NCBI GenBank assembly: GCA_040901985.1
Contig: JBBDYC010000001.1
Coordinates: 1-60,475 of the forward strand
DNA from: Gemmatimonadaceae bacterium
GTDB taxonomy: Bacteria > Gemmatimonadota > Gemmatimonadetes > Gemmatimonadales > Gemmatimonadaceae
Direction of reading: 5' to 3'
DNA: 60,475 nt
Shown here: piece after piece, positions 1 through 60,475 of the stretch
How positions within the stretch are numbered: position 1 is the first letter of the stretch
Layout: each line of letters starts with the position of its first letter
The notes under the pieces: model-generated
What the model saw: only the letters and a program-made list of their open reading frames with translations
Databases searched by the model: none
What the model was told of the DNA's origin: nothing
Position numbers and translations under genes: made by a program

Positions 1-524
1 AGGAGGTGTACCGGCTCCAGGGCGTGAAGATCAACGACAAGCACATCGGCGTGATTGTGCGCCAGATGCTCCAGAAGGTCCGGGTCGTCGAGTCGGGCGA
101 CACCGAGTTCCTCGAGGGGGAGAACGTTGACAAGGCGGTCTTCCGCGACGCGAACGAGAAGGCGAAGAAGAAGAAGCTACGGCCGGCCCAGTCGGAGCCG
201 CTGCTCCTCGGGATCACGAAGGCGTCGCTGACGACGCAGTCGTTCATCTCCGCCGCCTCGTTCCAGGAGACGACACGGGTGCTCACCGACGCGGCCATCC
301 GCGGCGCCAAGGACAACCTCCTCGGCCTCAAGGAGAACATCATCATCGGGCACCTGATCCCCGCCGGAACCGGGATGTACCGGTACTCGGACGTGGATAT
401 GGACATCGAGCCGCCGCCGGCGCCGGTGCAGGAGTTCGGGTTCGGCGAGTTGCCGCCCGCGTTCCTCGCCCCGCCGATGGAGGTGGACGCGCCGCTCCTC
501 GCGTTGCCGGTCGACGAGGACTGA
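1..524 (+). CDS. rpoC: RNA polymerase beta' subunit, C-terminal part (5'-partial)
   Basis: [48 protein letters not shown] and [16 protein letters not shown] are hallmark RpoC C-terminal motifs. Confidence 0.98.
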
Positions 525-537
525 CGCCGGACGCCGG

Positions 538-1125
538 ATGACCGCCGACGCCGTGCATCGCCCGCGCAAGATCGCCTTTGTCGGGACGCACGGCGTTGGC
601 AAGACGACGCTCTGCTTTGACCTCGCGTCGCAACTGAAGCGGCTCGATGTCGCCGTGGACATCGTGAAGGAGGTCGCGCGGCGCTGCCCGCTGCCGATCA
701 ACGAGGAGACCACGCTCGACGCCCAGGCGTGGATCCTCCACACGCAAATCGCCGAGGAGGTCGCCGCCGCAGCGACCTACGACACGGTGATCTGCGACCG
801 GTCGGTGCTCGACAACTATGCGTACCTCGTCGCGCGGGTCGGCCGGCGCCCCGAGCTCGACCCCCTCGTCGGCGCCTGGATCCGCACCTACGACGCGCTC
901 TTCAAGGTGCCGGTGACCGCGGCGCCGACGTTCGACGGCAAGCGCGCCGTCAGCGAGGCGTTCCAGCTCGAAATTGACGCGACGATTGACCGGCTGATCG
1001 CGGACTTTGCGGCCCCCGTCTCGCGGCTCGACCCAGCCGACCGCGACGGCTGGATCGTCGCCGTGCTCCGCGCCCTCGGCCTGCCGTCGCACCCGCCACA
1101 GATCGACCTCTTCACGGCCAAGTAG
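538..1125 (+). CDS. P-loop NTPase, AAA_28/NadR-Ttd14-like nucleotide kinase fold
   Basis: N-terminal Walker [10 protein letters not shown], '[12 protein letters not shown]' motif, 195 aa. Confidence 0.75.
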
Positions 1126-1181
1126 GGCGCCGGTCCGCAGTGCCGCTGGCGCGCCCCCAAGGGGCCCCCCAGATTCCGCCG

Positions 1182-2492
1182 ATGCAGAATCCGATCACCA
1201 GGCGCGCCGTCGCAAGCTGGGTCCTCTACGACCTCGCCAACACCATCTTCTCGATGGGCGTCGTCTCGCTCTACTTCTCGCTCTGGGTGCGCGACGCCGT
1301 CGGCGCCGACCGTGCCGACTTCGTCTACGGTCTCGTGATCGCGGTCTCGATGGGGATCATCTTCGTCATCTCGCCCCTGCTTGGCGCGATGACCGACCGC
1401 GCGCCGCGCCGGATGCCCTTCCTGGTCGTCTCGACCCTCCTCTGCGTCGGCTTCACGCTGCTGATCGCGCGGAGCGGCTACTGGCCGACGATTTTGGCCT
1501 TCGTCCTCGCCAACGCGGCGTACCAGGCCGGCCTCCAATTCTATGACGCGCTCCTCCCCGAGGTCACCACCGAGGCGAACCGCGGGCGCATTTCGGGAAT
1601 CGGCGTCGGCGTCGGCTACCTCGGGTCGTACTTTGCCGTCGGAATCGGCATCCTGATGGGGAAGGAGGACAAGGCCGCGCTGTTCACGGCGATTGGCATC
1701 GCGTTCCTCGTGCTGGCGATCCCCTGCTTTCTGTTCGTTCGGGAGCGCGGCAACCCGAACGTGCGCCCGGTCTTCGGGTGGCGGATGATCCAGGAGTCCA
1801 CCGCGCAGACAATCCGCACGCTGAAGGGCGGGAAGGAGTATCCCGGGCTCCTCCGTTTCCTCGTCGGGCGGGTGTTCTATACGGACGCCATCAATACCGT
1901 GATCAGCATCATGGCGCTCTATACCGTGAACGTCGCGATGGCGTCGGGGCTCGACAAGGCCGCCGGCGAGGGGAAGGCCGAGCAGATCATGCTGAGCGCA
2001 ATTACCTTCGCGGTGATCGGCGGCTTCGTCTGGGGGCGGATGGTGGACCGGATCGGCCCCAAGCGGACGCTCGACCGCGTGCTGAGGCTCTGGGTCGCGA
2101 CCTTCTTCGGCGCCGCGGCGATTGGCCTCTTCACGCTGCCGGTCGAGGTCCTTTTCGTCGTCGCGTCAATGGCGGGAATCGGACTCGGCGGGATCTGGAG
2201 CGCCGACCGCCCGTATATGCTGCGGCTGACCCCGCCCGACCGGATCGGGGAGTTTTACGGCCTGTACGGTATGGTGGGACGCTTCAGTGCGATCACTGGG
2301 CCGGTGATCTGGGCCGCCGTCGCCTGGGTCTGCATCGGCCAGCTCGGGATGGCTCCGGCGAAGGGGCAGGGGATCGGCGTGATCGTGCTGCTCGGGCTGA
2401 TTCTCCTGGCCCGCTGGATCCTCCGGCCGGTGTCGGATGCGCCGCGGGACTGGGCGGCGCTGCGGGCCGCACGCGACGCGACATTGGCCTAG
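1182..2492 (+). CDS. MFS transporter (UMF1/ATG22-like)
   Basis: W.LYDLANT N-terminus, FYDALL.EV motif, GE.YGLYG..GR, ~12 hydrophobic segments; ATG at 1182 preferred. Confidence 0.85.
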   Translation: MQNPITRRAVASWVLYDLANTIFSMGVVSLYFSLWVRDAVGADRADFVYGLVIAVSMGIIFVISPLLGAMTDRAPRRMPFLVVSTLLCVGFTLLIARSGYWPTILAFVLANAAYQAGLQFYDALLPEVTTEANRGRISGIGVGVGYLGSYFAVGIGILMGKEDKAALFTAIGIAFLVLAIPCFLFVRERGNPNVRPVFGWRMIQESTAQTIRTLKGGKEYPGLLRFLVGRVFYTDAINTVISIMALYTVNVAMASGLDKAAGEGKAEQIMLSAITFAVIGGFVWGRMVDRIGPKRTLDRVLRLWVATFFGAAAIGLFTLPVEVLFVVASMAGIGLGGIWSADRPYMLRLTPPDRIGEFYGLYGMVGRFSAITGPVIWAAVAWVCIGQLGMAPAKGQGIGVIVLLGLILLARWILRPVSDAPRDWAALRAARDATLA

Positions 2493-2540
2493 GGATAGCG
2501 GGCGGTCGCAGGGGGTTGCGAGCGGATCGCCGTCGGGTCG

Positions 2541-3491
2541 CTAGGGATTCGCCGCGAGAAACGCGAGAATCCGTGCGTGCACACGCGCCGACTGCTCAAG
2601 GTGTGGCAGGTGGCCGGCGGAGTCCACCGGGAAGAACTCGGTGCGGGCAATCCGGGACGTGATGTCGGCGGCGCGCTCGATGGGCAGGACGCGATCCTCG
2701 GTTCCCCAGATCAATAGCACCGGGATGCCGGCGCGTGCGATTGCGTCGTAATAGGCCGGAAAGTCGGCGGCGGCAGTCGCGATGAGTGATCGGCGCAGCG
2801 AGCGGCCGAATCCCCGATAGCGCATCTGGGGGCGATAGCGCTCGGCCCAGTCTGGAAAATCGTCCGGGTGGAGGAAGTCGCTCGCCTGGTTGTCCGCCAT
2901 CGTCGGCACGGCGCTGACCTGGAAGAGATAGTGCCCCACGATCGGCACTCGGAGGATGGTCGGCACCGTACGCCCGCGGGTCGTCGGGTCCACCAGGGTC
3001 AGCGTGCGGACGCGAGCCGGGTGCGTGCTGACAAAATGCGCCGTGACGTAGCCGCCGAACGAGAGACCAAAGAGGTCCACCGGCCCGCGGACACGCAGGG
3101 AGTCGAGCAGTCCGGCCAACTGCGCGTCGTAGAAGGCCCCATCGTAGGTGGCGTCCGGGCGGTCGGACCATCCGCGTCCAAAGAGATCGTAGGCGATCAC
3201 CCGGTAGCCGGCGTCGCCCAGCGCCACGAGCGTCGAGTCCCAGATGTAGGACGGGACGGAAAAGCCGTGCACCAGCACGGCCACCCGCCCGCCGTCGGGT
3301 CCGGCGCTCCGATAGTGCGTGACGCCGGCGTCCAGCGCGACGAGGCGGCCGGGAACGTCGGTGCGAGCGGCGGCCTGCAGCGATTCACGCTCTGGATTCT
3401 TGATCAGGTACAGCGCCGCGGCTGCCGCGCCGAGGCCGACCGGGAGCGCGACAAGTGCCACGAGCCAGCGGCGTGCCGGGGGCTTGATCAT
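2541..3491 (-). CDS. Alpha/beta hydrolase with N-terminal membrane anchor
   Basis: LVHGFS oxyanion motif, YDLFGRGWS, GLSFGG nucleophile elbow, WGTED acid, AGHLPHLE catalytic His. Confidence 0.85.
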   Translation of the reverse strand: MIKPPARRWLVALVALPVGLGAAAAALYLIKNPERESLQAAARTDVPGRLVALDAGVTHYRSAGPDGGRVAVLVHGFSVPSYIWDSTLVALGDAGYRVIAYDLFGRGWSDRPDATYDGAFYDAQLAGLLDSLRVRGPVDLFGLSFGGYVTAHFVSTHPARVRTLTLVDPTTRGRTVPTILRVPIVGHYLFQVSAVPTMADNQASDFLHPDDFPDWAERYRPQMRYRGFGRSLRRSLIATAAADFPAYYDAIARAGIPVLLIWGTEDRVLPIERAADITSRIARTEFFPVDSAGHLPHLEQSARVHARILAFLAANP

Positions 3492-3564
3492 CCGCGAACG
3501 ATAGCGCCGCCGATCGGTTCCCAGCAAACTGGCAGACCTCGCGTCCGGACTGCATACTTTGCCG

Positions 3565-4365
3565 ATGCACCGATCGCTCCCCGTGATGGAACAGCGCGGC
3601 TTCGGCGTGACCCTCCGCCGCGACGCCTGGTGGTTGCCGAACATCTTCGTCGTCGCGATCCTCAGCAGCTTCATCGCCTACGCCACCTGGGCCGCGTTCC
3701 AGGGCGTTGACTACACCTTCGGGCCGTACCTCTCGCCGTTCTACGCGCCGGAGATCTGGGGCGACTCGCCACACGCGATCTTCGGGCCGAAGCCCGGCTG
3801 GTGGCCCGGGTGGCTCCCGTTCTCGCCGGCGCTGATCATCCTGCCGGTGCCGGCGATCTTCCGGTTCACCTGCTACTACTACCGCGGTGCCTACTACAAG
3901 GCGTTCTGGGCCGATCCGCCGGCCTGCGCGGTGGGCGAGCCGCGCAAGAGCTATCGGGGCGAGAACAGCTTCCCGTTGATCCTCCAGAACTTCCATCGCT
4001 ACCTGCTCGTCGCGTCGTTCATCTTCCTGATCTTCCTCTGGGTGGACGCGCTCAAGGGGTTCTGGTTCGCCGACGGCAACGGCGGCGCCGGTTTCGGCGT
4101 CGGCCTCGGGTCGGTGATCATGACTGTCAATGTCGTCCTCCTCTCCGGCTACACGCTCGGCTGTCACTCGATGCGTCACGTCGTCGGCGGGATGCTCGAT
4201 CGGCTCTCGAGAGCGCCGATTCGCAAGGCCGCCTACGACGTCTCGAGCGCGTGCAATCGCGGCCATATGACGTGGGCCTGGTGCTCGCTCTTCTCCGTGG
4301 CGCTGACCGATCTCTACATCCGCCTCTGCGCGACCGGCGTGATCACCGACCTGAGGCTCCTGTAG
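3565..4365 (+). CDS. Succinate dehydrogenase membrane anchor, mycobacterial Sdh1-type
   Basis: YLSPFY.P, RFTCYYYR.AYY.AFW.DPPACAV.E, GCHS.RH motifs; first gene of sdhA/sdhB operon. Confidence 0.8.
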   Translation: MHRSLPVMEQRGFGVTLRRDAWWLPNIFVVAILSSFIAYATWAAFQGVDYTFGPYLSPFYAPEIWGDSPHAIFGPKPGWWPGWLPFSPALIILPVPAIFRFTCYYYRGAYYKAFWADPPACAVGEPRKSYRGENSFPLILQNFHRYLLVASFIFLIFLWVDALKGFWFADGNGGAGFGVGLGSVIMTVNVVLLSGYTLGCHSMRHVVGGMLDRLSRAPIRKAAYDVSSACNRGHMTWAWCSLFSVALTDLYIRLCATGVITDLRLL

Positions 4366-6183
4366 ATGGCCGAATACGAACAGGTCGACCACGACGTCCT
4401 GGTGATCGGGGCGGGGGGCGCCGGATTGCGCGCCGCGATTGCCGCGGCGGCGGCGGGCGCACGGGTCGGGCTGGTCTGCAAGTCGCTCCTCGGCAAGGCC
4501 CACACCGTGATGGCCGAGGGCGGCGTGGCGGCGGCGATGGGCCACGTGGACGACCGTGACGACTGGCGCGTGCACTTCGCCGACACGATGCGCGGCGGCC
4601 AATACCTGAACAACTGGCGGATGGCCGAGCTGCACGCCAAGGAAGCCCCGGACCGCGTGCGGGAGCTCGAGGCGTGGGGCGCGCTCTTCGACCGCACGAA
4701 GGACGGACGCATCCTCCAGCGCAACTTCGGCGGGCACCGCTATCCGCGGCTCGCCCACGTCGGCGACCGGACCGGCCTCGAGATGATCCGCACCCTCCAG
4801 GATCACGCGATTCACCAGGGGATTGACGTCCATATGGAGGTCACCGTCGTCGAGCTGCTGAAGGACGGCGACCGCGTGTCGGGTGCCCTTGCCTACGACC
4901 GCGAACGGGGGCGCTTCAGGCTGTTCTCGGCCGGCGCAGTCGTGCTCGCCACCGGCGGCATCGGCCGCGCGTTCAGCGTGACGAGCAACAGCTGGGAGTA
5001 CACCGGCGACGGGCATTCGCTCGCCTACCGGGCGGGCGCCGAGCTGATGGATATGGAGTTCGTCCAGTTCCATCCCACCGGGATGGTGTGGCCACCGAGC
5101 GTGAGGGGGATCCTCGTCACCGAGGGCGTGCGCGGCGAGGGCGGTGTGCTCCGCAACTCCCTCGGCAAGCGCTTCATGTTCGACGACATCCCGGACAACT
5201 ACCGCCCGCAGACCGCCGACACGGAGGAAGAGGGGTGGCGCTATGTCCAGGGCGACAAGGCGGCGCGGCGCCCGCCCGAGTTGCTGACGCGCGACCACGT
5301 GGCGCGCTGCATCCAACGCGAGGTGCGTGAGGGGCGCGGCAGTCCGCACGGCGGTGTCTTCCTCGACATCGCCTGGATCAAGGCGCGGATCCCAAACGCC
5401 GCCGAGCACATCCGCAAGAAGTTGCCGTCCATGTACCACCAGTTCATGCAGCTGGCCAACATTGACATCACCGCCGTCCCGATGGAGGTCGGCCCGACGA
5501 CGCATTACATCATGGGCGGCATCCGCGTGGACGGGGATACGCAGATGTCGGCGGTGCCGGGCCTCTTCGCGGCCGGCGAGTGTGCCGCCGGCCTGCACGG
5601 CGCCAATCGACTCGGCGGGAACTCCCTCTCCGACCTGATCGTCTTCGGCAAGCGCGCCGGCGACCACGCGGCGGAGTTCGCCGCCAAGCGGCCGGGCGCG
5701 AAGGTGGCGGAGGGCGACGTGAACGCGGCGATCCGCCACGCCCTCGCGCCCTTCGAACGCGAGGGAAACCCGGAGGGCGCCTATGCCATCCAGCACGAGC
5801 TGCAGCAGATGATGCAGGAGCTCGTCGGCATCGTGCGCGTGGAGCCCGAGATGCGGCGCGCCATCCACGGGATCGAGGCGCTCCGGGAGCGCGCCCGTGA
5901 GGTCGGCGTGTTCGGCAATCGGGAGTACAACCCCGGCTGGCATACCGCGCTCGACCTCGACCACCTGCTGACCGTCGCCGAGGCGGTGACCTTGGCCGCG
6001 CTCGAACGCAAGGAGAGCCGCGGCGGCCACTTCCGCGACGACCATCAGGGAAAGGACGCCGCCTACGGCGCCTTCAACATCGTGGTGAGGAAGGGGAGCG
6101 ACGGACGGATGGCGCTGGAGCGCCGTCCGATTCCGCCGCTCCCGGCCCCGCTGCAGGCGATCATCGAGGAACAGAAAACGTGA
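4366..6183 (+). CDS. sdhA: Succinate dehydrogenase/fumarate reductase flavoprotein subunit
   Basis: GAGGAG FAD motif, KAHTVMAEGG (covalent FAD His), QFHPTG, HYIMGGI, LHGANRLGGNSL, ESRGGHFR. Confidence 0.95.
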   Translation: MAEYEQVDHDVLVIGAGGAGLRAAIAAAAAGARVGLVCKSLLGKAHTVMAEGGVAAAMGHVDDRDDWRVHFADTMRGGQYLNNWRMAELHAKEAPDRVRELEAWGALFDRTKDGRILQRNFGGHRYPRLAHVGDRTGLEMIRTLQDHAIHQGIDVHMEVTVVELLKDGDRVSGALAYDRERGRFRLFSAGAVVLATGGIGRAFSVTSNSWEYTGDGHSLAYRAGAELMDMEFVQFHPTGMVWPPSVRGILVTEGVRGEGGVLRNSLGKRFMFDDIPDNYRPQTADTEEEGWRYVQGDKAARRPPELLTRDHVARCIQREVREGRGSPHGGVFLDIAWIKARIPNAAEHIRKKLPSMYHQFMQLANIDITAVPMEVGPTTHYIMGGIRVDGDTQMSAVPGLFAAGECAAGLHGANRLGGNSLSDLIVFGKRAGDHAAEFAAKRPGAKVAEGDVNAAIRHALAPFEREGNPEGAYAIQHELQQMMQELVGIVRVEPEMRRAIHGIEALRERAREVGVFGNREYNPGWHTALDLDHLLTVAEAVTLAALERKESRGGHFRDDHQGKDAAYGAFNIVVRKGSDGRMALERRPIPPLPAPLQAIIEEQKT

Positions 6184-6926
6184 CAGCCACCACCTTCCGC
6201 ATCTGGCGCGGCGAGCGCGGCACCGGCGCCTTTGCCGACTACACCACCGAGATCAGCGAGGGGATGGTGGTGCTCGACGCAATGCATCAGATCCAGGCCG
6301 AGGACGCCAACGACCTCGCGCTGCGCTGGAACTGCAAGGCGGGGAAGTGCGGCTCGTGCTCGGCCGAGATCAACGGCAAGCCGAAGCTGCTGTGCATGAC
6401 GCGGATGGACGAGCTCCCGGCCGACCAACCGGTCACCGTCGAGCCGATGCGGGCGTTTCCGCACGTGCGCGACCTCGTGACCGACGTGTCGTGGAACTTC
6501 GAGGTGAAGAAGCGCATTCAGAAGTTCACGCCGCGGGCGCCCGACGCCCCCGACGGCACGTGGCGGATGGCGCAGGAGGACGTGGACCGCGTGCAGGAGT
6601 TCCGGGAGTGCATCGAGTGCTTCCTCTGCCAGGATGTCTGCCACGTCCTGCGCGATCACCACAAGCACGAGGGCTTCAGCGGGCCACGGCACTTCGTCTA
6701 CACGGCGGCGTTGGAGATGCATCCGCTCGACACCGCCGACCGCCTCGCCGACCTCAAGGACGAGCAGGCCATCGGCTACTGCAACATCACCAAGTGTTGC
6801 ACCACGGTCTGCCCGGAGCACATTACCATCACCGATAACGCGATCATTCCGCTCAAGGAGCGCGTGGTGGACGAGTTCTATGACCCGGTGATCAAGCTGG
6901 TGAAGCTCTTCCGGAGGCAGGGATGA
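6180..6926 (+). CDS. sdhB: Succinate dehydrogenase/fumarate reductase iron-sulfur subunit
   Basis: CKAGKCGSC...C, CIECFLCQDVC and CNITKCCTTVCP Fe-S motifs. Confidence 0.95.
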   Translation: MTATTFRIWRGERGTGAFADYTTEISEGMVVLDAMHQIQAEDANDLALRWNCKAGKCGSCSAEINGKPKLLCMTRMDELPADQPVTVEPMRAFPHVRDLVTDVSWNFEVKKRIQKFTPRAPDAPDGTWRMAQEDVDRVQEFRECIECFLCQDVCHVLRDHHKHEGFSGPRHFVYTAALEMHPLDTADRLADLKDEQAIGYCNITKCCTTVCPEHITITDNAIIPLKERVVDEFYDPVIKLVKLFRRQG

Positions 6927-7435
6927 CCGCCGAGCGCCGCGAGATCCGACCGATCACGCGCGAGGGCGTGGCGGCGGCGCTGCAGAAGGCGCACCGCTAC
7001 CGCGTGCTCAACGACTCGGTCGCCGCCGAGAGCATCTGTCTCGATGTCCTCGCCCTCGAACCGGCGAACGTGGACGCGCTCGTCACCCACGTCCTGGCAA
7101 TCACCGACCAGTTTCCCGCTGGCGTCGCCGAGGACCTGCGTCGCGCCGAGGCGGCGGTGGCACGCCTGGGCGACCACTATCGGCACGCCTACTACCACGG
7201 CGTGATCTGCGAACGATGGGCCAAGTCCATCCTCCAGCGCGCCGCGCCGCGCTCGCACGAAATGGCCTACGAGTGGATGGACAAGGCGCTCGACTGGTAC
7301 GCCAAGGCCGATCGGCTGAAGACGCCGGGGAACGACGAGGCAATCCTCCGCTGGAACACCTGCGTGCGGATCCTCCAGCGCGACCCGCGGATCAAGCCCC
7401 GCGAGGCCGAGGCGTGGGAGCCAAGCCTGGAGTGA
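6923..7435 (+). CDS. Hypothetical helical protein coupled to sdh operon
   Basis: ATGA overlap with sdhB stop; 170 aa with TPR-like helical pattern. Confidence 0.7.
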   Translation: MTAERREIRPITREGVAAALQKAHRYRVLNDSVAAESICLDVLALEPANVDALVTHVLAITDQFPAGVAEDLRRAEAAVARLGDHYRHAYYHGVICERWAKSILQRAAPRSHEMAYEWMDKALDWYAKADRLKTPGNDEAILRWNTCVRILQRDPRIKPREAEAWEPSLE

Positions 7436-7441
7436 GGGCGA

Positions 7442-9886
7442 TCAGCCGGCCCGCCGGAGCGCCTCGCTCGGATCGATCCTGCTCGCCCGCGCGGCAGGCA
7501 GCCAGCAGGCGCCGACGCCGATCGCTCCCATCGTGATTGCCACGGCCACCAAGGTCGCCGGGTCGTTCGGCTCGATGCCGAAGAGGAGCCCCTGGAGCAC
7601 GCGGGAGAGCATCAGCGATCCGCTCACGCCGAGGACGAGTCCGAGCACGACGAGGAGCCCGCCCTCGCGCAAGACCATCCGCTGCACCTGGCCCGGCGCG
7701 GCGCCGAGACTCATCCGGATCCCGATCTCGTTGGTGCGCGCGCTCACCGAGAAGGCGAGCACCGCCGCAATCCCGATTGCCGCGATCACCAGCGCGAGCA
7801 GGCTGAACGAACCGACGAGGAGTGCGTTGAGCCGCCGCGGGCCGATGCTCTCGTCGCGGATGTCATTGACCGTCATCACGTTCTCAATCGGCTGCGTCGG
7901 GGCGATCGACCGCACGATGGCGCGCGCCGCGGTCGCGATCCCGAGTGGGGCGACGTCGGCGCGGATCACCAGGCCGCCGGTCGGGAAGCTGCCCTGCGCA
8001 AACGGCGTGAAGGTCACCGGCAGGGGATCGGCGTCGAGCCCGCCGTCCTTGGTGTTCCCCACCACACCGACGACCGTGCGCCATTCGTCGGAGATCCCGA
8101 TGAACCGCAGCACGTCACCGGTCCAGGCGATCCGACGGCCGACCGCCTCCATCCCGGGGAAGAGCCGGTCGGCGAGGGTCTTGTTGATGATCACGACGCT
8201 GGGCGACCCCGCGCGGTCGGTCGTCGCGAAGTCGCGGCCGGCGAGGAGCGGGATTCCCGACGCCCGGAAGTAGCCGGGGTCCGCGGTGCGATACTCGGAG
8301 GTCGGGATCGGCTGACCTGGCGGAACGGGCTGACCCTCCGCCTTGATCTCGAGCTGGAACTGCGACGTGCGGAGCGGCATCGTCGAGCCGACACCGACGA
8401 TCTGCACCCCCGGGAGCGTACTGAGTTCAGTCTGCATCCGCTCGTACTGCGAGACGGCGGACCGGAGTTCGGCGAGCTGCGTGAAGTCCACCGGGACTTC
8501 CATCGTCAGCACGTTCTCCGGGTCGAGTCCTGGGTCCACCTGGGCGAGCCGCTGCATTGAGCGGACGAGGAGGCCGGCGCCGGTGAGGAGCACCAGCGAG
8601 ACGGCGATCTGCGTGACGACCAGCGCCTGTTGCAGCCGACGGCGGCGGAGGCCACCGGTGGTGCGCGTGGTGCCGGCCGAGAGGCCGGAGCCGAGCGCGG
8701 CCTCGTCGCCGATGCTCGGCACGAACGAAAGCGCGAGCGCCACCAGGAGGGCGAGCACGAAGGTGAAGCCGAGCACCGCGCCGTCCACGGCAATCTCATT
8801 GGCGCGCGGCGAGAAGCGTGCCGCAAAGGTCGCGAGCATCCCGACGCCGAGATAGGCGACGACCAGGCCGAGCGCCCCGCCCATCAGCGCGAGGATGGTG
8901 TTCTCCACGAAGAGGAGCCGCCGCAGCCGCCTCGCGCCGGCGCCGAGTGCGGCCCGTACGACCATCTCGTGCTCGCGGCGGATTCCCCGCATCAGCGTGA
9001 GGTTGGCGACGTTGGCGCAGGCAATGATGAGGACGAACGCTGCCGCCCCCATCAGCAGGAGGAGCGTGAGGCGGGCGTCCTGGCCGAGGACCTCGTGCAG
9101 CGGCGTGACGCTCACGTTGTAGCCGCTCGCCGCGTCGTACATCTCCGGATGGTCGGCGTGGACGCGCGCCGTGATCGCCGCCACCTCGGCGCGCGCCTGC
9201 TCCACCGTCGCTTCGGGCGCCAGGCGGGCGATCATCTCGGTCATCCGGTGCGTCCGGCCGTTCTCCATCAGCGCGCTCACGTGGTGCTCGCTGATGGACA
9301 TGTTCATCAGGGCGTCTATCCGGCCGGGGAAGAAGGGCGCCGGCTGCAGCACCCCAATCACCTCGACCGGACGCCCGCCGATCCGGAGCGAGCGTCCGAC
9401 GATGCCGCTGTCCCCGACGAAGTGACTCTGCCAGTAGGCGTGCCCGAGCATCACGACCGGCGCCGCCCCGGCACCGTCGTCGGCGTCGTTGAACGGGCGC
9501 CCGAGGATCGGCCGCAGCCCCATCACCGACAGGTAATTGCCCGTGACGAGCCCCACATCAATCTGCGTGGCGTCCTGGTCCTCGACGAGATTCAGGGTGA
9601 GCGGCGAGTACTCGGCGATCTGGGCCAGCGTCCGCGACGACTCACGGAAATCGTTGATCTCGGGGACGGAGAAGGCGATGTTCGACCCGCGCTGTGCGGC
9701 CACCGATTGCCGCAGGTACATCAGCCGGTCGCCGTCCTGGTGCGGCAGGGGGCGCAGCAGGACGCCCCGCACCACGCTGAAGATTGCCGTATTGGCGCCG
9801 ATGCCGAGGCCGAGCGTCAGGACGACGGCGATGGTGAAGGCGCGCGCGCGAGAGAGACTGCGCAGGATGAATCGGAGCGTCAGCAT
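7442..9886 (-). CDS. ABC-type permease, ADOP/MacB-like duplicated permease
   Basis: LTLGLGIGANTAIFSVV, LIIACANVANL, EIGIRMSLGA, WLPAARASRIDP; two MacB_PCD+FtsX modules. Confidence 0.9.
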   Translation of the reverse strand: MLTLRFILRSLSRARAFTIAVVLTLGLGIGANTAIFSVVRGVLLRPLPHQDGDRLMYLRQSVAAQRGSNIAFSVPEINDFRESSRTLAQIAEYSPLTLNLVEDQDATQIDVGLVTGNYLSVMGLRPILGRPFNDADDGAGAAPVVMLGHAYWQSHFVGDSGIVGRSLRIGGRPVEVIGVLQPAPFFPGRIDALMNMSISEHHVSALMENGRTHRMTEMIARLAPEATVEQARAEVAAITARVHADHPEMYDAASGYNVSVTPLHEVLGQDARLTLLLLMGAAAFVLIIACANVANLTLMRGIRREHEMVVRAALGAGARRLRRLLFVENTILALMGGALGLVVAYLGVGMLATFAARFSPRANEIAVDGAVLGFTFVLALLVALALSFVPSIGDEAALGSGLSAGTTRTTGGLRRRRLQQALVVTQIAVSLVLLTGAGLLVRSMQRLAQVDPGLDPENVLTMEVPVDFTQLAELRSAVSQYERMQTELSTLPGVQIVGVGSTMPLRTSQFQLEIKAEGQPVPPGQPIPTSEYRTADPGYFRASGIPLLAGRDFATTDRAGSPSVVIINKTLADRLFPGMEAVGRRIAWTGDVLRFIGISDEWRTVVGVVGNTKDGGLDADPLPVTFTPFAQGSFPTGGLVIRADVAPLGIATAARAIVRSIAPTQPIENVMTVNDIRDESIGPRRLNALLVGSFSLLALVIAAIGIAAVLAFSVSARTNEIGIRMSLGAAPGQVQRMVLREGGLLVVLGLVLGVSGSLMLSRVLQGLLFGIEPNDPATLVAVAITMGAIGVGACWLPAARASRIDPSEALRRAG

Positions 9887-10074
9887 CGGTCAGGGCGGAA
9901 AAGGGCGAATCGAAGGTACTGAATCGACTTCATTATCTACCTACGCGAGGCTCTGCGCCAGTTGTTCCAACCGGCCGTAGCTGACCTCCACTCCATCGGC
10001 CATCCCGGTCTGGATGGCCGCGTCGCGCGCCTCTTTCGAGGGTGTCAAGCACCAGTCGTCCGCTGCCGGACGCG

Positions 10075-10614
10075 CTACGGCGAAGCGACCTCGTACCCCT
10101 GCGCGGCGAGGATCGCGTGCGCCATCGTCGCCGTGGTGGCGACCTTCACGAATGGCAGCAGCTGGTCGCGCGGCACGTTGCGATTGACCAGCGCCGCGCC
10201 GCAGACGATGATCTCGACGCCCGCCGCGTGGAGCGCCTCCAACAGCGCAATGCTCGTGTTGTCGGCCCCGGTCGCCGCCCGGTAGGCGTCGTTGCGGAGC
10301 AAGGACCGCGTGGCGAGTCCGTGCACGATGATGGCCAGGTGGACGTTACGGCGCGGCACGCCGTTCTCGTCCATCATCACCAGCATGTTGGCCGGACGCC
10401 GGAATCCGTCCACCAGGCCGGCCGGTGTCTCCGGGGCGTCGGTGACGTGCCAGGCGAACCGATAGACGAGGTCGTGTGGCGCCGGGAACGACGGCTCGGC
10501 GATCGGCCGTCCGGCGCCCAGTTGGCGGATGAGCGCCTCGCCGGCCTGCGCCGCGGCCAGGCCGGGGACGACGAGCGCAACAGCGAGGATAAGGAGACGG
10601 GGCGTGCGGGACAT
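10075..10614 (-). CDS. Secreted DsrE-family protein
   Basis: Signal peptide (AAAQ), IIVHG.A, GVEIIVCG motif, QGY C-terminus. Confidence 0.75.
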   Translation of the reverse strand: MSRTPRLLILAVALVVPGLAAAQAGEALIRQLGAGRPIAEPSFPAPHDLVYRFAWHVTDAPETPAGLVDGFRRPANMLVMMDENGVPRRNVHLAIIVHGLATRSLLRNDAYRAATGADNTSIALLEALHAAGVEIIVCGAALVNRNVPRDQLLPFVKVATTATMAHAILAAQGYEVASP

Positions 10615-10728
10615 CGGAACTCCGGGTCGGGGGCCAGGCGCAATCTACTGTCTTTCTCGGCTTGTGACGGACCCCTTCCGGGGCTAATCTCTGGGCGTCT
10701 CTCATCCTCCCCTCAGGAGCCCCCACCG

Positions 10729-12174
10729 ATGGGAATCCAGCCAGTGCGCACCTCGCGCGTGCGCCCAACCGCTCGCCGCTTCGGCGTGGGGCTATTGGCC
10801 CTCGCGCTCTTGCTCCCCCCGCTCGAGGCGCAACGTACCGAGCGGTCGCAGGCACGGTCGCTGCGCGACGGCACGATCCACGTCCGGACCCTGTCCAACG
10901 GCCTTGAGGTCGTGGTGGTGGAGAGCGCGGCCATCCCCTTCGCCACGGTCGAGATGGCGTTCCGGGCCGGCGCCTTCACGCAGATCACGCAGGGACTGCA
11001 CGGCCTCCCCCACCTGCTCGAGCATATGCTCTTCCAGCAGTCGGAGCGGGCCTTTGCGGGGAGCGTGATGTCGCGGATGAACGAGATTGAGGCGTCGTAT
11101 AACGCCTCGACCGGCGACGAGACCGTCACCTACTATTTCATCATCCCGTCGAAACACGTCGAGAAGTCAATCACGGTGATGTCGGACCTCGTGCGCCGGG
11201 CGACCTTCACGGCGCGCGACCTTGCCGACGAGCAGCGCATCGTTCGCGGCGAGCTCGAGCGCCGCGCCGCGGAACCCGAGCTTCTGCTCCGGACGGTGGC
11301 CGATCGCCAGCTTTGGACCGACGCGGGGTGGGCACGCAAGAATCCCGGCGGGAATCTCCTCTCGATGAACGACGCCTCGGTGCAGCGGCTGCAGGAGCTG
11401 CACCGGAAGTACTATGTGCCGAACAACGCGGCGCTGATCGTGACCGGTGACGTGCGCCCCGACGACGTCTTCGGATACGCCGAGCGGACCTTCGGCAACT
11501 GGCGTCGGGGAGACGACCCCCTGGCTGACCTCCCGCCGTTGGAGATCCCGCCGCTCACCGTGACATCGCGGGAGCTCGTGACGGCGCCGGTGCGCGACGT
11601 CACGGTGCTCGTCCGCTGGCACGGGCCGAGTGTGGGCATGGAGCGCACGGCCACCTATGCCGCCGACGTCTTTGCCGGGGTGGTCAACCAGCCGCTCTCC
11701 GGCACGCAGCGTCGGCTCGTCGAGACTGGGCATTTCGAACTCGTCTCGTTCAACTATCTCACCAATCGGTTCGTCGGGCCAATCGAGCTGTACGCCAAGA
11801 CCACGCCGGAACGCGCGGTCGCAGCGGTCCAGGCGCTCGGTACGGAGCTCCGTCGCCTGGTGGACCCGGAGTACTTCGGGGACGAGGAGGTGGTGGTCGC
11901 CAAGAAGCGCCAGCGGGTCTTCCAGGAGATGACCGCCGAGAGCGCCACCGGAGTGGCGCATACGCTGGCGGGCTTCTGGGGCGCGGCCGACATGGACTAC
12001 TATCTTGCCTATCAGGACTCGCTCGAGGCGCGCACGACGGCCGAGCTCCGGCAGTTCGTCAGCACCTACCTCGCCGGCAAGCATATGAGCGTCACGGTGA
12101 TGCTCTCCGGCGCCACCCAGCAGGACATCGGCGTCCGGCTGCGCACCGCCCTCAACGGCTGGAGGGTGCCATGA
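10729..12174 (+). CDS. M16 (pitrilysin) zinc peptidase, catalytic subunit
   Basis: TLSNGLEV, inverted Zn motif HLLEH, YYVPNNA.L..GD; AGGAG RBS upstream of ATG 10729. Confidence 0.9.
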   Translation: MGIQPVRTSRVRPTARRFGVGLLALALLLPPLEAQRTERSQARSLRDGTIHVRTLSNGLEVVVVESAAIPFATVEMAFRAGAFTQITQGLHGLPHLLEHMLFQQSERAFAGSVMSRMNEIEASYNASTGDETVTYYFIIPSKHVEKSITVMSDLVRRATFTARDLADEQRIVRGELERRAAEPELLLRTVADRQLWTDAGWARKNPGGNLLSMNDASVQRLQELHRKYYVPNNAALIVTGDVRPDDVFGYAERTFGNWRRGDDPLADLPPLEIPPLTVTSRELVTAPVRDVTVLVRWHGPSVGMERTATYAADVFAGVVNQPLSGTQRRLVETGHFELVSFNYLTNRFVGPIELYAKTTPERAVAAVQALGTELRRLVDPEYFGDEEVVVAKKRQRVFQEMTAESATGVAHTLAGFWGAADMDYYLAYQDSLEARTTAELRQFVSTYLAGKHMSVTVMLSGATQQDIGVRLRTALNGWRVP

Positions 12175-13481
12175 AGGTCCGCCCTTGGATCGTCGCGCTC
12201 TTCCTCGCGACGCCGCTCGCCGTGCCCAGCGCCCAGGAGCTGGTGGACTCGATTACGGTGGCTTACGAGATGGACGGCCTGCAGGTCCTCCATCATCGCA
12301 AGGACTCGCGTCTCTTTGCCGTCCACCTCTACCTCCTCGGAGGTTCCCGCCAGGTCACGGAGGCGACCGCGGGGGTCGAGCCGCTCATCCTGTTGAGTTC
12401 GGACTATGGCACGGCCGACTATCCCGGCGATGCGGCCCGCCGTGTCCGTGCGCAGCTCGGAAGCTCGCTCTGGTACGAGGCCAACCGGGACTGGACGCTC
12501 TTTGCGGCGAGCGGACTTCGCGAGGATTTTGATTCCACGTGGGCCCTCTTCACGAGCCGCCTGCTGCGTCCGACGCTCGATACCGCTGCGATTGCGCCGG
12601 CACGCCTGCGACTCCTTTCGGCCGCGCGGCGGCAGGGGGGGTCGCCGGAAGCGCAGGCCTTCGCGCTGGCGGAGAGTCTCGCCTTCGCCGGCCACCCGTA
12701 TGCGGTGAACCCCGCCGGCAACGCGACGTCGCTCGCGGCGCTCACGCCCGAGCAGATGCGGAGCTATGCCCGCGAGCAGTTCGTGAAGTCGCGTATGCTC
12801 CTCGTCGTGGTGGGCGACGTTCCGCGCGAGCACGTGGACTCGCTCATCACGCGCAGCCTGGGCACCCTGCCGCGGGGTTCGTACACTTGGTCGCTGCCCG
12901 CGCCGATTTCGCCTAGCGGCGCCGCGGTCGTCGGCGCCTACCGCCGCAGCACGACGACCTACGTCTATGGCTATATGCACGGACCGCTCGTCTCGAGTCC
13001 GGACTACCCCGCCTTCCAGTACGCGATGGGGATCCTCAGCGGCCTGGTCAGCTCGAGGATCCGCGAGCAGCAGGGCCTCTCGTACGCGGCCGGTGTCGGG
13101 CTCGTCGAACGCGGCGTCACGGGTGCGGTCTTCAATGTGAGTACCACGCGACCCGACTCGGTCATCAAGCTCTTCAATCGCCTGCTGGGTGACTACGAGG
13201 ACCAGTTGCGCATCCCCACGCACCTGCTCAAGGAATCGGCGGACGGATTTCGGGCCAACTATCTATTCGGGATGGAGGGCTCGTCATCGCACGCCGAGAT
13301 GCTCGCGCGCGCCCAGCTCTACGACGGGGACTACCGGGCGGCGGCGCGACGCGCCGAGGTGATGAAGCAGGTACGGTCGCCCGACCTTCGGCGGATGGTC
13401 CGCACGTACGGGAAGAACATCCAGTACGCGTTCGTCGGCGACACGTCGCGAATTCCGGAGGCGGAGATCAAGAAGCGGTAG
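12171..13481 (+). CDS. M16 peptidase non-catalytic partner subunit
   Basis: Signal peptide, GHPY, LVVVGDV, IREQQGLSY; lacks HxxEH; ATGA overlap with upstream M16 gene. Confidence 0.85.
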   Translation: MKVRPWIVALFLATPLAVPSAQELVDSITVAYEMDGLQVLHHRKDSRLFAVHLYLLGGSRQVTEATAGVEPLILLSSDYGTADYPGDAARRVRAQLGSSLWYEANRDWTLFAASGLREDFDSTWALFTSRLLRPTLDTAAIAPARLRLLSAARRQGGSPEAQAFALAESLAFAGHPYAVNPAGNATSLAALTPEQMRSYAREQFVKSRMLLVVVGDVPREHVDSLITRSLGTLPRGSYTWSLPAPISPSGAAVVGAYRRSTTTYVYGYMHGPLVSSPDYPAFQYAMGILSGLVSSRIREQQGLSYAAGVGLVERGVTGAVFNVSTTRPDSVIKLFNRLLGDYEDQLRIPTHLLKESADGFRANYLFGMEGSSSHAEMLARAQLYDGDYRAAARRAEVMKQVRSPDLRRMVRTYGKNIQYAFVGDTSRIPEAEIKKR

Positions 13482-13490
13482 CGCGTCCGA

Positions 13491-13718
13491 TTACGGCGTG
13501 CGCTCGCCGTCGGTGCGCGCCGCCAACCGCTCGGTCTCCCGGTCGAGGATCTCGCGAAGTGCCTCGATGAGCGGATGACCGACGGTGACCCCGCGGCCGT
13601 ACCCGAGGTTGAAGCGGTGGTCGAATCCGGGCGGATTGGCGCCCTGGGTGTGCAAGAGGATCGTCTCGAGCTTGTCGAGCGCCTTGGCGAGCCGCGCTTC
13701 CGGCGTCGCCGCCGCCTC
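13491..13718 (-). pseudogene. C-terminal remnant of HD-domain (HD_3-like) phosphohydrolase
   Basis: EAAATPEARLAKALDKLET.L.H.QG.NP..FD..FNL.YG resembles HD_3 C-termini; no HD-bearing N-terminus before the copper promoter. Confidence 0.55.
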
Positions 13719-13771
13719 CGAGATCGGACGGGTGCATGCGCGGACGCTATCCGGTCCCCGGCTTTCACGCC

Positions 13772-13800
13772 TTGACATAGGGGGGAGGGGTATATAGACT
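13772..13800 (+). promoter_or_regulatory. Sigma70 promoter with embedded CsoR-type operator
   Basis: TTGACA-17bp-TAGACT; ATAGGGGGGAGGGGTAT (13777-13793) G-tract flanked by ATA/TAT. Confidence 0.75.
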
Positions 13801-13835
13801 GTGTGGTGACATCCCAGCGGGTCGAGGAGGTTCAC

Positions 13836-14231
13836 GTGACAGGTTCGGAGATTGGCGTCGTGGCGGCGGCATTGACGGCCATCGCCTTGGTGAACTGGTA
13901 CTTCTTCGTCGCCGGACGTAGCGGGGCGTCGGCGGCGGTGGCCACGGCGTCGGCCGCTGCGGGCGCAATCCCGGAGATCGTCATCACCGTGGATGGCGGG
14001 TACAGCCCGAACACGGTCCGCGTGCCGGTGGGCCGCCCGGTACGGCTGGTCTTCGATCGCCGGGACGACTCGAGCTGTTCGGAGGAGGTCGTCATCCCCG
14101 ACTTCAACGTGCGCCGGTATCTGCCGACTGGCGAACGGACGGCGATCGAGATCACGCCGACGACGGCCGGCACGTATCCCTTCACCTGCGGGATGAGCAT
14201 GCTCCGCGGTTCGGTGGTCGTGGATGACTGA
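13836..14231 (+). CDS. Membrane-anchored cupredoxin-domain protein (CupA-like)
   Basis: N-terminal [37 protein letters not shown] before GTG. Confidence 0.85.
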
Positions 14232-16497
14232 TACCACGACCACGACGCGCATCCCGGTCACGGGGATGACCTGCGCCGCCTGCCAGTCGCGCGTGCAGCG
14301 CGCGCTCCAGGCGCAGCCGGGCGTCACTGACGCGACGGTCAACCTGATGATGGGGAACGCCGCGGTGAGCTACGATCCGGCGGTGGTGACGCCTTCGGCG
14401 CTCGTGGCGGCCATCCGCGACACCGGCTACGGTGCCGAGTTGCCGGCGACCACGGAGGACGCGTTCAAGGAACAGGAGACGCGTGACCGCGAGACCGCCG
14501 AGGAGTTTCGCGTCCTCAAGAGCCAGGCAATCGTCAGTGGGGTCATCGGCGCGATCGCGATGGCGCTTTCGATGCCGCTGATGCGCGATACCGGTATGCC
14601 TGGGCACTCCACGTACCCGGCGCCGCTCATCGTCTGGACGCTCTTCGCGCTGACCCTCGGGGTGATGGTGACCGCGGGTCGCCACTTCTACACCCGTGCC
14701 TGGGCCGCCTTCCGCCACCACTCGGCCGATATGAACACGCTCATCGCCGTGGGCACTGGCGCAGCGTTCGTCTACTCGGTGATCGCCACGCTGGTGCCGG
14801 AGTTCTTCCGCAGTCGCGGCGTGCCGGCGGACGTGTACTACGAGACGGTCATCATCATCATCGCGCTGATCCTGACCGGGAATGCCTTCGAGGCGCGCGC
14901 CAAGCGGAACACCTCGGTGGCGCTGCGCGCGCTGGTGAAGCTCCAGCCCAAGACGGCGCGCGTGTTGCGCGGCGCGCCGGCCACCGAGGTGGACATCCCG
15001 ATTGAGCAGCTTGCTCCGAGCGACATCGTCGTCGTGCGGCCGGGCGAGCGCGTGCCGGTGGACGGTATCGTCACTCGCGGAGAGAGCGCGGTGGACGAGA
15101 GCATGCTCACGGGGGAATCCCTGCCGGTCGCGAAGCAACCGGGGGACCGCGTCATCGGCGGGACGGTCAACCGCACCGGCGCCTTCCGCCTCCGCGCCAC
15201 CGCGCTCGGCGCCGATTCCGTCCTTGCGCAGATCGTCCGGCTGATGCGCGACGCGCAGGGCTCGCGCGCCCCGATCCAGCGGATGGCCGACCGGATCTCG
15301 GGGATCTTTGTGCCGGTGGTGATCTCCATCGCCATCGCGACCCTCGCGGCCTGGTTCGTGCTCGCCGAGGCCGCTCCGGCCGTGCGGGGCTTCGCGGCGG
15401 CGGTGACGGTGCTCATCATCGCCTGTCCCTGCGCGATGGGGCTCGCCGTGCCGACCGCCGTGATGGTGTCCACCGGAAAGGGCGCCGAACTTGGCGTCCT
15501 TATCAAGGGGGGAGAGGCGCTGCAGCGCGCGGGGGACGTGGACACCATCGTCCTCGACAAGACGGGCACGGTGACCGAGGGTCGGCCGACCGTGACGGAT
15601 TTGGTGCGCGTGGGCGACACGAGCGATGACGCGCTGATCCGGCTTGTCGCCTCAGTCGAGCGCAGTTCGGAGCATCCGCTCGCCGAGGCGATCGTCCAGT
15701 ACGCTGCGGCGCGCAAGATCGCACTCGCCGACGTCGAGCGGTTCGCGTCGGTGACCGGTCGCGGCGCGACCGGCGTAGTGGATGGCACGCCGGTGGCGGT
15801 CGGCAACGCCGAGTTGATGGCGGACCAGGGGATTGACGTCGCGCCGCTCGCCGCGCCGGCCGCGCGGCTCGCCGGGGAAGGGAAGACGCCGATGTACGTC
15901 GCGGCGGGAGGAGCGCTCGCCGGACTGATCGCGGTCGCCGACCCGATCCGGGCGACCTCGCGCGCGGCGATTGCGCGGTTTCACGCGATGGGACTCGAGG
16001 TCGTGATGCTGACCGGCGACGCCCGGCGGACGGCGGAGGCGATTGCGCGCGAGGCGGGAATCCACCGCATCGTCGCCGGCGTCCTGCCGGCGGGCAAGGT
16101 GGACGAGATCAAGCGCCTGCAGGCAGCCGGCCGGGTCGTCGCGATGGTCGGCGACGGGGTCAACGATGCGCCGGCGCTGGCGCAGGCGGACATCGGCCTG
16201 GCGGTGGGGACGGGCACCGACATCGCGGCCGAGGCCGCCGACGTGGTGCTGATGCGCGGCGACCTCGGGAGCGCGGCGCAGGCGATTCTCCTCTCGCGGC
16301 GCACGATGCGCACGATGAAGCAGAATCTCTTCTGGGCGTTCGCCTACAACGTGGTCGGAATCCCGGTCGCGGCGGGGGTGCTCTACCCGGCGTTCGGGCT
16401 GCTGTTGAGTCCGATCGTCGCTGGCGGGGCGATGGCGTTCAGTTCGGTGAGCGTGGTGGCCAACTCGCTGCGTCTGCGGCGGGCGCGGATCGCCTGA
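14224..16497 (+). CDS. copA: Cu(I)-translocating P1B-type ATPase
   Basis: GMTCAAC metal-binding domain, [27 protein letters not shown] and MAFSS TM ligands. Confidence 0.95.
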
Positions 16498-16594
16498 GGA
16501 GAACGCCTGCAAGGGTGTGGGGCGTTGGTGGATTGCGCCCCTAGGCGCGGGTACCTAACGTAGGACGAGCACAGGTGTGTTGCGGAGGTATGCG

Positions 16595-16930
16595 ATGCGG
16601 GGATTGCTCAGGACGACGATCGGCATGGTGGCGGTCCTTGGCGTCGCTTCGGTGACGCTCGCCGCGGCCTGGTCGTCGTGCAGCCCCGAAATGCCGGCCG
16701 TGACCGCGACCACCGAGCATCCGGAGTGCACGGATCACGGAGTGCCGCGCCCGTCCCAGGGCGACGACCACGACTGCCTGATGTTCGCCCATTGCGCGAG
16801 CTCGCCGGTTGTCACGTCAAGTGTCCTGGCCGTCGCCTTTGCGCCGGCGTCCGAGCGGCCGATGGCGACAAACGACGCGGTGCCCGCGGCAACGGTCGCC
16901 GCACCCGACCTCCCGCCTCCTCGAGCCTGA
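16595..16930 (+). CDS. Small secreted His/Cys-rich protein with C-terminal polyproline (DUF2946/CutF/CruR-like)
   Basis: GGAGG RBS, signal-like N-terminus, HDCLMFAHC, ends PDLPPPRA. Confidence 0.6.
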   Translation: MRGLLRTTIGMVAVLGVASVTLAAAWSSCSPEMPAVTATTEHPECTDHGVPRPSQGDDHDCLMFAHCASSPVVTSSVLAVAFAPASERPMATNDAVPAATVAAPDLPPPRA

Positions 16931-17030
16931 CCTCGGCCCGCCACCTCACGTCGTGAGGTGGCCGCGCGCTGCGTGCGCGCCCGCGACCGCCGTCCCGGCG
17001 CGTCGTCATCCGGCACCGAGGATCCGTACT

Positions 17031-18389
17031 ATGAGGTCATTCGCGTTGGGACTGTCGTCCCGCATCGCCGCGGCATCACTGCTGCTACTTGGGGGAGCGC
17101 CGCATCTCGCTCCCCGGAGCGCCGTGGCGCAGATCGGCGCGCCCGTGTCGTCGAGCGTCGCGCGCGAGACGCCGCTCACGCTCGGCGACATCTATGCGAC
17201 GGTGGAGCGACGGAGCCCACGCCTTCGTGCCGCCGTGGCGCTCGCGCTCGCGTCTGAGACGCGGATAGCCGGGGCGAGGCGTCCACCGGATCCGACGGTA
17301 CAGGTCGGATGGATGAACTACATGCTGCCCGAGTTCGGGGCCGACCCCGCACTCGGGATGCGACAGGTGCAGGTGATGCAGATGGTGCCGCTGCCGGGCA
17401 AGCTCTCGGCCGCCGGTGACGCGGCGGCGGCGCGCGCCGCTGTCGCTGATGCACGGGTGGCGGAGGTCCGGTGGGACCTGCGCGCCGCGGCCGCGACGAC
17501 GTTCTACGCGCGTTCAGCGGCGTTGCAACAGGTCGCGATCGCCAGCGAGACGCGCCGCCTCCTGGAGGATGTCGCCGACATCGCCGCGGCGATGTACCGG
17601 GTCGGCGATGGGCGCCAAGCCGACGTTCTGCGCTCTCGGGTGGAGATCGCGCGGATGGACGAGGAGATCGTACTGATGACGGTCATGGGTGAGAGCGCAC
17701 TGGCCCGGTTGGCGGCGCTCGTGGACCTTCCGCCCGACTCGGTTGCCGCGCCGCCGATGCGACCGACCTTCCCCGATGCGCTGCCGACGCGGGAGGAGAT
17801 GGAGGAGCTGGCGCTGGCATCGCGACCGATGCTCGCCGCTGGCGTGGCCGAGGCCCAAGCGGCCTCGGCCGAGGTGCGATTTGCCTCGCGGGAACGCTGG
17901 CCGGACTTCCAGGTGGGCGTGCAGTACGGAGAGCGGTCGACGGCGATGGGCACCGACCGGATGGGCAGCGTGATGGTTGGCGCGTCGGTGCCGATCTGGG
18001 CGCGCGCCCGACAGGTCGGCCTGCGCCGGGAAGCGATCGCGATGTCCGCGATGGCCGAGGCGGACCTGGCGGAGATGCGCGCCGCCACGCGCGGTCGCGT
18101 TGGCGAGGTCCACGCGGAACTCGTCAGCAGCCGTCGGCTCGCGGTGTTGTATCGAGCAACGATCCTGCCGCAAGCCGAGGCGGCGGCCGAGGCGGCGCTG
18201 TCGTCGTTTCGCACCGGGGCCGTGGACCTCCTGACCGTCATCGAGAACCGCTTGACCATAAACCGTTACCGGATGGAGCTCGTCGCGCTCGACGCCGCCG
18301 AGGGGCGCGCGTGGGCGGAGCTCGAGATGCTCGCCGGTCAACCACTGCTCGCCGCGGCAGCCGTTGGCCGGCGCGAGAGGAGCCGCTGA
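17031..18389 (+). CDS. TolC-family outer membrane factor of heavy-metal efflux system
   Basis: PDP..QVG..N, Q.VP.PGK, Y.VG.G.Q.DVLR, SVPIW; precedes RND adaptor. Confidence 0.85.
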   Translation: MRSFALGLSSRIAAASLLLLGGAPHLAPRSAVAQIGAPVSSSVARETPLTLGDIYATVERRSPRLRAAVALALASETRIAGARRPPDPTVQVGWMNYMLPEFGADPALGMRQVQVMQMVPLPGKLSAAGDAAAARAAVADARVAEVRWDLRAAAATTFYARSAALQQVAIASETRRLLEDVADIAAAMYRVGDGRQADVLRSRVEIARMDEEIVLMTVMGESALARLAALVDLPPDSVAAPPMRPTFPDALPTREEMEELALASRPMLAAGVAEAQAASAEVRFASRERWPDFQVGVQYGERSTAMGTDRMGSVMVGASVPIWARARQVGLRREAIAMSAMAEADLAEMRAATRGRVGEVHAELVSSRRLAVLYRATILPQAEAAAEAALSSFRTGAVDLLTVIENRLTINRYRMELVALDAAEGRAWAELEMLAGQPLLAAAAVGRRERSR

Positions 18390-18390
18390 C

Positions 18391-19638
18391 ATGCTGAACG
18401 GTCCCAGGACGGAATCACCGCGCCGGGTCTGGAGCGTGGTGGCGTTCGTGGCGGTGATCGCGGGAGCCGCGGGCGTCGCCTGGTGGGCGACGCACGACCG
18501 CAGTACCGTGGAGCGCGAGGCCGAAGGCGGGCACGATCACGCTGCGATGCCGGTGGGCGTTGGCGGCACCGACGCTCGCGTCGTGCTCACCGCCGAACAG
18601 GCCCGACGCATTGGCGTGACCTTCGCGACGGTGACGATGGGCATGCAGGCCCTCGACATCCATACGGTCGGCCAGCTGGTGGTTGACGAAACGCGCGTCA
18701 CGATTGTCGCGACCAAGGTGGACGGCTGGGTCGAGCGCCTGCACGCGGACTACACCGGGCAGCTCGTTCGTGCGGGCGCACCGCTCCTGGAGTTGTACGC
18801 GCCGATGGTCGTCACCGCGCAGGAGGAGCTCCTGCTGGCCGGGCGGCTCGTGCGCGACGTAGCCGATGGGGACTCCGTCACCCGGGCCGACGCGGCGGAC
18901 CTGGTCGCGTCGGCCCGGCGGCGGCTGGCCTGGTGGGACGTGCCGGAGGAGGAGATTGCCCGTGTCGAGCGGACCGGGGAGGCGACGCGCACCGTCACGT
19001 TGCGCGTGCCGTCGTCCGGGATCGTGCTCGAGAAGCACGTCGAGGCGGGCCAACGAATCATCGCCGGCGAGGCGCTGTACCGGGTGGCCGATCTCGGGAC
19101 GCTGTGGGTGGAGGGCGAGATCTACGAGCAGGACCTGCGATCGGTACGTGTCGGGCAGGTCGCGATCGCGACCTTCGACGCGTTCCCGGGGGAGCGCTGG
19201 ACGGGGCGCGTGGCATTTGTCCATCCGACGCTCTCGACGGACACGCGCACGGCGCGGGTCCGTGTTGTCCTGCAGAACCCGGGGTTGCGCCTGAAGCCCG
19301 GGATGTATGCCTCCCTGCAGCTGGCCGGCGCGGCCCGGCCGACCGTGCTCACCGTGCCGCGGTCGGCGGTGCTCGCGACGGGCGAGCGCGCGATTGTCTT
19401 TGTACGGTTGCCGGCCGGCCGGCTCGAGCCGCGTCCGGTCACCGTCGGCGGCATCGGCGACGGGCGCGTGGAGATTGTCGCGGGACTGGCGGTGGGCGAC
19501 GTCGTGGTCGCCTCCGCCACCTTCCTCATTGACGCGGAATCCAACCTCGGCACGGCGCTCGGTGGAATGGGCGAGATGCCGGGGATGGAAATCACGATCC
19601 CGCCGGCTGACGCGCCGCCCGCGCGGACGCCGAGGTGA
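18391..19638 (+). CDS. cusB: RND periplasmic adaptor subunit (CusB-like)
   Basis: DGWVE.L..DYTG..V..G.PL.ELYAP, LKPGMYA, FLIDAESN. Confidence 0.8.
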   Translation: MLNGPRTESPRRVWSVVAFVAVIAGAAGVAWWATHDRSTVEREAEGGHDHAAMPVGVGGTDARVVLTAEQARRIGVTFATVTMGMQALDIHTVGQLVVDETRVTIVATKVDGWVERLHADYTGQLVRAGAPLLELYAPMVVTAQEELLLAGRLVRDVADGDSVTRADAADLVASARRRLAWWDVPEEEIARVERTGEATRTVTLRVPSSGIVLEKHVEAGQRIIAGEALYRVADLGTLWVEGEIYEQDLRSVRVGQVAIATFDAFPGERWTGRVAFVHPTLSTDTRTARVRVVLQNPGLRLKPGMYASLQLAGAARPTVLTVPRSAVLATGERAIVFVRLPAGRLEPRPVTVGGIGDGRVEIVAGLAVGDVVVASATFLIDAESNLGTALGGMGEMPGMEITIPPADAPPARTPR

Positions 19639-19642
19639 CCCG

Positions 19643-22600
19643 ATGCTGAGAAACCTCATCAGAGGGTCCGTCCAGAACCCGGTCCTCGTTCTCCTGGGTG
19701 CGGCGGCACTCACGGTCGGCGGCGTGTGGGCGGCGAGCACGATACCGCTCGAGGCGCTGCCCGACCTCTCGGACGTGCAGGTGATCGTGCAGACCGACTA
19801 TGGCGAGCAGGCGCCGCGTATCGTCGAGGACCAGGTCACCTATCCAATCGCGGCCGAGATGCTCAAGGTGCCGGGGGCGCGCACGGTGCGTGGCTACTCG
19901 TTCTTCGGGGTCTCGTTTGTCTACGTGATCTTCGACGACGGTACGGATCTGTACTGGGCGCGGAGCCGGGTCCTCGAGTATCTCAACGGCCTCGCCAGCC
20001 GACTTCCAACCGGCGTGGCACCGACGCTCGGTCCGGATGCGACCGGCCTCGGCTGGGTGTACCAGTACGCGCTGGAGGACACCACCGGTCGGCTCGACCT
20101 GGCCGAGTTGCGCGCGGTGCAGGATTGGTTTCTCCGCTATGCGCTGACGGCGGTCCCGGGGGTGGCCGAGGTGGCGAGCGTCGGGGGATTCGAGAAGCAG
20201 TATCAGGTGGATCTCGATCCGACGCGGATGCGGGCCTACGGCGTCTCGGTGGCGCAGGTGATGCGCGCCGTGCAGGACGCCAACGCCGACGTGGGTGCGA
20301 TGGTGATGGAGCTGTCGGAGCGCGAGTACATGGTCCGCGGGCTCGGCTACCTGCGCGGCGTGAGCGACATTGAGAACGTCGTCGTCGGGGCGACCGCGCG
20401 CGGCGTCCCGGTGAGCGTCCGGGAGCTCGGGCGCGTCAGCGTCGGACCGGCGGTGCGTCGGGGCATCACCGATCTCGACGGCCGCGGCGATGCCGTGGGC
20501 GGCATCGTGGTGATGCGGTCCGGCGAGAATGCGCTGGCGACCATCGCGCGGGTCAAGGAGAAGATCGCGGCGGTGCAGGGCGGACTCCCGCCCGGCGTGG
20601 TGGTGCACACGGTGTATGACCGGAGCGGGTTGATCGAACGCGCAGTGGCGACGCTTCGCAACACGCTGGTCGAGGAGTTCCTGATCGTTGCGCTCGTCTG
20701 CTTCGCCTTCCTGCTGCACGCACGGTCGGCGCTGGTGGCGGTGATCACGCTGCCGGTGAGCATCCTCGTCGCCTTCATTGGACTCCGGGCGCTGGACATC
20801 GGGGCCGATATCATGTCGCTCGGCGGGATCGCCATTGCGATCGGGGTGATGATTGATGCGGCGATCGTGATGGTCGAGAACCTGCATAAGCACCTCGAGC
20901 GGCGGATTCCCGCGGGAGAGGAGTTCCTCGACACGCGCACGCTCACCGCGGCCGACCACCGCAGCGTGGTGATTGCCGCGGCGACGGAGGTCGGTCCGTC
21001 GCTCTTCTACTCCCTGCTGATCATCACGGTCTCGTTCATCCCCGTCTTCACGCTGGAGGGACAGGAAGGGCGCCTCTTCACGCCGCTGGCGCTGACGAAG
21101 ACGCTCGCGATGGCGGCGGCCAGTGTGCTGAGCGTCGTGCTGGTTCCCGTCCTGATGGAGTTCTTCGTGCGTGGCAAGATCCGCCGCGAGACGTGGAACC
21201 CGCTCAACGCCGGCCTGATCCGGCTCTACCGGCCGCTGCTCGAGTGGGCACAGCGGCGTCGGTGGTCGGTCATCGGTGCCGCGGCAGTGGCGCTGATCCT
21301 GACCTGGATTCCCTTCCAGCGCATCGGCAGTGAGTTCATGCCGCCGCTCCAGGAAGGGACGATCCTCTTCATGCCGACCACGCTCCCGGGGATCAGCGTG
21401 GCGCGGGCGCGCGAGCTGCTTCGCCAGCAGGACATGATCCTGCTCTCGTTCCCGGAGGTCGAGCGGGTGTGGGGGAAGGCCGGGCGCGCCAACACCGCCA
21501 CCGATCCCGCCGGTCTCGACATGGCCGAGACGACGATCACGCTCCGGCCGGAGTCCGAGTGGCGGCCGGGGATGACGTATGACCGACTGATCGCGGCAAT
21601 GGACTCGGCGGTGCGTCTGCCGGGCGTGAGCAACGCTTGGACGATGCCAATCAAGGGACGCATTGACATGCTGGCAACGGGAATCCGGACGCCGATCGGC
21701 CTCAAGTTGTTTGGGCCCGACCTCACGGTGCTCGAAGCGCTCGGGAAGGAGGTCGAAGGGCACCTGACGATGGTCCCCGGCACGCGCAGCGCGTTCGCCG
21801 AGCGCGCGCAGTCGGGCTACTATCTCGACATCGAGATTGACCGCGCGGCGGCGGCGCGCCACGGACTCAACGTCGGCGATATCCAGACGGTCATTGCCAC
21901 CGCCATCGGCGGAATGACAATCACGCAGACGGTGGAGGGGCGCGAGCGGTACGGGGTCCGGCTAAGGTATCCGCAGGAGTTGCGGGACACGCCCGAGAAG
22001 CTGGCCGCGGTGCTCGTGCCGATCAGTCACCGCATCGGGACGGCCGAGGGACCGCCCACCGGTATGGCGCAAGTTCCGCTCGGGCAGGTCGCGACGATCA
22101 CCCAGGTGGCCGGCCCGATGGTGATCCGCACCGAGGACGCGCAGCCGAGTGCCTGGATCTTCATTGACCCCGGCGAGCGCGACATCGGCGGCTATGTCGC
22201 CGACGCCAAGCAGATGATCGCCGAGAACGTGACGCTGCCGCCGGGCTACACGCTCGCGTGGAGTGGGCAGTACGAGTATATGGAGCGTGCGCGCGAGCAG
22301 ATGCGCCTCGTCGTGCCAGCGACGCTGGCGCTGGTATTCCTGCTGCTCTTCCTGAACTTCCGGAATGTCCACGAGAGCCTGATCGTGATGCTCTCGCTTC
22401 CGTTCACGCTGGTCGGTGGGATCTGGTTCCTCTGGGCCCTCGACTACGACTGGTCCGTCGCAGTGACCATCGGATTCCTCGCGCTCGCCGGCGTCGCGGC
22501 GGAGACGGGGGTGCTGATGTTGATTTACCTCGACCACGCGTGGAGCGCCCGCCGTGCGGCGAACCCCGACGCCGACGCCGTGGCGCTGCACGATGCGGTG

Positions 22601-22855
22601 ATGGAGGGCGCGGTGGACCGGCTGCGGCCCAAGGTGATGACCGTCGCCTCGACGATGCTCGGGCTGTTGCCGATCCTCTGGGCGACCGGGACCGGTGCGA
22701 CCGTGATGAAGCGCATCGCGGCGCCGATGGTCGGCGGGATGGTCAGTAGCACGCTCCTGACGCTGCTGGTGATCCCGGCAATCTGGTCGCTGGTGAAGGA
22801 GCGGGAACTGCGCGTGGCGCGTGCGGGGTTGCATAGGGATGGGGGGTATCCATAA
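19643..22855 (+). CDS. cusA: CusA/CzcA heavy-metal efflux RND transporter
   Basis: ALPDLSDVQVIV, VEDQVTYP, D.YWARSRVLEYL, GPDATGLGWVYQY, RIDMLATG, MKRIAAPMVGG. Confidence 0.92.
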   Translation: MLRNLIRGSVQNPVLVLLGAAALTVGGVWAASTIPLEALPDLSDVQVIVQTDYGEQAPRIVEDQVTYPIAAEMLKVPGARTVRGYSFFGVSFVYVIFDDGTDLYWARSRVLEYLNGLASRLPTGVAPTLGPDATGLGWVYQYALEDTTGRLDLAELRAVQDWFLRYALTAVPGVAEVASVGGFEKQYQVDLDPTRMRAYGVSVAQVMRAVQDANADVGAMVMELSEREYMVRGLGYLRGVSDIENVVVGATARGVPVSVRELGRVSVGPAVRRGITDLDGRGDAVGGIVVMRSGENALATIARVKEKIAAVQGGLPPGVVVHTVYDRSGLIERAVATLRNTLVEEFLIVALVCFAFLLHARSALVAVITLPVSILVAFIGLRALDIGADIMSLGGIAIAIGVMIDAAIVMVENLHKHLERRIPAGEEFLDTRTLTAADHRSVVIAAATEVGPSLFYSLLIITVSFIPVFTLEGQEGRLFTPLALTKTLAMAAASVLSVVLVPVLMEFFVRGKIRRETWNPLNAGLIRLYRPLLEWAQRRRWSVIGAAAVALILTWIPFQRIGSEFMPPLQEGTILFMPTTLPGISVARARELLRQQDMILLSFPEVERVWGKAGRANTATDPAGLDMAETTITLRPESEWRPGMTYDRLIAAMDSAVRLPGVSNAWTMPIKGRIDMLATGIRTPIGLKLFGPDLTVLEALGKEVEGHLTMVPGTRSAFAERAQSGYYLDIEIDRAAAARHGLNVGDIQTVIATAIGGMTITQTVEGRERYGVRLRYPQELRDTPEKLAAVLVPISHRIGTAEGPPTGMAQVPLGQVATITQVAGPMVIRTEDAQPSAWIFIDPGERDIGGYVADAKQMIAENVTLPPGYTLAWSGQYEYMERAREQMRLVVPATLALVFLLLFLNFRNVHESLIVMLSLPFTLVGGIWFLWALDYDWSVAVTIGFLALAGVAAETGVLMLIYLDHAWSARRAANPDADAVALHDAVMEGAVDRLRPKVMTVASTMLGLLPILWATGTGATVMKRIAAPMVGGMVSSTLLTLLVIPAIWSLVKERELRVARAGLHRDGGYP

Positions 22856-22858
22856 ATT
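22829..22858 (+). promoter_or_regulatory. Putative csoR promoter with second CsoR-type operator, overlapping cusA 3' end
   Basis: TTGCAT-18bp-TAAATT; ATAGGGATGGGGGGTAT (22833-22849) matches the 13777 site at 14/17. Confidence 0.65.
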
Positions 22859-22923
22859 GCGATCAGGCGGCGACCAGGGTTGGTGGCGGGGCGCCGGGAT
22901 ACTCGCACTCGAGGAGCAGACCC

Positions 22924-23295
22924 GTGGCAACCAGGACCGCACGAGCACCATTGGCACACGCCCACAGTGCCAGCTGTGGCTGCGCCGCGCACGAGACGGG
23001 AAGCGGGAGGAAAGCGGTCGCGGTGGACGCCGACCTCAAGGACCGCAACCAGAAGCGGCTGCGGCGGATCGAGGGGCAGGTGCGCGGCCTCCAGAAGATG
23101 GTGGACGAGGACCGCTACTGCGCCGACATCCTCACGCAGATCTCATCCGTGCACGAGGCGCTCCGCGGCGTCGGTCGTGAACTGATGCGCAACCACCTGA
23201 AGCATTGTGCCGCCGCGGCGATCAAGTCGAGCGACGCCGACGCCGAGGCGATGTACGACGAGCTGGTGGGGATGATGTACACGCACAGCCGCTAG
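22924..23295 (+). CDS. csoR: CsoR/RcnR-family metal-sensing repressor
   Basis: RLRRIEGQVRGLQKMV..DRYC.DIL.Q and NHLKHC (C-H-C Cu(I) ligands); His/Cys N-terminal tail. Confidence 0.88.
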   Translation: MATRTARAPLAHAHSASCGCAAHETGSGRKAVAVDADLKDRNQKRLRRIEGQVRGLQKMVDEDRYCADILTQISSVHEALRGVGRELMRNHLKHCAAAAIKSSDADAEAMYDELVGMMYTHSR

Positions 23296-23311
23296 GTGGC
23301 GGGCTCGGCAG

Positions 23312-24967
23312 CTACGACGCGCCTGAGATGTCCACGTCCTTTGTCTCGCGCAGGAAGAGCGTGCCGACCACCAGTGTGAGCAGCGCAATCCCCACCGGGT
23401 ACCAGAGCCCCGAGTAGATGTCCCCCGTGGCGGCGACGATTGCGAACGCGGTGGTCGGGAGAAAGCCGCCGAACCAGCCGTTGCCGATGTGGTAGGGCAG
23501 GGACATCGAGGTGTAGCGGATCCGGGTCGGGAAGAGCTCGACCAGCATCGCCGCAATCGGGCCGTAGACCATCGTCACATAGAGTACCAGGATCCAAAGC
23601 ACAAGCACCACGGCCGGCGTGTTGATTGCAGCTGGGTCCGCCGCGAGCGGATACCCTGTCGCGGTGAGCGCGGCGCCGAGTTCGGCGTCGAATCGCCTGC
23701 GTTGCGAGCCGTCGGGGTCGGCCGACGCATCGAATGACTCGATTTCCGCCACGCCGACGCGAATCGTCGCGGCAGCGCCACCGGCCGCAACGGTCGGTGT
23801 CGGCCCCTCATTGGAGTACGGCACCCCGCGGCGAACGAGTGCCGACTTCGCCACATCGCAGGGCGACGTAAAGGCACTCGTGCCGACCGGATTGAACTGC
23901 ACGGAGCAGGTCGCCGGCTCCGCCGTCACGACCACCGGCGCCGTCTGCTGCGCGAGCTCCAATGCCGGGTTGGCGAAATGCGTCAGCAATCGAAAGAGCG
24001 GGAAGTACGTCACGGCGGCGAGAAAGCATCCCGTGAGGATGATCCGCTTCCGGCCAATCCGGTCCGAGAGCGCGCCGAAGACGATGAAGAACGGGGTCCC
24101 CAGCAGGAGCGAGACGGCGATGAGGATGTTCGCGGTCTGCGCCTCGACCTTCAGCGTCTGCGTGAGGAAGAAGAGGGCGTAGAACTGTCCGGTGTACCAG
24201 ACGACGGCCTGGCCCGCCGTGAGCCCGAAGAGCGCGAGCAGCACGATCTTCGCGTTCCCCCACTCGCCGAACGATTCCCGCAGCGGCGCCTTCGACTGGG
24301 TCCCCTCGCGCTTCATCTTCTGGAACATCGGCGATTCGTCGAGCCGCAGCCGGATCCAGGCCGAGATGACCAGGAGGAGAATCGAGAGCAGGAAGGGGAT
24401 GCGCCATCCCCACGCCTCGAACGCCTCGTTGCCGAGGAGGACTCGGCAGCCGAGGATCACGAGGAGCGACATAAAGAGTCCGAGCGTCGCCGTCGTCTGG
24501 ATCCACGACGTGTAGGCGCCGCGCTTTCCCATCGGCGCGTGCTCGGCCACATAGGTGGCCGCGCCGCCGTACTCGCCGCCGAGGGCGAGGCCCTGGAGCA
24601 GGCGCAGCGCGATCAGGGCGACCGGCGCGACAATCCCAATCCGTTCGTAGGTAGGGAGCAGGCCGACCAGGAAGGTCGCGAGGCCCATGATCACGATCGT
24701 CACGAGGAAGGTGTGCTTGCGGCCGACGAGGTCGCCGAGTCGGCCGAAGACGATCGCGCCGAAGGGGCGCACGGCAAATCCGGCGGCAAAGGCAAGCAGC
24801 GCGAAGATGAAGGCGGCGGTGGGGTTCACGCCGGAGAAGAATTGTCGGCTGATGATCGCCGCGAGCGAACCGTAGAGATAGAAGTCGTACCACTCAAACA
24901 CCGTCCCGAGGGACGAGGCGAGGATGACGCGGCGTACGTCCGGTGGGCCGGCGTCTGGGGAGGGCAT
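23312..24967 (-). CDS. MFS transporter, MHS (metabolite:H+ symporter) family
   Basis: GTVFEWYDFYLY, RPFGA.VFGRLGD.VGRK, LQGLALGGEYGGA, ELFPTRIRY. Confidence 0.92.
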   Translation of the reverse strand: MPSPDAGPPDVRRVILASSLGTVFEWYDFYLYGSLAAIISRQFFSGVNPTAAFIFALLAFAAGFAVRPFGAIVFGRLGDLVGRKHTFLVTIVIMGLATFLVGLLPTYERIGIVAPVALIALRLLQGLALGGEYGGAATYVAEHAPMGKRGAYTSWIQTTATLGLFMSLLVILGCRVLLGNEAFEAWGWRIPFLLSILLLVISAWIRLRLDESPMFQKMKREGTQSKAPLRESFGEWGNAKIVLLALFGLTAGQAVVWYTGQFYALFFLTQTLKVEAQTANILIAVSLLLGTPFFIVFGALSDRIGRKRIILTGCFLAAVTYFPLFRLLTHFANPALELAQQTAPVVVTAEPATCSVQFNPVGTSAFTSPCDVAKSALVRRGVPYSNEGPTPTVAAGGAAATIRVGVAEIESFDASADPDGSQRRRFDAELGAALTATGYPLAADPAAINTPAVVLVLWILVLYVTMVYGPIAAMLVELFPTRIRYTSMSLPYHIGNGWFGGFLPTTAFAIVAATGDIYSGLWYPVGIALLTLVVGTLFLRETKDVDISGAS

Positions 24968-25211
24968 GGCGGGGGAATATGCACGCAATCCGGCGCCGCG
25001 GGGATGTGGTTGACCTGCCAGCGGTTAGGGCGGTGCCGACGTGCGATGCACCATTTGTGGACACCCCCGACCGTCGCATTGTGAGGCCGACAGTCTCTCG
25101 CGGTGCATTTGGACAGTCACTCCAGTGACCCGTGGCCGGACGGGATAGCCCCACCAAGACCGGCCGGCTGCCCAATGGAGGATTGCTCCGTGCAACAATA
25201 CATCGAGCCCA

Positions 25212-26049
25212 CGTCAGCTTCCCCCTCAGGCAGACCGTTTGAAGCTGGACTCGGACGGCGCGGGTGACCCCGGCAGGAAGGTGAGCGGCGGGACCCGGCC
25301 GAGGCTGTCGTGCGGCCGCCGCGTGTTGTAGATCGTGAGCCAGCGCTCGGTCTCGACGCGGACGTCGTCGAGCAAGCCGAAAAGGTACGCGTCCAGGACT
25401 TCCTTGCGATAGCTCCCGCTGAAGCGTTCGCCGTGCGGAAGCGCGTCCCGCTGTAGAGCGTGTCGGACATGAAGTCGAGCGCCCAGATCCCGTTGAGCAC
25501 GGCGGGCGCGTCCAGCGGCTGCCCCTCGCGCGGCGGCACGCGGCGCTTGCGGCGCCGCTTGAGGTTGAGACGCAACGCCTTGTAGACGCGATACACGCGC
25601 TTCCAGTTCCATGGGTGCCCGGCGAGTCGCAGCGCGTCGAAGCACATCCAGAAGCCCCACTGCGGCATCTTGGTGACGAGCGCCGTCAGCGCGGCGATCA
25701 CCTCCGCTTCGCGGGCGGCGTTACAGCTTGCGACTGAGGACATCCTTGATCGCCACATTCTCGAGCGCGAGTTCGGCGTACATCCGCTTGAGCTTCGCGT
25801 TCTCCGCCTCGAGCTCCCGGAGGCGCTTCAACTCGGCGACGCTCGCCCCGCCGTACTTCGACTTCCGGGTGAAGAATGTCGTCCGGCTGATCCCGTGCTT
25901 TCGGATCACCTCGGCGACCGGCACCCCGCCCTCGACCTCCTGCAGGGCCGCCACGATCTGGGACTCCGTGAACCTCGAACGGCGTATGTCTCCTCCTTTT
26001 GCACCGCCCAAGTCTCACTTCGAGTGCCTACTTCAGGGGTATGCTGACG
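25212..26049 (-). mobile_element. Degenerate IS3-family element (orfA start ATA, orfB with two internal deletions)
   Basis: OrfA (25721-25987) highly similar to 35004-35270; orfB fragments WALDFMSD and ERF.G.YR.E.LD; imperfect IRs CGTCAGCTTCCCCCTCAGG / CGTCAGCATACCCCTGAAG. Confidence 0.9.
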
Positions 26050-26171
26050 CTTCACAGAAGAAAATTCAATCGGAGTGGTTGAGTCGGCGGCGTGGTCCCC
26101 TGCCGCGCGGAGACGACGGCCGGCTCACGAGCCGGCCGCCGTCGTCTTGGCCCGGCCGGAGCCCGGCGGGA

Positions 26172-28751
26172 CTAGGGGAGGTGGTGGAACAGGTTGAGCA
26201 CCACGGTCAGGTGGCTCGTGGTCTCGAGGCGCCTCACCATCACGAAGCGCTGGCCGTCCGGGGTGACGTCATAGACCTGGTGGGTCAGGTCGGAGTTGAA
26301 CGCCGGGTCCGCGAAGAGGCGGGCGCGGCGGCCCACCTCGGCGGACCGCCCGTTGCGCACGGCCACCGCCATCATCGCGGCGCCCTCGCGGTAGAACAGT
26401 TCGTCCCCGCGCGGGGACCAGAGCGGCTCCGAGCCGCCGTCCGGCGAGACTTGGATCCGGGACCCCATGTCGGGGAACGAGCGGATGTAGACCTCGGCCC
26501 GCCCCGACTCATTCGAGACGTAGGCCATCCACTTGCCGTCGGGCGAGAGGGCGGGGGAGACCTCGTCCGCCGGGGTCGCGAGGAGCGGGACGAGGCGCGT
26601 CCCGGTCAGCCCCGGCCAGAGCCAGATGTCGCGCCTAGTCTCGCCGCCGACTGTCCGCACGACGAGTGACGTCCCGTCCGGCGTGAACAGCACCTCCCAG
26701 GGCTCCATGTCGGGCAGGGTCAGCAGCGACTCCGCCGGGGTAGCACCGTCGGCGTTCACGATCCGGACGTGACGGCGGCGTCCGACCTGCCGGTGGTAGG
26801 CGATCCGCCGGCCGTCCGGCGCCCACGCCGGGCGGCTGGCGGCACTGTCGAAGGTGAGGCGGGTCAGGGTGCGACGGTCCCGGTCCAGCAGCCAGATGTC
26901 CTGGTCCAGGCGCACCGCCAGCCGCCGCCCGTCCGGGGAAAGGCGCGGATCCCCGAAATCGCCCAGGCGCGGGAGCAGCCGCTCCACCCGACCGGCCCGA
27001 TCCACAAGGACCAGCGCCCCGAGGCCGTCCTGTCCGGGGATGACGATGGTCCCCGAGCGGGACAGGGCCATCTCGGCCGTGGCGATGTTCACCCGCACCG
27101 GCTCGTCGAGAATGACTGGCGGGCCGGTGATGACCAGGCGCCGCGCGTCGAACCGCACCGCCCGCAGCCGCTCGTCGAGACCGACATACACGAGGTGACC
27201 GGTGTCAACGTAGCGCGGATCGCTGCCCGGCAGGTCGAGACTCCGGGCGGTGCCCGTCCTGAGATCGAGGACGGCGAGGGAGCTGGCGACGCCCCGCTGC
27301 ACGCTGTAGAGCACGCCCGCGTCTTCCGGGAGCCCGTGGACGGACAAGATTGCCTCGTCCGGCCCGGTGGCCAGGAGTGTGGTGCGGACGCCGGCCAGGG
27401 TGCACTGCTGCAAGCCGGCGCGGTCGGTGAACACGACGGCGTCGCGTTCGAGCCAGCTTAACAACGGCAGGCCGCCGGCATCGCACACCGGCGTGGGGAC
27501 CCCGCCCGACACCGGCACGCGCACGATCCGGGTGCCAAGGAGGAAGCCGAGCTGGTGGCCGTCGGGGGAGAAGAAGGGCCGGGTGCCGTTCGTGCCACCC
27601 GCGACAGGCACGGGTTCCAGGGCGTCCATGGCGCGCAGAAAGAGTGTCCGTGTGCCGGCGGAGTCCTGCCCGTCATAGGCCAGGCGGGTGCCGTCGGGCG
27701 AGAGCGCGGGCTGGGAGAAGAGATCGCCGGCCCAGGCGGCGTGCGGTGGCAGGATCACCCGGAAGCGATGGACCGGCGGAGGCAGGGGACGCTCGGCGGG
27801 TCGGAGCAGGGTCCCGGCCAGGGCCGCAGCCAGGACGATCACCAGTCCCCACGGGGCCAGGGCCACCAGGCGCCGGGGAACGGGGGCGGTCGCGGTGCGG
27901 CGGGCCGCTTCCGTGGTGAAGAGGGGATCCTCGAGTGCCGCGGCGAAGTCCGCCACACGGGCGAAGCGGTCGGCGGGCAGCGAGGCAAGCGCCTGCAGGA
28001 TGGCCGCCTCCACGTGCGGCGGGACCGATCGCCGCGTGCGGCGCAGCGGCTCGGGCTCGTCCGTCAGGATCCTGGCGACGATAACCTGCGCGGTGGGACC
28101 CGTGAACGGCGGCTGCCCTGCGAGCATCTCGTAGGCCACGCAGCCCAGGGCATAGATGTCGCTGCGCGCGGTGATCTCGCGCTCGCCGGTGGCCTGCTCG
28201 GGGCTCATGTACTGGGGCGTGCCGAGGGAGAGGCCGGTCTCGGTCAGCCGCGACCCGGCCTGGCTCGCCGCGAGCGCGATGCCGAAGTCCGCGACCAGCG
28301 CGTGCCCATCGTGGAGGAGGATGTTCTCGGGCTTGATGTCGCGGTGCACGACTCCCTGCCGGTGGGCGTAGTCGAGCGCGTCCGCCACCTCGCGGGTGAG
28401 CCGCACCGCGTCAGCCACCGGCAGTTGCCGCTCGCGGCTCAAGCGCTCGCGCAGCGACTCGCCGGGCACGAACGGCATGGCGTACCACAGGAGCTGGTCG
28501 GCCTCACCCGAGTCCAGCAGACCGAGGATGTGAGGATGCTGGAGGTTGGCGGTCGTGCGGATCTCCTGCAGGAACCGCTCGGCGCCAATAATCGCGCCCA
28601 ATTCCGGACGGAGCACCTTGAGCGCGACCCTGCGGTCGTGGCGCAGGTCGTGAGCCAGGAAGACCGTGGCCATCCCGCCCGCGCCGAGCTCGCGCTCCAG
28701 TCGGTAGCGCCCGGCCAGCGCTGGTGCGAGACGCTCCAGCGGAGTGGTCAT
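26172..28751 (-). CDS. Ser/Thr protein kinase with TM segment and PD40/TolB-like beta-propeller
   Basis: GAGGMATV, HRDIKPEN, DFGIA, GTPQYMSPE; repeated SPDG motifs. Confidence 0.92.
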   Translation of the reverse strand: MTTPLERLAPALAGRYRLERELGAGGMATVFLAHDLRHDRRVALKVLRPELGAIIGAERFLQEIRTTANLQHPHILGLLDSGEADQLLWYAMPFVPGESLRERLSRERQLPVADAVRLTREVADALDYAHRQGVVHRDIKPENILLHDGHALVADFGIALAASQAGSRLTETGLSLGTPQYMSPEQATGEREITARSDIYALGCVAYEMLAGQPPFTGPTAQVIVARILTDEPEPLRRTRRSVPPHVEAAILQALASLPADRFARVADFAAALEDPLFTTEAARRTATAPVPRRLVALAPWGLVIVLAAALAGTLLRPAERPLPPPVHRFRVILPPHAAWAGDLFSQPALSPDGTRLAYDGQDSAGTRTLFLRAMDALEPVPVAGGTNGTRPFFSPDGHQLGFLLGTRIVRVPVSGGVPTPVCDAGGLPLLSWLERDAVVFTDRAGLQQCTLAGVRTTLLATGPDEAILSVHGLPEDAGVLYSVQRGVASSLAVLDLRTGTARSLDLPGSDPRYVDTGHLVYVGLDERLRAVRFDARRLVITGPPVILDEPVRVNIATAEMALSRSGTIVIPGQDGLGALVLVDRAGRVERLLPRLGDFGDPRLSPDGRRLAVRLDQDIWLLDRDRRTLTRLTFDSAASRPAWAPDGRRIAYHRQVGRRRHVRIVNADGATPAESLLTLPDMEPWEVLFTPDGTSLVVRTVGGETRRDIWLWPGLTGTRLVPLLATPADEVSPALSPDGKWMAYVSNESGRAEVYIRSFPDMGSRIQVSPDGGSEPLWSPRGDELFYREGAAMMAVAVRNGRSAEVGRRARLFADPAFNSDLTHQVYDVTPDGQRFVMVRRLETTSHLTVVLNLFHHLP

Positions 28752-28797
28752 GTGCATCCGCGAAGGGGTGAACATCGGTCGAAGCAGCGGAGGAACG

Positions 28798-28947
28798 CGG
28801 GATAGGAAATTCAACCGCCGTGTGGAAAGTATGTCGCGTGCGCGCGCGCACGGCGAGGGCGGCGCGCACCGGCGGCGGCAATGAATCGGTGGCACAACGG
28901 GCGGCGGGGCGGGCGCACCCGGCACGAGGGTCGCCGGCCGGGCTCCG
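28798..28947 (-). mobile_element. IS91/ISCR-like ori-end fragment (type A), 150 bp
   Basis: Closely similar to 39601-39750; ends GGTTGAATTTCCTATCCCG on - strand; palindrome CGTGCGCGCGCGCACG at 28837-28852. Confidence 0.75.
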
Positions 28948-28965
28948 ACAGATATTTACATTGCC

Positions 28966-31317
28966 TCACCAAGGCAGCTGCATGTTCGCCAGCACCTGCT
29001 GATAGCGCGAGTTGGCACGCAAGTGAGCGAACCATGGCCACGCCGTCATTTCGACGAGCCAGTAGTCCTTTCGCGTGTAGCCACGCTCGAGCCAGGTCAG
29101 AGCCTGTCCATCGTCGCCGAGCGCCGCGTGTAGAGCAGCCATGTCGAACGCCGAGACCAAGCCCTCACGCTCGCGTCCATTGAGCTCGGCCAGAATCTGT
29201 CCCGCCTCTTGCTTCCGGCTTGCTCGGGCGTATGCCGCACCCAGCATTGCCAGATAGTGCGAGCTCTGCATGCCCGGCCCCTGGATCGACTTCTCCAGAT
29301 ACGTCACGGCATCCGTCCAGCGTCCCTGCGCCAACCGCACCTCTCCGAGGCTGTGCAGCAGCAGGACATGGTCGGGGTTGATTGCCAACGCCTCCAACAA
29401 CTGCTGTGCCGCCACATCGTATTGCCCCGCGAAGAGATAATTCTGGCTGATATAGGCGCGAATCGTGGCTGAGAGCGGATCGAGGTCCCTGGCGCGCTGG
29501 AGCTCACGCAGACCTTCGTCGTAGCGAGTGGTCACCCGGCCGAGCGCGCGCCCGTAGTATTGATGAACGGTGGCAGAGCCTGGGTTGAGCTCGAGCGCGC
29601 GCTGAAACTCCCCCTCCGCCTCGCGCCAGTTCCACTCGCAGTTCAACTGCCACATCGCTTTCGCGACATGCGCCTCGGCCAGCGATTGATCCTCCCGCAA
29701 TGCCTGATCGATCGCGGCCGCAGCCAACCTGCACCCCTCCTGCTGCGGCATGCCCCCTTGCTCCCCCAGCCACAGATACGTGGCGCCGAGTGCTGCGTGG
29801 ACGGGGGCGTACGCCGCGTCGTGGCTCAAGGCCTTCTTGAAGTTCTCGACCGCATCCCTCGACCCCGGAAGCGTCCTTTGATTCCACTGGTGCCTACCAA
29901 GCAGGTACAGCTCGAAGGCCGCCGGATCCACCGGACGGGCGGCGGCGAGGCGGACCCGCTCCAGCGGCGTCAGCGTCGCCTTGATCTCCTCGGCGATCGC
30001 CCGGGCGACTTCGGTGTGCAGCTCGAGGACGCCCCGCAGCTCCCGGTCGAACTGATGCCCCCAAACGCGCCGGTCGTTTGGCCCGTCGATCAGTTGCACG
30101 GTAATCCGTACCCGGTTTCCCTCACGGGCCACCGACCCTTCGATCAGCCCCCGCACTCCGAGCTCGCGCGCGATCTGCGGGGCCGGCTTCTGGTTCCCGC
30201 GGTACCGCATCGCCGAGGTTCGCGAGATGACCTTGAGGGCGCTGATCTGCGAGAGCTCGGCCGTCAGCGCCTCATGCATCCCGTCGACGAAGTACGATTG
30301 CGCCGAGTCGCCCGTGCGGTTGTCGAGCGGCAGAACCACGAGCGAATCGATCCGGGATGATGCGCCGCGTCCGGCGATCCACCATCCGCCGGCGAGGAGG
30401 AGGATCGCGACCGCCAGCAGGGCGCCGATCTTCACGCGGCGTTGACCGACCGCGCCGCGCCGCGTGGGCGCGCCGGTTCCCGCGGCGCTCCGTTCCAGGG
30501 CGTCGGCGAACGCTCGTGACGTCGCGAAGCGGTCGGCGGGGACCCTGGCCAGCGCCTTTGCGATCGCGGTCTCGACGGCTTCGGGGACGGTGTTGCGCAC
30601 GACACGCAGGCTGGGGACCGGGTCCACGGCCTTGCGCGCCAGGATCGCGACGGGCGTCGCGCCGCCGAACGGCGGCTCCCCGGCAAGCATCTCATACAAG
30701 ACACAGCCGAGCGCATAGATGTCGCAGCGGCCGTCCAGGTCCGCGCTGCCGGTCGCCTGTTCCGGGCTCATGTAGGCCGGCGTCCCGATGGCGAGCCCCG
30801 TCTCCGTCAGCGTCGCCCCACCCGCTTGGTCGATCGCCCGTGCGATCCCGAAATCCGCCACCACCGCGTGGCCGCTTTGCAGGAGGATGTTCTCGGGCTT
30901 GATGTCGCGGTGGATGACCCCGTGGCTGTGGGCGTAGGAGAGCGCGTCCGCCACCTCGCGGCTGATCTGGAGCGCGTCGTCGAGCGGAAGCTGCTTCTCG
31001 CGGGTGAGCCGATCCCGGAGCGATTCGCCCTCCACGTAGGGCATGACGAAGTACAGGAACCCGTCGGCGTTCCCGGAATCGTGCAACGGCAGGATGTGGG
31101 GGTGGGTCAGCCGAGCAGCAAGTTCGATCTCGCGGGAGAAGCGCTCAGGGCCGAGGGCGGCGGCCAGTTCCGGGCGCAGGACCTTGAGGGCGACCCGCCG
31201 GTGGTGCTTGCGGTCGGTGGCGAGATAGACCGTGGCCATGCCACCGCGTCCCAACTCGCGTTGGATCGCGTACCGGTCCGCCATGGCTGTCGTGAGGCGG
31301 TCCACGGTCTCGGACAT
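28966..31317 (-). CDS. Ser/Thr protein kinase with TM, TolB-N-like domain and TPR repeats
   Basis: Kinase motifs; SLVVLPL.N, LKVISRTSAM.Y, EGSV.REG.RVRITVQLID; TPR-like ALELNP repeats. Confidence 0.92.
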   Translation of the reverse strand: MSETVDRLTTAMADRYAIQRELGRGGMATVYLATDRKHHRRVALKVLRPELAAALGPERFSREIELAARLTHPHILPLHDSGNADGFLYFVMPYVEGESLRDRLTREKQLPLDDALQISREVADALSYAHSHGVIHRDIKPENILLQSGHAVVADFGIARAIDQAGGATLTETGLAIGTPAYMSPEQATGSADLDGRCDIYALGCVLYEMLAGEPPFGGATPVAILARKAVDPVPSLRVVRNTVPEAVETAIAKALARVPADRFATSRAFADALERSAAGTGAPTRRGAVGQRRVKIGALLAVAILLLAGGWWIAGRGASSRIDSLVVLPLDNRTGDSAQSYFVDGMHEALTAELSQISALKVISRTSAMRYRGNQKPAPQIARELGVRGLIEGSVAREGNRVRITVQLIDGPNDRRVWGHQFDRELRGVLELHTEVARAIAEEIKATLTPLERVRLAAARPVDPAAFELYLLGRHQWNQRTLPGSRDAVENFKKALSHDAAYAPVHAALGATYLWLGEQGGMPQQEGCRLAAAAIDQALREDQSLAEAHVAKAMWQLNCEWNWREAEGEFQRALELNPGSATVHQYYGRALGRVTTRYDEGLRELQRARDLDPLSATIRAYISQNYLFAGQYDVAAQQLLEALAINPDHVLLLHSLGEVRLAQGRWTDAVTYLEKSIQGPGMQSSHYLAMLGAAYARASRKQEAGQILAELNGREREGLVSAFDMAALHAALGDDGQALTWLERGYTRKDYWLVEMTAWPWFAHLRANSRYQQVLANMQLPW

Positions 31318-31333
31318 CCGCCCTCCCGGGTCG

Positions 31334-32098
31334 CGGGATGGGAAATTCAATCGGGGTCGCTCGGGTATCCGCCGAACGTACGGCGCGATCGCCGACCCCG
31401 CGAGGGCTGGCGGGCGCCCGGCGGCGTGCCCTCATCCTCCCTGCGCTACTCGCGCCTCGTGGGCCGTCTGCACGGCGGGTGTTCTGGGCGCCCAGTGCCG
31501 CAGGGACCGATCGGACGTCCCGGTGGGACTGACGCCCACGCCGAACGTCCCCGCGCGTCGTCGGGGCGTCGGGGCGAGGATCAGGGCGTGCGGTGGGCCG
31601 CGGTCGCAGCGCGGGCGCGAAGGTGCGTGAGGATCCGGTCGATTACCGAAGTCTGGGTGATGCACGCGACGATCCGCATCGTGCCGTGGCACGCCGGGCA
31701 CGCGAGTGGGTCGACCTCGAAGATCTGCTGCAGCAACGCCGCCCAGCGACGGGTGGCCTCGGTGGGCGCCAGCCTCGGTGCCAGGACGATGACGGGCAGC
31801 GCATTGACGGTGGCGGGCTCGGCCCGCCGTCGCATGCCACGCGGACGGTTGGCGTACCAACCATAGTACCGGGTGGTGACGTGGGCCTCGTCGGGGATGT
31901 GCACCAGCACCCGGGCGAGGAACTCCAACGGGTCCATCGTCTCGGTCCCCGCCGTCGGGCCCTCGGACTTGTCCGAGCGATAGGTCACCGCCTTCGTGGT
32001 CCGGTCTCGTACGAGAGCCGCTCCAGCGCGACCGGATTGCGCGCGCAGTACCGCGCGAGCCGTGTGGCGAAGTCGCGGTCGTCCTCGGGGACCCAGAA
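31334..32098 (-). mobile_element. IS91/ISCR-like element remnant (type B): frameshifted transposase 3' part plus ori end
   Basis: LARYCARNP, DPLEFLARV..HIP, RYYGWYANR, WAALL.QIFEVDPL.CP.C.G.MRIVA.I; frameshift near 32005; ends ATTGAATTTCCCATCCCG. Confidence 0.85.
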
Positions 32099-32125
32099 TT
32101 CAGTAATCTCGATGGGCTCGCACCA

Positions 32126-32159
32126 AGAGAAAGAGCCCCGGCGTTTCCGCCGAGGCCCG
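32126..32159 (-). terminator. Intrinsic terminator of S8 protease gene
   Basis: GGGCCTCGGCG-GAAA-CGCCGGGGCTC followed by TTTCTCTT on - strand. Confidence 0.7.
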
Positions 32160-32179
32160 TTCTCGCAACTCACATGTGC

Positions 32180-33313
32180 TTATCGGCTGACGATCGGATC
32201 AGGATTGCCGTCCGGATCGCACTTGGCATAACCGTTCGTCTTTGCCGAGCCGAGCAACAGAACGCCCGCCGCATGCGGCGCAGCCATGGACGTACCACTG
32301 TACGTGGTGGTTCCGCCGCCTTTCTTGGTGGAAAGAACGCTCACGCCCGGCGCGGCGTAGTCCACTGGCGGGTTGCCCCAGTTGGACCAGCTGGGCATGC
32401 AGTCGTTGACGTCGATCGCGGAAATGGTGTAGATGTTGGTGCCCTCCGTGCGCGCGGGCGTGAAGTCCCCCGCGAAGGCGCCATCGTTCCCCGCGGCCAG
32501 CGCGAACCTGATGCCTTTCGCCGCGGCGTCCTGCACCGCTTTTTCCAGCGTGGCGTTCGAACCGCTGCCGCCCAGACTCATGTTGGCGACCTCACCCGAC
32601 ACCCCATTCGCGGCCACGTAGTTCACGCCGTTCACCACACCTTCCCATGTGCCGGAGCCACTGTTGTCGAGCACGCGCACCGCGCAGACGTACGCATTCG
32701 CGGCCACGCCAACGACGTCGATGCTGTTGTTGATCGCCGCAACCGTTCCGGCAACGTGCGTGCCGTGGCCGTTGCCGTCCTGCGGACTATCCTTGCCACG
32801 AGCCACGAAATTCGCGTGACATGCCCTGCTGGTGTTCAGATCCGCGTGGGCCAGGTCGATCCCGGTATCGATGATCCAGGCTGTCTTCCCTGTGCCATCA
32901 CCGGCGCCACCCACGCGGGTGATGCCCCACGGCGTCGACTGGCCGCCGCCACTCCCCGGGCGCGCCACCGCGCGCGGCACGATCAGGCTGACGGGTCCGT
33001 CGGGCTCCACGATCGCCACGCGTGAATCCGCCCGCAGGCGATCGGCCAACTGATCCGACATCATCGCGGAAAATCCGCGCGCGGCGTGCTCACGAACGCT
33101 CCGAATCGCGAAGCCGTTCAACGCCGCCATGCTCCCCGCGGTGCCGCGCACGTCCGTCACGTCATCGCTGAACGTCACCAGGTACACCCCGGCCTGGGCG
33201 CGCGCCGCCGCTCCCGCGTTCACATCCTGCAGTGCGGTCGGGGCATCGGGGGATGAGCACGACATCGTGACAGCCAGCACGCCGAGCACGCTTCCCGTCA
33301 TCCATCTGTTCAT
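32180..33313 (-). CDS. Subtilisin-like S8 serine protease with I9 propeptide, probable lipoprotein
   Basis: IIDTGID, GHGTHVAGT, SGTSMAAPH triad; lipobox-like VTMSC. Confidence 0.93.
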   Translation of the reverse strand: MNRWMTGSVLGVLAVTMSCSSPDAPTALQDVNAGAAARAQAGVYLVTFSDDVTDVRGTAGSMAALNGFAIRSVREHAARGFSAMMSDQLADRLRADSRVAIVEPDGPVSLIVPRAVARPGSGGGQSTPWGITRVGGAGDGTGKTAWIIDTGIDLAHADLNTSRACHANFVARGKDSPQDGNGHGTHVAGTVAAINNSIDVVGVAANAYVCAVRVLDNSGSGTWEGVVNGVNYVAANGVSGEVANMSLGGSGSNATLEKAVQDAAAKGIRFALAAGNDGAFAGDFTPARTEGTNIYTISAIDVNDCMPSWSNWGNPPVDYAAPGVSVLSTKKGGGTTTYSGTSMAAPHAAGVLLLGSAKTNGYAKCDPDGNPDPIVSR

Positions 33314-33523
33314 CGCGCACCTCTTCTGAAGTAAGGGGAGTATGCACTGGAGGTCGAGCCACCGTGCGCAAGGATGCTAAATTGCCGGCAAGCCGTCAAG
33401 ACTCAGGAGGCACCGGCAACCCCCGAATACATGACTTGCGCCCGTCAGTCGCCTGGCCTGCTCCTCATCCTCGTGCTGCTTCTCACGCCGGCACTCGCGC
33501 GCCACCCGGCCAGCGCGTCCCTT

Positions 33524-33779
33524 CGGGATGGGAAATTCAATCGGGGTCGCTCGGGTATCCGCCGGCCTTACGGCGCGATCGCCGACCACGCGCGGGCTGG
33601 CGGGCGCCCAGCGGCGTGTCCTCCGCCCCGCGGCCGCGTCTCGTGGGCCGTCGGCACGGCGGTTGTGCTGGGCGCCCAGTACTGAGGGGACCGATCGGAC
33701 GTCCCGGTGGGACTGACGCCCACGCCGAACGTCACCGCGCGTCGTCGGGGCGTCGGGGCGAGGCTCAGGGCGTGCGGTG
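33524..33779 (-). mobile_element. IS91/ISCR-like ori-end fragment (type B), 256 bp
   Basis: Near-copy of 31334-31595 including the last transposase codons and stop; same terminal ATTGAATTTCCCATCCCG. Confidence 0.8.
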
Positions 33780-33803
33780 AGACCCTCGGGTACCGGAAGT
33801 AGC

Positions 33804-34754
33804 TCAGTTTGGCCGATACCAGTCGTGCAGTCGCAGCCGATCGTGGATCATCCGGCTCACCTTGGCCTGGCCCGATGGGGCAGGGTGCACCCCGTCCGCC
33901 ACGTAGTCCGCCCGGTCGTAACAGGTCCCGCTCCGGTTGGTGACCCCGTCGGTGCAGGCCGGTGCCCAGAGGTAGGGGCCCCAGCCATACCAGACCCCGT
34001 CCACGGCGGGATGGGCCGCGAGCCAGCTGTTGAGGGCATGGCCCTCCTCATAGCTCAACGGTTCCCCACGGCCCACGGTCCCGGCAAAGCCACCGTAGCT
34101 CCGGGACGAGGTGTACACCGCCCGCACCGCCGGGAACTTGGCCTTCACTCTCGCCGAGAAGGCGGTCAGGTTGGCGACGAAGTTGTCGAAGTCGCTGCCG
34201 GGGGCGGGATAGGCGGGCAGCGCGGCCCCTCCCGAGCCCGTGGTGAACATGTTGGCCGCCTTGTGGTAGATCACCAGAACCTGATCGAGTCGGATGCCGG
34301 CCTGTCCCAGCTTCTGCTGGATGCAGCTGGTCCACAGGTTGCTGTCGAATGCCGGGTCGATCCACCGCTCGATCGCGTTTCCGCCCACCGCGCAGTTGGC
34401 CACCCGGACGGCGGGGTTCACCGCGCTGGCGTATTCCCCGCTCAATCGAAGTATCCAGTCGGCGCACTCCTGGTTGGAATTGCTCATCCCGATGCAGACC
34501 ACCCCGATGACCCCGTCGACCGGGGTGATGGTCGGTTCCAGGCTCGGGGTGAGCCGGAGCCGGAGTCCCTTGTAACTGCCGGGGGTCTGGGCCCCATCGT
34601 CGCCTCGGTCAATGGGGTACGGCTGGGTGACATCAGGGCCGGGAGACGGCGAATTCAGGTCGGGTTCGGTGATTCCGGAGTCGGCACAGCCCACGGCGAG
34701 GAATGCCGTCAGGCCGAGGACACGATGGAGGGGCACTCTACCGTTGTCTAACAT
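33804..34754 (-). CDS. Lipoprotein with SGNH/GDSL-like hydrolase fold
   Basis: LAVGC lipobox, CIGMSN (block I-like), DGVHP (block V); start uncertain. Confidence 0.6.
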   Translation of the reverse strand: MLDNGRVPLHRVLGLTAFLAVGCADSGITEPDLNSPSPGPDVTQPYPIDRGDDGAQTPGSYKGLRLRLTPSLEPTITPVDGVIGVVCIGMSNSNQECADWILRLSGEYASAVNPAVRVANCAVGGNAIERWIDPAFDSNLWTSCIQQKLGQAGIRLDQVLVIYHKAANMFTTGSGGAALPAYPAPGSDFDNFVANLTAFSARVKAKFPAVRAVYTSSRSYGGFAGTVGRGEPLSYEEGHALNSWLAAHPAVDGVWYGWGPYLWAPACTDGVTNRSGTCYDRADYVADGVHPAPSGQAKVSRMIHDRLRLHDWYRPN

Positions 34755-35003
34755 TACGACACTCCGCTGGCTTGGGGCTACCTGGAAGGACGGCGGAAGC
34801 CCGGCGGCGTTAACGCCACTCTATCGTGGGGCGGGACCTCGGTCGGAGTCAGCGGTGAGCGGAGGGGGATGCCCGCATCGAGCAGCATCCAGTATTCGAC
34901 CTGTTCGGAGACCCGCGTCATCTCCAGGAAGGACTCGAAGTGTCCTCTTCCCCTTGAGGGGGACCACTGAGAGTTAGACTATGGCGATGACCAAGGAGAC
35001 GTC

Positions 35004-35270
35004 ATGCGCCGTTCGAAGTTCAGTGAGTCCCAGATTGTCGCGGTTCTGAAGGAAGTCGAGGCCGGGGTCCCGGTGGCGGAGGTGATCCGGAAGCAGGGGA
35101 TCAGCCGGGCGACGTTCTTCACCTGGCGGGCCAAGTACGGCGGCGCGACCGTCGCTGAGCTCAAGCGCCTGAAGGAACTCGAGCAGGAGAATGCCCGGCT
35201 CAAGCGAATGTACGCGGATCTCGCGATGGAGAACGCGGCGATCAAGGAGGTCCTCGGTCGCAAGCTGTAA
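35004..35270 (+). CDS. IS3 transposase OrfA (HTH)
   Basis: MRRSKFSESQIV..LKE.EAG, GIS.ATFF.W..KYGG, LKELEQEN.RLKRMYA. Confidence 0.93.
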   Translation: MRRSKFSESQIVAVLKEVEAGVPVAEVIRKQGISRATFFTWRAKYGGATVAELKRLKELEQENARLKRMYADLAMENAAIKEVLGRKL

Positions 35271-35290
35271 CGCCGCCCGCGGCGCGGCAG

Positions 35291-36097
35291 GTGATCGCCA
35301 TCCTGGTGGACGAAGGGCTCTCGGTGCGCCGAGCCTGCCAGGTGGCATCCCTCGCGCGGGCGGCGTACTACCGACCGCTGCAGGACCGGCTCGATCGCGA
35401 CGGCGAGATCATCGCCGCGCTGTCGGCGCTCGTCGCCGAACTGCCCCAGTGGGGCTTTGGGCTCTGCTACCAGCATCTGCGCAACGCCGGACATCCGTGG
35501 AATCGAAAGCGCGTGCTGCGCGTGTATCGCCAGCTGCGGCTGCACCTGCCGCGGCGGGCGAAGAAGCGCGTGCCGACGCGGGTGAAGCAGCCGCTCGACG
35601 CGCCGCCGATCCTCAATCGCGTCTGGGGCATCGATTTCATGTCGAACCAGCTGTACACCGGGCCGCGCTTCCGCACGATGAACGTGGTCGACGAGGGGAA
35701 TCGCGAGGCGCTCGCCGTGGAGATCGCCTGGAGCTTTCCGGCGGTGCGCGTCGTGGCGATACTCGACCAGCTCGTCGCCCTGTATGGGGCGCCGGACGCG
35801 CTACGGCTAGACAACGGGCCCGAGATGATCAGGGAGGTCCTGCGCGCGTGGGCCGCGCAGCACGGCGTGCGCTTGCTCTTCATCCAGCCGGGCAAGCCGA
35901 CGCAGAACGCCTACATCGAACGTTTCAACGGGACCTATCGCCGGGAAGTGCTCGACGCCTATATCTTCCGCTCGCTGGCCGATGTGCGCTTCGAGACCGA
36001 GCACTGGCTCCCAATCTACAACACGCGGCGACCCCATGAGAGCCTTGGCGGGGTCCCACCGCTCACCTTCCTGCCGAGGCCATCGGTCGCCGCGTAG
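35291..36097 (+). CDS. IS3 transposase OrfB (DDE integrase core)
   Basis: WGIDFMS, DNGPE, PGKPTQNAYIERFNG, YN..RPH. Confidence 0.93.
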   Translation: MIAILVDEGLSVRRACQVASLARAAYYRPLQDRLDRDGEIIAALSALVAELPQWGFGLCYQHLRNAGHPWNRKRVLRVYRQLRLHLPRRAKKRVPTRVKQPLDAPPILNRVWGIDFMSNQLYTGPRFRTMNVVDEGNREALAVEIAWSFPAVRVVAILDQLVALYGAPDALRLDNGPEMIREVLRAWAAQHGVRLLFIQPGKPTQNAYIERFNGTYRREVLDAYIFRSLADVRFETEHWLPIYNTRRPHESLGGVPPLTFLPRPSVAA

Positions 36098-36135
36098 TCC
36101 AGCAATCGCTGGTCCCCCTCAAGGGGAAGAGGACA

Positions 36136-36433
36136 ATGCGCCGTCAGGCCGAGCCCGCCACCGTCAATGCGCTGCCCGACATCGTCCCGGCACCGAGGCT
36201 GGCGCCCACCGAGGCCACCCGTCGCTGGGCGGCGTTGCTGCAGCAGATCTTCGAGGTCGACCCGCTCGCCTGCCCGCCGTGCAGACGGCCCACGAGACGC
36301 GGCCGCGGGGCGGAGGGCACGCCGCCGGGCGCCCGCCAGCCCTCGCGTGGTCGGCGATCGCGCCGGATGTTCGACGGATACCCGAGCGACCCGGACGGAT
36401 ACCCGAGCGACCCCGATTGAATTTCCTATCCCG
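36136..36433 (+). mobile_element. IS91/ISCR-like remnant (type B, inverted, internally deleted) with ori end
   Basis: MRRQAEP...QIFEVDPLAC matches the 31581 transposase; ends ATTGAATTTCCTATCCCG; 21-bp tandem duplication at 36373-36414. Confidence 0.85.
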
Positions 36434-36520
36434 ACCCGTTGGGTGACAACACCACAGAGGTCGGGCGCGAGGCGAACCGGCGGATCACGCTGCAGATCGA
36501 TCCGATCCGGCCCTGGGGCG
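36430..36520 (+). pseudogene. C-terminal fragment of OmpA/MotB-like peptidoglycan-binding domain gene
   Basis: PLGDNTTEVGREANRRI resembles the OmpA-C motif P.ADN.T.EGR..NRRV; begins at the ori-end junction. Confidence 0.55.
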
Positions 36521-36587
36521 ACGTCCTCGCGTCGGCTCAGATGACCCGCGAGCGCAGCAAGACCCACGCGGGACACTCGCGCCCCCG

Positions 36588-39527
36588 CTACCGCCGTGCC
36601 TGCGCTCCCGTCTCCACGGGCCCGAACACCCGATCCAGGAACGCATTGATCGGCGGCACGCGCACTTCGACCGGCGGGTTGTGCCCCACCCCGTCCAGCA
36701 GCACGAGCTCCTTCGGCTCGCGCAAGAGGTTCCAGAGCGGCAGTCCGCGTGAGAGCCAGGGATGCTCCTCGTCCAACTGCCCATTGATCACGAGTTTCGG
36801 CACGCGGATGTACGGTGCGAAGTTGAAGTTCGCCGCCTCGGGCAGCGTCGGCTGTATGCGTTCGTCGATCCCCGCGCCGGCGAATATGACCGCCTTGAAG
36901 CGATCATCCAACGCCGCGAAGACCAGTCGCGATCCCGCGCCCCAGCTGAGTCCATAATACGCGACCCGCGTCGTGTCGACCTCGGTCCGCGTCGAGAGAT
37001 AGTCCAGCGACATCCGCAGTTCCGTCGCGTGCCGCACCATCTGGTCGCGGAACCCGACCGAGGGTGGCGGCGCGGGCGTCGCGCCCGACGGGAATGGACG
37101 CTCGATCATCCCGTCGAACACGGGCGCGAGCAACGCCCGCCCCGCCTTGATGTGCGGTCCCAGATCGGCCTCTACCGTCGTCCACACCGGCTCGAAGAAG
37201 AACGCCCCGGAGCTCGACACGTACACGATCGTCTGGAAGGGCGCACGGGCGCGCGTGGGGAGATAGAGATAGACGAGGATCGAGTCGCCGGCGACGCCGT
37301 CGATCCAGAGCCGTTCGCGCGTCCAGTCCGGCGTCGTATCCGTCCGGACGACGCGCGCGTTCGCGGGCTGGCGGTCGTAGCGGTAGAAGCCGAGCAGGGT
37401 CCGATACGTGGCCGCGTCGACCGGGCGGTACGAGGGAGTAGGTATCTGGATCAGCACCGGGCCAGCCCCCTGATCGCCGCCTTCCGAGGAAGGGTCCGCA
37501 TTGCGCGCGCACCGGAACCCGATGGCCGGCGAGGCCGACTCGCCCGGCAGCGATCCGAGCACCGCGAAGAGATACGCCGGGTCCTGCCAGGAGCCGCCGG
37601 TGGCCGAGTAGCCGTCGGGCCCCGGGTTCTGCAACCACTCCTTCGCGTTCCCGGCGAGCGCGTGGACGCCGTAGGGGCTGATTCCGAATGGGAAGGCGTC
37701 GACCGGGGCCGTGCCGGAGCCGCCAAAGTTCGCGCGACGCCCTGTGCTGACTGTCGCCGACATGTATCCCCACGGCATGATGACTCCCCACGGCGAGACG
37801 ATCCCGTCGCGCGAGGCCTTCTCCCATTCATACAAGGTCGGCAGCCGCTTCCCGTGGGACACACAGAACGCGGCCGCCTCGAACCACGACACACCCGTCA
37901 CCGGATGGTCGGCACGCTCGGCCGGCGGCTCCTGACTCACCCAGTCACGGGGCGCCCTGAGCCCGGTGCGATCGACGAATCGCGACGGGGCGATCCCCGC
38001 TGCGGTCGCGGCACCCCAGTACTCCGCCTGCCCGTAGCCGCCCCTGCGCACGAACTCGCGATACTGCGCATTGCTCACCTCGAACCGGTCGAGGAAGTAC
38101 GGACGCAGGTCAGCGGCCATTCCCAGCGGAAGGGCCGGACCGACGATCTCGTAACGTCCGCCCGGGATGGCGACCATCCCTTCCGGCACGCTGTCGGCAG
38201 GGAGCAGCGCGAGCGAGAGGGAGACCCGACGCCCGTCGACACCCGGAACGTTCTCGCGGCCGAAGAGACTCGACGCGATGCGCTCGAGTGGTGCGTAGCG
38301 CTCCTTCCGCACGACCAGCCGGAACTCGCCGCGCGCGATCCGCCGCGCCGTGATCGGGGTGGTGCCGAAGCGAACGCTGTCGCCTACGGGCTCCGCGCCC
38401 GAAGGGATCCGCTGTATCCAGACCTCTGCGCCGGCCGGGTCGCTCGTGACCGTGAGCAGGTCGGAGACCGTCGCAAGGAGCGCCACGAGCGTGCTGTCGT
38501 CCCCGAGCCGACGCTCGGCGCGCTCGGCCAGCGCGAATGCGTCGGGGTAGCGCCCGGCTGCCGCGAGCGCCGCGATCTCCGGCAGCAACTCTCGCGCCTT
38601 CCCCGTCTGTGCGCTCGACCAGAGTGGCCAGACGGTCGCTGCGACGATGGCGAGCGCGACGGCCCCGATCGCCACCAGTTTCCCGGGACTCACCGTCGCA
38701 ACGACCGGCAGCGCACACGCGGCGATGAACTCGTTCGGGGTCGCGAATCGCTCGCCCGGCGACTTGGCCAGCGCACGCTGCAGCGCGGCCTCCACCTCGC
38801 TCGGCACGTCCGTCCGCAGGGCACGGACCGAGCGCGGCGGGTCGGCCATGATCTGGACCATCACCGACTGCACGTTCGGGCCGGTGAACACCGGCTCACC
38901 GGCAAGCATCTCGAACAACACACAGGCGAGCGAGTACACATCGCTCCGCCCGTCGAGCGGCTGGTCGGCCGAGACCTGCTCCGGACTCATGTACGTCGGC
39001 GTGCCGAGCGAGATCCCCACCGACGTCAGGCGTCCGCGATCGACGTGGGAGAGCGCCAGTGCGATGCCGAAGTCCGCGACGAGCGCTTCGTTCCCGGTGA
39101 GCAGGATGTTGTCCGGCTTGATGTCTCGATGGATCACGCCGCGACTGTGCGCCGCCGTGAGCGCCGAGGCGACGTCCCCGGCGATGCGGAGCGCGTCGGC
39201 GAACGGGAGCTTCTTGTCGCGGTGGAGCCGGGCGCGGAGCGACTCGCCTTCGACGTACGGCATCACGTAGAAGAACAGGCCGTCCGCCTCACCGGAATCG
39301 AACAGCGGCAGGATGTGCGGGTGTTGCAGCCCGGCCGTGACCTCGATCTCCTGCAGGAAGCGATCGCTGCCGAGTGCGGCGCTCAACGCGGGGAGCAGGA
39401 CCTTGATCGCGACCTGTCGACGATGCTTCAGATCCTCGGCCAGATACACGGTCGCCGTGCCGCCGCGACCGAGCTCGCGGACGACGCGGTAGCGGTCGGG
39501 GAGAGAGGGAAGGCTGGCCGTGGTCAT
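36588..39527 (-). CDS. Ser/Thr kinase fused to FGE-sulfatase-like domain and C-terminal alpha/beta hydrolase
   Basis: Kinase motifs; TM; FEVSNAQY..F, HPVTGVSW.EA..FC, RLPT..EWEKA, GNAKEW, IGFRC; GLSWG, GQLD, GHNPP. Confidence 0.9.
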   Translation of the reverse strand: MTTASLPSLPDRYRVVRELGRGGTATVYLAEDLKHRRQVAIKVLLPALSAALGSDRFLQEIEVTAGLQHPHILPLFDSGEADGLFFYVMPYVEGESLRARLHRDKKLPFADALRIAGDVASALTAAHSRGVIHRDIKPDNILLTGNEALVADFGIALALSHVDRGRLTSVGISLGTPTYMSPEQVSADQPLDGRSDVYSLACVLFEMLAGEPVFTGPNVQSVMVQIMADPPRSVRALRTDVPSEVEAALQRALAKSPGERFATPNEFIAACALPVVATVSPGKLVAIGAVALAIVAATVWPLWSSAQTGKARELLPEIAALAAAGRYPDAFALAERAERRLGDDSTLVALLATVSDLLTVTSDPAGAEVWIQRIPSGAEPVGDSVRFGTTPITARRIARGEFRLVVRKERYAPLERIASSLFGRENVPGVDGRRVSLSLALLPADSVPEGMVAIPGGRYEIVGPALPLGMAADLRPYFLDRFEVSNAQYREFVRRGGYGQAEYWGAATAAGIAPSRFVDRTGLRAPRDWVSQEPPAERADHPVTGVSWFEAAAFCVSHGKRLPTLYEWEKASRDGIVSPWGVIMPWGYMSATVSTGRRANFGGSGTAPVDAFPFGISPYGVHALAGNAKEWLQNPGPDGYSATGGSWQDPAYLFAVLGSLPGESASPAIGFRCARNADPSSEGGDQGAGPVLIQIPTPSYRPVDAATYRTLLGFYRYDRQPANARVVRTDTTPDWTRERLWIDGVAGDSILVYLYLPTRARAPFQTIVYVSSSGAFFFEPVWTTVEADLGPHIKAGRALLAPVFDGMIERPFPSGATPAPPPSVGFRDQMVRHATELRMSLDYLSTRTEVDTTRVAYYGLSWGAGSRLVFAALDDRFKAVIFAGAGIDERIQPTLPEAANFNFAPYIRVPKLVINGQLDEEHPWLSRGLPLWNLLREPKELVLLDGVGHNPPVEVRVPPINAFLDRVFGPVETGAQARR

Positions 39528-39600
39528 CGCGAGACCAAGTTGCGGACCGCGCGCCTTTCGCGCCACCCTCGCCTCACGGTGCGGATCGCTGCCTCCCGCT

Positions 39601-40045
39601 CGGGATAGAAAGTTCAATCGCGGTGTGGGAAGTATTTCGCGTGCGCGCGCGCACGGCGAGGGCGGCGGGCACCGGCGGCGGCAATACAACGGGCGGCGGG
39701 GCGGCCTTATCCGGCACGCCGGTCGCCGGCCGGGCTCCGGCTGGCGGCCAGGTAAGGCGACGGCCGGACCTCCGGGCACGCCGCGAGCCCCCGCGGGGTT
39801 GGGTGGGGGGGACCACCGGGTACCGTCAGGGGGCGCGCAGGGCGTCGGCGGGTGCGCTGGCAGGCCCCGGCGCGCCGGGGCCCGCGTCGAGGGGGACTCC
39901 GCGCGCCGGCCGGGGTCGCGCGTGCGGCGCGGGTGCGGAGGTGCGTGAGGATCTGGTCAATCGCCGACGGCTGGCTGATGAAGGCGAGAATCCGCATAAG
40001 CCCGCGGCACGTCGGGCACCCGAGGGGGTCGACCTCGAAGATCTG
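39601..40045 (-). mobile_element. IS91/ISCR-like remnant (type A): transposase C-terminus plus ori end
   Basis: QIFEVDPLGCPTCRGLMRILAFISQPSAIDQILTHL; ends ATTGAACTTTCTATCCCG. Confidence 0.82.
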
Positions 40046-40594
40046 TACTGCGCCGCGCACTAGCTGTACGGGCGTCTCCACGGACTCGGCGGCCTTCGGC
40101 CCGCGACGGCAATCTTCGGCGGCTCGCTCGGCGGGTCCGCGGTCGGCGAGGCCAAGACGTTCCATCAGATCCAGGACCTGACCGGGAAGTCGCCGGAGGA
40201 GATTGCGGCGGATCTGAGGGTGTGGTTCGCCGAGTCGGACCCGATCACCGACTTCAACGCATTCTTCGAACGCGTCGCCGTCCACGTGAAACGCAACAAC
40301 CTGGTATTGGCCCCGTTGAACGTGGTGATGTTCTCCGACAGCGTTCCGGACTTTCCGGGTGCCCGGGTCCGAGGCGACTCGCTCTATGCGAGGGTGAACC
40401 TCGGTCCGCTGGTTTGCCTCTCCCGGAGCGTAACGGTCCGGCTGCTGTATGCCACGCCGACCGTCTCGCAGAGCTGGGAGGAGCACGTGCTGCGGAAACG
40501 GGTGCGGCTCTGGACGCAGGACGCGCAGACGGCGCTCTGGGATTGGACGCGGGAGATTGTGGACTTCCGGGTGCGGCGGCCGCGGGTGATCTGA
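40046..40594 (+). pseudogene. 5'-truncated hypothetical gene with internal stop
   Basis: Frame of ORF 40220-40594 stays protein-like back to the IS91-remnant junction, with one TAG at ~40061 and no native start. Confidence 0.45.
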
Positions 40595-40666
40595 GGCGGC
40601 CGGGCCGTGGCGTGCGCAGGCGGGGGCGCGTGCACGACGCTCTCGCCCGTGTCGTATCTTCGTGTG

Positions 40667-42169
40667 ATGTCGCCGCCCCGTGGCCCCGAGATTGTCGAGC
40701 GCGCGCCGCAGCACTCGGCCCGCGAGGCGCTCCGCACGAGTGACGGGAGTTTCACCTACGGCGAGCTGCTCGACGCATCCGGGCGTGTTGCCGCGTCGCT
40801 GTTGGACGGCCGGGCGGATCTCGACGGGGCGCGCATCTGTTTTCGAGTCGCGCCGGGGTTCGCCCACATCGCCGTGCAATGGGGCATCTGGCGCGCCGGC
40901 GGGATTGCGGTGCCGCTGGCGCTGTCGCATCCACCGCCGGAACTCGAGTACGTCGTGCGGGACGCCGCGGCCGGGCTCGTGATCGCCGACGGGGATGGCG
41001 AGGGCACCTGCCGCACGGTCGCTGCTGCCGCTGCTGCGCGGCTGGTTCGCGCCGAGGAACTCCTCGCTGGCGCGCGATCCGCCCCGCTGCCGACGCTCGA
41101 GCCCGGCCGCCCGGCGATGATGGTTTACACCAGCGGCACCACCGGCCGGCCGAAAGGCGTCGTCTCCACGCACGCCAACATCGCCGCGCAGATATCGGCG
41201 CTGGTCGAGGCGTGGGCGTGGACACCGGACGACCGCATCCTCCTCGTCCTCCCCCTCCACCACGTCCACGGCATCATCAACGTTGTCGGCTGCGCGCTCT
41301 GGAGCGGTGCCTGTTGCGAGATCCTCCCCGGGTTCGACGCCGACGCCGCGTGGGAGGCGATTGCCTCGGGACGGCTCACGCTCTTCATGGCGGTGCCGAC
41401 GATCTATCGGCGCCTGATCGCCGCGTATGACACGGCGCCAAGCGCGCGCCAGGCGACACTGCGCGCCGGTTGCGCGAGAATCCGCCTGATGGTCTCCGGT
41501 TCCGCGGCGCTCCCCATCCAGACACTCCAACGCTGGCGCGAGATCACCGGCCACACGCTCCTCGAACGCTACGGAATGACGGAGATGGGAATGGCACTTT
41601 CCAATCCTCTCCACGGCGAGCGACGCCCCGGATCTGTTGGCACGCCGCTCCCGGGCGTCGAGGTGCGGCTCGTCACGGACGCTGGAGCGCCCGTGGATGA
41701 CGGCACACCCGGCGAACTCGAGGTCCGCGGCGCGAACGTCTTTCGCGAGTACTGGCGCCGCCCCGACGAGACCCGCGCCGCCTTTCGCGACGGATGGTTC
41801 CGCACCGGCGATACCGCCGTGTTCGAGCGCGGCTCGTACCGCCTGCTCGGCCGCTCGAGCGTGGATATCCTCAAGACGGGCGGCTACAAGGTCTCGGCGC
41901 TCGAGATCGAGGAGCTGCTGCGCGAGCATCCTGCCATCACGGAGTGCGCGGTGGTCGGCGTCGAAGATCCGGAATGGGGCGACCGCGTCTGTGTCGCGGT
42001 CGAGCTGCGTCCGGGAGCGACACTGGCGCTCGACACGCTGAAGCTCTGGGCGAAGGATCGGCTCGCGCCTTACAAGGTGCCACGGGACCTGCGCACGGTT
42101 GCCGCACTGCCGCGCAATGCGATGGGGAAGGTCGTGAAGCCCGACGTCGCGAAGCTGTTCGGCGCCTAG
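40667..42169 (+). CDS. Acyl-CoA synthetase, malonyl-CoA synthetase (MatB/ACSF3)-like
   Basis: YTSGTTGRPKG, LPLHHVHG, FMAVPTIY, LLERYGMTE, GWFRTGD, LPRNAMGKV. Confidence 0.82.
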   Translation: MSPPRGPEIVERAPQHSAREALRTSDGSFTYGELLDASGRVAASLLDGRADLDGARICFRVAPGFAHIAVQWGIWRAGGIAVPLALSHPPPELEYVVRDAAAGLVIADGDGEGTCRTVAAAAAARLVRAEELLAGARSAPLPTLEPGRPAMMVYTSGTTGRPKGVVSTHANIAAQISALVEAWAWTPDDRILLVLPLHHVHGIINVVGCALWSGACCEILPGFDADAAWEAIASGRLTLFMAVPTIYRRLIAAYDTAPSARQATLRAGCARIRLMVSGSAALPIQTLQRWREITGHTLLERYGMTEMGMALSNPLHGERRPGSVGTPLPGVEVRLVTDAGAPVDDGTPGELEVRGANVFREYWRRPDETRAAFRDGWFRTGDTAVFERGSYRLLGRSSVDILKTGGYKVSALEIEELLREHPAITECAVVGVEDPEWGDRVCVAVELRPGATLALDTLKLWAKDRLAPYKVPRDLRTVAALPRNAMGKVVKPDVAKLFGA

Positions 42170-42196
42170 CGTGTCGCTGCGCCGCCGCCGCGCGCG

Positions 42197-43591
42197 CTAG
42201 AGCTCCGGCAGCCCGAGTGGCTGCATTCCCTGCACGACACCGGCGAGCGCGAGCGCGGCCTCCTCACCGCGCGGACCGCCGACGACCTGCATCCCAACCG
42301 GCATCCCTCCGGCGTCGAGCCCGCAGGGCACGGACACCACGGGCAATCCGGAAAGACTCAGCAGGAAGGTCGGGGCGAGCCAGTCCACATACGTCTTCAT
42401 CGCGCGGCCGGCCACCATCTCGGGGTAGTTCTGCTCCACCGGAAACGGCGACACGCACATCGTCGGCGTCAGCAGATGGTCGTACCGCGCGAAGAAGTCG
42501 CGGAACCTCCTCCACACCTGACCGCGCACGTGATGCGCCGCGCCAAGGTCGCGCGGCGAGCCGGAAAGTCCCGCGTTCGTGTTGTTGCGCACATTCACGC
42601 CGAAGCCGTCGAGCTGCCCGAGCTTGTCGTACATCCAGGCGACGAACCACTCGCCGCGGAGCGCGAGAAAGGCGTCGCGGGCAAAGCTGAGGTCGAACGG
42701 CACTTCCTCCACCGTCGCGCCGGCGTCGGTGAGGGCCAGCGCGGCACGTCGGCACGCCGCCTCGACACTCGGCTCGATGCCGATCCCGGCAATGTCAGGA
42801 CAGTAGGCGATCCGCACGCCGCGCTTCACGCCGGCGCGCACCGCACCGACGAAGTCGCGATCGGCAGCCGGTTGCGCCAGCGGCGCGCGCGGACTCGGCC
42901 CCGCGACCGCCTGCAGCATCAGCGCGACGTCCTCGGCGGTGCGCGCCATCGGTCCGGAGACCTGCAGTGTGTCCCACACCCAATCGGCAGGGTCGGTCGG
43001 TACGAGTCCCGGAGAGGGTCGAATCCCCACCACGCCGCAGAAGCTGGCCGGGATGCGCAACGACCCACCGAGATCGGTGCCCTCGGCCAGCGCGATCATG
43101 CCCGTGGCGAGTCCCACGGCGCCGCCGCCGGTGGAGCCGCCGCAACTCTTCGACGGATCCCACGGATTGCGCGTGCGGCCGAACACATCGTTCCACGTGT
43201 TCCCGCCGGCGGCGAACTCGGGCGTATTCGTCTTGCCGAGGATGACCGCTCCGGCCTCCCGCAGACGCGCGACAATGAGGGCATCCTCCGTCGGCACGTG
43301 ATCCTTGAAGAGCGGCGACCCGAAGGTCGTGCGCAGGCCGGCCACCTGCGTGACGTCCTTGATGCCCACTGGCAACCCCGCGAGCGGGCCAACATCCTCG
43401 CCGCGCGCAATTCGTTTCTCCAACTCCTTGGCATCGTCGAGTGCGCGCGGGTTCAGCGTCACGATTGCGTTGAGGGTGCCGTTCAGCTTCCCGACGCGCG
43501 TGAGCGCCTCCTCGACCACCGCCACCGGCGACATCGCGCGCGCGCGAACCCGCGCGGCAATCTCGCTGGCCGTCGCGATTCCGGGGGTCAC
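42197..43591 (-). CDS. Amidase-signature family amidase
   Basis: PVGIKD (Lys), GKTNTPEF, GGSTGG, GTDLGGSLRIPA (Ser). Confidence 0.92.
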   Translation of the reverse strand: MTPGIATASEIAARVRARAMSPVAVVEEALTRVGKLNGTLNAIVTLNPRALDDAKELEKRIARGEDVGPLAGLPVGIKDVTQVAGLRTTFGSPLFKDHVPTEDALIVARLREAGAVILGKTNTPEFAAGGNTWNDVFGRTRNPWDPSKSCGGSTGGGAVGLATGMIALAEGTDLGGSLRIPASFCGVVGIRPSPGLVPTDPADWVWDTLQVSGPMARTAEDVALMLQAVAGPSPRAPLAQPAADRDFVGAVRAGVKRGVRIAYCPDIAGIGIEPSVEAACRRAALALTDAGATVEEVPFDLSFARDAFLALRGEWFVAWMYDKLGQLDGFGVNVRNNTNAGLSGSPRDLGAAHHVRGQVWRRFRDFFARYDHLLTPTMCVSPFPVEQNYPEMVAGRAMKTYVDWLAPTFLLSLSGLPVVSVPCGLDAGGMPVGMQVVGGPRGEEAALALAGVVQGMQPLGLPEL

Positions 43592-43619
43592 GCTTGGGCG
43601 CTCCTCACTGTCATTGCAC

Positions 43620-44423
43620 TCAGACCTTCGCCGGCCACGCGCCCTGGAACGCGACCGCGCGACAGAACGCCGCCTCGCCGCCGCGGAACTTCCACGGGAA
43701 GACACCGAGGATCAAGCGCTTGTTCTGCAGTTCCGGCGCCTCGATGTCGCCGCCGAGGTTCTCGACGTGCATGCAGTCGTGCGGGAAGAGGGCGTTGTGC
43801 GTGAGCTGGTACGCCGAGTCGGGAAACATCTTCGCCACGCCCTTGGGGCCGCCAAAGAGCTCCTCGGCGCGCTTCCGCACCTTGTCGCAGTGGCCGTGCA
43901 TTCCCTTGCCGAGGAAACGGCCGATCGGAAGGTTCATTGGGTGGTCGGTCGAGATGCAGTCCATCCCCCAGATCTTGATTTTCTTCTTGAGGAGCCAGGG
44001 CACGAGGTCGGAATGCGCGCCCGGGTGCATATGGATGTATTTCTCCTCGTCGGGTTCCTCGCCGAACTGCGAGTGGCGCCCCCAGCCAGTGTTGAGGAAG
44101 AGGATGTCGCCCTTCTTCACCTCGACCCGCTTCTCGATCATCTTCGGCGTGTAGACGGCGAGCTCGTGCATCTCGTCGCGCAGGTCCACGATCACGCCGG
44201 GGCCGCAGAGCCACTCGACGGGGATCTCATCGATCGTGCGGCCGGCGGTCACGAAGTGCCGCGGCGCATCAAGGTGCGTTCCCATATGGTTCGACGTCTG
44301 GATGTACTGCGCGTTCACCCCGTGCTCCGCCTTCCGCTTGATGTACTTCACCTCGAACGGCGGATAATACGGCCAGAAGGAGCATTCCTGGTTGAGCGGC
44401 TGGGAGAGGTCGTAGATCTTCAT
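43620..44423 (-). CDS. Cyclase-family metal-dependent amidohydrolase (kynurenine formamidase/isatin hydrolase fold)
   Basis: HMGTHLDAP.HF motif, GDILFLNTGW, VENL; true start ATG at 44423. Confidence 0.88.
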   Translation of the reverse strand: MKIYDLSQPLNQECSFWPYYPPFEVKYIKRKAEHGVNAQYIQTSNHMGTHLDAPRHFVTAGRTIDEIPVEWLCGPGVIVDLRDEMHELAVYTPKMIEKRVEVKKGDILFLNTGWGRHSQFGEEPDEEKYIHMHPGAHSDLVPWLLKKKIKIWGMDCISTDHPMNLPIGRFLGKGMHGHCDKVRKRAEELFGGPKGVAKMFPDSAYQLTHNALFPHDCMHVENLGGDIEAPELQNKRLILGVFPWKFRGGEAAFCRAVAFQGAWPAKV

Positions 44424-45910
44424 CGGAGTGCCTCGCGTGGGCGGGTGTGGGAGCGAAAGGTCAGGTGCGCGCGGCGCGCAAGCCACCAGTGGACAACGAA
44501 CGACACGATCGCGGCGGAGAACCAAGCGCCGCTGAACAGGAAGTGCAGTGCGGGGACCACGGCGCCCAGGAGTGCCACGGCGACGCCGGCCCCGAGTGCC
44601 GTCATCGCGCCGAGGTTCACGCCGCGGTGGTACCAGTACGGGCCGCCTTCGGTGAACAACCCAGCCACGTCGAGCACGCCGCGGCGCACGACGAGGTAAT
44701 CGCAGACGATCACGCCGCCCACCGCTCCGAGGAGCCCGGAATAGCTGAGGAGCCAAGTCTGGTAGGCGTCGAGGAGGCGCCAGGGGAAGAGCGCGATCCC
44801 GACCGTCGCCGCGACGATCCCGCCGAGTCGCTGGGAGATCCGGCTGGGGCGCAGGTTCGCGATCGCGGCCGCCGGCGCCACGACGTTCGCCGCGATGTTC
44901 GTCGTCAGTGTCGCGATGAGGAGCACGAGCAGCGCGATCAACGCCACCGCAGTGCTCCCGCTCTCTGCGGCGATCCGCGCGATGAGCGTGACCGGATTCC
45001 AGATCGCCTCGCCGTAGATCTGCACCGTCGCACTGGTGACCGCGACGCCGATGAACGCGAAGAGGGGCATCGTGGTGAGCAGCCCGATCGTCTGGCCGAG
45101 CGCCTGGTCGCGCTGGCTCCTCGCGTAGCGCGTGAAGTCGGGAATGCTGAGCGCGAGCGTGGCCCAGAATCCGACCATCGCCGTCACCCACGGAATGAAG
45201 AGCGCCGCGGAGAATCGCCCTGGCGCGTCGCCGAGGGAGGTGGCGCCGCCGAGCAGCGTGCCGAACCCGCCGACTCTCGCCTGGGCCCACCAGAGCAGGG
45301 CGAGGCCGGCAACGATGAGCAGGGGCGCCGCGGCGGTCTCCAGCCACTTGATGGATTCGGTGCCCGCCCAGACGAAATAGATGTTGATCGTCCAGAAGAG
45401 CAGGAAGGCGAGAAAGTGGGGGAGTCCGTAGCCCATCCAGAGCGCGCCGCCGCCGACTGACGCCCACGCGGGCCAGAGGAGCGAGATCATCTCGTGGATT
45501 GCCAGCCCACCGACCCAGGTCTGGATCCCGAACCACCCGCAGGCGACGATGGCGCGCAGCAGCGACGGCACGTGCGCGCCGCGGAGGCCGAACGCCGCGC
45601 GCACGTAGACGGGGAAGGGAATCCCGTAGCGCGTCCCGGCGTGCCCGTTGACCAGGAGCGGCACGAGGACGATCGCGTTGCCAAGGAGGATGGCGGCGAG
45701 CGCCCACTGCCAGGTGAGTCCGGCCTGGATGAGCGCGGCGGCAAGCATATACGTCGGGATGCAGACGCTCATCGCGACCCAGAGCGCCGCATAGTGCCAG
45801 AGTCCCCAGCTCCGCTCGGCGGCACTCACCGGCGCGAGGTCGGCGCCGAAGTAGCGCGACGCGCTCGGCGCGCCGAGGTCCGGGGCGATGCCCGGCGGGA
45901 GCCAGCTCAC
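44420..45910 (-). CDS. NCS1 nucleobase:cation symporter
   Basis: LWVAMSVCIPTY, YGIPFPV..RA.FG..GA, ACGWFGIQTW, FWATL.L.IPDFTRY. Confidence 0.93.
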   Translation of the reverse strand: MSWLPPGIAPDLGAPSASRYFGADLAPVSAAERSWGLWHYAALWVAMSVCIPTYMLAAALIQAGLTWQWALAAILLGNAIVLVPLLVNGHAGTRYGIPFPVYVRAAFGLRGAHVPSLLRAIVACGWFGIQTWVGGLAIHEMISLLWPAWASVGGGALWMGYGLPHFLAFLLFWTINIYFVWAGTESIKWLETAAAPLLIVAGLALLWWAQARVGGFGTLLGGATSLGDAPGRFSAALFIPWVTAMVGFWATLALSIPDFTRYARSQRDQALGQTIGLLTTMPLFAFIGVAVTSATVQIYGEAIWNPVTLIARIAAESGSTAVALIALLVLLIATLTTNIAANVVAPAAAIANLRPSRISQRLGGIVAATVGIALFPWRLLDAYQTWLLSYSGLLGAVGGVIVCDYLVVRRGVLDVAGLFTEGGPYWYHRGVNLGAMTALGAGVAVALLGAVVPALHFLFSGAWFSAAIVSFVVHWWLARRAHLTFRSHTRPREALR

Positions 45911-46776
45911 GCGGTCCGCGCCCGCTCGGCGGCGATCGTCAGCGCGCGCCGCGTCAGCACGGCCGCGAGCTGCCGACGGTACGCCGCGTCGGCGTGAATG
46001 TCACTCGGCGGGTCCACCTCGGCGCGCACGAGCTCGGCCGTCGCGAGGATGTTCGCCGCCGAAGCGTCCTGGCCGACCAGCGACCCGCTCGCGGCGGTGA
46101 GCACCGGGCCGTCGCCGACGCTGAGGAGCGCGATCCACGCGCGGCTAATCCGTCCCGCGGCATCGAGCGAGAGCTCGACCGCGACGCCGGCGAGCGCGTA
46201 GTCGCCGTGGCGGCGCGCGACCTCAAGAAAGGCGCTTCCTGCGCGCGCCGCTCGCGACGGGATCTCGATGGCCGTCAGCAGCTCGCCGGGCGCGAGCGCG
46301 GTGGCGAAGAGGCCGGTGAAGAAGTCGGTGGCGCGGACCCAACGGTCGGCACCGCGTGCGCGGAGCTGGAACCGCGCGTCCAGCGCGATCATCACCGCCG
46401 GCAGCTCGGCGCTGGGGTCGGCGTGGGCGAGACTTCCACCGATCGTGCCGCGGCTCCGGATCTGCGGATGCGCCACGTGCGGCATCGTCTCGGCGAGGAG
46501 GGGAGAGCGCTGCCGCACGAGATCGCTACGCTCGACGGCAAGATGACGGGTCATCGCGCCGATCCGCAGTCCGCCATCGGCCGTGGCGGCGATGCCTGCC
46601 AGTTCGCGCACGCCGTTGAGGTCCACCAGCGCCGCGGGGTGGGCGAGGCGAAAGTTCATCGCCGGAATCAGGCTCTGCCCGCCGGCGAGCGGCTTGGCCT
46701 CGGGGTGGTCGGCGAGGAGCGCGAGCGCGTCGTCGAGCGTCGCCGCGCGATGGAAGATGAACGCGGCGGGTTTCAC
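45907..46776 (-). CDS. Molybdenum hydroxylase FAD subunit (CoxM-like)
   Basis: LAGGQSLIP, QIRSRGTIGGSLAHADPSAE, RRHGDYA. Confidence 0.92.
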   Translation of the reverse strand: MKPAAFIFHRAATLDDALALLADHPEAKPLAGGQSLIPAMNFRLAHPAALVDLNGVRELAGIAATADGGLRIGAMTRHLAVERSDLVRQRSPLLAETMPHVAHPQIRSRGTIGGSLAHADPSAELPAVMIALDARFQLRARGADRWVRATDFFTGLFATALAPGELLTAIEIPSRAARAGSAFLEVARRHGDYALAGVAVELSLDAAGRISRAWIALLSVGDGPVLTAASGSLVGQDASAANILATAELVRAEVDPPSDIHADAAYRRQLAAVLTRRALTIAAERARTA

Positions 46777-49640
46777 GCGGCCCCGCCGCGGCGCGCCCGC
46801 AGCGCCTTGTCGAGCGCCTTGTCCAGCGCCTTGTCGAGCGCCTTCAGCCCCTGCGCGCTCATCACCTTGCTCATCGAGTCGAGCATCCGTTGGCCGACCG
46901 CCGCGATTGTCCCGCCGAGTTGGAGCTCGGCGCGGTAGGTCATCGCGGTGCCGATGCCACCCGCACCCGGCGCGAGCGCGACCTTCGCCGATCCGGCGAC
47001 GAAACCGAGCCTGCCGCGCGCATTCACCCGCATCGCGTAGCGCTCGCCGACGACCTGATCCGTGAGGTCCACCTCGAGGGTGAACGTCGCCGCCGAGATG
47101 GGCCCGACGCCGACCTTGAGCTCCCCGACGTACCGATCGCCGAAGCGCTCCAGCCGCTGGGCGCCCGGCATCACGCTCGCGAGGACCGCCGGGTCGAGGA
47201 GCAGCGAGTACACCTCGCGTGGGGGACCGGCGAAGTCGTAGCGGCCATCAATGATGAGTGCGCGACCACCGGCCGCTGGCGCGGCGGCCTGTGCGCCTGC
47301 GCCGCCCTGCTTGGCCTCGGCCATCAGCGTGAAGAGGCGCCCCGGCGAGAGCGGGATCTCGGTGATCTCGACGCCACTGCCGGCGAGCGCGTCCTCGACC
47401 GCCTGGGCGAACGCCGCACCGGTCGGGATCGCGCCGGCCTCGCCCACGCCCTTGGCGCCGAGCGGATTCAACGGGGAGGGCGTCTCGACGTGCGCCATCT
47501 CGACCGTCGGCACGTCCAGCGCGGTCGGCATCAGATAGTCCATCAACGAGGCGTTGAGCAACTGGCCGCCGTCGTCGAACACCAGCTGTTCGTAGAACGC
47601 ATTGCCGATCCCCGCCGCCACACCGCCCTGGATCTGGCCTTCGACGATCATGGGGTTGAGCTGGACGCCGCAGTCGTGCACGACGACATAGCGCTGGATG
47701 GTGACTTGGGCGGTCTCGGTCTCCACCTCGACGATCATTGCGTGGACGCCGCTGGCGGTGCTGCCGCGCGCGGGGCCGAAGTACTTCGTTGCCTCAAGGC
47801 CGGGCTCGCTGCCGGGCACCACTGCGCCGCGCAGCGGGTTCGACCGCTGCGCGAGCTCGCCGAGGGTGAGTCCCCGTTGCGGGTCGTCACGGACGAAGAT
47901 GCGGCCGCCGCCGACCGCCAGCCTGGCCTCCTTCACGCCGAGAAGCTTCGCCGCCAAGGTGAGCGCCTTTTGCCGGACCGCCACCGCCGCCTCGTGGCAG
48001 GCGCTCCCTGCCACGACCGCGCCCCGGCTCGCGAACGTGCCGGTCCCCCAGCCGAACGCCTGCGTGTCGCCCGTGACGACGCTGACGTCGCTCGTCTCGA
48101 CGCCGAGTTGGTCGGCGACGACCTGCGCGAATGAAGTGAAGTGTCCCTGACCCTGCGTGCCGACGCCGGTGGCGAGCCGGACGTGCCCGCTCGGCTCGAC
48201 GGTGACGCGCGCGCCCTCGTACGGGCCGATTCCCGTCCCTTCTATATATGAGACGATCCCGAGCCCGACGTGCCTTCCGGCGGCGCGCAGTCGCGGCTGC
48301 TCCTCGCGCACGAACCGGTCGTAGCCGATCATCTCGACCGCCCTGGCCATTGCCGGTTCGTAGTCGCCGCTGTCGTAGACGAGCGGCTGAAAATCCTGGA
48401 AGATGATCTTGTGGTCGTGCGGGAAGTCGCGCGGCCTGAGGAAGTTGCGGCGGCGGATTTCCACGCGGTCCATCCCCAGTTCCCGCGCCGCGATGTCGAG
48501 CAGGCGTTCCATCACGAAGACGCCGTGCTGCCGGCCGGCGCCGCGCACCGGGGTGACGATCGGCTTGGTGGTAAAGACCGCCCGGAACTCACTCGAGTAG
48601 TTGGGCACCGCGTACGGACCGAGCAGGGTGCACTGGCTGTTGATCGGCACCGTCAGGCCATACGGGTCGTAGGCGCCGGTGTCGTGCAGGAAGACGTCCC
48701 TGACGCCGAGAATGCGGCCGTCCTTGGCGAGTGCGATCTCGCTGTCGTGGATCTGGCCGCGCTCCTGCGTGGTGGCGGCGAAGTTCTCGCGGCGGTCCTC
48801 GACCCATTTCACCGGGCGGCCGACGGTCCGCGCGACCCACGGGATCACGACCTCTTCCGGATAGAACATCATGATCTTCGGGCCAAACCCACCGCCGACA
48901 AACGGCGCGATGACACGGACCTGCGATTCGCTCAGGCCGAGCATCCGCGCGAGGCCGTTCCGGATCGGGATCGGCGCCTGCGTCGTGTCCCAGATCGTCA
49001 TTTCCCCGGCGATCTGATCCCAGGACGCGACGACCGCGCGATTCTCGATCGCGCCGGCGATGCCGCGGTCGTAATGGAAACGGCGGGCGATGACGCGGTG
49101 GGCCTTGGCACGCGCCTTGGCGTAGTCGCCCTTGGCCTGGACCACGTGGGCGGCGAGGTTCGAGTCCAACTGGTCGTGGATCCGTGGGGCGCCCGGCGCG
49201 AGCGCGGCCTCGAGGTCCACCACCGCCGGGAGGGGCTCGAGGTCCACCACGATGTCCGCCAGCGCATCCTCGGCGATGTAGCGGCTCTCGGCGATGACCA
49301 CCGCGATCGGTTCGCCGACGTAACGCACCTTCTCCCGCGCGAGCGGCACCTGCGTGGCGGCGTGGAAGACAAGTCCGGCAATCGGCGGGGGCGGCACGAG
49401 GAGCGGCCCCGGCTGCCAGTAGTCGCCGAGGTCGGGCGCCGCGAAGGCGGCGATGACGCCCGGACGCTGACGCGCCCGTGCGAGGTCCACGCCCCGGAGG
49501 CGCGCGTGCGCGTGCTCGCTCCGCAGGAACGCGGCGTGCGCCATCATCGGCAATCGCACGTCGTCCACGAACTGCGCGCGGCCGGTGAGGAGGCGCGCAT
49601 CCTCGGTGCGGCGGATGGACTGCCCGACCAGGCGCCGCAC
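46773..49640 (-). CDS. Molybdenum hydroxylase large subunit (CoxL-like) fused to C-terminal CoxG/SRPBCC domain
   Basis: R.ED.RLLTG, VGGGFGPK, PVRGAGR loop, GQGH.T, GQIQGG, KGVGEAG; C-terminal LLDP.VLA..MPG and GGTIAAVGQRM. Confidence 0.9.
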   Translation of the reverse strand: MRRLVGQSIRRTEDARLLTGRAQFVDDVRLPMMAHAAFLRSEHAHARLRGVDLARARQRPGVIAAFAAPDLGDYWQPGPLLVPPPPIAGLVFHAATQVPLAREKVRYVGEPIAVVIAESRYIAEDALADIVVDLEPLPAVVDLEAALAPGAPRIHDQLDSNLAAHVVQAKGDYAKARAKAHRVIARRFHYDRGIAGAIENRAVVASWDQIAGEMTIWDTTQAPIPIRNGLARMLGLSESQVRVIAPFVGGGFGPKIMMFYPEEVVIPWVARTVGRPVKWVEDRRENFAATTQERGQIHDSEIALAKDGRILGVRDVFLHDTGAYDPYGLTVPINSQCTLLGPYAVPNYSSEFRAVFTTKPIVTPVRGAGRQHGVFVMERLLDIAARELGMDRVEIRRRNFLRPRDFPHDHKIIFQDFQPLVYDSGDYEPAMARAVEMIGYDRFVREEQPRLRAAGRHVGLGIVSYIEGTGIGPYEGARVTVEPSGHVRLATGVGTQGQGHFTSFAQVVADQLGVETSDVSVVTGDTQAFGWGTGTFASRGAVVAGSACHEAAVAVRQKALTLAAKLLGVKEARLAVGGGRIFVRDDPQRGLTLGELAQRSNPLRGAVVPGSEPGLEATKYFGPARGSTASGVHAMIVEVETETAQVTIQRYVVVHDCGVQLNPMIVEGQIQGGVAAGIGNAFYEQLVFDDGGQLLNASLMDYLMPTALDVPTVEMAHVETPSPLNPLGAKGVGEAGAIPTGAAFAQAVEDALAGSGVEITEIPLSPGRLFTLMAEAKQGGAGAQAAAPAAGGRALIIDGRYDFAGPPREVYSLLLDPAVLASVMPGAQRLERFGDRYVGELKVGVGPISAATFTLEVDLTDQVVGERYAMRVNARGRLGFVAGSAKVALAPGAGGIGTAMTYRAELQLGGTIAAVGQRMLDSMSKVMSAQGLKALDKALDKALDKALRARRGGAA

Positions 49641-49643
49641 CGG

Positions 49644-50138
49644 TCAGGGCCTCGCCGCGGTGTCGCTCGGCACGCCCGCGCCGCGCGCGACGGCGAGCTT
49701 CACCGCCTCGACGATGTTGGCGTAGCCGGTGCAGCGGCAGAGATTCCCTGAGAGCGCCTCGCGGATCTCCTCGTCGCTCGGCGCGGGGTGATCGCGCAGG
49801 AACGGGATGAGGGTCATCAGGATGCCCGGCGTGCAGAATCCGCACTGGAGTCCGTGCGCCTCCCGGAACGCCTCCTGGAGCGGGTGCAGCGCCACTTCGG
49901 TGCCGAGGTGTTCGACCGTCTCCACGCGCGCGCCATCGGCCTGGACGGCGAACATCAGGCAGGCGCGCACGGCCTCGCCGTCCACGAGGACGGTGCAGGC
50001 GCCGCAGACGCCGTGCTCGCAGCCGACGTGGGTGCCGGTCAGGCCGAGGTCGTGGCGGAGGAAGTCGCTGAGAAGGAGGCGCGCCTCGACCGTGCGCTCG
50101 ACGCGCTGGCCATTGAGGGTGAAGGCGACCGGGTGCAC
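49644..50138 (-). CDS. Molybdenum hydroxylase 2Fe-2S subunit (CoxS-like)
   Basis: GCEHGVCGACT, QCGFCTPG, NLCRCTGY. Confidence 0.95.
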   Translation of the reverse strand: MHPVAFTLNGQRVERTVEARLLLSDFLRHDLGLTGTHVGCEHGVCGACTVLVDGEAVRACLMFAVQADGARVETVEHLGTEVALHPLQEAFREAHGLQCGFCTPGILMTLIPFLRDHPAPSDEEIREALSGNLCRCTGYANIVEAVKLAVARGAGVPSDTAARP

Positions 50139-50199
50139 CCGCAGATTCTACGCCAAGCGGTGGGGGAGGGGGAGAGGGCCGGGTCGGCGGGGGCCTGTG

Positions 50200-50224
50200 A
50201 CTTTGTAGAACAAAGTACTTGACA
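50200..50224 (+). promoter_or_regulatory. Palindromic operator next to a -35 box
   Basis: ACTTTGT-AGA-ACAAAGT (50200-50216), then TTGACA (50219-50224). Confidence 0.65.
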
Positions 50225-50253
50225 AGCGCCAACTCCCTCCCCACTTTCCGCGT

Positions 50254-50880
50254 ATGGCGAACCCAGTGCGTGAACCAAAGGCGCTCAGCGACCGGGCGAT
50301 TGCAGACCTGTCGTTCATCCGCAAGACGATGGAGGGCGCGGCGTCGTTCACCGACGTCTCGGGGCGCGGATTGGTCGCGGCCGGCCTCACGGCGTTGCTC
50401 GCCGCCGCCTGGGCACACCGGCAGCCCAGTGGGGCGCGCTGGCTTGCGGTCTGGATCGTCGCGGCCGCGGTCGCGGCAATCGTCTCGGCCGCGATGATGC
50501 GGCACAAGATGCTCAGGCGGCAGGCGAACGCGCCGATGTTGAGCGTGCCGGCGCGCAAGTTCTTTCTTGGCTTCTGGCCGGCCATCGTCGCCGGCGCGGT
50601 CTTGACCGCCGCGCTCGTCGAGCCGGCGATGCTCCAGGCGGCGGACCACGCGGCGTTCGGCACGATCGCGGGGCTCTGGATCCTCCTGTACGGCGTCGGC
50701 GTGATCACCGCCGGCGCCTTCTCCGTGCGCGCCGTCCCGTTGATGGGAGTCCTCTTCCTCCTCCTCGGCAGCGTGGCCCTCTTCACGCCGGGGCTCGATG
50801 CCGACCTCTGGCTCGCCGGTGGGTTCGGCGCCATCCATATCGTGTCTGGCGTCGTCATCGCCCGGAGGCACGGTGGCTAG
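50254..50880 (+). CDS. Hypothetical integral membrane protein
   Basis: DLSFIRKTME N-terminus, ~6 TM segments, FGAIHIVSG end; overlaps regulator start. Confidence 0.75.
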   Translation: MANPVREPKALSDRAIADLSFIRKTMEGAASFTDVSGRGLVAAGLTALLAAAWAHRQPSGARWLAVWIVAAAVAAIVSAAMMRHKMLRRQANAPMLSVPARKFFLGFWPAIVAGAVLTAALVEPAMLQAADHAAFGTIAGLWILLYGVGVITAGAFSVRAVPLMGVLFLLLGSVALFTPGLDADLWLAGGFGAIHIVSGVVIARRHGG

Positions 50881-51262
50881 GCGCGGCGCGGCACCGAAGG
50901 CGCGAACGCGCCCGTCGCGACCGTCTGGCCCGGAGCCGCTCAGGGCGGTCGCCGGTGGCGCCGCCGCGCCGATCGAGTTCGATCGGATCATCCACGAACG
51001 GGTGCGGCTCGCGATCGTCAGCGCCCTCGCGGTGCACGAATCGCTGACCTTCAACGAGCTGAAGGCGCTGCTCGACGCGACCGACGGAAATCTCTCGGTC
51101 CACGCGCGGCGGCTCGAGGAGGCGGGATACCTTGCCTGCCGCAAGTCATTCGACGGGCGGATCCCGCGCACGGAGTATCGCCTGACGGCGTCCGGCCGCC
51201 GGGCGCTCGAACAGTATCTCGCCCATATGGAGGCGCTCATCCGCCGCGTCGGCGGCGACTAG
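50873..51262 (+). CDS. Winged-helix transcriptional regulator (ArsR/MarR-like, HTH_34)
   Basis: DRIIHERVRLAIVSAL, TDGNLSVHARRLEEAGY, RTEYRLT..GR. Confidence 0.88.
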   Translation: MARRGAAPKARTRPSRPSGPEPLRAVAGGAAAPIEFDRIIHERVRLAIVSALAVHESLTFNELKALLDATDGNLSVHARRLEEAGYLACRKSFDGRIPRTEYRLTASGRRALEQYLAHMEALIRRVGGD

Positions 51263-51280
51263 GGGCTCCGCTGTCGTCTC

Positions 51281-51340
51281 GGGTTCACCACGGGTCACCG
51301 AAGTTCATCACAGTTCACCACAGTCCACCACAGTCCACCG
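51281..51340. repeat. Six imperfect 10-bp tandem repeats (consensus CAGTTCACCA)
   Basis: gggttcacca cgggtcaccg aagttcatca cagttcacca cagtccacca cagtccaccg. Confidence 0.8.
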
Positions 51341-51378
51341 GGCGCCGCGCAGGCGCCCTCTTCAGGGTCACAAACTTT

Positions 51379-52071
51379 ATGATACAAAGCACTCTCTCGC
51401 TCCCGCGTCACGTCGCCATCATCATGGACGGCAACGGCCGGTGGGCCCAACACCGCGGGCGACCGCGCTGGGCCGGCCACCGCGCCGGCGCGGTGGCCGC
51501 CCGGGAGATCGTTGAGCACTGCGCGAAGATCGGCGTGTGCCAACTCACGCTCTTCACCTTTTCCAGCGACAACTGGAGTCGCCCCCGGCCCGAGGTCGAG
51601 ACCATCTTCCGCCTCTGCGAGGAGCGGCTCGACGCCGAGTGCGATGCGTTGGCGCGCGCCGGCGTGCGCACCACGGTGATTGGCCGACGCGATCGGTTGC
51701 CGGACGCCCTGCGGCGCGCCATCGCCAACGTCGAGTCCGCGACGACCAACGGGCGGCGAATGGACCTGCGGCTGGCCATTGACTACTCGAGCCGAGCGGC
51801 GCTGGCCGAAAGCCTCGGTATTCCGCGGCCCCTGCGGTTGGTCAGCGCCGACCCGGGCGCCACGATCCTCCCGCCGGTGGACCTGCTCGTGCGCACCGGA
51901 GGCGAGCGGCGGCTCTCCGACTTCCTGCTTTGGGAGTGCGCGTACGCCGAGCTGAGTTTCCTCGACGTCCTCTTTCCGGACTTCAGGCCGTCCCATCTCG
52001 ACGCCGTCCTTGCCGACTATTCCGCGCGTGACCGTCGGTTCGGCGGGCTGTCGGGGAGGGAGATTGCATGA
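51379..52071 (+). CDS. uppS: cis-prenyltransferase (undecaprenyl diphosphate synthase paralog)
   Basis: HVAIIMDGNGRWA, FSSDNWSRP, DLLVRTGGERRLSDFLLW, RRFGG. Confidence 0.88.
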   Translation: MIQSTLSLPRHVAIIMDGNGRWAQHRGRPRWAGHRAGAVAAREIVEHCAKIGVCQLTLFTFSSDNWSRPRPEVETIFRLCEERLDAECDALARAGVRTTVIGRRDRLPDALRRAIANVESATTNGRRMDLRLAIDYSSRAALAESLGIPRPLRLVSADPGATILPPVDLLVRTGGERRLSDFLLWECAYAELSFLDVLFPDFRPSHLDAVLADYSARDRRFGGLSGREIA

Positions 52072-53543
52072 CGCCGACTCTCACCAGTACCCGTGCGCGA
52101 CAGCTGTTGGCCGCCTCGGTCCTGCTCGGGGTGACGGGCGACCTGCTCTGGGGATCGGGAATGGCGCGGCTGGGGTTTATGCTGTGGATCCTCTTCGCGA
52201 TCGCGGTTGCGTGGTGGTGCGGATCGCCAGGTGATCGTCAGCGGTCCCTCCTCCTGACGATCATCGGCGCGGCCGCTCTCGCGTTCGTGCTTCGCGACTC
52301 GGAGCGACTGCTGGTGCTCGATGTGCTCGTCGCGCTCGGCGCCTGCGCCTTGGTGGTCTGGCGCGCCCAAGGCTTTTCGCTCACGGCGATCCGGCTGACG
52401 GATGGTCCCCGTGCCGTGCTGATGTCGGCGGTGGCATCGGTGGCGGGCGCTGTCGCGCTCGCTGCCACGGACGCCAAGTGGGATGACGGCGGCTCACCGG
52501 CCAAGGCGCGCGCGTTCGCCGTGACGCTCGGGACGCTCGTGGCAGTTCCGGTCCTCGCCGTGACACTGACCCTGCTGGGCGAGGCCGATCCGCTCTTTGC
52601 GGGATGGGTGGAGGCGCTGCTGGGCTTCGTCAGTGAGGACCTGGTGCGGCACGTCGTGATGAGCGCCGCGGTCGGATGGCTGGTTGCCGGTTGGCTGCGG
52701 GGCGGCGTGGTTCCGACCGGCAACTGGGGGTGGGGCGGCGCGGCAGAGCGGTGGCACGTTGGGTTGATGGCACTCGCCCCGACGCTGTACGCGATGATCG
52801 TGGCCCTCGCCGCGTTCCTCGGCCTGCAGGGACGCACGCTCGTCGGCGGCGCCGAGTTCGTCGAGCGGACGACGGGCCTGACCTATGCCGCGTATGCCCG
52901 CGGGGGTTTCTTCGAGCTGGTGGCCGTCGCGCTCATCGTCCTTGGGGTCCTCCTCGTGTCGGACGTGCTGCTCGACCGTGCCGAGTCCCGAGATGAGCGC
53001 CGCTTCCGCTCGGCGGCGTGGATGCTGCTGGCGCTCGTCGGCTTGCTCGCGGGGTCCGCCGCCTACCGGATGTCACTCTACGTGAACGCCTACGGCTTGA
53101 CCGAGGAGCGATTCTTTGCCGTGGCCGGGATGGTGTGGATCGTCGCGGCCCTCGGATGGTTCGGGGCGAGCGTGTTGCGCGGTCGTCGCGGTCCGTTCCC
53201 CGTCGGGCTCGTCGCGCTGAGCGTCGGGTGGATCTTCGCGCTCAATCTGGTCGGGCCCGACGCGCTCGTGGCCCGGGTGAATCTGGCGCGGGCGCGCTCG
53301 GGGCTCGAGTTCGACGTCGCCTATCACGCGAATCGGCTCGCCGACGCGGTCCCGACCCTCGTGGCGGGCGCGAGTGCCCTGCCGGCCGAGCGCTGCCACG
53401 AGCTCTTGGCCGCGCTCCTCGCGCGCGACGGCGCGCGGACGGCAACCGATTGGCGCGGCTGGAGCCTGTCCTCGGCGCGCGCGCGGCGGGCGCTCGAGCC
53501 GGGACTCGACCGACTCGTCGCGGAGCACTGCCGGGGCAGCTGA
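52068..53543 (+). CDS. DUF4153/DUF4173-like multi-pass membrane protein
   Basis: ADPLF, TYAAYARGGFFEL, RM.LYV.AYGLT..R, DALVARVN. Confidence 0.75.
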   Translation: MTPTLTSTRARQLLAASVLLGVTGDLLWGSGMARLGFMLWILFAIAVAWWCGSPGDRQRSLLLTIIGAAALAFVLRDSERLLVLDVLVALGACALVVWRAQGFSLTAIRLTDGPRAVLMSAVASVAGAVALAATDAKWDDGGSPAKARAFAVTLGTLVAVPVLAVTLTLLGEADPLFAGWVEALLGFVSEDLVRHVVMSAAVGWLVAGWLRGGVVPTGNWGWGGAAERWHVGLMALAPTLYAMIVALAAFLGLQGRTLVGGAEFVERTTGLTYAAYARGGFFELVAVALIVLGVLLVSDVLLDRAESRDERRFRSAAWMLLALVGLLAGSAAYRMSLYVNAYGLTEERFFAVAGMVWIVAALGWFGASVLRGRRGPFPVGLVALSVGWIFALNLVGPDALVARVNLARARSGLEFDVAYHANRLADAVPTLVAGASALPAERCHELLAALLARDGARTATDWRGWSLSSARARRALEPGLDRLVAEHCRGS

Positions 53544-53583
53544 GCCCTGCGGGTTTGACGCGTCGGCCGTTGCGCGCCGCGCG

Positions 53584-53847
53584 CTATTCGAGCTCGAGTT
53601 CGATCCCGCCGACCCATCCGGCGACGAGATTGTAGCAGGCGGCGCCAATCAGCGTGGTAATGAAGCCGATGATCCCGTACACCACGGGAATGGCGACCGC
53701 GAACCCGATGCCGAACGCGGCCGTTTCCGGTGACGCGAGAGATACCGCAACGAAGATCGGTGCCAGGATCAGGCCCATCAGGGCGTACAGGACCGACAGG
53801 ATCTTCGCCGTCTGGAAAGGTTCGAACCGACGGATGCGTTGCGCCAC
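53584..53847 (-). CDS. Small membrane protein (DUF3566-like)
   Basis: AQRIRRFEPFQTAKI...YNLVAGWVGGIELELE, two TM segments; GTG start at 53847. Confidence 0.65.
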   Translation of the reverse strand: MAQRIRRFEPFQTAKILSVLYALMGLILAPIFVAVSLASPETAAFGIGFAVAIPVVYGIIGFITTLIGAACYNLVAGWVGGIELELE

Positions 53848-53940
53848 GGTATGCCTCGGGGACAGGGGGAGGGGAATGCTGCAAGCCCCGACGGTAGCAC
53901 CGTCCGTGGTCGGCGGCCAGTCCGGACTATAGACTCCAGC

Positions 53941-54393
53941 ATGACCTCGTCGAAGCCGATGCCGAATATCCGGTCGCGCCTGTTGATTGCGGCGCTGGTG
54001 GGCGCCGTGATCTTCCTGGCGTGGGAGACCGTCATTCGGACCTGGGATCTCTATCGCGTGGCGCCACTGGTTGACATCCCGGGCCACCTGCTGTCTGGCA
54101 TGGCGTCGTCGGCGTTCGTCTATTGGGTGCTGCAGCGCTGGCGCAGCCGACGGAATCGGACCGATCGGCCGTATGTCCTCGCCGTGGTCGTGTCCATTGG
54201 GATCGCCTTGTTGTGGGAGGCGTCGGAGATGATCGGCGAGCGGATCTGGCTGGACCCGCCCCACCTGCGGGATCGGTTCTGGTGGGACGGGTTTGGCGAC
54301 GTCGTGTCGGCGACGGTTGGCGCGGTGATTGTATTCCCCTGGCTGCGCTTCGTAAAACGACACATCAAGGCCTTCAAGGAGATGGACGTGTGA
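53941..54393 (+). CDS. Hypothetical membrane protein
   Basis: Four TM segments with H, WE..E and D...D residues as in DUF2238/VanZ-like families; stop overlaps next start. Confidence 0.6.
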   Translation: MTSSKPMPNIRSRLLIAALVGAVIFLAWETVIRTWDLYRVAPLVDIPGHLLSGMASSAFVYWVLQRWRSRRNRTDRPYVLAVVVSIGIALLWEASEMIGERIWLDPPHLRDRFWWDGFGDVVSATVGAVIVFPWLRFVKRHIKAFKEMDV

Positions 54394-55199
54394 TGAAGGC
54401 GCGGCGCCTTGACGCGCGCTGGCGGATTGCCGCCGCGGCGGTCGTCGCCGCCGCCCTGGCCATTGGCCTGCCGCCCATTGCGGGCGCCGGCGCGCGCAGC
54501 GAGATCCGCGTCGTCACCTACAACATCCGTCATTCGCGTGGAATGGACGGACGCCCGGACCTTACGCGCACGGCCGGCACCCTCGGGCGTCTCGCGCCGG
54601 ACATCGTCGGTCTCCAGGAAGTGGACCGGGGCACGGAACGGAGCGCCCGCGTCCACCAGGCCGATTCGCTCGGCCGCCTGCTCGGCCTGCACCCCGCGTT
54701 CGGCGCGTTCATGGCGTACGACGGCGGTGAGTACGGGATGGCCGTACTCTCGCGCTTTCCGATCCGGCGGACTGCGCCGCTGCGGCTCCCCGATGGCAAC
54801 GAGCCACGCATCGCACTCCTGGTTGAGGTCGAACTTGGCTCGGGCGAGCGGATATTGATCGTCAACGTGCACTTCGACTGGGTGGCAGACGACGGCTACC
54901 GATTCGAGCAGGCGACGGCGCTGGCGGCCGTGCTGGACACGATCGGTCTTCCCGTGATCCTGCTCGGCGACTTCAACGATCAACCCGGGTCGCGGACCAT
55001 CGAGCGCTTTCGGGCTCGCTTCGCCGAGGCGGCAAAGGATCCCGGCGCGCGGTTCACGTTCCCTGCGACGGATCCGGCGAAGGAGATTGACTTCATCTTC
55101 GCCGCGCCGGTCGCTGCCTGGCGCGTTCGCTCGGCGGAGGTGATTGACGACCGGATGGCGTCAGACCATCGCCCGGTCCTCGCGGTGCTGGCCCGGTAG
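54393..55199 (+). CDS. Endonuclease/exonuclease/phosphatase family protein, secreted
   Basis: TYNI, DIVGLQEVD, GDFN, IDFIF, SDHRPV. Confidence 0.9.
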   Translation: MKARRLDARWRIAAAAVVAAALAIGLPPIAGAGARSEIRVVTYNIRHSRGMDGRPDLTRTAGTLGRLAPDIVGLQEVDRGTERSARVHQADSLGRLLGLHPAFGAFMAYDGGEYGMAVLSRFPIRRTAPLRLPDGNEPRIALLVEVELGSGERILIVNVHFDWVADDGYRFEQATALAAVLDTIGLPVILLGDFNDQPGSRTIERFRARFAEAAKDPGARFTFPATDPAKEIDFIFAAPVAAWRVRSAEVIDDRMASDHRPVLAVLAR

Positions 55200-55230
55200 G
55201 AAATGCTCACGGACTTCGGCGGGCGCTGAC

Positions 55231-56691
55231 GTGATTGATGGTCCGCGCCTTCCGGCCTGGCTGCTCGGCGGTGCGCTCGTCGCCCTCGTCGTCGGCGTCG
55301 TCGCGCTCTGGCGCCGCTGGACGCGCCGCGCCTCGCTTCGCGCGCTGCTGCGTTTCCGTGCCCGGGTGGACCGCTTCAAGCTCACCGGCAAGCGCTACAT
55401 CCGCGACGCGCTCCTCGGCGACGAGATGATCGTGGCCGCGGTACGCGCGCACGGAGAGGAGCACGGCGTGCCGGAGGCGCAGGTCTGGCGGCGCGTGCGG
55501 ACGTACATCGACGAGATCGTGCCCGCGTTCAACCTCCTGATGTACTATCGGTTTGGCTACACGTTCTCCAAGGCACTGCTCAACGTCTTTTACAGGACGA
55601 CCGTCACGATTCGCCATCCGTCGGCGTTTGCGCGCCTGCCGCGCGAGAGCATCGTCGTCTATCTGATGAACCACCGCTCCAACGCCGACTACGTCCTCGC
55701 CGGCTACGCGCTGGCGGGGCAGGTCGCGATTTCCTATGCGGTGGGCGAGTGGGCGCGCGTGTTCCCCCTCGAATACCTCTTCAAGAGCTTCGGCTCGTAC
55801 TTCATCCGCCGTCGGTACCGCGAGCCGCTCTACCACACGGTGCTCGAGCGCTATGTGCAGCTGATCACCCGCAACGGCGTGACGCAGGGGCTGTTTCCGG
55901 AGGGCGGCCTCTCGCGCGACGGGAAGCTGCGGCCGGCCAAGATCGGGCTGCTCGACTACATGATCGGGACGGCGCGCGAACCGGGATTCGCCGAGCGGAT
56001 GTACGTGGTGCCGGTCGGGCTCAACTATGACCGGGTGCTCGAGGACCGCACGTTGCTGCGGGAACTGCGGATGAGCGAAGGGCGCGGGGCGTCGTCACGG
56101 CTCGCGCAATTCCGCGAGGTGTTCAACTATGCGGTGTCGAACTTCGGCCGTCTCTCGACGCGGCGGTGGAAGCGCTATGGCCGCGCGGCGGTGGTGATCG
56201 GCGAGCCGGTGCCGCTGGCCCCCTGGCTCGCCGAGGTCGCGCGCGGGGGCAGGTCGTTGGGCCCCCCCCCCCCCCCCGACCGGCTCGCCCGCGTGCAGGA
56301 GTTCTGCGACGGGATGATGCGGCGAATCGGCGCGATCGTGCCGGTGACCGCGGTGCCCCTTGTCTGCGCGGCGCTGCAGACGTTCGACGCCGAGTTGATT
56401 CCGGAATCCAGGCTCTTCGCGCGGATCGAGGAGCTCCGCGACGTGCTCGTGGCGCAGGGGGCGGAGGTCGTCGCGCCGGAGCGGGAGGGCGTGGAGACGT
56501 TTGAGCGCGCGTACCGGATGCTCCGGATGCGGCACGTCCTGCTCAAGGACGGCGATGCCTACCTGATCCTGCCGCGCGGACGGGAGTTGATTTCGTACTA
56601 CGCGAATGGTGTCGCGCATCTCTGCGGCGCGTATGAGGCGGAGGTGCGTGGGCGCGACGCGCTGCCGGTGGACACGCTGGTGGGGGCGTGA
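55231..56691 (+). CDS. Glycerol-3-phosphate acyltransferase (PlsB-like)
   Basis: NHRSNAD (HX4D), FIRR, FPEGG.SRDG, VPVGLNYD. Confidence 0.82.
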   Translation: MIDGPRLPAWLLGGALVALVVGVVALWRRWTRRASLRALLRFRARVDRFKLTGKRYIRDALLGDEMIVAAVRAHGEEHGVPEAQVWRRVRTYIDEIVPAFNLLMYYRFGYTFSKALLNVFYRTTVTIRHPSAFARLPRESIVVYLMNHRSNADYVLAGYALAGQVAISYAVGEWARVFPLEYLFKSFGSYFIRRRYREPLYHTVLERYVQLITRNGVTQGLFPEGGLSRDGKLRPAKIGLLDYMIGTAREPGFAERMYVVPVGLNYDRVLEDRTLLRELRMSEGRGASSRLAQFREVFNYAVSNFGRLSTRRWKRYGRAAVVIGEPVPLAPWLAEVARGGRSLGPPPPPDRLARVQEFCDGMMRRIGAIVPVTAVPLVCAALQTFDAELIPESRLFARIEELRDVLVAQGAEVVAPEREGVETFERAYRMLRMRHVLLKDGDAYLILPRGRELISYYANGVAHLCGAYEAEVRGRDALPVDTLVGA

Positions 56692-57071
56692 TGATGAGAC
56701 CAAGCCTGACGCGGGTGGCGCGCCGCCTGGCGTCGGGGCTTCTGCCCGCGGCGCTGGCGAGCGCCTGCTTCGCCTACCAGCCGGTCGCCGCGCCACCGGC
56801 GCCCGGCGCCCTCCCGGAGGGCGTCCGGATCACGCGGGACGACGGCTCCGTGGTCGTCCTTGCCGTGGCGGAGATCAAGGCCGACACGATACGGGGTTTC
56901 CGCGAGAACAGCACGTTCCGAGTCGTGATCCCGATGGCCGATGTCCGGCTGATGGAGGTCCTGCGGCTGCAGCCCCGGGAGACCGCGATTGGGGTGGCGA
57001 TCGGTGTCGGGGTCACCGCGTGGATCGTGTTCAGGATTGCGAACCGTCGAAGCCGACCCGTCGTCGAGTAG
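56688..57071 (+). CDS. Hypothetical lipoprotein
   Basis: LASAC lipobox, C-terminal hydrophobic segment; overlaps upstream stop. Confidence 0.6.
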   Translation: MMMRPSLTRVARRLASGLLPAALASACFAYQPVAAPPAPGALPEGVRITRDDGSVVVLAVAEIKADTIRGFRENSTFRVVIPMADVRLMEVLRLQPRETAIGVAIGVGVTAWIVFRIANRRSRPVVE

Positions 57072-57196
57072 CCGACGGTCCACCCGGTTGACCCCACGCC
57101 ACTTCGGGCCTAACTTACTAGGCTCTGTTCCGTGCCGCCCGTCCGGGCGATCCACGTAGAGGCAGAAGGACGAACACCGGAAGGAATTCAAGCCAG

Positions 57197-57595
57197 ATGC
57201 CGACGATCAACCAGCTCGTCCGGCAGAGCCGCCGCGCCGTGGTCAAGAAGGACAAGGCGCCCGCTCTGAAGGAGAATCCGTTCAAGCGGGGCGTGTGTAC
57301 GCGCGTGTACACCACGACCCCCAAGAAGCCGAACTCGGCGCTGCGCAAGGTCGCCCGCATCCGGCTCGTCAACGGCTTCGAAGTCACCGCCTACATCCCC
57401 GGCGAAGGCCACAACCTGCAGGAGCACTCGATCGTGCTCATTCGGGGCGGCCGCGTGAAGGACCTCCCGGGCGTGCGCTACCACATCGTGCGCGGCAAGC
57501 TCGACGCCTCCGGCGTGCAGGGCCGCAACAAGAGCCGCTCCAAGTACGGGACCAAGAAGCCGAAGGGCAATGCCCCGGCCAAGGGAGCCAACTAG
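57197..57595 (+). CDS. rpsL: 30S ribosomal protein S12
   Basis: [36 protein letters not shown]. Confidence 0.99.
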
Positions 57596-58066
57596 ATGAG
57601 CCGCCGCAAGAGCGCCGTCAAGCGCACGATCCTCGCCGATTCGCGCTATGACAGCCAGACCGTCTCCAAGTTCATCAACGTCCTGATGTACCAGGGCAAG
57701 AAGTCCACCGCCGAGCGCATCTTCTATGGCGCGATGGACATCGTCGAGGCCAAGGGCGACCAGCCGGGCGTCAATGTCTTCAAGCAGGCGCTGACCAACC
57801 TCAAGCCAGTCGTCGAGGTGAAGAGCCGCCGCGTCGGTGGCGCGACGTACCAGGTGCCGGTCGAGGTGCGTCCCGAGCGCCGGACCGCCCTCGCGATGCG
57901 CTGGTTGATTCTCTACTCCCGCGAGCGCAACGAGAAGTCGATGGCCGAGAAGTTGGCGGGTGAGGTGATTGCGGCCGCCAAGGGAGAAGGGAACGCGGTC
58001 AAGAAGAAGGAAGACACGCACCGGATGGCCGAGGCCAACAAGGCGTTTGCGCATTACCGCTGGTAG
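57596..58066 (+). CDS. rpsG: 30S ribosomal protein S7
   Basis: [27 protein letters not shown]. Confidence 0.99.
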
Positions 58067-58074
58067 GCTAACGG

Positions 58075-58108
58075 CAGGTGTCAGGTTTCAGGTGTCAGGT
58101 ATCAGGGG
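58075..58108. repeat. Heptamer tandem repeat (CAGGTNT x4 plus partial)
   Basis: CAGGTGT CAGGTTT CAGGTGT CAGGTAT CAGGGG. Confidence 0.8.
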
Positions 58109-58146
58109 CGGGGGGTGGCTATGAGCCGCTCCCCGCGCTCTCTTTT
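58108..58146 (+). terminator. Probable intrinsic terminator after rpsG
   Basis: GCGGGGGGTGGCT-ATG-AGCCGCTCCCCGC stem, then GCTCTCTTTT. Confidence 0.6.
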
Positions 58147-58174
58147 CCGGCATCCCACTTCACCCATCCGGCCA

Positions 58175-60475
58175 ATGATCCGACACTCGATCAGCCTCGT
58201 TGCCGCGCTGACAGTCCTCGCCGCGCCCCTCACGGCCCAGCAGCCGGCCGGCGGGGCCGGCGGCGCGCCCGCCGGGAATCAAGGCACCGCCCGTCGCGCA
58301 CCGCGGCCCTATGCGCAGGTCATCACCGACAAGGCGGTCTCGGACGACGGGATGCTGACCGTGCACAAGGTGGAGGAGCGCTGGTTCTTCGAGTTTCCCG
58401 ACTCCCTGCTCGGCCGCGACCAGCTCCTCGTCACGCGACTCGCTGGCGTCCCCGCCGGCGTCGGCGGCTTCCTCTCCGCCGGCACGAGCGTCAACGAACG
58501 CCTCGTCCGCTTCGAGCGGAATGGCGATCGGATCATCCTCCGGGCACTGAGCACGGCCGCCTACGCCGACGACTCGCTGGCCATCGCGCTCTCGGTGCGG
58601 ATGAACAATATCGGCCCGGTGCTGGCGGCCTTCCCGATCCAGGCCTTTGGCAGGGACAGCGCGTCGTACGTCCTCGATGTCACCGACGTCCTCTCCGGCG
58701 ACACGCCGGCGCTCTCCGGACTGACGGCCGGCCAACGCCGCACCTATCAGGTGCGCCGCTTCGACGCCGCCCGATCCTCGCTCGACGCCATCCGCAGCTT
58801 CCCGATGAACGTCGAGGTCTCGCAGACCCAGACGTTCGATGCCGGCGCCCCGCCCGCCGACGCCGACGCCGCGACGATCACCCTCCAGGTGCGGCAGTCG
58901 CTCGTCCTCCTCTCCAGGGAGCCGATGCGCCCCCGCTTCGCCGACGCGCGCGTCGGATTCTTCACGGTCACGCGCGTCAACTACGGACTCGACGAACTGA
59001 AGGCAGAGACCGAACGCTTCATCCGCCGCTGGCGGCTCGAACCGTCGGACCCGGTGGCGTACGCCCGCGGCGAGCTGGTCGAACCGGTCAAGCCGATCGT
59101 CTACTATCTCGACCCGGCCACGCCGCCGCAGTGGCGGCCATACGTCCGCGCCGGCATCAACGCCTGGGCTGCGGTCTTCGAGCATGCCGGCTTCAAGAAC
59201 GCCGTGCAGGCCAAGGATCCGCCGAGCCCGAGCGAGGACCCCGACTGGGATCCGGAGGATATCCGCCATTCGGTGGTGCGCTGGGCCGCCTCCACGGTGC
59301 GCAACGCCGTCGGGCCGAGCACCTCGGATCCGCGCTCGGGGGAGATCATCGAGAGCGACATCACCTGGTACCACAACCACATGCGCTCCTACCGCAACCG
59401 GCTCCTGATCGAGACGGGCGCGGCGAATCCGGCCGCGCGGACGCTCAACATCCCCGAGGAGCTGATGGGGGAGACGATGACGCAGGTCATCACGCACGAG
59501 GTCGGTCACGCGCTCGGCCTCCCGCACAACATGATCGCCTCGGCGTCGTTCCCGACCGACTCGCTGCGCTCGCGCAGCTTCACGTCGCGCTACGGCGTCT
59601 CGGCGACAATCATGGATTACGCGCGCCAGAACTACATCGCCCAGCCGGGCGACGGGCTCGAGCCGAAGGACTTCATTCGCCGCCTCGGACCCTTTGACGA
59701 ATTCGCCATCGAGTGGGGATACCGCGTCTTCCCGCAGGCGCCCACGCCGGCGGCCGAACTGCCACTCCTCGACGCGATGCTCAAGAACTCAGCCGGGATG
59801 TTCGCGTATCGGTACCTCCCGCAGGGCCTCGTCGGCACCGATCCGCGCGCGCAGACGGAGGACCTCGGCGACGACCCGGTGCGGTCCACGACCTACGCGA
59901 TCGCCAACCTCAAGCGCGTGGTGCCGAATCTCGTCGCCTGGACGACGACTGCCGGGAAGGACTATGGCGAGCTCGCGGAGATCCACGGGGAACTGCTCGG
60001 GATGTGGTCCACGTATATGGGTCACGTGGCGAACGTCGTCGGCGGGATGCAGGTGGATGCGAAGGTCGCGGACCAGGCCGGCGCGGTCTGGCAGGTGGTG
60101 CCGGTGGCGCGACAGCGCGCGGCATTGCGCTACTTGGGGGCGGAGGCCTTCACGACGCCGCACTGGCTGCTTCCGGCGGACGTGCTGAGCCGGATCGGTC
60201 CCTCCGGGCGCGCGACGCTCGCGGCGCGGCAGGCGGCGCTGCTCACCACGCTGACCACGCCGGCGCGGCTCGACCGGATGTTGCAGGCGGCGGTCCTTCA
60301 GCCGGGTGTCGGCTACTCGGTGAGCGACTATCTCACCGAGCTCACGCGTCTCGTGACCGTTCCGGCCGGCTCGGACGAGCACCGGCGCCAGTTGCAGCGC
60401 GTCTATCTCGAGCGTCTCGAAGCACTGATGGATCCGCCGCCGGCGCCGCCGGCGCCGACCACCTGCCCCGGGGGG
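58175..60475 (+). CDS. Secreted zinc-dependent metalloprotease (DUF5117/DUF5118/EcxA-like), 3'-partial
   Basis: Own translation (absent from the ORF track because there is no stop): signal peptide, PM.PRFAD.RVGFF, GELVEPVKPIVYYLDP, HEVGHALGLPHN, IMDYAR.NY. Confidence 0.88.
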   Translation, partial: MIRHSISLVAALTVLAAPLTAQQPAGGAGGAPAGNQGTARRAPRPYAQVITDKAVSDDGMLTVHKVEERWFFEFPDSLLGRDQLLVTRLAGVPAGVGGFLSAGTSVNERLVRFERNGDRIILRALSTAAYADDSLAIALSVRMNNIGPVLAAFPIQAFGRDSASYVLDVTDVLSGDTPALSGLTAGQRRTYQVRRFDAARSSLDAIRSFPMNVEVSQTQTFDAGAPPADADAATITLQVRQSLVLLSREPMRPRFADARVGFFTVTRVNYGLDELKAETERFIRRWRLEPSDPVAYARGELVEPVKPIVYYLDPATPPQWRPYVRAGINAWAAVFEHAGFKNAVQAKDPPSPSEDPDWDPEDIRHSVVRWAASTVRNAVGPSTSDPRSGEIIESDITWYHNHMRSYRNRLLIETGAANPAARTLNIPEELMGETMTQVITHEVGHALGLPHNMIASASFPTDSLRSRSFTSRYGVSATIMDYARQNYIAQPGDGLEPKDFIRRLGPFDEFAIEWGYRVFPQAPTPAAELPLLDAMLKNSAGMFAYRYLPQGLVGTDPRAQTEDLGDDPVRSTTYAIANLKRVVPNLVAWTTTAGKDYGELAEIHGELLGMWSTYMGHVANVVGGMQVDAKVADQAGAVWQVVPVARQRAALRYLGAEAFTTPHWLLPADVLSRIGPSGRATLAARQAALLTTLTTPARLDRMLQAAVLQPGVGYSVSDYLTELTRLVTVPAGSDEHRRQLQRVYLERLEALMDPPPAPPAPTTCPGG

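Follow-up and report, generated by a model that had tools for sequence, protein, structure and literature searches.

Truncated ISCR/IS91-like ends behind ordinary genes in a Gemmatimonadaceae genome: a probable relic stack of rolling-circle captures

The 60,475-nucleotide stretch of Gemmatimonadaceae DNA analysed here (the window) contains five terminal motifs and a sixth, damaged one that are the 5′-truncated ends of an ISCR/IS91-like rolling-circle element. On balance, we consider it probable that the window holds a relic stack of ISCR-type captures, made by one-ended rolling-circle transposition with poor termination and mobilized in trans, and its genes were probably dragged along by the rolling-circle ends that adjoin them. 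This reading is based on intact relatives of the element, pairs of loci between which passenger units have moved, a sandwich-like repeat at one locus (L252), duplications at the ori tips, and the short and varied remnants, together with an excess of gene stops close to remnant edges, a junction behind the SGNH-like gene that cuts a host gene, and a second stack at locus L077. An integron-like platform, as proposed in an earlier sequence-only reading, is not shown by the present analysis.

The terminal motif occurs in five exact copies, at 28798, 31334, 33524, and 39601 on the minus strand and at 36416−36433 on the plus strand, where the sequence-only reading had placed them; shuffled sequences give a chance expectation of 0.02 copies. 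The division into two sequence families also holds, the ends at 28798 and 39601 (family B) being 84% alike over 150 bp and those at 31334 and 33524 (family A) 89% alike over 262 bp. The 31334 remnant contains the Y2_Tnp domain (PF04986, E = 1.4e-8 in Pfam) and is matched at the amino acid level by the 36433 and 39601 remnants at 88% and 72%, in agreement with the proposal that these three copies are attached to IS91-family transposase remnants and that the motifs are the oriIS ends of an IS91/ISCR-type element. Among themselves, the remnants are 84−94% alike, and their truncation points all differ (Table 1). The sixth remnant, ori 0, is degenerate and has lost its tip; it covers positions 27−94 of the nhmmer ori model with a weak E value of 0.016 and is 78−80% identical to the ori of relatives by blastn. 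When the last 100 bases are used as a profile, the 2.64-Mb assembly (G000) yields 11 ori ends, six of which belong to the window and are packed into 13.6 kb. No intact transposase is present in the assembled contigs, as had been noted for the window itself, the Y2_Tnp matches in Pfam being confined to two remnants. The stack is probably inert now in this assembly.

Table 1. Positions of the rolling-circle ends, adjoining genes, and later insertions in the window
Feature	Coordinates	Strand	Basis
13-bp stub of IS110-family element end	26046..26058	-	13-nt match, same position as in L251 and L234
Ori 0, degenerate remnant, tip lost	26059..26124	-	nhmmer, blastn
Ser/Thr kinase with PD40 propeller	26172..28757	-	PF00069, PF07676; gene call
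Ori 1, family B, 150-bp remnant	28798..28947	-	Motif and sequence comparison
TPR Ser/Thr kinase	28966..31317	-	Pfam; start 16 bp outside ori 2
Ori 2, family A, 764-bp remnant with frameshifted 3′ transposase part	31334..32097	-	PF04986; 81% nt identity to intact elements
S8 subtilase with I9 propeptide	32180..33313	-	Pfam
Ori 3, family A, 256-bp remnant	33524..33779	-	Motif and sequence comparison
Stop and last codons of convergent host gene, cut at capture junction	33780..33803	+	Comparison with L141
Probable SGNH-fold lipoprotein	33804..34754	-	Atlas structure neighbours
IS3-family element	34941..36135	+	PF01527, PF00665
Ori 4, family A, 298-bp remnant, inverted, with internal deletion and 21-bp duplication	36136..36433	+	
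Ser/Thr kinase-FGE-hydrolase	36588..39527	-	Pfam
Ori 5, family B, 445-bp remnant with transposase C-terminal piece	39601..40045	-	

Along the minus strand, genes and ends alternate in the order SGNH-like gene, ori 3; S8 protease, ori 2; TPR kinase, ori 1; PD40 kinase, ori 0. The co-oriented stops of the TPR kinase and the SGNH-like gene lie 18 and 24 bp from the inner edges of the 150- and 256-bp ends, as the sequence-only reading had described, and the S8 stop lies 82 bp from ori 2 with a terminator-like hairpin at 32133−32158 in between; for the PD40 kinase and ori 0 the distance is 48 bp. On the outer side, the PD40 kinase starts about 40 bp from ori 1, and the FGE kinase is located between two tips: it starts 73 bp outside ori 5, the distance from its end to the tip of the inverted ori 4 is 154 bp, again on the outer side, and no co-oriented ori lies behind it. 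The SGNH assignment is consistent with structure neighbours in the Atlas (TM 0.73−0.74), some of which are named SGNH and which serve as a lead only; no Pfam match was found for this protein. The region is accessory and contains two IS3 elements and the IS110 stub. The IS3 element at 34941−36135 has no target duplication in its directly read flanks and connects the SGNH segment with that of the inverted ori 4. The stub, recognized by a 13-nt match, interrupts ori 0 at its CT, and IS3 has taken the place of the remaining IS110. Contigs of X1, possibly the source sample, match with 0 differences across three tips (28798, 33524, and 36433) and across the inner edges of four remnants (28798, 31334, 33524, and 39601); among the X1 pieces listed, none spans the tips at 31334 or 39601.

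The wider scan for the terminus and the search for an intact transposase, both suggested by the sequence-only reading, locate the parent element in relatives. The exact 20-nt ori pattern was found in 111 stretches of species-representative genomes, 66 of the 80 listed being titled Gemmatimonadota, and it is present in 5 of 24 genomes of the same genus and in 0 of 16 others. Among 80 better-assembled family genomes, the motif occurs in only six, with 1−3 copies each. Intact transposase genes followed by an ori are found at L072, L092, L066, and L176; the transposases have 430−450 aa with Zn_Tnp_IS91 and Y2_Tnp domains, and the intact relatives match PF04986 with E = 2e-30 as well as PF14319. 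A match to the transposase at E ≤ 1e-100 was obtained in 30 of 401 family genomes. The HPHLH motif is at 182, and in L072 RLARY occupies 263−267, an R-x-x-x-Y motif with a single catalytic tyrosine, which we take to mark the ISCR subgroup. The best plasmid IS91/ISCR relative is 37% identical, and sequence comparison places the parent in a Gemmatimonadota lineage separate from the plasmid elements. Literature searches with open-access coverage returned no published description of such a lineage.

Comparison of the intact loci and of the four pairs described below shows that the ori lies 3′ of the transposase gene and that the DNA on its inner side co-moves; the two ends of the intact elements are dissimilar. 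Perfect duplications of 6−17 nt ending at the tip are present at 7 of 138 tips (raw count), with two further cases elsewhere, and they locate the nick where the ori motif ends on its outer side. The duplications themselves suggest abortive restarts. Remnant lengths range from 52 to 1806 bp over 55 ends and are mostly short with no common breakpoint, which points to random truncation and speaks against the discrete cassettes proposed before; these junction statistics left out remnants below 40 bp (L040, L071, L078, L089, and others without element homology). No motif common to the inner junctions was seen among nine G000 remnants. Three further candidates, a near-match at C10:81752 and the loci L001 and L003, which adjoin tRNA-like sequence, were rejected as oris, as they look like a host locus and do not match the ori model.

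The element shares PF04986, PF14319, and polar ends with canonical IS91 elements (IS91, IS801, IS1294). It differs from them in having a single tyrosine in R-x-x-x-Y instead of two, and in that no orf121-like gene was seen. Termination also appears far leakier than the reported 1−14%. IS91 has a fixed target tetranucleotide (PMC13181058), whereas the bases outside the tips considered here are not conserved, the commonest tetramer being present at 6 of 130 tips, and the inner junctions have no motif in common that would correspond to a ter site. A target tetranucleotide outside the tip was thus rejected, and the alternative that the last four motif bases represent the target is disfavoured by the tip duplications, which assign these four bases to the element itself, and by the subfamily-specific tips. 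Judged from its sequence, the element has the domains and the polarity of IS91/ISCR and lacks the canonical IS91 target.

Gene+ori units of this Gemmatimonadota family do move in relatives, as judged by four pairs of loci. L077 and L102 have 1379 bp in common at 97.8% identity, which ends at the tip, both flanks being different; the common block contains an internal ori and extends about 190 bp past it. L048 and L060 share 1972 bp at 99.7%, with a DUF3224 gene 46 bp from the remnant. For L072 and L092, the common stretch measures at least 6 kb at 91.5%; both pairs differ outside the tip. L248 and L254 share a 4491-bp block of permease, transposase, and ori at 98.9%, the far end of which cuts 84 bp into a divergent gene. 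In addition, L252 presents a fresh case, in which a complete element and a truncated one of 1459 bp, 100% identical to it, form a direct repeat that encloses an amidohydrolase gene and a 5′-cut methyltransferase gene, the latter being cut by the tip. This arrangement resembles the ISCR28 "sandwich", in which a gene lies between a remnant and a second oriIS, as summarized in PMC12772301. At other loci, the passenger genes encode, among others, a Tricorn-type peptidase, an amidohydrolase, a rhodopsin, a metallophosphoesterase, and an MBL-fold protein. Stacks of several oris recur as well, with five in a co-oriented stack at L077 and three each at L080 and L079. Most of the genomes behind the pairs are metagenome bins, such that individual cases might be chimeric and taxonomic labels incorrect. 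The mobility of gene-to-ori units claimed from the sequence alone is accordingly found at different sites in relatives, while the units of the window itself were not found elsewhere.

A co-oriented stop is located within 60 bp of the inner edge at 13 of 52 ends, compared to 9% in the null (p = 5e-4), and at 10 of 48 when duplicates and IS3 are removed (p = 0.009); the null consists of random intergenic points of G000, and the genes were called by our own codon-score caller, which misses some. This tight spacing argues against a plain IS graveyard, where fragments would have gathered in a tolerant island and been pruned by deletion, the window genes never having moved with an ori. We regard such an origin as unlikely. 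It would fit the accessory character of the region, with its two IS3 elements and IS110 stub, the different breakpoints of remnants that are only 84−94% alike, and the lack of an orientation bias on the outer side (8 vs 6 of 68). It would also fit the fact that 10 of 12 G000 remnants point against the replication fork, as assigned by GC skew or, for C14, by gene-strand bias; a bias to the lagging strand is reported for IS91 elements (PMC3971601). The movement of passenger+ori units in relatives and the flanks of ori 3, which are not adjacent in the 96%-identical locus L141, speak against it.

The density of the array raises the alternative of an ori-to-ori platform, in which the transposase would begin at one ori and finish at the nick of the following one, or insert there, to give site-specific cassettes, much as relaxases act at oriT. 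Six of the 11 G000 oris are packed together, 24 of 33 pairs of neighbouring oris point the same way (p = 0.007; 20 of 29 with four non-independent pairs removed, p = 0.03), genes begin 16−73 bp outside three tips, and families A and B abut in a way that homologous recombination does not explain. However, the L077/L102 block reads through its internal ori, the L252 tip is inside a gene, cassette ends are not fixed, and 74 of the 80 better-assembled family genomes have no motif and none has a dense array. The co-orientation can be attributed to the replication (lagging-strand) bias. Such a platform is therefore improbable in our judgment.

The same observations bear on the integron-like platform for signalling genes put forward from the sequence alone, which is not borne out. 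The window has no intI, and no attC site below E = 0.3 was found between its positions 24 and 42 kb; inner boundaries are variable and no unit of the window was found as a cassette at another locus. Kinases adjoin 4 of the 11 G000 tips, a strong enrichment (post hoc p = 7e-6) that is absent in relatives: of the genes next to an ori there, 3 of 66 encode kinases, compared to 15 of 407 among the others (p = 0.47).

A further possibility is that the ends were kept as portable promoters driving the gene outside the tip, for which ISCR1 P-OUT is a precedent (PMC6218425). The TPR kinase, whose start is 16 bp outside ori 2 with the S8 terminator upstream, and a conserved TACT box 36−31 nt inside the tip are compatible with this role. 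We nevertheless find it very unlikely, as the outer genes in relatives show no co-orientation bias (19 vs 16 of 68 within 250 bp) and no sigma-70 consensus match was found in 25900−40300.

The origin of the cargo can be followed best for the SGNH-like gene. Its closest homologue, L141, is 96% identical in nucleotides to window positions 33782−34498 and continues into an intact convergent gene ending T-L-V-Y-R-K-stop, where the window reads T-L-G-Y-R-K-stop. The 24-bp spacer between the SGNH-like gene and ori 3 hence corresponds to the last codons of that gene, and contigs of X2 and X3 likewise lose the match at 33782 and 34940. As the junction lies inside a neighbouring gene, comparison indicates that the SGNH-like gene was taken from a chromosomal context. 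None of the 40 loci of cargo homologues (27 SGNH, 12 S8, 1 full-length kinase), most of them only 50−75% alike and some on short contigs, has an ori or attC match, and there is no sign from these comparisons that the window genes are native cassettes.

Some results weigh against the relic-stack reading. No window unit was found at a second site among the homologue loci searched, and 59 flank pairs examined by protein continuity gave no empty site for any ori, the 22 both-side matches coming from two oris and being separate kinases, none contiguous. A synteny search for the empty island matched the right flank in only 2 of 5 genus genomes, and partially. The X1 contigs listed (flat depth 20−26) contain no circle junction or informative joint, which is not evidence against circles. 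To these must be added the possibly chimeric bins and the fact that plain post-insertion deletion would yield identical window junctions.

In the relic-stack mechanism that we favour, the transposase would nick at the outer edge of the ori and copy inward with no reliable terminator, the nick and the polarity being taken from comparison and the HUH chemistry from IS91. Early termination would leave ori-anchored fragments of any length, such as those seen by comparison, and a fragment landing, or trimmed by deletion, just behind a gene would create a gene+ori unit. A transposase acting in trans could then start anew from this ori, copy the whole gene, and halt anywhere beyond it. In the case of IS91, mini-elements that retain about 80 bp of ori are moved by TnpA supplied in trans (PMC13181058). 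From the four units that moved in relatives, we infer that those of the window arrived by the same route. Short remnants and spacers would presumably be favoured because only they deliver a whole gene. The four units may have been stacked by repeated landing in the accessory island, by nested capture, or by circle re-integration at a remnant, with IS3 and IS110 later breaking and inverting parts of the stack.

Such a process would resemble that of ISCR elements (ISCR1 of complex class 1 integrons, ISCR28), with which the Gemmatimonadota elements share the HUH transposase, the ori 3′ of the gene, passengers on the inner side, and, probably, one-ended transposition without target duplication. 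Apart from the separate lineage, they are unlike ISCR in their cargo of kinases, proteases, hydrolases, and permeases, in stacks of up to 4−5 remnants of different families without a transposase, and in an outward-facing attC on the promoter side of tnp. Rolling-circle capture by failed termination is also described for Helitrons (PMC4778049), which, as eukaryotic Rep-helicase elements, serve as an analogy only.

The attC-like far end of the intact element belongs to the same family as the sites that adjoin both intI genes of G000 (on C3 and C17), a likeness to integrons that contrasts with the window, which has no attC, intI, or fixed boundaries, and with its cargo, which is oriented opposite to attC cassettes. 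A site of this family lies about 100−200 bp upstream in 12 of 22 transposase-anchored loci having the 5′ end of the gene, and in 0 of 5 loci of one subfamily. In a generic geometry scan, used because a first heuristic was too strict (1 match vs 1 control), the terminal attC has R″/L″/L′/R′ boxes, 5/6-nt spacers, a hairpin, and a GTTRRRY crossover; 16 consensus pairs were counted, three of them with compensatory change. The site faces away from the transposase, conservation ends at GTT, and a purine follows in 13 of 14 cases. Cassette-like genes or more attC sites are located beyond it at L180, L200, L202, L077, L206, L198, and L025, and derivatives with attC and ori and without most of the transposase are present at L039, L104, and L200.

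The ori is also a target of IS110. In two genomes (L251, L234), the CT of the ori motif is interrupted by a whole IS110, the terminus of which corresponds to the stub at ori 0. The non-coding end of this IS110 holds both halves of the ori target, which may represent guides of a bridge RNA. Within their open-access coverage, our literature searches returned neither an ISCR transposase with an attC on its promoter side nor an IS110 aimed at oriIS. Tentatively, and with low confidence, the parent could be a rolling-circle/integron hybrid with an ori at one end and an outward attC at the other, in which host IntI loads cassettes and leaky transposition exports them; transposase-free ori or attC+ori derivatives (L039, L104, L200, L077) would be added at resident ori nicks, and IS110 with ori-matching guides would parasitize the ori. 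If this were true, it would amount to a phylum-wide, terminator-less gene-shuffling system in Gemmatimonadota.

Nearly all knowledge of ISCR capture comes from resistance loci, and most of the mechanism has been deduced indirectly; the Gemmatimonadota lineage carries ordinary genes. By analogy, it may function like the gene capture of antibiotic-resistance elements, applied here to everyday enzymes. The tip duplications, truncated copies, 100%-identical sandwich, and moved passenger units offer natural snapshots of each capture step, and the intact transposases make the nick site, termination at a second ori, and the movement of remnants in trans testable. Through the attC end and the IS110 that targets the ori, mobile elements of three kinds are connected. 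For the Gemmatimonadota, a poorly studied phylum, the lineage represents a possible route for the turnover of accessory genes.

In two genomes (G317 and G318), the ori motif, that is, the terminal motif of the ISCR/IS91-like rolling-circle element, is split at its CT by an IS110-family element (see the table). The non-coding end of this IS110 contains the left half of the target together with the reverse complement of its right half, in the manner of bridge-RNA guides, which these halves may represent. The same IS110 end breaks ori 0 of the window, at 26046-26058.

At the other end of the element, many intact copies terminate in an outward-facing attC-family site, as also seen in L230, L236 and others, with cassette-like genes lying beyond it. 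Derivatives that carry attC and ori without the transposase are found at L039, L104 and L200. At L191, a short palindrome (3003-3050) that resembles a type I-E CRISPR repeat follows closely after the attC. In the window's own assembly, G000, both integron-integrase genes have a co-oriented attC downstream of the 3' end, i.e., an inverted arrangement, with toxin-antitoxin-like genes in between on C3. Other attC matches in G000 are located on C7, C8 (2-3), C9, C14 and C16.

Coordinates of the features considered
Feature	Location	Remark
Further ori remnants in G000	C19:3495-6634; C14:3883 and 27214; C9:113224; C8:110891-111232	
Second IS3, broken, inverted orientation	window 25117-26047	left boundary of array
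ORF without start or Pfam match	window 40046-40594	abuts inner edge of ori 5
Integron-integrase gene region	G000 C3:1378-3304	score above TIGR02249 cut-off
Integron-integrase gene region	G000 C17:378-1981	score above TIGR02249 cut-off
IS110-family element	L251:141-1480 (G317:C13)	inserted at CT of ori motif
IS110-family element	L234:206-1540 (G318:C27)	inserted at CT of ori motif
attC-family site, outward-facing, terminal in intact element	L072:4570-4661	
Same	L066:2701-2792	
Same	L176:551-644	

The 40-46 kb region of the window is accessory within the genus. On C19 of G000, a 31-77-bp ori lies close behind the end of an HTH-MEDS gene, and two co-oriented oris enclose a gene of opposite orientation. 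Near-copies of the ori motif upstream of host genes (L001, L003 and G000 C10:81752), the first two adjoining tRNA-like sequence, may be chance matches or an old domesticated end.

In G237, a 3.8-kb block is present twice on one contig at 95% identity (L247:10414-14259 and L249:8426-12271), near three transposase copies. At L102, the moved unit, a block shared with L077, is flanked on both sides by a ~65-bp direct repeat. The sandwich at L252 (G110:C13:329545-335220), in which a full and a truncated copy of the element enclose passenger genes, has 1459 bp at 100% identity; it is very recent, and is the best natural substrate for circle detection.

Follow-up and report, generated by a model that had tools for sequence, protein, structure and literature searches.

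A candidate operon for the oxidative breakdown of a pyrimidine nucleobase to malonate in a Gemmatimonadaceae bacterium

Within a 60,475-nucleotide stretch of DNA from a Gemmatimonadaceae bacterium (contig JBBDYC010000001.1; hereafter the window), we identified what is most likely a horizontally mobile accessory operon for the catabolism of a pyrimidine nucleobase, uracil and/or thymine. Judged from sequence, oxidative breakdown of uracil or thymine via barbiturate is the best reading of the gene set, and we hold it with somewhat more confidence than doubt. A route from uracil or thymine through barbiturate to malonate would be the most economical because the genes are conserved as a unit, a ligase is co-conserved with them, the orthogroup of this ligase goes with the malonate transporters MadLM and MatC, and nucleobase transporters accompany the operon. 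On this evidence, the barbiturate-to-malonate interpretation of the first-pass annotation is supported in part, and not as to the second of the two enzyme replacements that it had proposed. If the reading is true, a soil bacterium turns a pyrimidine base into malonate, which is fed to CoA metabolism, using enzymes that differ from the one sequenced enzyme of a little-studied route. The features of the locus are as follows.

50201-50215, no strand: perfect palindrome CTTTGTAGAACAAAG in an AT-richer stretch upstream of coxS, possible operator
49644-50138, minus strand: coxS-type small subunit with two [2Fe-2S] domains (Pfam Fer2_2, about 1e-32 to 8e-32; Fer2, 2e-09)
46773-49640, minus strand: coxL-type molybdopterin large subunit (Pfam Ald_Xan_dh_C, MoCoBD_1, MoCoBD_2) with a fused C-terminal CoxG/SRPBCC domain
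46848-47234, minus strand: the CoxG/SRPBCC domain, coxL residues 803-931 (Pfam COXG, 3e-13)
45907-46776, minus strand: coxM-type FAD-binding medium subunit (Pfam FAD_binding_5, 3.5e-52; CO_deh_flav_C, 6e-18)
44420-45910, minus strand: NCS1 nucleobase:cation symporter (Pfam PF02133, 1e-105)
43620-44423, minus strand: cyclase-family metal hydrolase of 267 aa, putative ring opener (Pfam PF04199, 6.9e-38)
42197-43591, minus strand: amidase-signature amidase, 464 aa from the GTG at 43591 (Pfam PF01425, 3.3e-102)
40607-42169, plus strand: MatB-type (methyl)malonyl-CoA synthetase-like ligase (AMP-binding domains)

The genes are tightly coupled: in window coordinates, coxL and coxM, coxM and the NCS1 gene, and the NCS1 and cyclase genes overlap by 4 bases each, coxS is spaced 3 bases from coxL, and 28 bases lie between cyclase and amidase, given an amidase start at the GTG at 43591. 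All genes of the coxS-coxL(G)-coxM-NCS1-cyclase-amidase operon described in the first-pass annotation were found in place, as was the ligase that converges on it; 27 bases separate the stop codons of amidase and ligase, and the ERYGMTE motif noted in the latter aligns with that of Streptomyces coelicolor MatB. The palindrome CTTTGTAGAACAAAG is unique in the window (0 copies expected from 100 shuffles), which holds one relative with 1 mismatch at 51375-51389. It is a possible operator, a role that is unsupported because 112 other loci contained no copy.

In the proposed pathway, the NCS1 permease would bring the base into the cell, where the CoxSLM-type Mo/FAD/[2Fe-2S] hydroxylase would act at C6 to give barbiturate or 5-methylbarbiturate. 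The cyclase-family metal hydrolase would then open the tri-oxo ring, in Rhodococcus the job of the unrelated AtzD-family barbiturase, and the amidase-signature enzyme would strip the remaining amide or ureido nitrogen to leave malonate or methylmalonate. The convergent MatB-type ligase would form malonyl-CoA or (2R)-methylmalonyl-CoA, and the latter could feed a methylmalonyl-CoA mutase route. We infer the substrate, which of the two hydrolases opens the ring, in what order they act, and the nitrogen product.

Comparative evidence supports the view that these genes are conserved as a unit. Among 80 related loci from several phyla, picked by a cyclase identity of at least 76% (76-93% in these loci; 76-96% among homologues across phyla), coxM was present in 66, coxL in 63, amidase in 62 and coxS in 56. 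When only the 42 full-length loci, with at least 8 kb on either side of the cyclase, were considered, coxS, coxL and coxM were each found in 40/42 and the amidase in 39/42, all four being kept in 37/42. Because the cox genes and the amidase recur in this way (39-40 of 42), we dismiss chance juxtaposition. In the window's own family, the cyclase was found in 0/52 other genomes and a weak (44%) match to the ligase in 1/52, so that the present genome is the sole one with both. As for neighborhood conservation of the cyclase with matB and NCS1, named in the first-pass annotation as a check, the cyclase has the ligase within ∼7 kb in 23/27 genomes of a phylum sample, and NCS1 was found in 23 of the 80 cyclase loci (plus 10 more distant).

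The cyclase occurs in 27 of the 251 genomes of the phylum sample and the ligase in 75. Of the genomes with cyclase, 25 of 27 had the ligase too, compared with 50 of the 224 genomes without cyclase, and in 23 of the 27 it lay on the cyclase's contig, at most ∼7 kb away; the matB-like gene is thus co-conserved with the operon, a point on which the earlier reading depended. It lies inside just 14 of the 42 full-length loci, directly precedes the cyclase on the same strand in three (L063, L064, and L066) and is unlinked in the Vicinamibacterales loci. In 4 of 5 acidobacterial operon-bearing genomes, a 61-69% identical ligase lies elsewhere in the genome, and the ligase is absent from 2/27 and 1/5 operon-bearing genomes.

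The best solved relatives of the ligase are MatB proteins (3nyq, 293.5 bits; 4fuq, 279.6 bits), followed by a non-MatB family at 209.6 bits; it scores 204 bits on oxalate-CoA ligase. According to the accessible part of PMC6542682, MatB makes (2R)-alkylmalonyl-CoA. Ten ligase loci were taken from genomes without cyclase; of the nine scanned, three had adjoining MadL and MadM, one MatC, three an SSF symporter and two nothing informative. Since ligase orthologues adjoin malonate transporters where the operon is absent, the operon probably yields malonate or methylmalonate as its final product. In the ligase tree, MadLM-linked and operon-linked sequences interleave (L097 is sister to L063/L064/L066/L069, support 95/85), and a 34% paralogue is set apart by a long branch. 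Common as it is without the operon (50 of 224 genomes), the ligase is a general malonate enzyme rather than a dedicated one. The gene thus resembles MatABC/MadLM malonate utilization in its best solved relatives, its neighbors and the ERYGMTE and HVHG motifs shared with MatB, but differs in scoring below the cut-off of the malonyl-CoA synthase model (PRK07514, 377 versus 558 bits) and in the lack of a malonyl-CoA decarboxylase (PF05292) match in its own genome, where the control was likewise silent; moreover, malonate would here arise inside the cell and not by import. A family III CoA-transferase adjoins the cyclase in four loci (L060, L065, L067, and L070), lying between cyclase and amidase in the three where an amidase is present too (L060, L065, and L067). 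Methylmalonyl-CoA mutase occurs in five loci and carboxyltransferase in three, and two methylmalonyl-CoA mutase genes lie elsewhere in the present genome.

Comparative evidence likewise supports an association of nucleobase transporters of two families with the conserved unit. The NCS1 protein scores 340.2 bits on TIGR00800 (cut-off 353.1), and in the alignment with its solved relative Mhp1 (153 bits), W117, Q121, W220 and N318 pair with identical residues. In two loci (L063 and L066), NCS2 xanthine/uracil-type permeases replace NCS1. On haloarchaeal plasmids, a 38-39% identical cyclase lies beside coxS-coxL, CoxG and coxM in 5 of 8 loci inspected, and six of the eight hold NCS2/SLC23 permeases. 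The immediate neighbors of the cyclase in Halostagnicola include cytosine deaminase (459 bits, cut-off 438) and CodB (393 bits, cut-off 326), a deaminase link limited to 1 of the 8 loci. These clusters may act on another base because their large subunits are distant from the present coxL (31-33% identical, with many paralogues closer at 38-48%) and their permeases clear the cut-off of a xanthine-permease subfamily model. Counting against the pyrimidine reading, the NCS1 protein scores highest on allantoin-permease models, every one below cut-off (275 versus 620 bits for the allantoin permease model), and XylR/V4R sigma-54 regulators lie upstream in three loci. Regulators of this kind are typical of aromatic-compound sensing.

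As read from the sequence, the active-site loop of coxL is VTPVRGAGR, which is form-II-like and differs from the form I CO-dehydrogenase motif. The closest solved relatives are CO dehydrogenase 8uem (493 bits), quinoline 2-oxidoreductase 1t3q (490 bits) and 6-hydroxypseudooxynicotine dehydrogenase 7dqx (446 bits). The protein shares with the form II CoxL/quinoline 2-oxidoreductase clade of the xanthine oxidase family the three-subunit Mo/FAD/FeS build and the VRGAGR-type loop, but its gene context points to a heterocycle substrate; form II CoxL proteins are, in the accessible portions of the literature, commonly annotated as putative CO dehydrogenases of unknown substrate. No sequence of the Rhodococcus uracil/thymine dehydrogenase or ureidomalonase was found in the literature searched.

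The cyclase carries the HxGTHxDxPxH pattern (HMGTHLDAPRH) and belongs to a compact orthogroup of its own (79 representative clusters with E values of at most 1e-30, many of them fragments). Foldseek searches with its AlphaFold2 model (pLDDT 93.2) returned the cyclase-phosphotriesterase 8f9x with the best E-value (TM 0.69-0.71) and isatin hydrolase (4m8d/4j0n) at TM 0.72. Isatin hydrolases open a lactam ring. The fold and the HxGTHxD metal motif are kept relative to isatin hydrolase and kynurenine formamidase, but identity to solved folds is just 18-24% (57 bits to kynurenine formamidase), and the present cyclase has an additional conserved segment of ∼50 residues (162-215). Searches for the AtzD/barbiturase family gave no match in the present genome or the 251 phylum genomes, with a control that was silent as well; of the two non-homologous replacements proposed earlier, only that of barbiturase by the cyclase can be argued. 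The amidase shows legible GIKD, GGSTGG and GGSLRIPA motifs, with PRK07486 as its top NCBIfam match (399.6 bits, cut-off 465) and 109 bits on malonamidase E2; like the amidase, the ligase, coxL and NCS1 fall short of the curated cut-offs that NCBIfam sets for the named models nearest to them.

In the classical route, uracil/thymine dehydrogenase (EC 1.17.99.4), barbiturase (EC 3.5.2.1) and ureidomalonase (EC 3.5.1.95) act in turn. According to the available text of PMC7662398, its products are urea together with malonate (if the base is uracil) or methylmalonate (if it is thymine). Urea as a product is doubtful here, and would be wasted, because neither urease (3/251 genomes overall) nor urea carboxylase was found above cut-off in the 27 operon-bearing genomes. 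Dihydropyrimidinase of the reductive route was above cut-off in 3/27 operon-bearing genomes compared with 54/224 others, a weakly complementary pattern whose latter count takes in the unpublished genomes G155 and G180. AtzE deamidates a terminal ureido group without urea release, and the HpoI/NIT-type amidase is a nitrilase-type omega-amidase, as opposed to the amidase-signature enzyme here. The proposed chemistry, from base through barbiturate and an open-chain amide to malonate or methylmalonate, is that of Rhodococcus erythropolis JCM 3132 and related bacteria (PMC7662398 and PMC3758960, as far as accessible), but a cyclase-family hydrolase stands in barbiturase's place (no AtzD match; control silent), a malonyl-CoA synthetase is attached, and urease and urea carboxylase were not found in the 27 genomes. 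In the lower pathway of 2-hydroxypyridine/nicotine, as partly covered in PMC6214936, a Mo hydroxylase likewise yields a poly-hydroxylated N-heterocycle, which a cyclase-family opener and an amidase convert to ammonia and a dicarboxylate; the parts are HpoH or the pAO1 “polyketide cyclase” (PF04199) and the 2-ketoglutaramate amidase HpoI/NIT, near the Mo hydroxylase KDH. There, the PF04199 protein of the kdhL operon is the hypothesized opener of 2,3,6-trihydroxypyridine, with HpoH and amidase HpoI in the equivalent role in Rhodococcus rhodochrous PY11, but the substrate is a pyridine ring, the end product is 2-oxoglutarate, and a CoA step is absent. The cyanuric acid pathway (AtzD, then AtzE on 1-carboxybiuret; accessible part of PMC6219798) is a chemical analogue in which a tri-oxo heterocycle is opened before an amidase-signature step; unlike it, the present amidase scores 236 bits on the AtzE model (cut-off 426), and AtzD, AtzG and AtzH were not seen.

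There is an appreciable, clearly minor chance that the same enzymatic logic serves another heterocycle yielding malonate or a 2-substituted malonate, such as a 5-substituted uracil, a 4-pyrimidinone, 4,6-dihydroxypyrimidine, a cytosine-derived base or barbiturate itself. The substrate is not fixed by the sequences, every specificity model scoring below cut-off, and the cyclase subfamily is far from characterized members (57 bits; 18-24%), among which the kynurenine formamidase relatives, being formamidases, would suit a ring without a 2-oxo group; the missing urease and urea carboxylase (0/27) would fit a substrate without urea release. However, that a 76-93% identical cyclase is so widespread in soil phyla speaks for a substrate common in nature, uracil and thymine far outrank in abundance any other natural base oxidized to malonate or methylmalonate (accessible part of PMC7662398), and in Halostagnicola the cyclase adjoins cytosine deaminase and CodB.

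We consider it unlikely that a non-pyrimidine N-heterocycle (pyridone/pyridine, hydantoin/parabanate or a purine-type base) is converted to a non-malonate product with the ligase a roleless neighbor: the ligase is at most 7 kb away from the cyclase in 23/27 genomes, arrived with the operon in a family where 0/52 other genomes have the cyclase, directly precedes it on the same strand in L063, L064 and L066, is replaced by a dicarboxylate-type CoA-transferase in four loci and scores 293 bits on MatB versus 204 on oxalate-CoA ligase. Such a substrate would nevertheless suit a coxL equally near quinoline 2-oxidoreductase, 6-hydroxypseudooxynicotine dehydrogenase and CO dehydrogenase, an NCS1 whose best models are allantoin and hydantoin transporters, NCS2 partners resembling xanthine permeases, CoA-transferases that also score on oxalate:CoA-transferase models and the unlinked ligase of Vicinamibacterales; a trihydroxypyridine is the substrate of the only cyclase-plus-amidase precedent on record (PMC6214936). 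Least probable is a Mo enzyme that is a late-acting aldehyde oxidoreductase (e.g. malonate semialdehyde to malonate) or else a form II CO dehydrogenase that has nothing to do with the hydrolases. The best NCBIfam matches of coxL, aerobic CO dehydrogenase large subunit group 5 (NF040766, 883.6 bits) and archaeal glyceraldehyde dehydrogenase alpha (607 bits), would agree with it, as would CoxG, a CO-dehydrogenase accessory domain, but both matches fall under their cut-offs (950 and 790), the VRGAGR loop is unlike the form I motif, and translational coupling ties the hydroxylase genes to those for a nucleobase permease and two amide hydrolases, with 37/42 full loci keeping the set. Further, to our knowledge, uracil-type rings do not undergo hydrolytic opening without prior activation, which also argues against a late-acting Mo enzyme.

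In related loci, CoxG is mostly a separate gene 3' of coxL (e.g. L012:8627-9088, COXG 2.7e-23). A coxL-CoxG fusion like the one in the window, in which the CoxG domain could possibly tether the hydroxylase to the membrane, was found in L001-L004, L043 and L074 (at least 97% of the query covered).

Because the G+C content of the window is ~70% and long spurious frames are therefore abundant, we used third-position G+C to pick out the real genes. This left the following arrangement, in which all six minus-strand genes have strong Pfam scores:

49644-50138, minus strand, coxS (Pfam)
46773-49640, minus strand, coxL with a C-terminal fused CoxG/SRPBCC domain (Pfam)
45907-46776, minus strand, coxM (Pfam)
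44420-45910, minus strand, NCS1 permease (Pfam PF02133, 1e-105)
43620-44423, minus strand, cyclase (Pfam PF04199)
42197-43591, minus strand, amidase-signature amidase (PF01425, 3.3e-102)
40607-42169, plus strand, AMP-binding ligase carrying ERYGMTE

The gene set reported here by the first-pass annotation, a six-gene operon and a convergent ligase with ERYGMTE, was fully confirmed. Overlaps of 4 bases join coxL to coxM, coxM to the NCS1 gene and the NCS1 gene to the cyclase gene, the gap between coxS and coxL is 3 bases, and the stop codons of the convergent ligase and amidase genes lie 27 bases apart. A promoter and terminator scan returned none above chance. A 15-base perfect palindrome, CTTTGTAGAACAAAG, was seen at 50201-50215, where the DNA ahead of coxS is locally richer in AT; it has a one-mismatch relative 1.2 kb away at 51375-51389 (chance expectation, none) and no copy in 112 other loci. 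The system is flanked by ORFs of coding-like composition at 40064-40594 and 50209-50880, neither with a Pfam or NCBIfam match or with a counterpart in 80 related loci.

All domains of the xanthine oxidase/CoxSLM family, namely two [2Fe-2S] domains, an FAD domain, and the hammerhead and two molybdopterin-binding domains, were found over the three subunits (Pfam, E ≤1e-09 and mostly far stronger). The active-site loop of the large subunit, VTPVRGAGRQHG (VTPVRGAGR), is form-II-like. In form I CO dehydrogenase, this loop reads AYxCSFR and contains a Cu-binding cysteine. We rejected form I aerobic CO dehydrogenase as an identity because the loop is without the cysteine motif and the subunit reached 542.6 bits on TIGR02416 against a cut-off of 991. 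The large subunit fell below the curated cut-offs of every named NCBIfam model and, among solved structures, was equally close to CO dehydrogenase, quinoline 2-oxidoreductase, and 6-hydroxypseudooxynicotine dehydrogenase. Its best plasmid matches, in Serratia and Variovorax, lie in unrelated contexts and were uninformative for the operon.

The cyclase contains the HxGTHxDxPxH metal-binding motif of PF04199 as SNHMGTHLDAPRHF, and its residues H46, T49, H50, and D52 do not vary across an alignment reaching down to 29% identity. Kynurenine formamidase (arylformamidase) proper was rejected (60 bits on TIGR03035 against an equivalog cut-off of 223); in a PDB search, it appeared as a remote relative at 57 bits. 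A first AlphaFold2 model, built from a shallow alignment, had a pLDDT of 70.7 with an active-site region below 50 and was discarded; a second, from a more diverse alignment (to 29% identity), reached 93.2. Foldseek with the predicted structure returned the cyclase-phosphotriesterase 8f9x with the best E-value (TM 0.69-0.71, probability 1.00) together with isatin hydrolases (TM 0.72, probability 1.00), and the fold matches share 18-24% identity. The orthogroup is compact: 79 clusters, many of them fragments, were found at E ≤1e-30 among 1.84 billion representatives scanned, beyond which identity falls to 30-45%. A Rhodococcus ruber plasmid cyclase (35% identity) was set aside because its ring-hydroxylating dioxygenase/nitrilase context marks a different system. 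The cyclase gene has 63% G+C (0.38 at second positions) compared with 70-74% in its neighbors. We also note a 409-residue metagenome protein, P0014, that joins a cyclase domain to the CO_deh_flav_C domain of the coxM C terminus and represents either a genuine fusion or an artefact of gene calling where coxM and the cyclase gene meet.

The amidase is a member of the amidase signature family, with readable GIKD, GGSTGG, and GGSLRIPA motifs, which we take to hold the Ser-cisSer-Lys triad; NCBIfam and PDB searches gave no specific named relative. The transporter is a nucleobase-family permease: in addition to the PF02133 match, the substrate-site residues of Mhp1 could be aligned, with W117, Q121, W220, and N318 identical and Q42 replaced by Cys, and the score on TIGR00800 (340.2 bits) is slightly below the cut-off of 353.1.

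When one genome per species was scanned, cyclase relatives were encoded in 182 stretches, of which we retained the 80 best. These 80 all come from metagenome-assembled genomes, with cyclase identities of 76-93%, and are labeled Gemmatimonadota (including Longimicrobiaceae), Vicinamibacterales, other Acidobacteriota, KSB1, Bacteroidota, Caldilineaceae, and others. A tblastn search of these best 80 of 182 loci with the window proteins detected coxM in 66, coxL in 63, the amidase in 62, coxS in 56, the ligase at ≥50% identity in 22, and NCS1 at ≥55% identity in 23, with distant NCS1 proteins (38-48%) in 10 more. Many of the loci are short; of the 42 with flanks of ≥8 kb to either side, 37 have coxS, coxL, coxM, and the amidase together. 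Counted singly in these 42, each of the three Cox genes was found in 40, the amidase in 39, and the ligase in 14. An unfused CoxG has its own gene following coxL; six loci show the fusion. No further gene was widely conserved around the operon in the related loci. XylR/V4R σ54 regulators lie upstream of coxS in three loci, and in three Longimicrobiaceae-type loci (L052, L054, and L056, ∼10800-13400) a SIR2-like protein of ∼510 residues and small ORFs separate the cyclase from the amidase. Accessory families near the cyclase (TPR proteins, kinases, ABC transporters, and SIR2-like proteins, many of them unrelated) were taken as neighbors only. In the 80 related loci, across phyla, coxL is mostly 62-84% and the amidase 57-84% identical to those of the window, and the higher identity of the cyclase product (76-93%) reflects either unusually strong constraint or recent spread.

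Among ANL enzymes, the ligase is nearest to characterized MatB (3nyq, 293.5 bits; 4fuq, 279.6 bits); the next non-MatB family scored 209.6 bits and oxalate-CoA ligase 204 bits, and ERYGMTE aligns with the same motif in Streptomyces coelicolor MatB. The ligase misses the curated malonyl-CoA synthase cut-off in NCBIfam (PRK07514, 377.2 bits against 558). The first-pass annotation had tied the MatB-like gene to the operon, and this connection was borne out by genome counts, proximity, and gene order. In a phylum sample of 251 genomes, the cyclase was present in 27 and the ligase in 75, the latter in 25 of the 27 cyclase-bearing genomes compared with 50 of the 224 cyclase-free ones, and both genes lay on one contig, ∼7 kb or less apart, in 23 of the 27. 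In three related loci (L063, L064, and L066), the ligase gene is on the same strand immediately before the cyclase gene. In four loci, three of them labeled KSB1, the cyclase is adjoined by a dicarboxylate-type family III CoA-transferase; three of the four also hold the amidase, and there the transferase stands between cyclase and amidase. Four of the five acidobacterial genomes with the operon but no ligase nearby encode a 61-69% identical ligase elsewhere. Within the window's own family, the cyclase was found in none of 52 other genomes and the ligase as one weak 44% match, which argues that operon and ligase arrived together in this genome.

The cyclase-free genomes bear separately on the acid that the ligase would activate. 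We fetched 10 ligase loci from such genomes and scanned the neighbors in nine: MadL and MadM adjoin the ligase in three, MatC in one, and a sodium:solute symporter in three, and nothing telling was found in two. In a maximum-likelihood tree of 36 ligases, MadLM-linked and operon-linked ligases interleave, one MadLM-linked ligase being sister to the Bacteroidota-type operon-linked group (support 95/85), and a 34% paralogue sits on a very long branch. Malonate-transporter linkage and tree thus give independent support to a ligase orthogroup that would activate malonate-type acids. The (2R) isomer is the substrate of methylmalonyl-CoA mutase. A mutase gene was found in five related loci and a carboxyltransferase in three, and the window's own genome encodes two methylmalonyl-CoA mutases at sites other than the operon. 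MatB is reported to make the (2R) isomer (PMC6542682). Malonyl-CoA decarboxylase (PF05292) gave no match in this genome and likewise none in the control.

The substrate of the unit was approached through permeases and more distant neighborhoods. Two loci without NCS1 hold an NCS2 xanthine/uracil-type permease in its place. Plasmids of cultured haloarchaea encode a full-length cyclase 38-39% identical to that of the window; in eight annotated loci, it lies beside coxS-coxL, CoxG, and coxM in five, with a CocE/NonD hydrolase in seven, NCS2/SLC23 permeases in six, a dihydropyrimidinase-like amidohydrolase in six, and a CoA-transferase in two. In Halostagnicola larsenii XH-48, a cytosine deaminase and a CodB cytosine permease, both above NCBIfam cut-offs, directly adjoin the cyclase. 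Five of the haloarchaeal loci (L102, L104, and L106-L108) share a conserved cluster composed of an IclR regulator, XdhC, a MocA-like nucleotidyltransferase, the dihydropyrimidinase-like amidohydrolase, coxS-coxL, CoxG, coxM, the cyclase, the CocE/NonD hydrolase, NCS2/SLC23 permeases, a zinc alcohol dehydrogenase, and sometimes a CoA-transferase. Because the haloarchaeal large subunits are 31-33% identical to that of the window, we regard these clusters as look-alikes and not orthologues. The cyclases of Haloarcula ordinaria, Halorussus halophilus, and Haloarcula halophila have no Cox genes within the flank and were set aside. Taken together, these gene contexts suggest that the unit acts on a nucleobase and has a malonate-type acid as its end product. 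Uracil and thymine are the natural bases from which the oxidative route yields malonate and methylmalonate, respectively (PMC7662398). We consider it quite likely that, in general terms, a heterocycle is imported, hydroxylated, and hydrolyzed and the resulting malonate activated; a uracil/thymine pathway is the best available explanation of the substrate, and the balance tips slightly in its favor.

In the literature searched, outside which most subscription journals lie, we found neither gene names or sequences for uracil dehydrogenase (uracil/thymine dehydrogenase, EC 1.17.99.4) or ureidomalonase (EC 3.5.1.95) nor a description of this gene combination, and barbiturase is the sole step of the oxidative route with a sequence-defined protein family. 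The reaction sequence itself was already known in the 1950s (PMC3758960). The value of the operon lies mainly in testable candidate genes, for all steps of a pathway with little sequence definition, in phyla that are abundant in soil and hardly cultured. In the survey abstracts consulted, CoxL-like genes of the clade to which the large subunit belongs are routinely counted as putative CO dehydrogenases, and a concrete substrate for them would alter estimates of soil CO oxidizers.

The first-pass annotation had further proposed two enzyme replacements, a cyclase for barbiturase and an amidase for ureidomalonase. This is arguable for the ring-opening step only: the cyclase is present, and AtzD/barbiturase (PF09663) gave no match in the window's own genome (99.97% complete) or in the 251 phylum genomes, with the control genomes also silent. 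We infer that the cyclase rather than the amidase opens the ring, which, if true, would be a second, unrelated solution for barbiturate ring opening. The order has a parallel in nicotine/2-hydroxypyridine pathways, where a cyclase-family protein opens a poly-hydroxylated N-heterocycle before an amidase acts, the ring-opening role of the pAO1 protein being its authors' hypothesis (PMC6214936). The haloarchaeal clusters also carry the dihydropyrimidinase-like enzyme, and the division of labor between the hydrolases can therefore differ. Dihydropyrimidinase of the reductive route was above cut-off in three of the 27 operon genomes (one clearly, two marginally) compared with 54 of the 224 others, a count that takes in two unpublished genomes (G155 and G180); we did not count this weak trend, drawn from genomes that are related, as support.

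The absence of urea enzymes poses a choice between urea and ammonia as the nitrogen product. Urease was above cut-off in three of the 251 phylum genomes, none of which is among the 27 operon genomes, and urea carboxylase was likewise above cut-off in none of the 27, its match being limited to the biotin-carboxylase part. Release of urea would cost the cell both ring nitrogens; urea is therefore doubtful as the product, and it is likely that the amidase, or the bond picked by the cyclase, yields ammonia instead. In one possible route, the cyclase would open barbiturate, and the amidase would then deamidate the terminal ureido group of ureidomalonate; the N-carboxy product would lose CO2 to give malonamate, which would be deamidated in turn, and the cell would regain both ring nitrogens as ammonia with no need for urease. 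AtzE deamidates 1-carboxybiuret, which is isosteric with ureidomalonate, and the ureido deamidation proposed for the operon amidase would be analogous. By this analogy, we tentatively consider, as a possibility of rather low probability, that the operon encodes a urea-free oxidative pyrimidine breakdown with enzymes unrelated to the known barbiturase. Were this so, uracil/thymine dehydrogenase would for the first time have a sequence, that of the large subunit, and a function would be at hand for a widespread "form II CO dehydrogenase" clade of soil Gemmatimonadota and Acidobacteriota.

The end of rpoC (1-524) and rpsL-rpsG (57122-58066) are 56 kb apart in the window. In two genomes of the same genus, the distance is 2-3 kb (G089) and 88 kb (G010), and in G016, of the same family, it is again 2-3 kb; this variation indicates that the operon lies in a variable island within the rpoBC/str region. 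Such an island fits the patchy distribution of the operon and the near-identical cyclase across phyla. The same island holds a copper/silver resistance block at 13776-23295, comprising a cupredoxin, a P-type ATPase with an HMA domain, an outer-membrane factor, an HlyD-type adaptor, an AcrB/CusA-type pump, and a CsoR-like metal-sensing repressor. At 26172-31431 and 36588-39779 lie genes for three very large Ser/Thr kinases, of which one carries PD40 repeats, another TPR repeats, and the remaining one a fusion to FGE-sulfatase and PEGA domains; a Y2-transposase fragment is found at 31581-32099.
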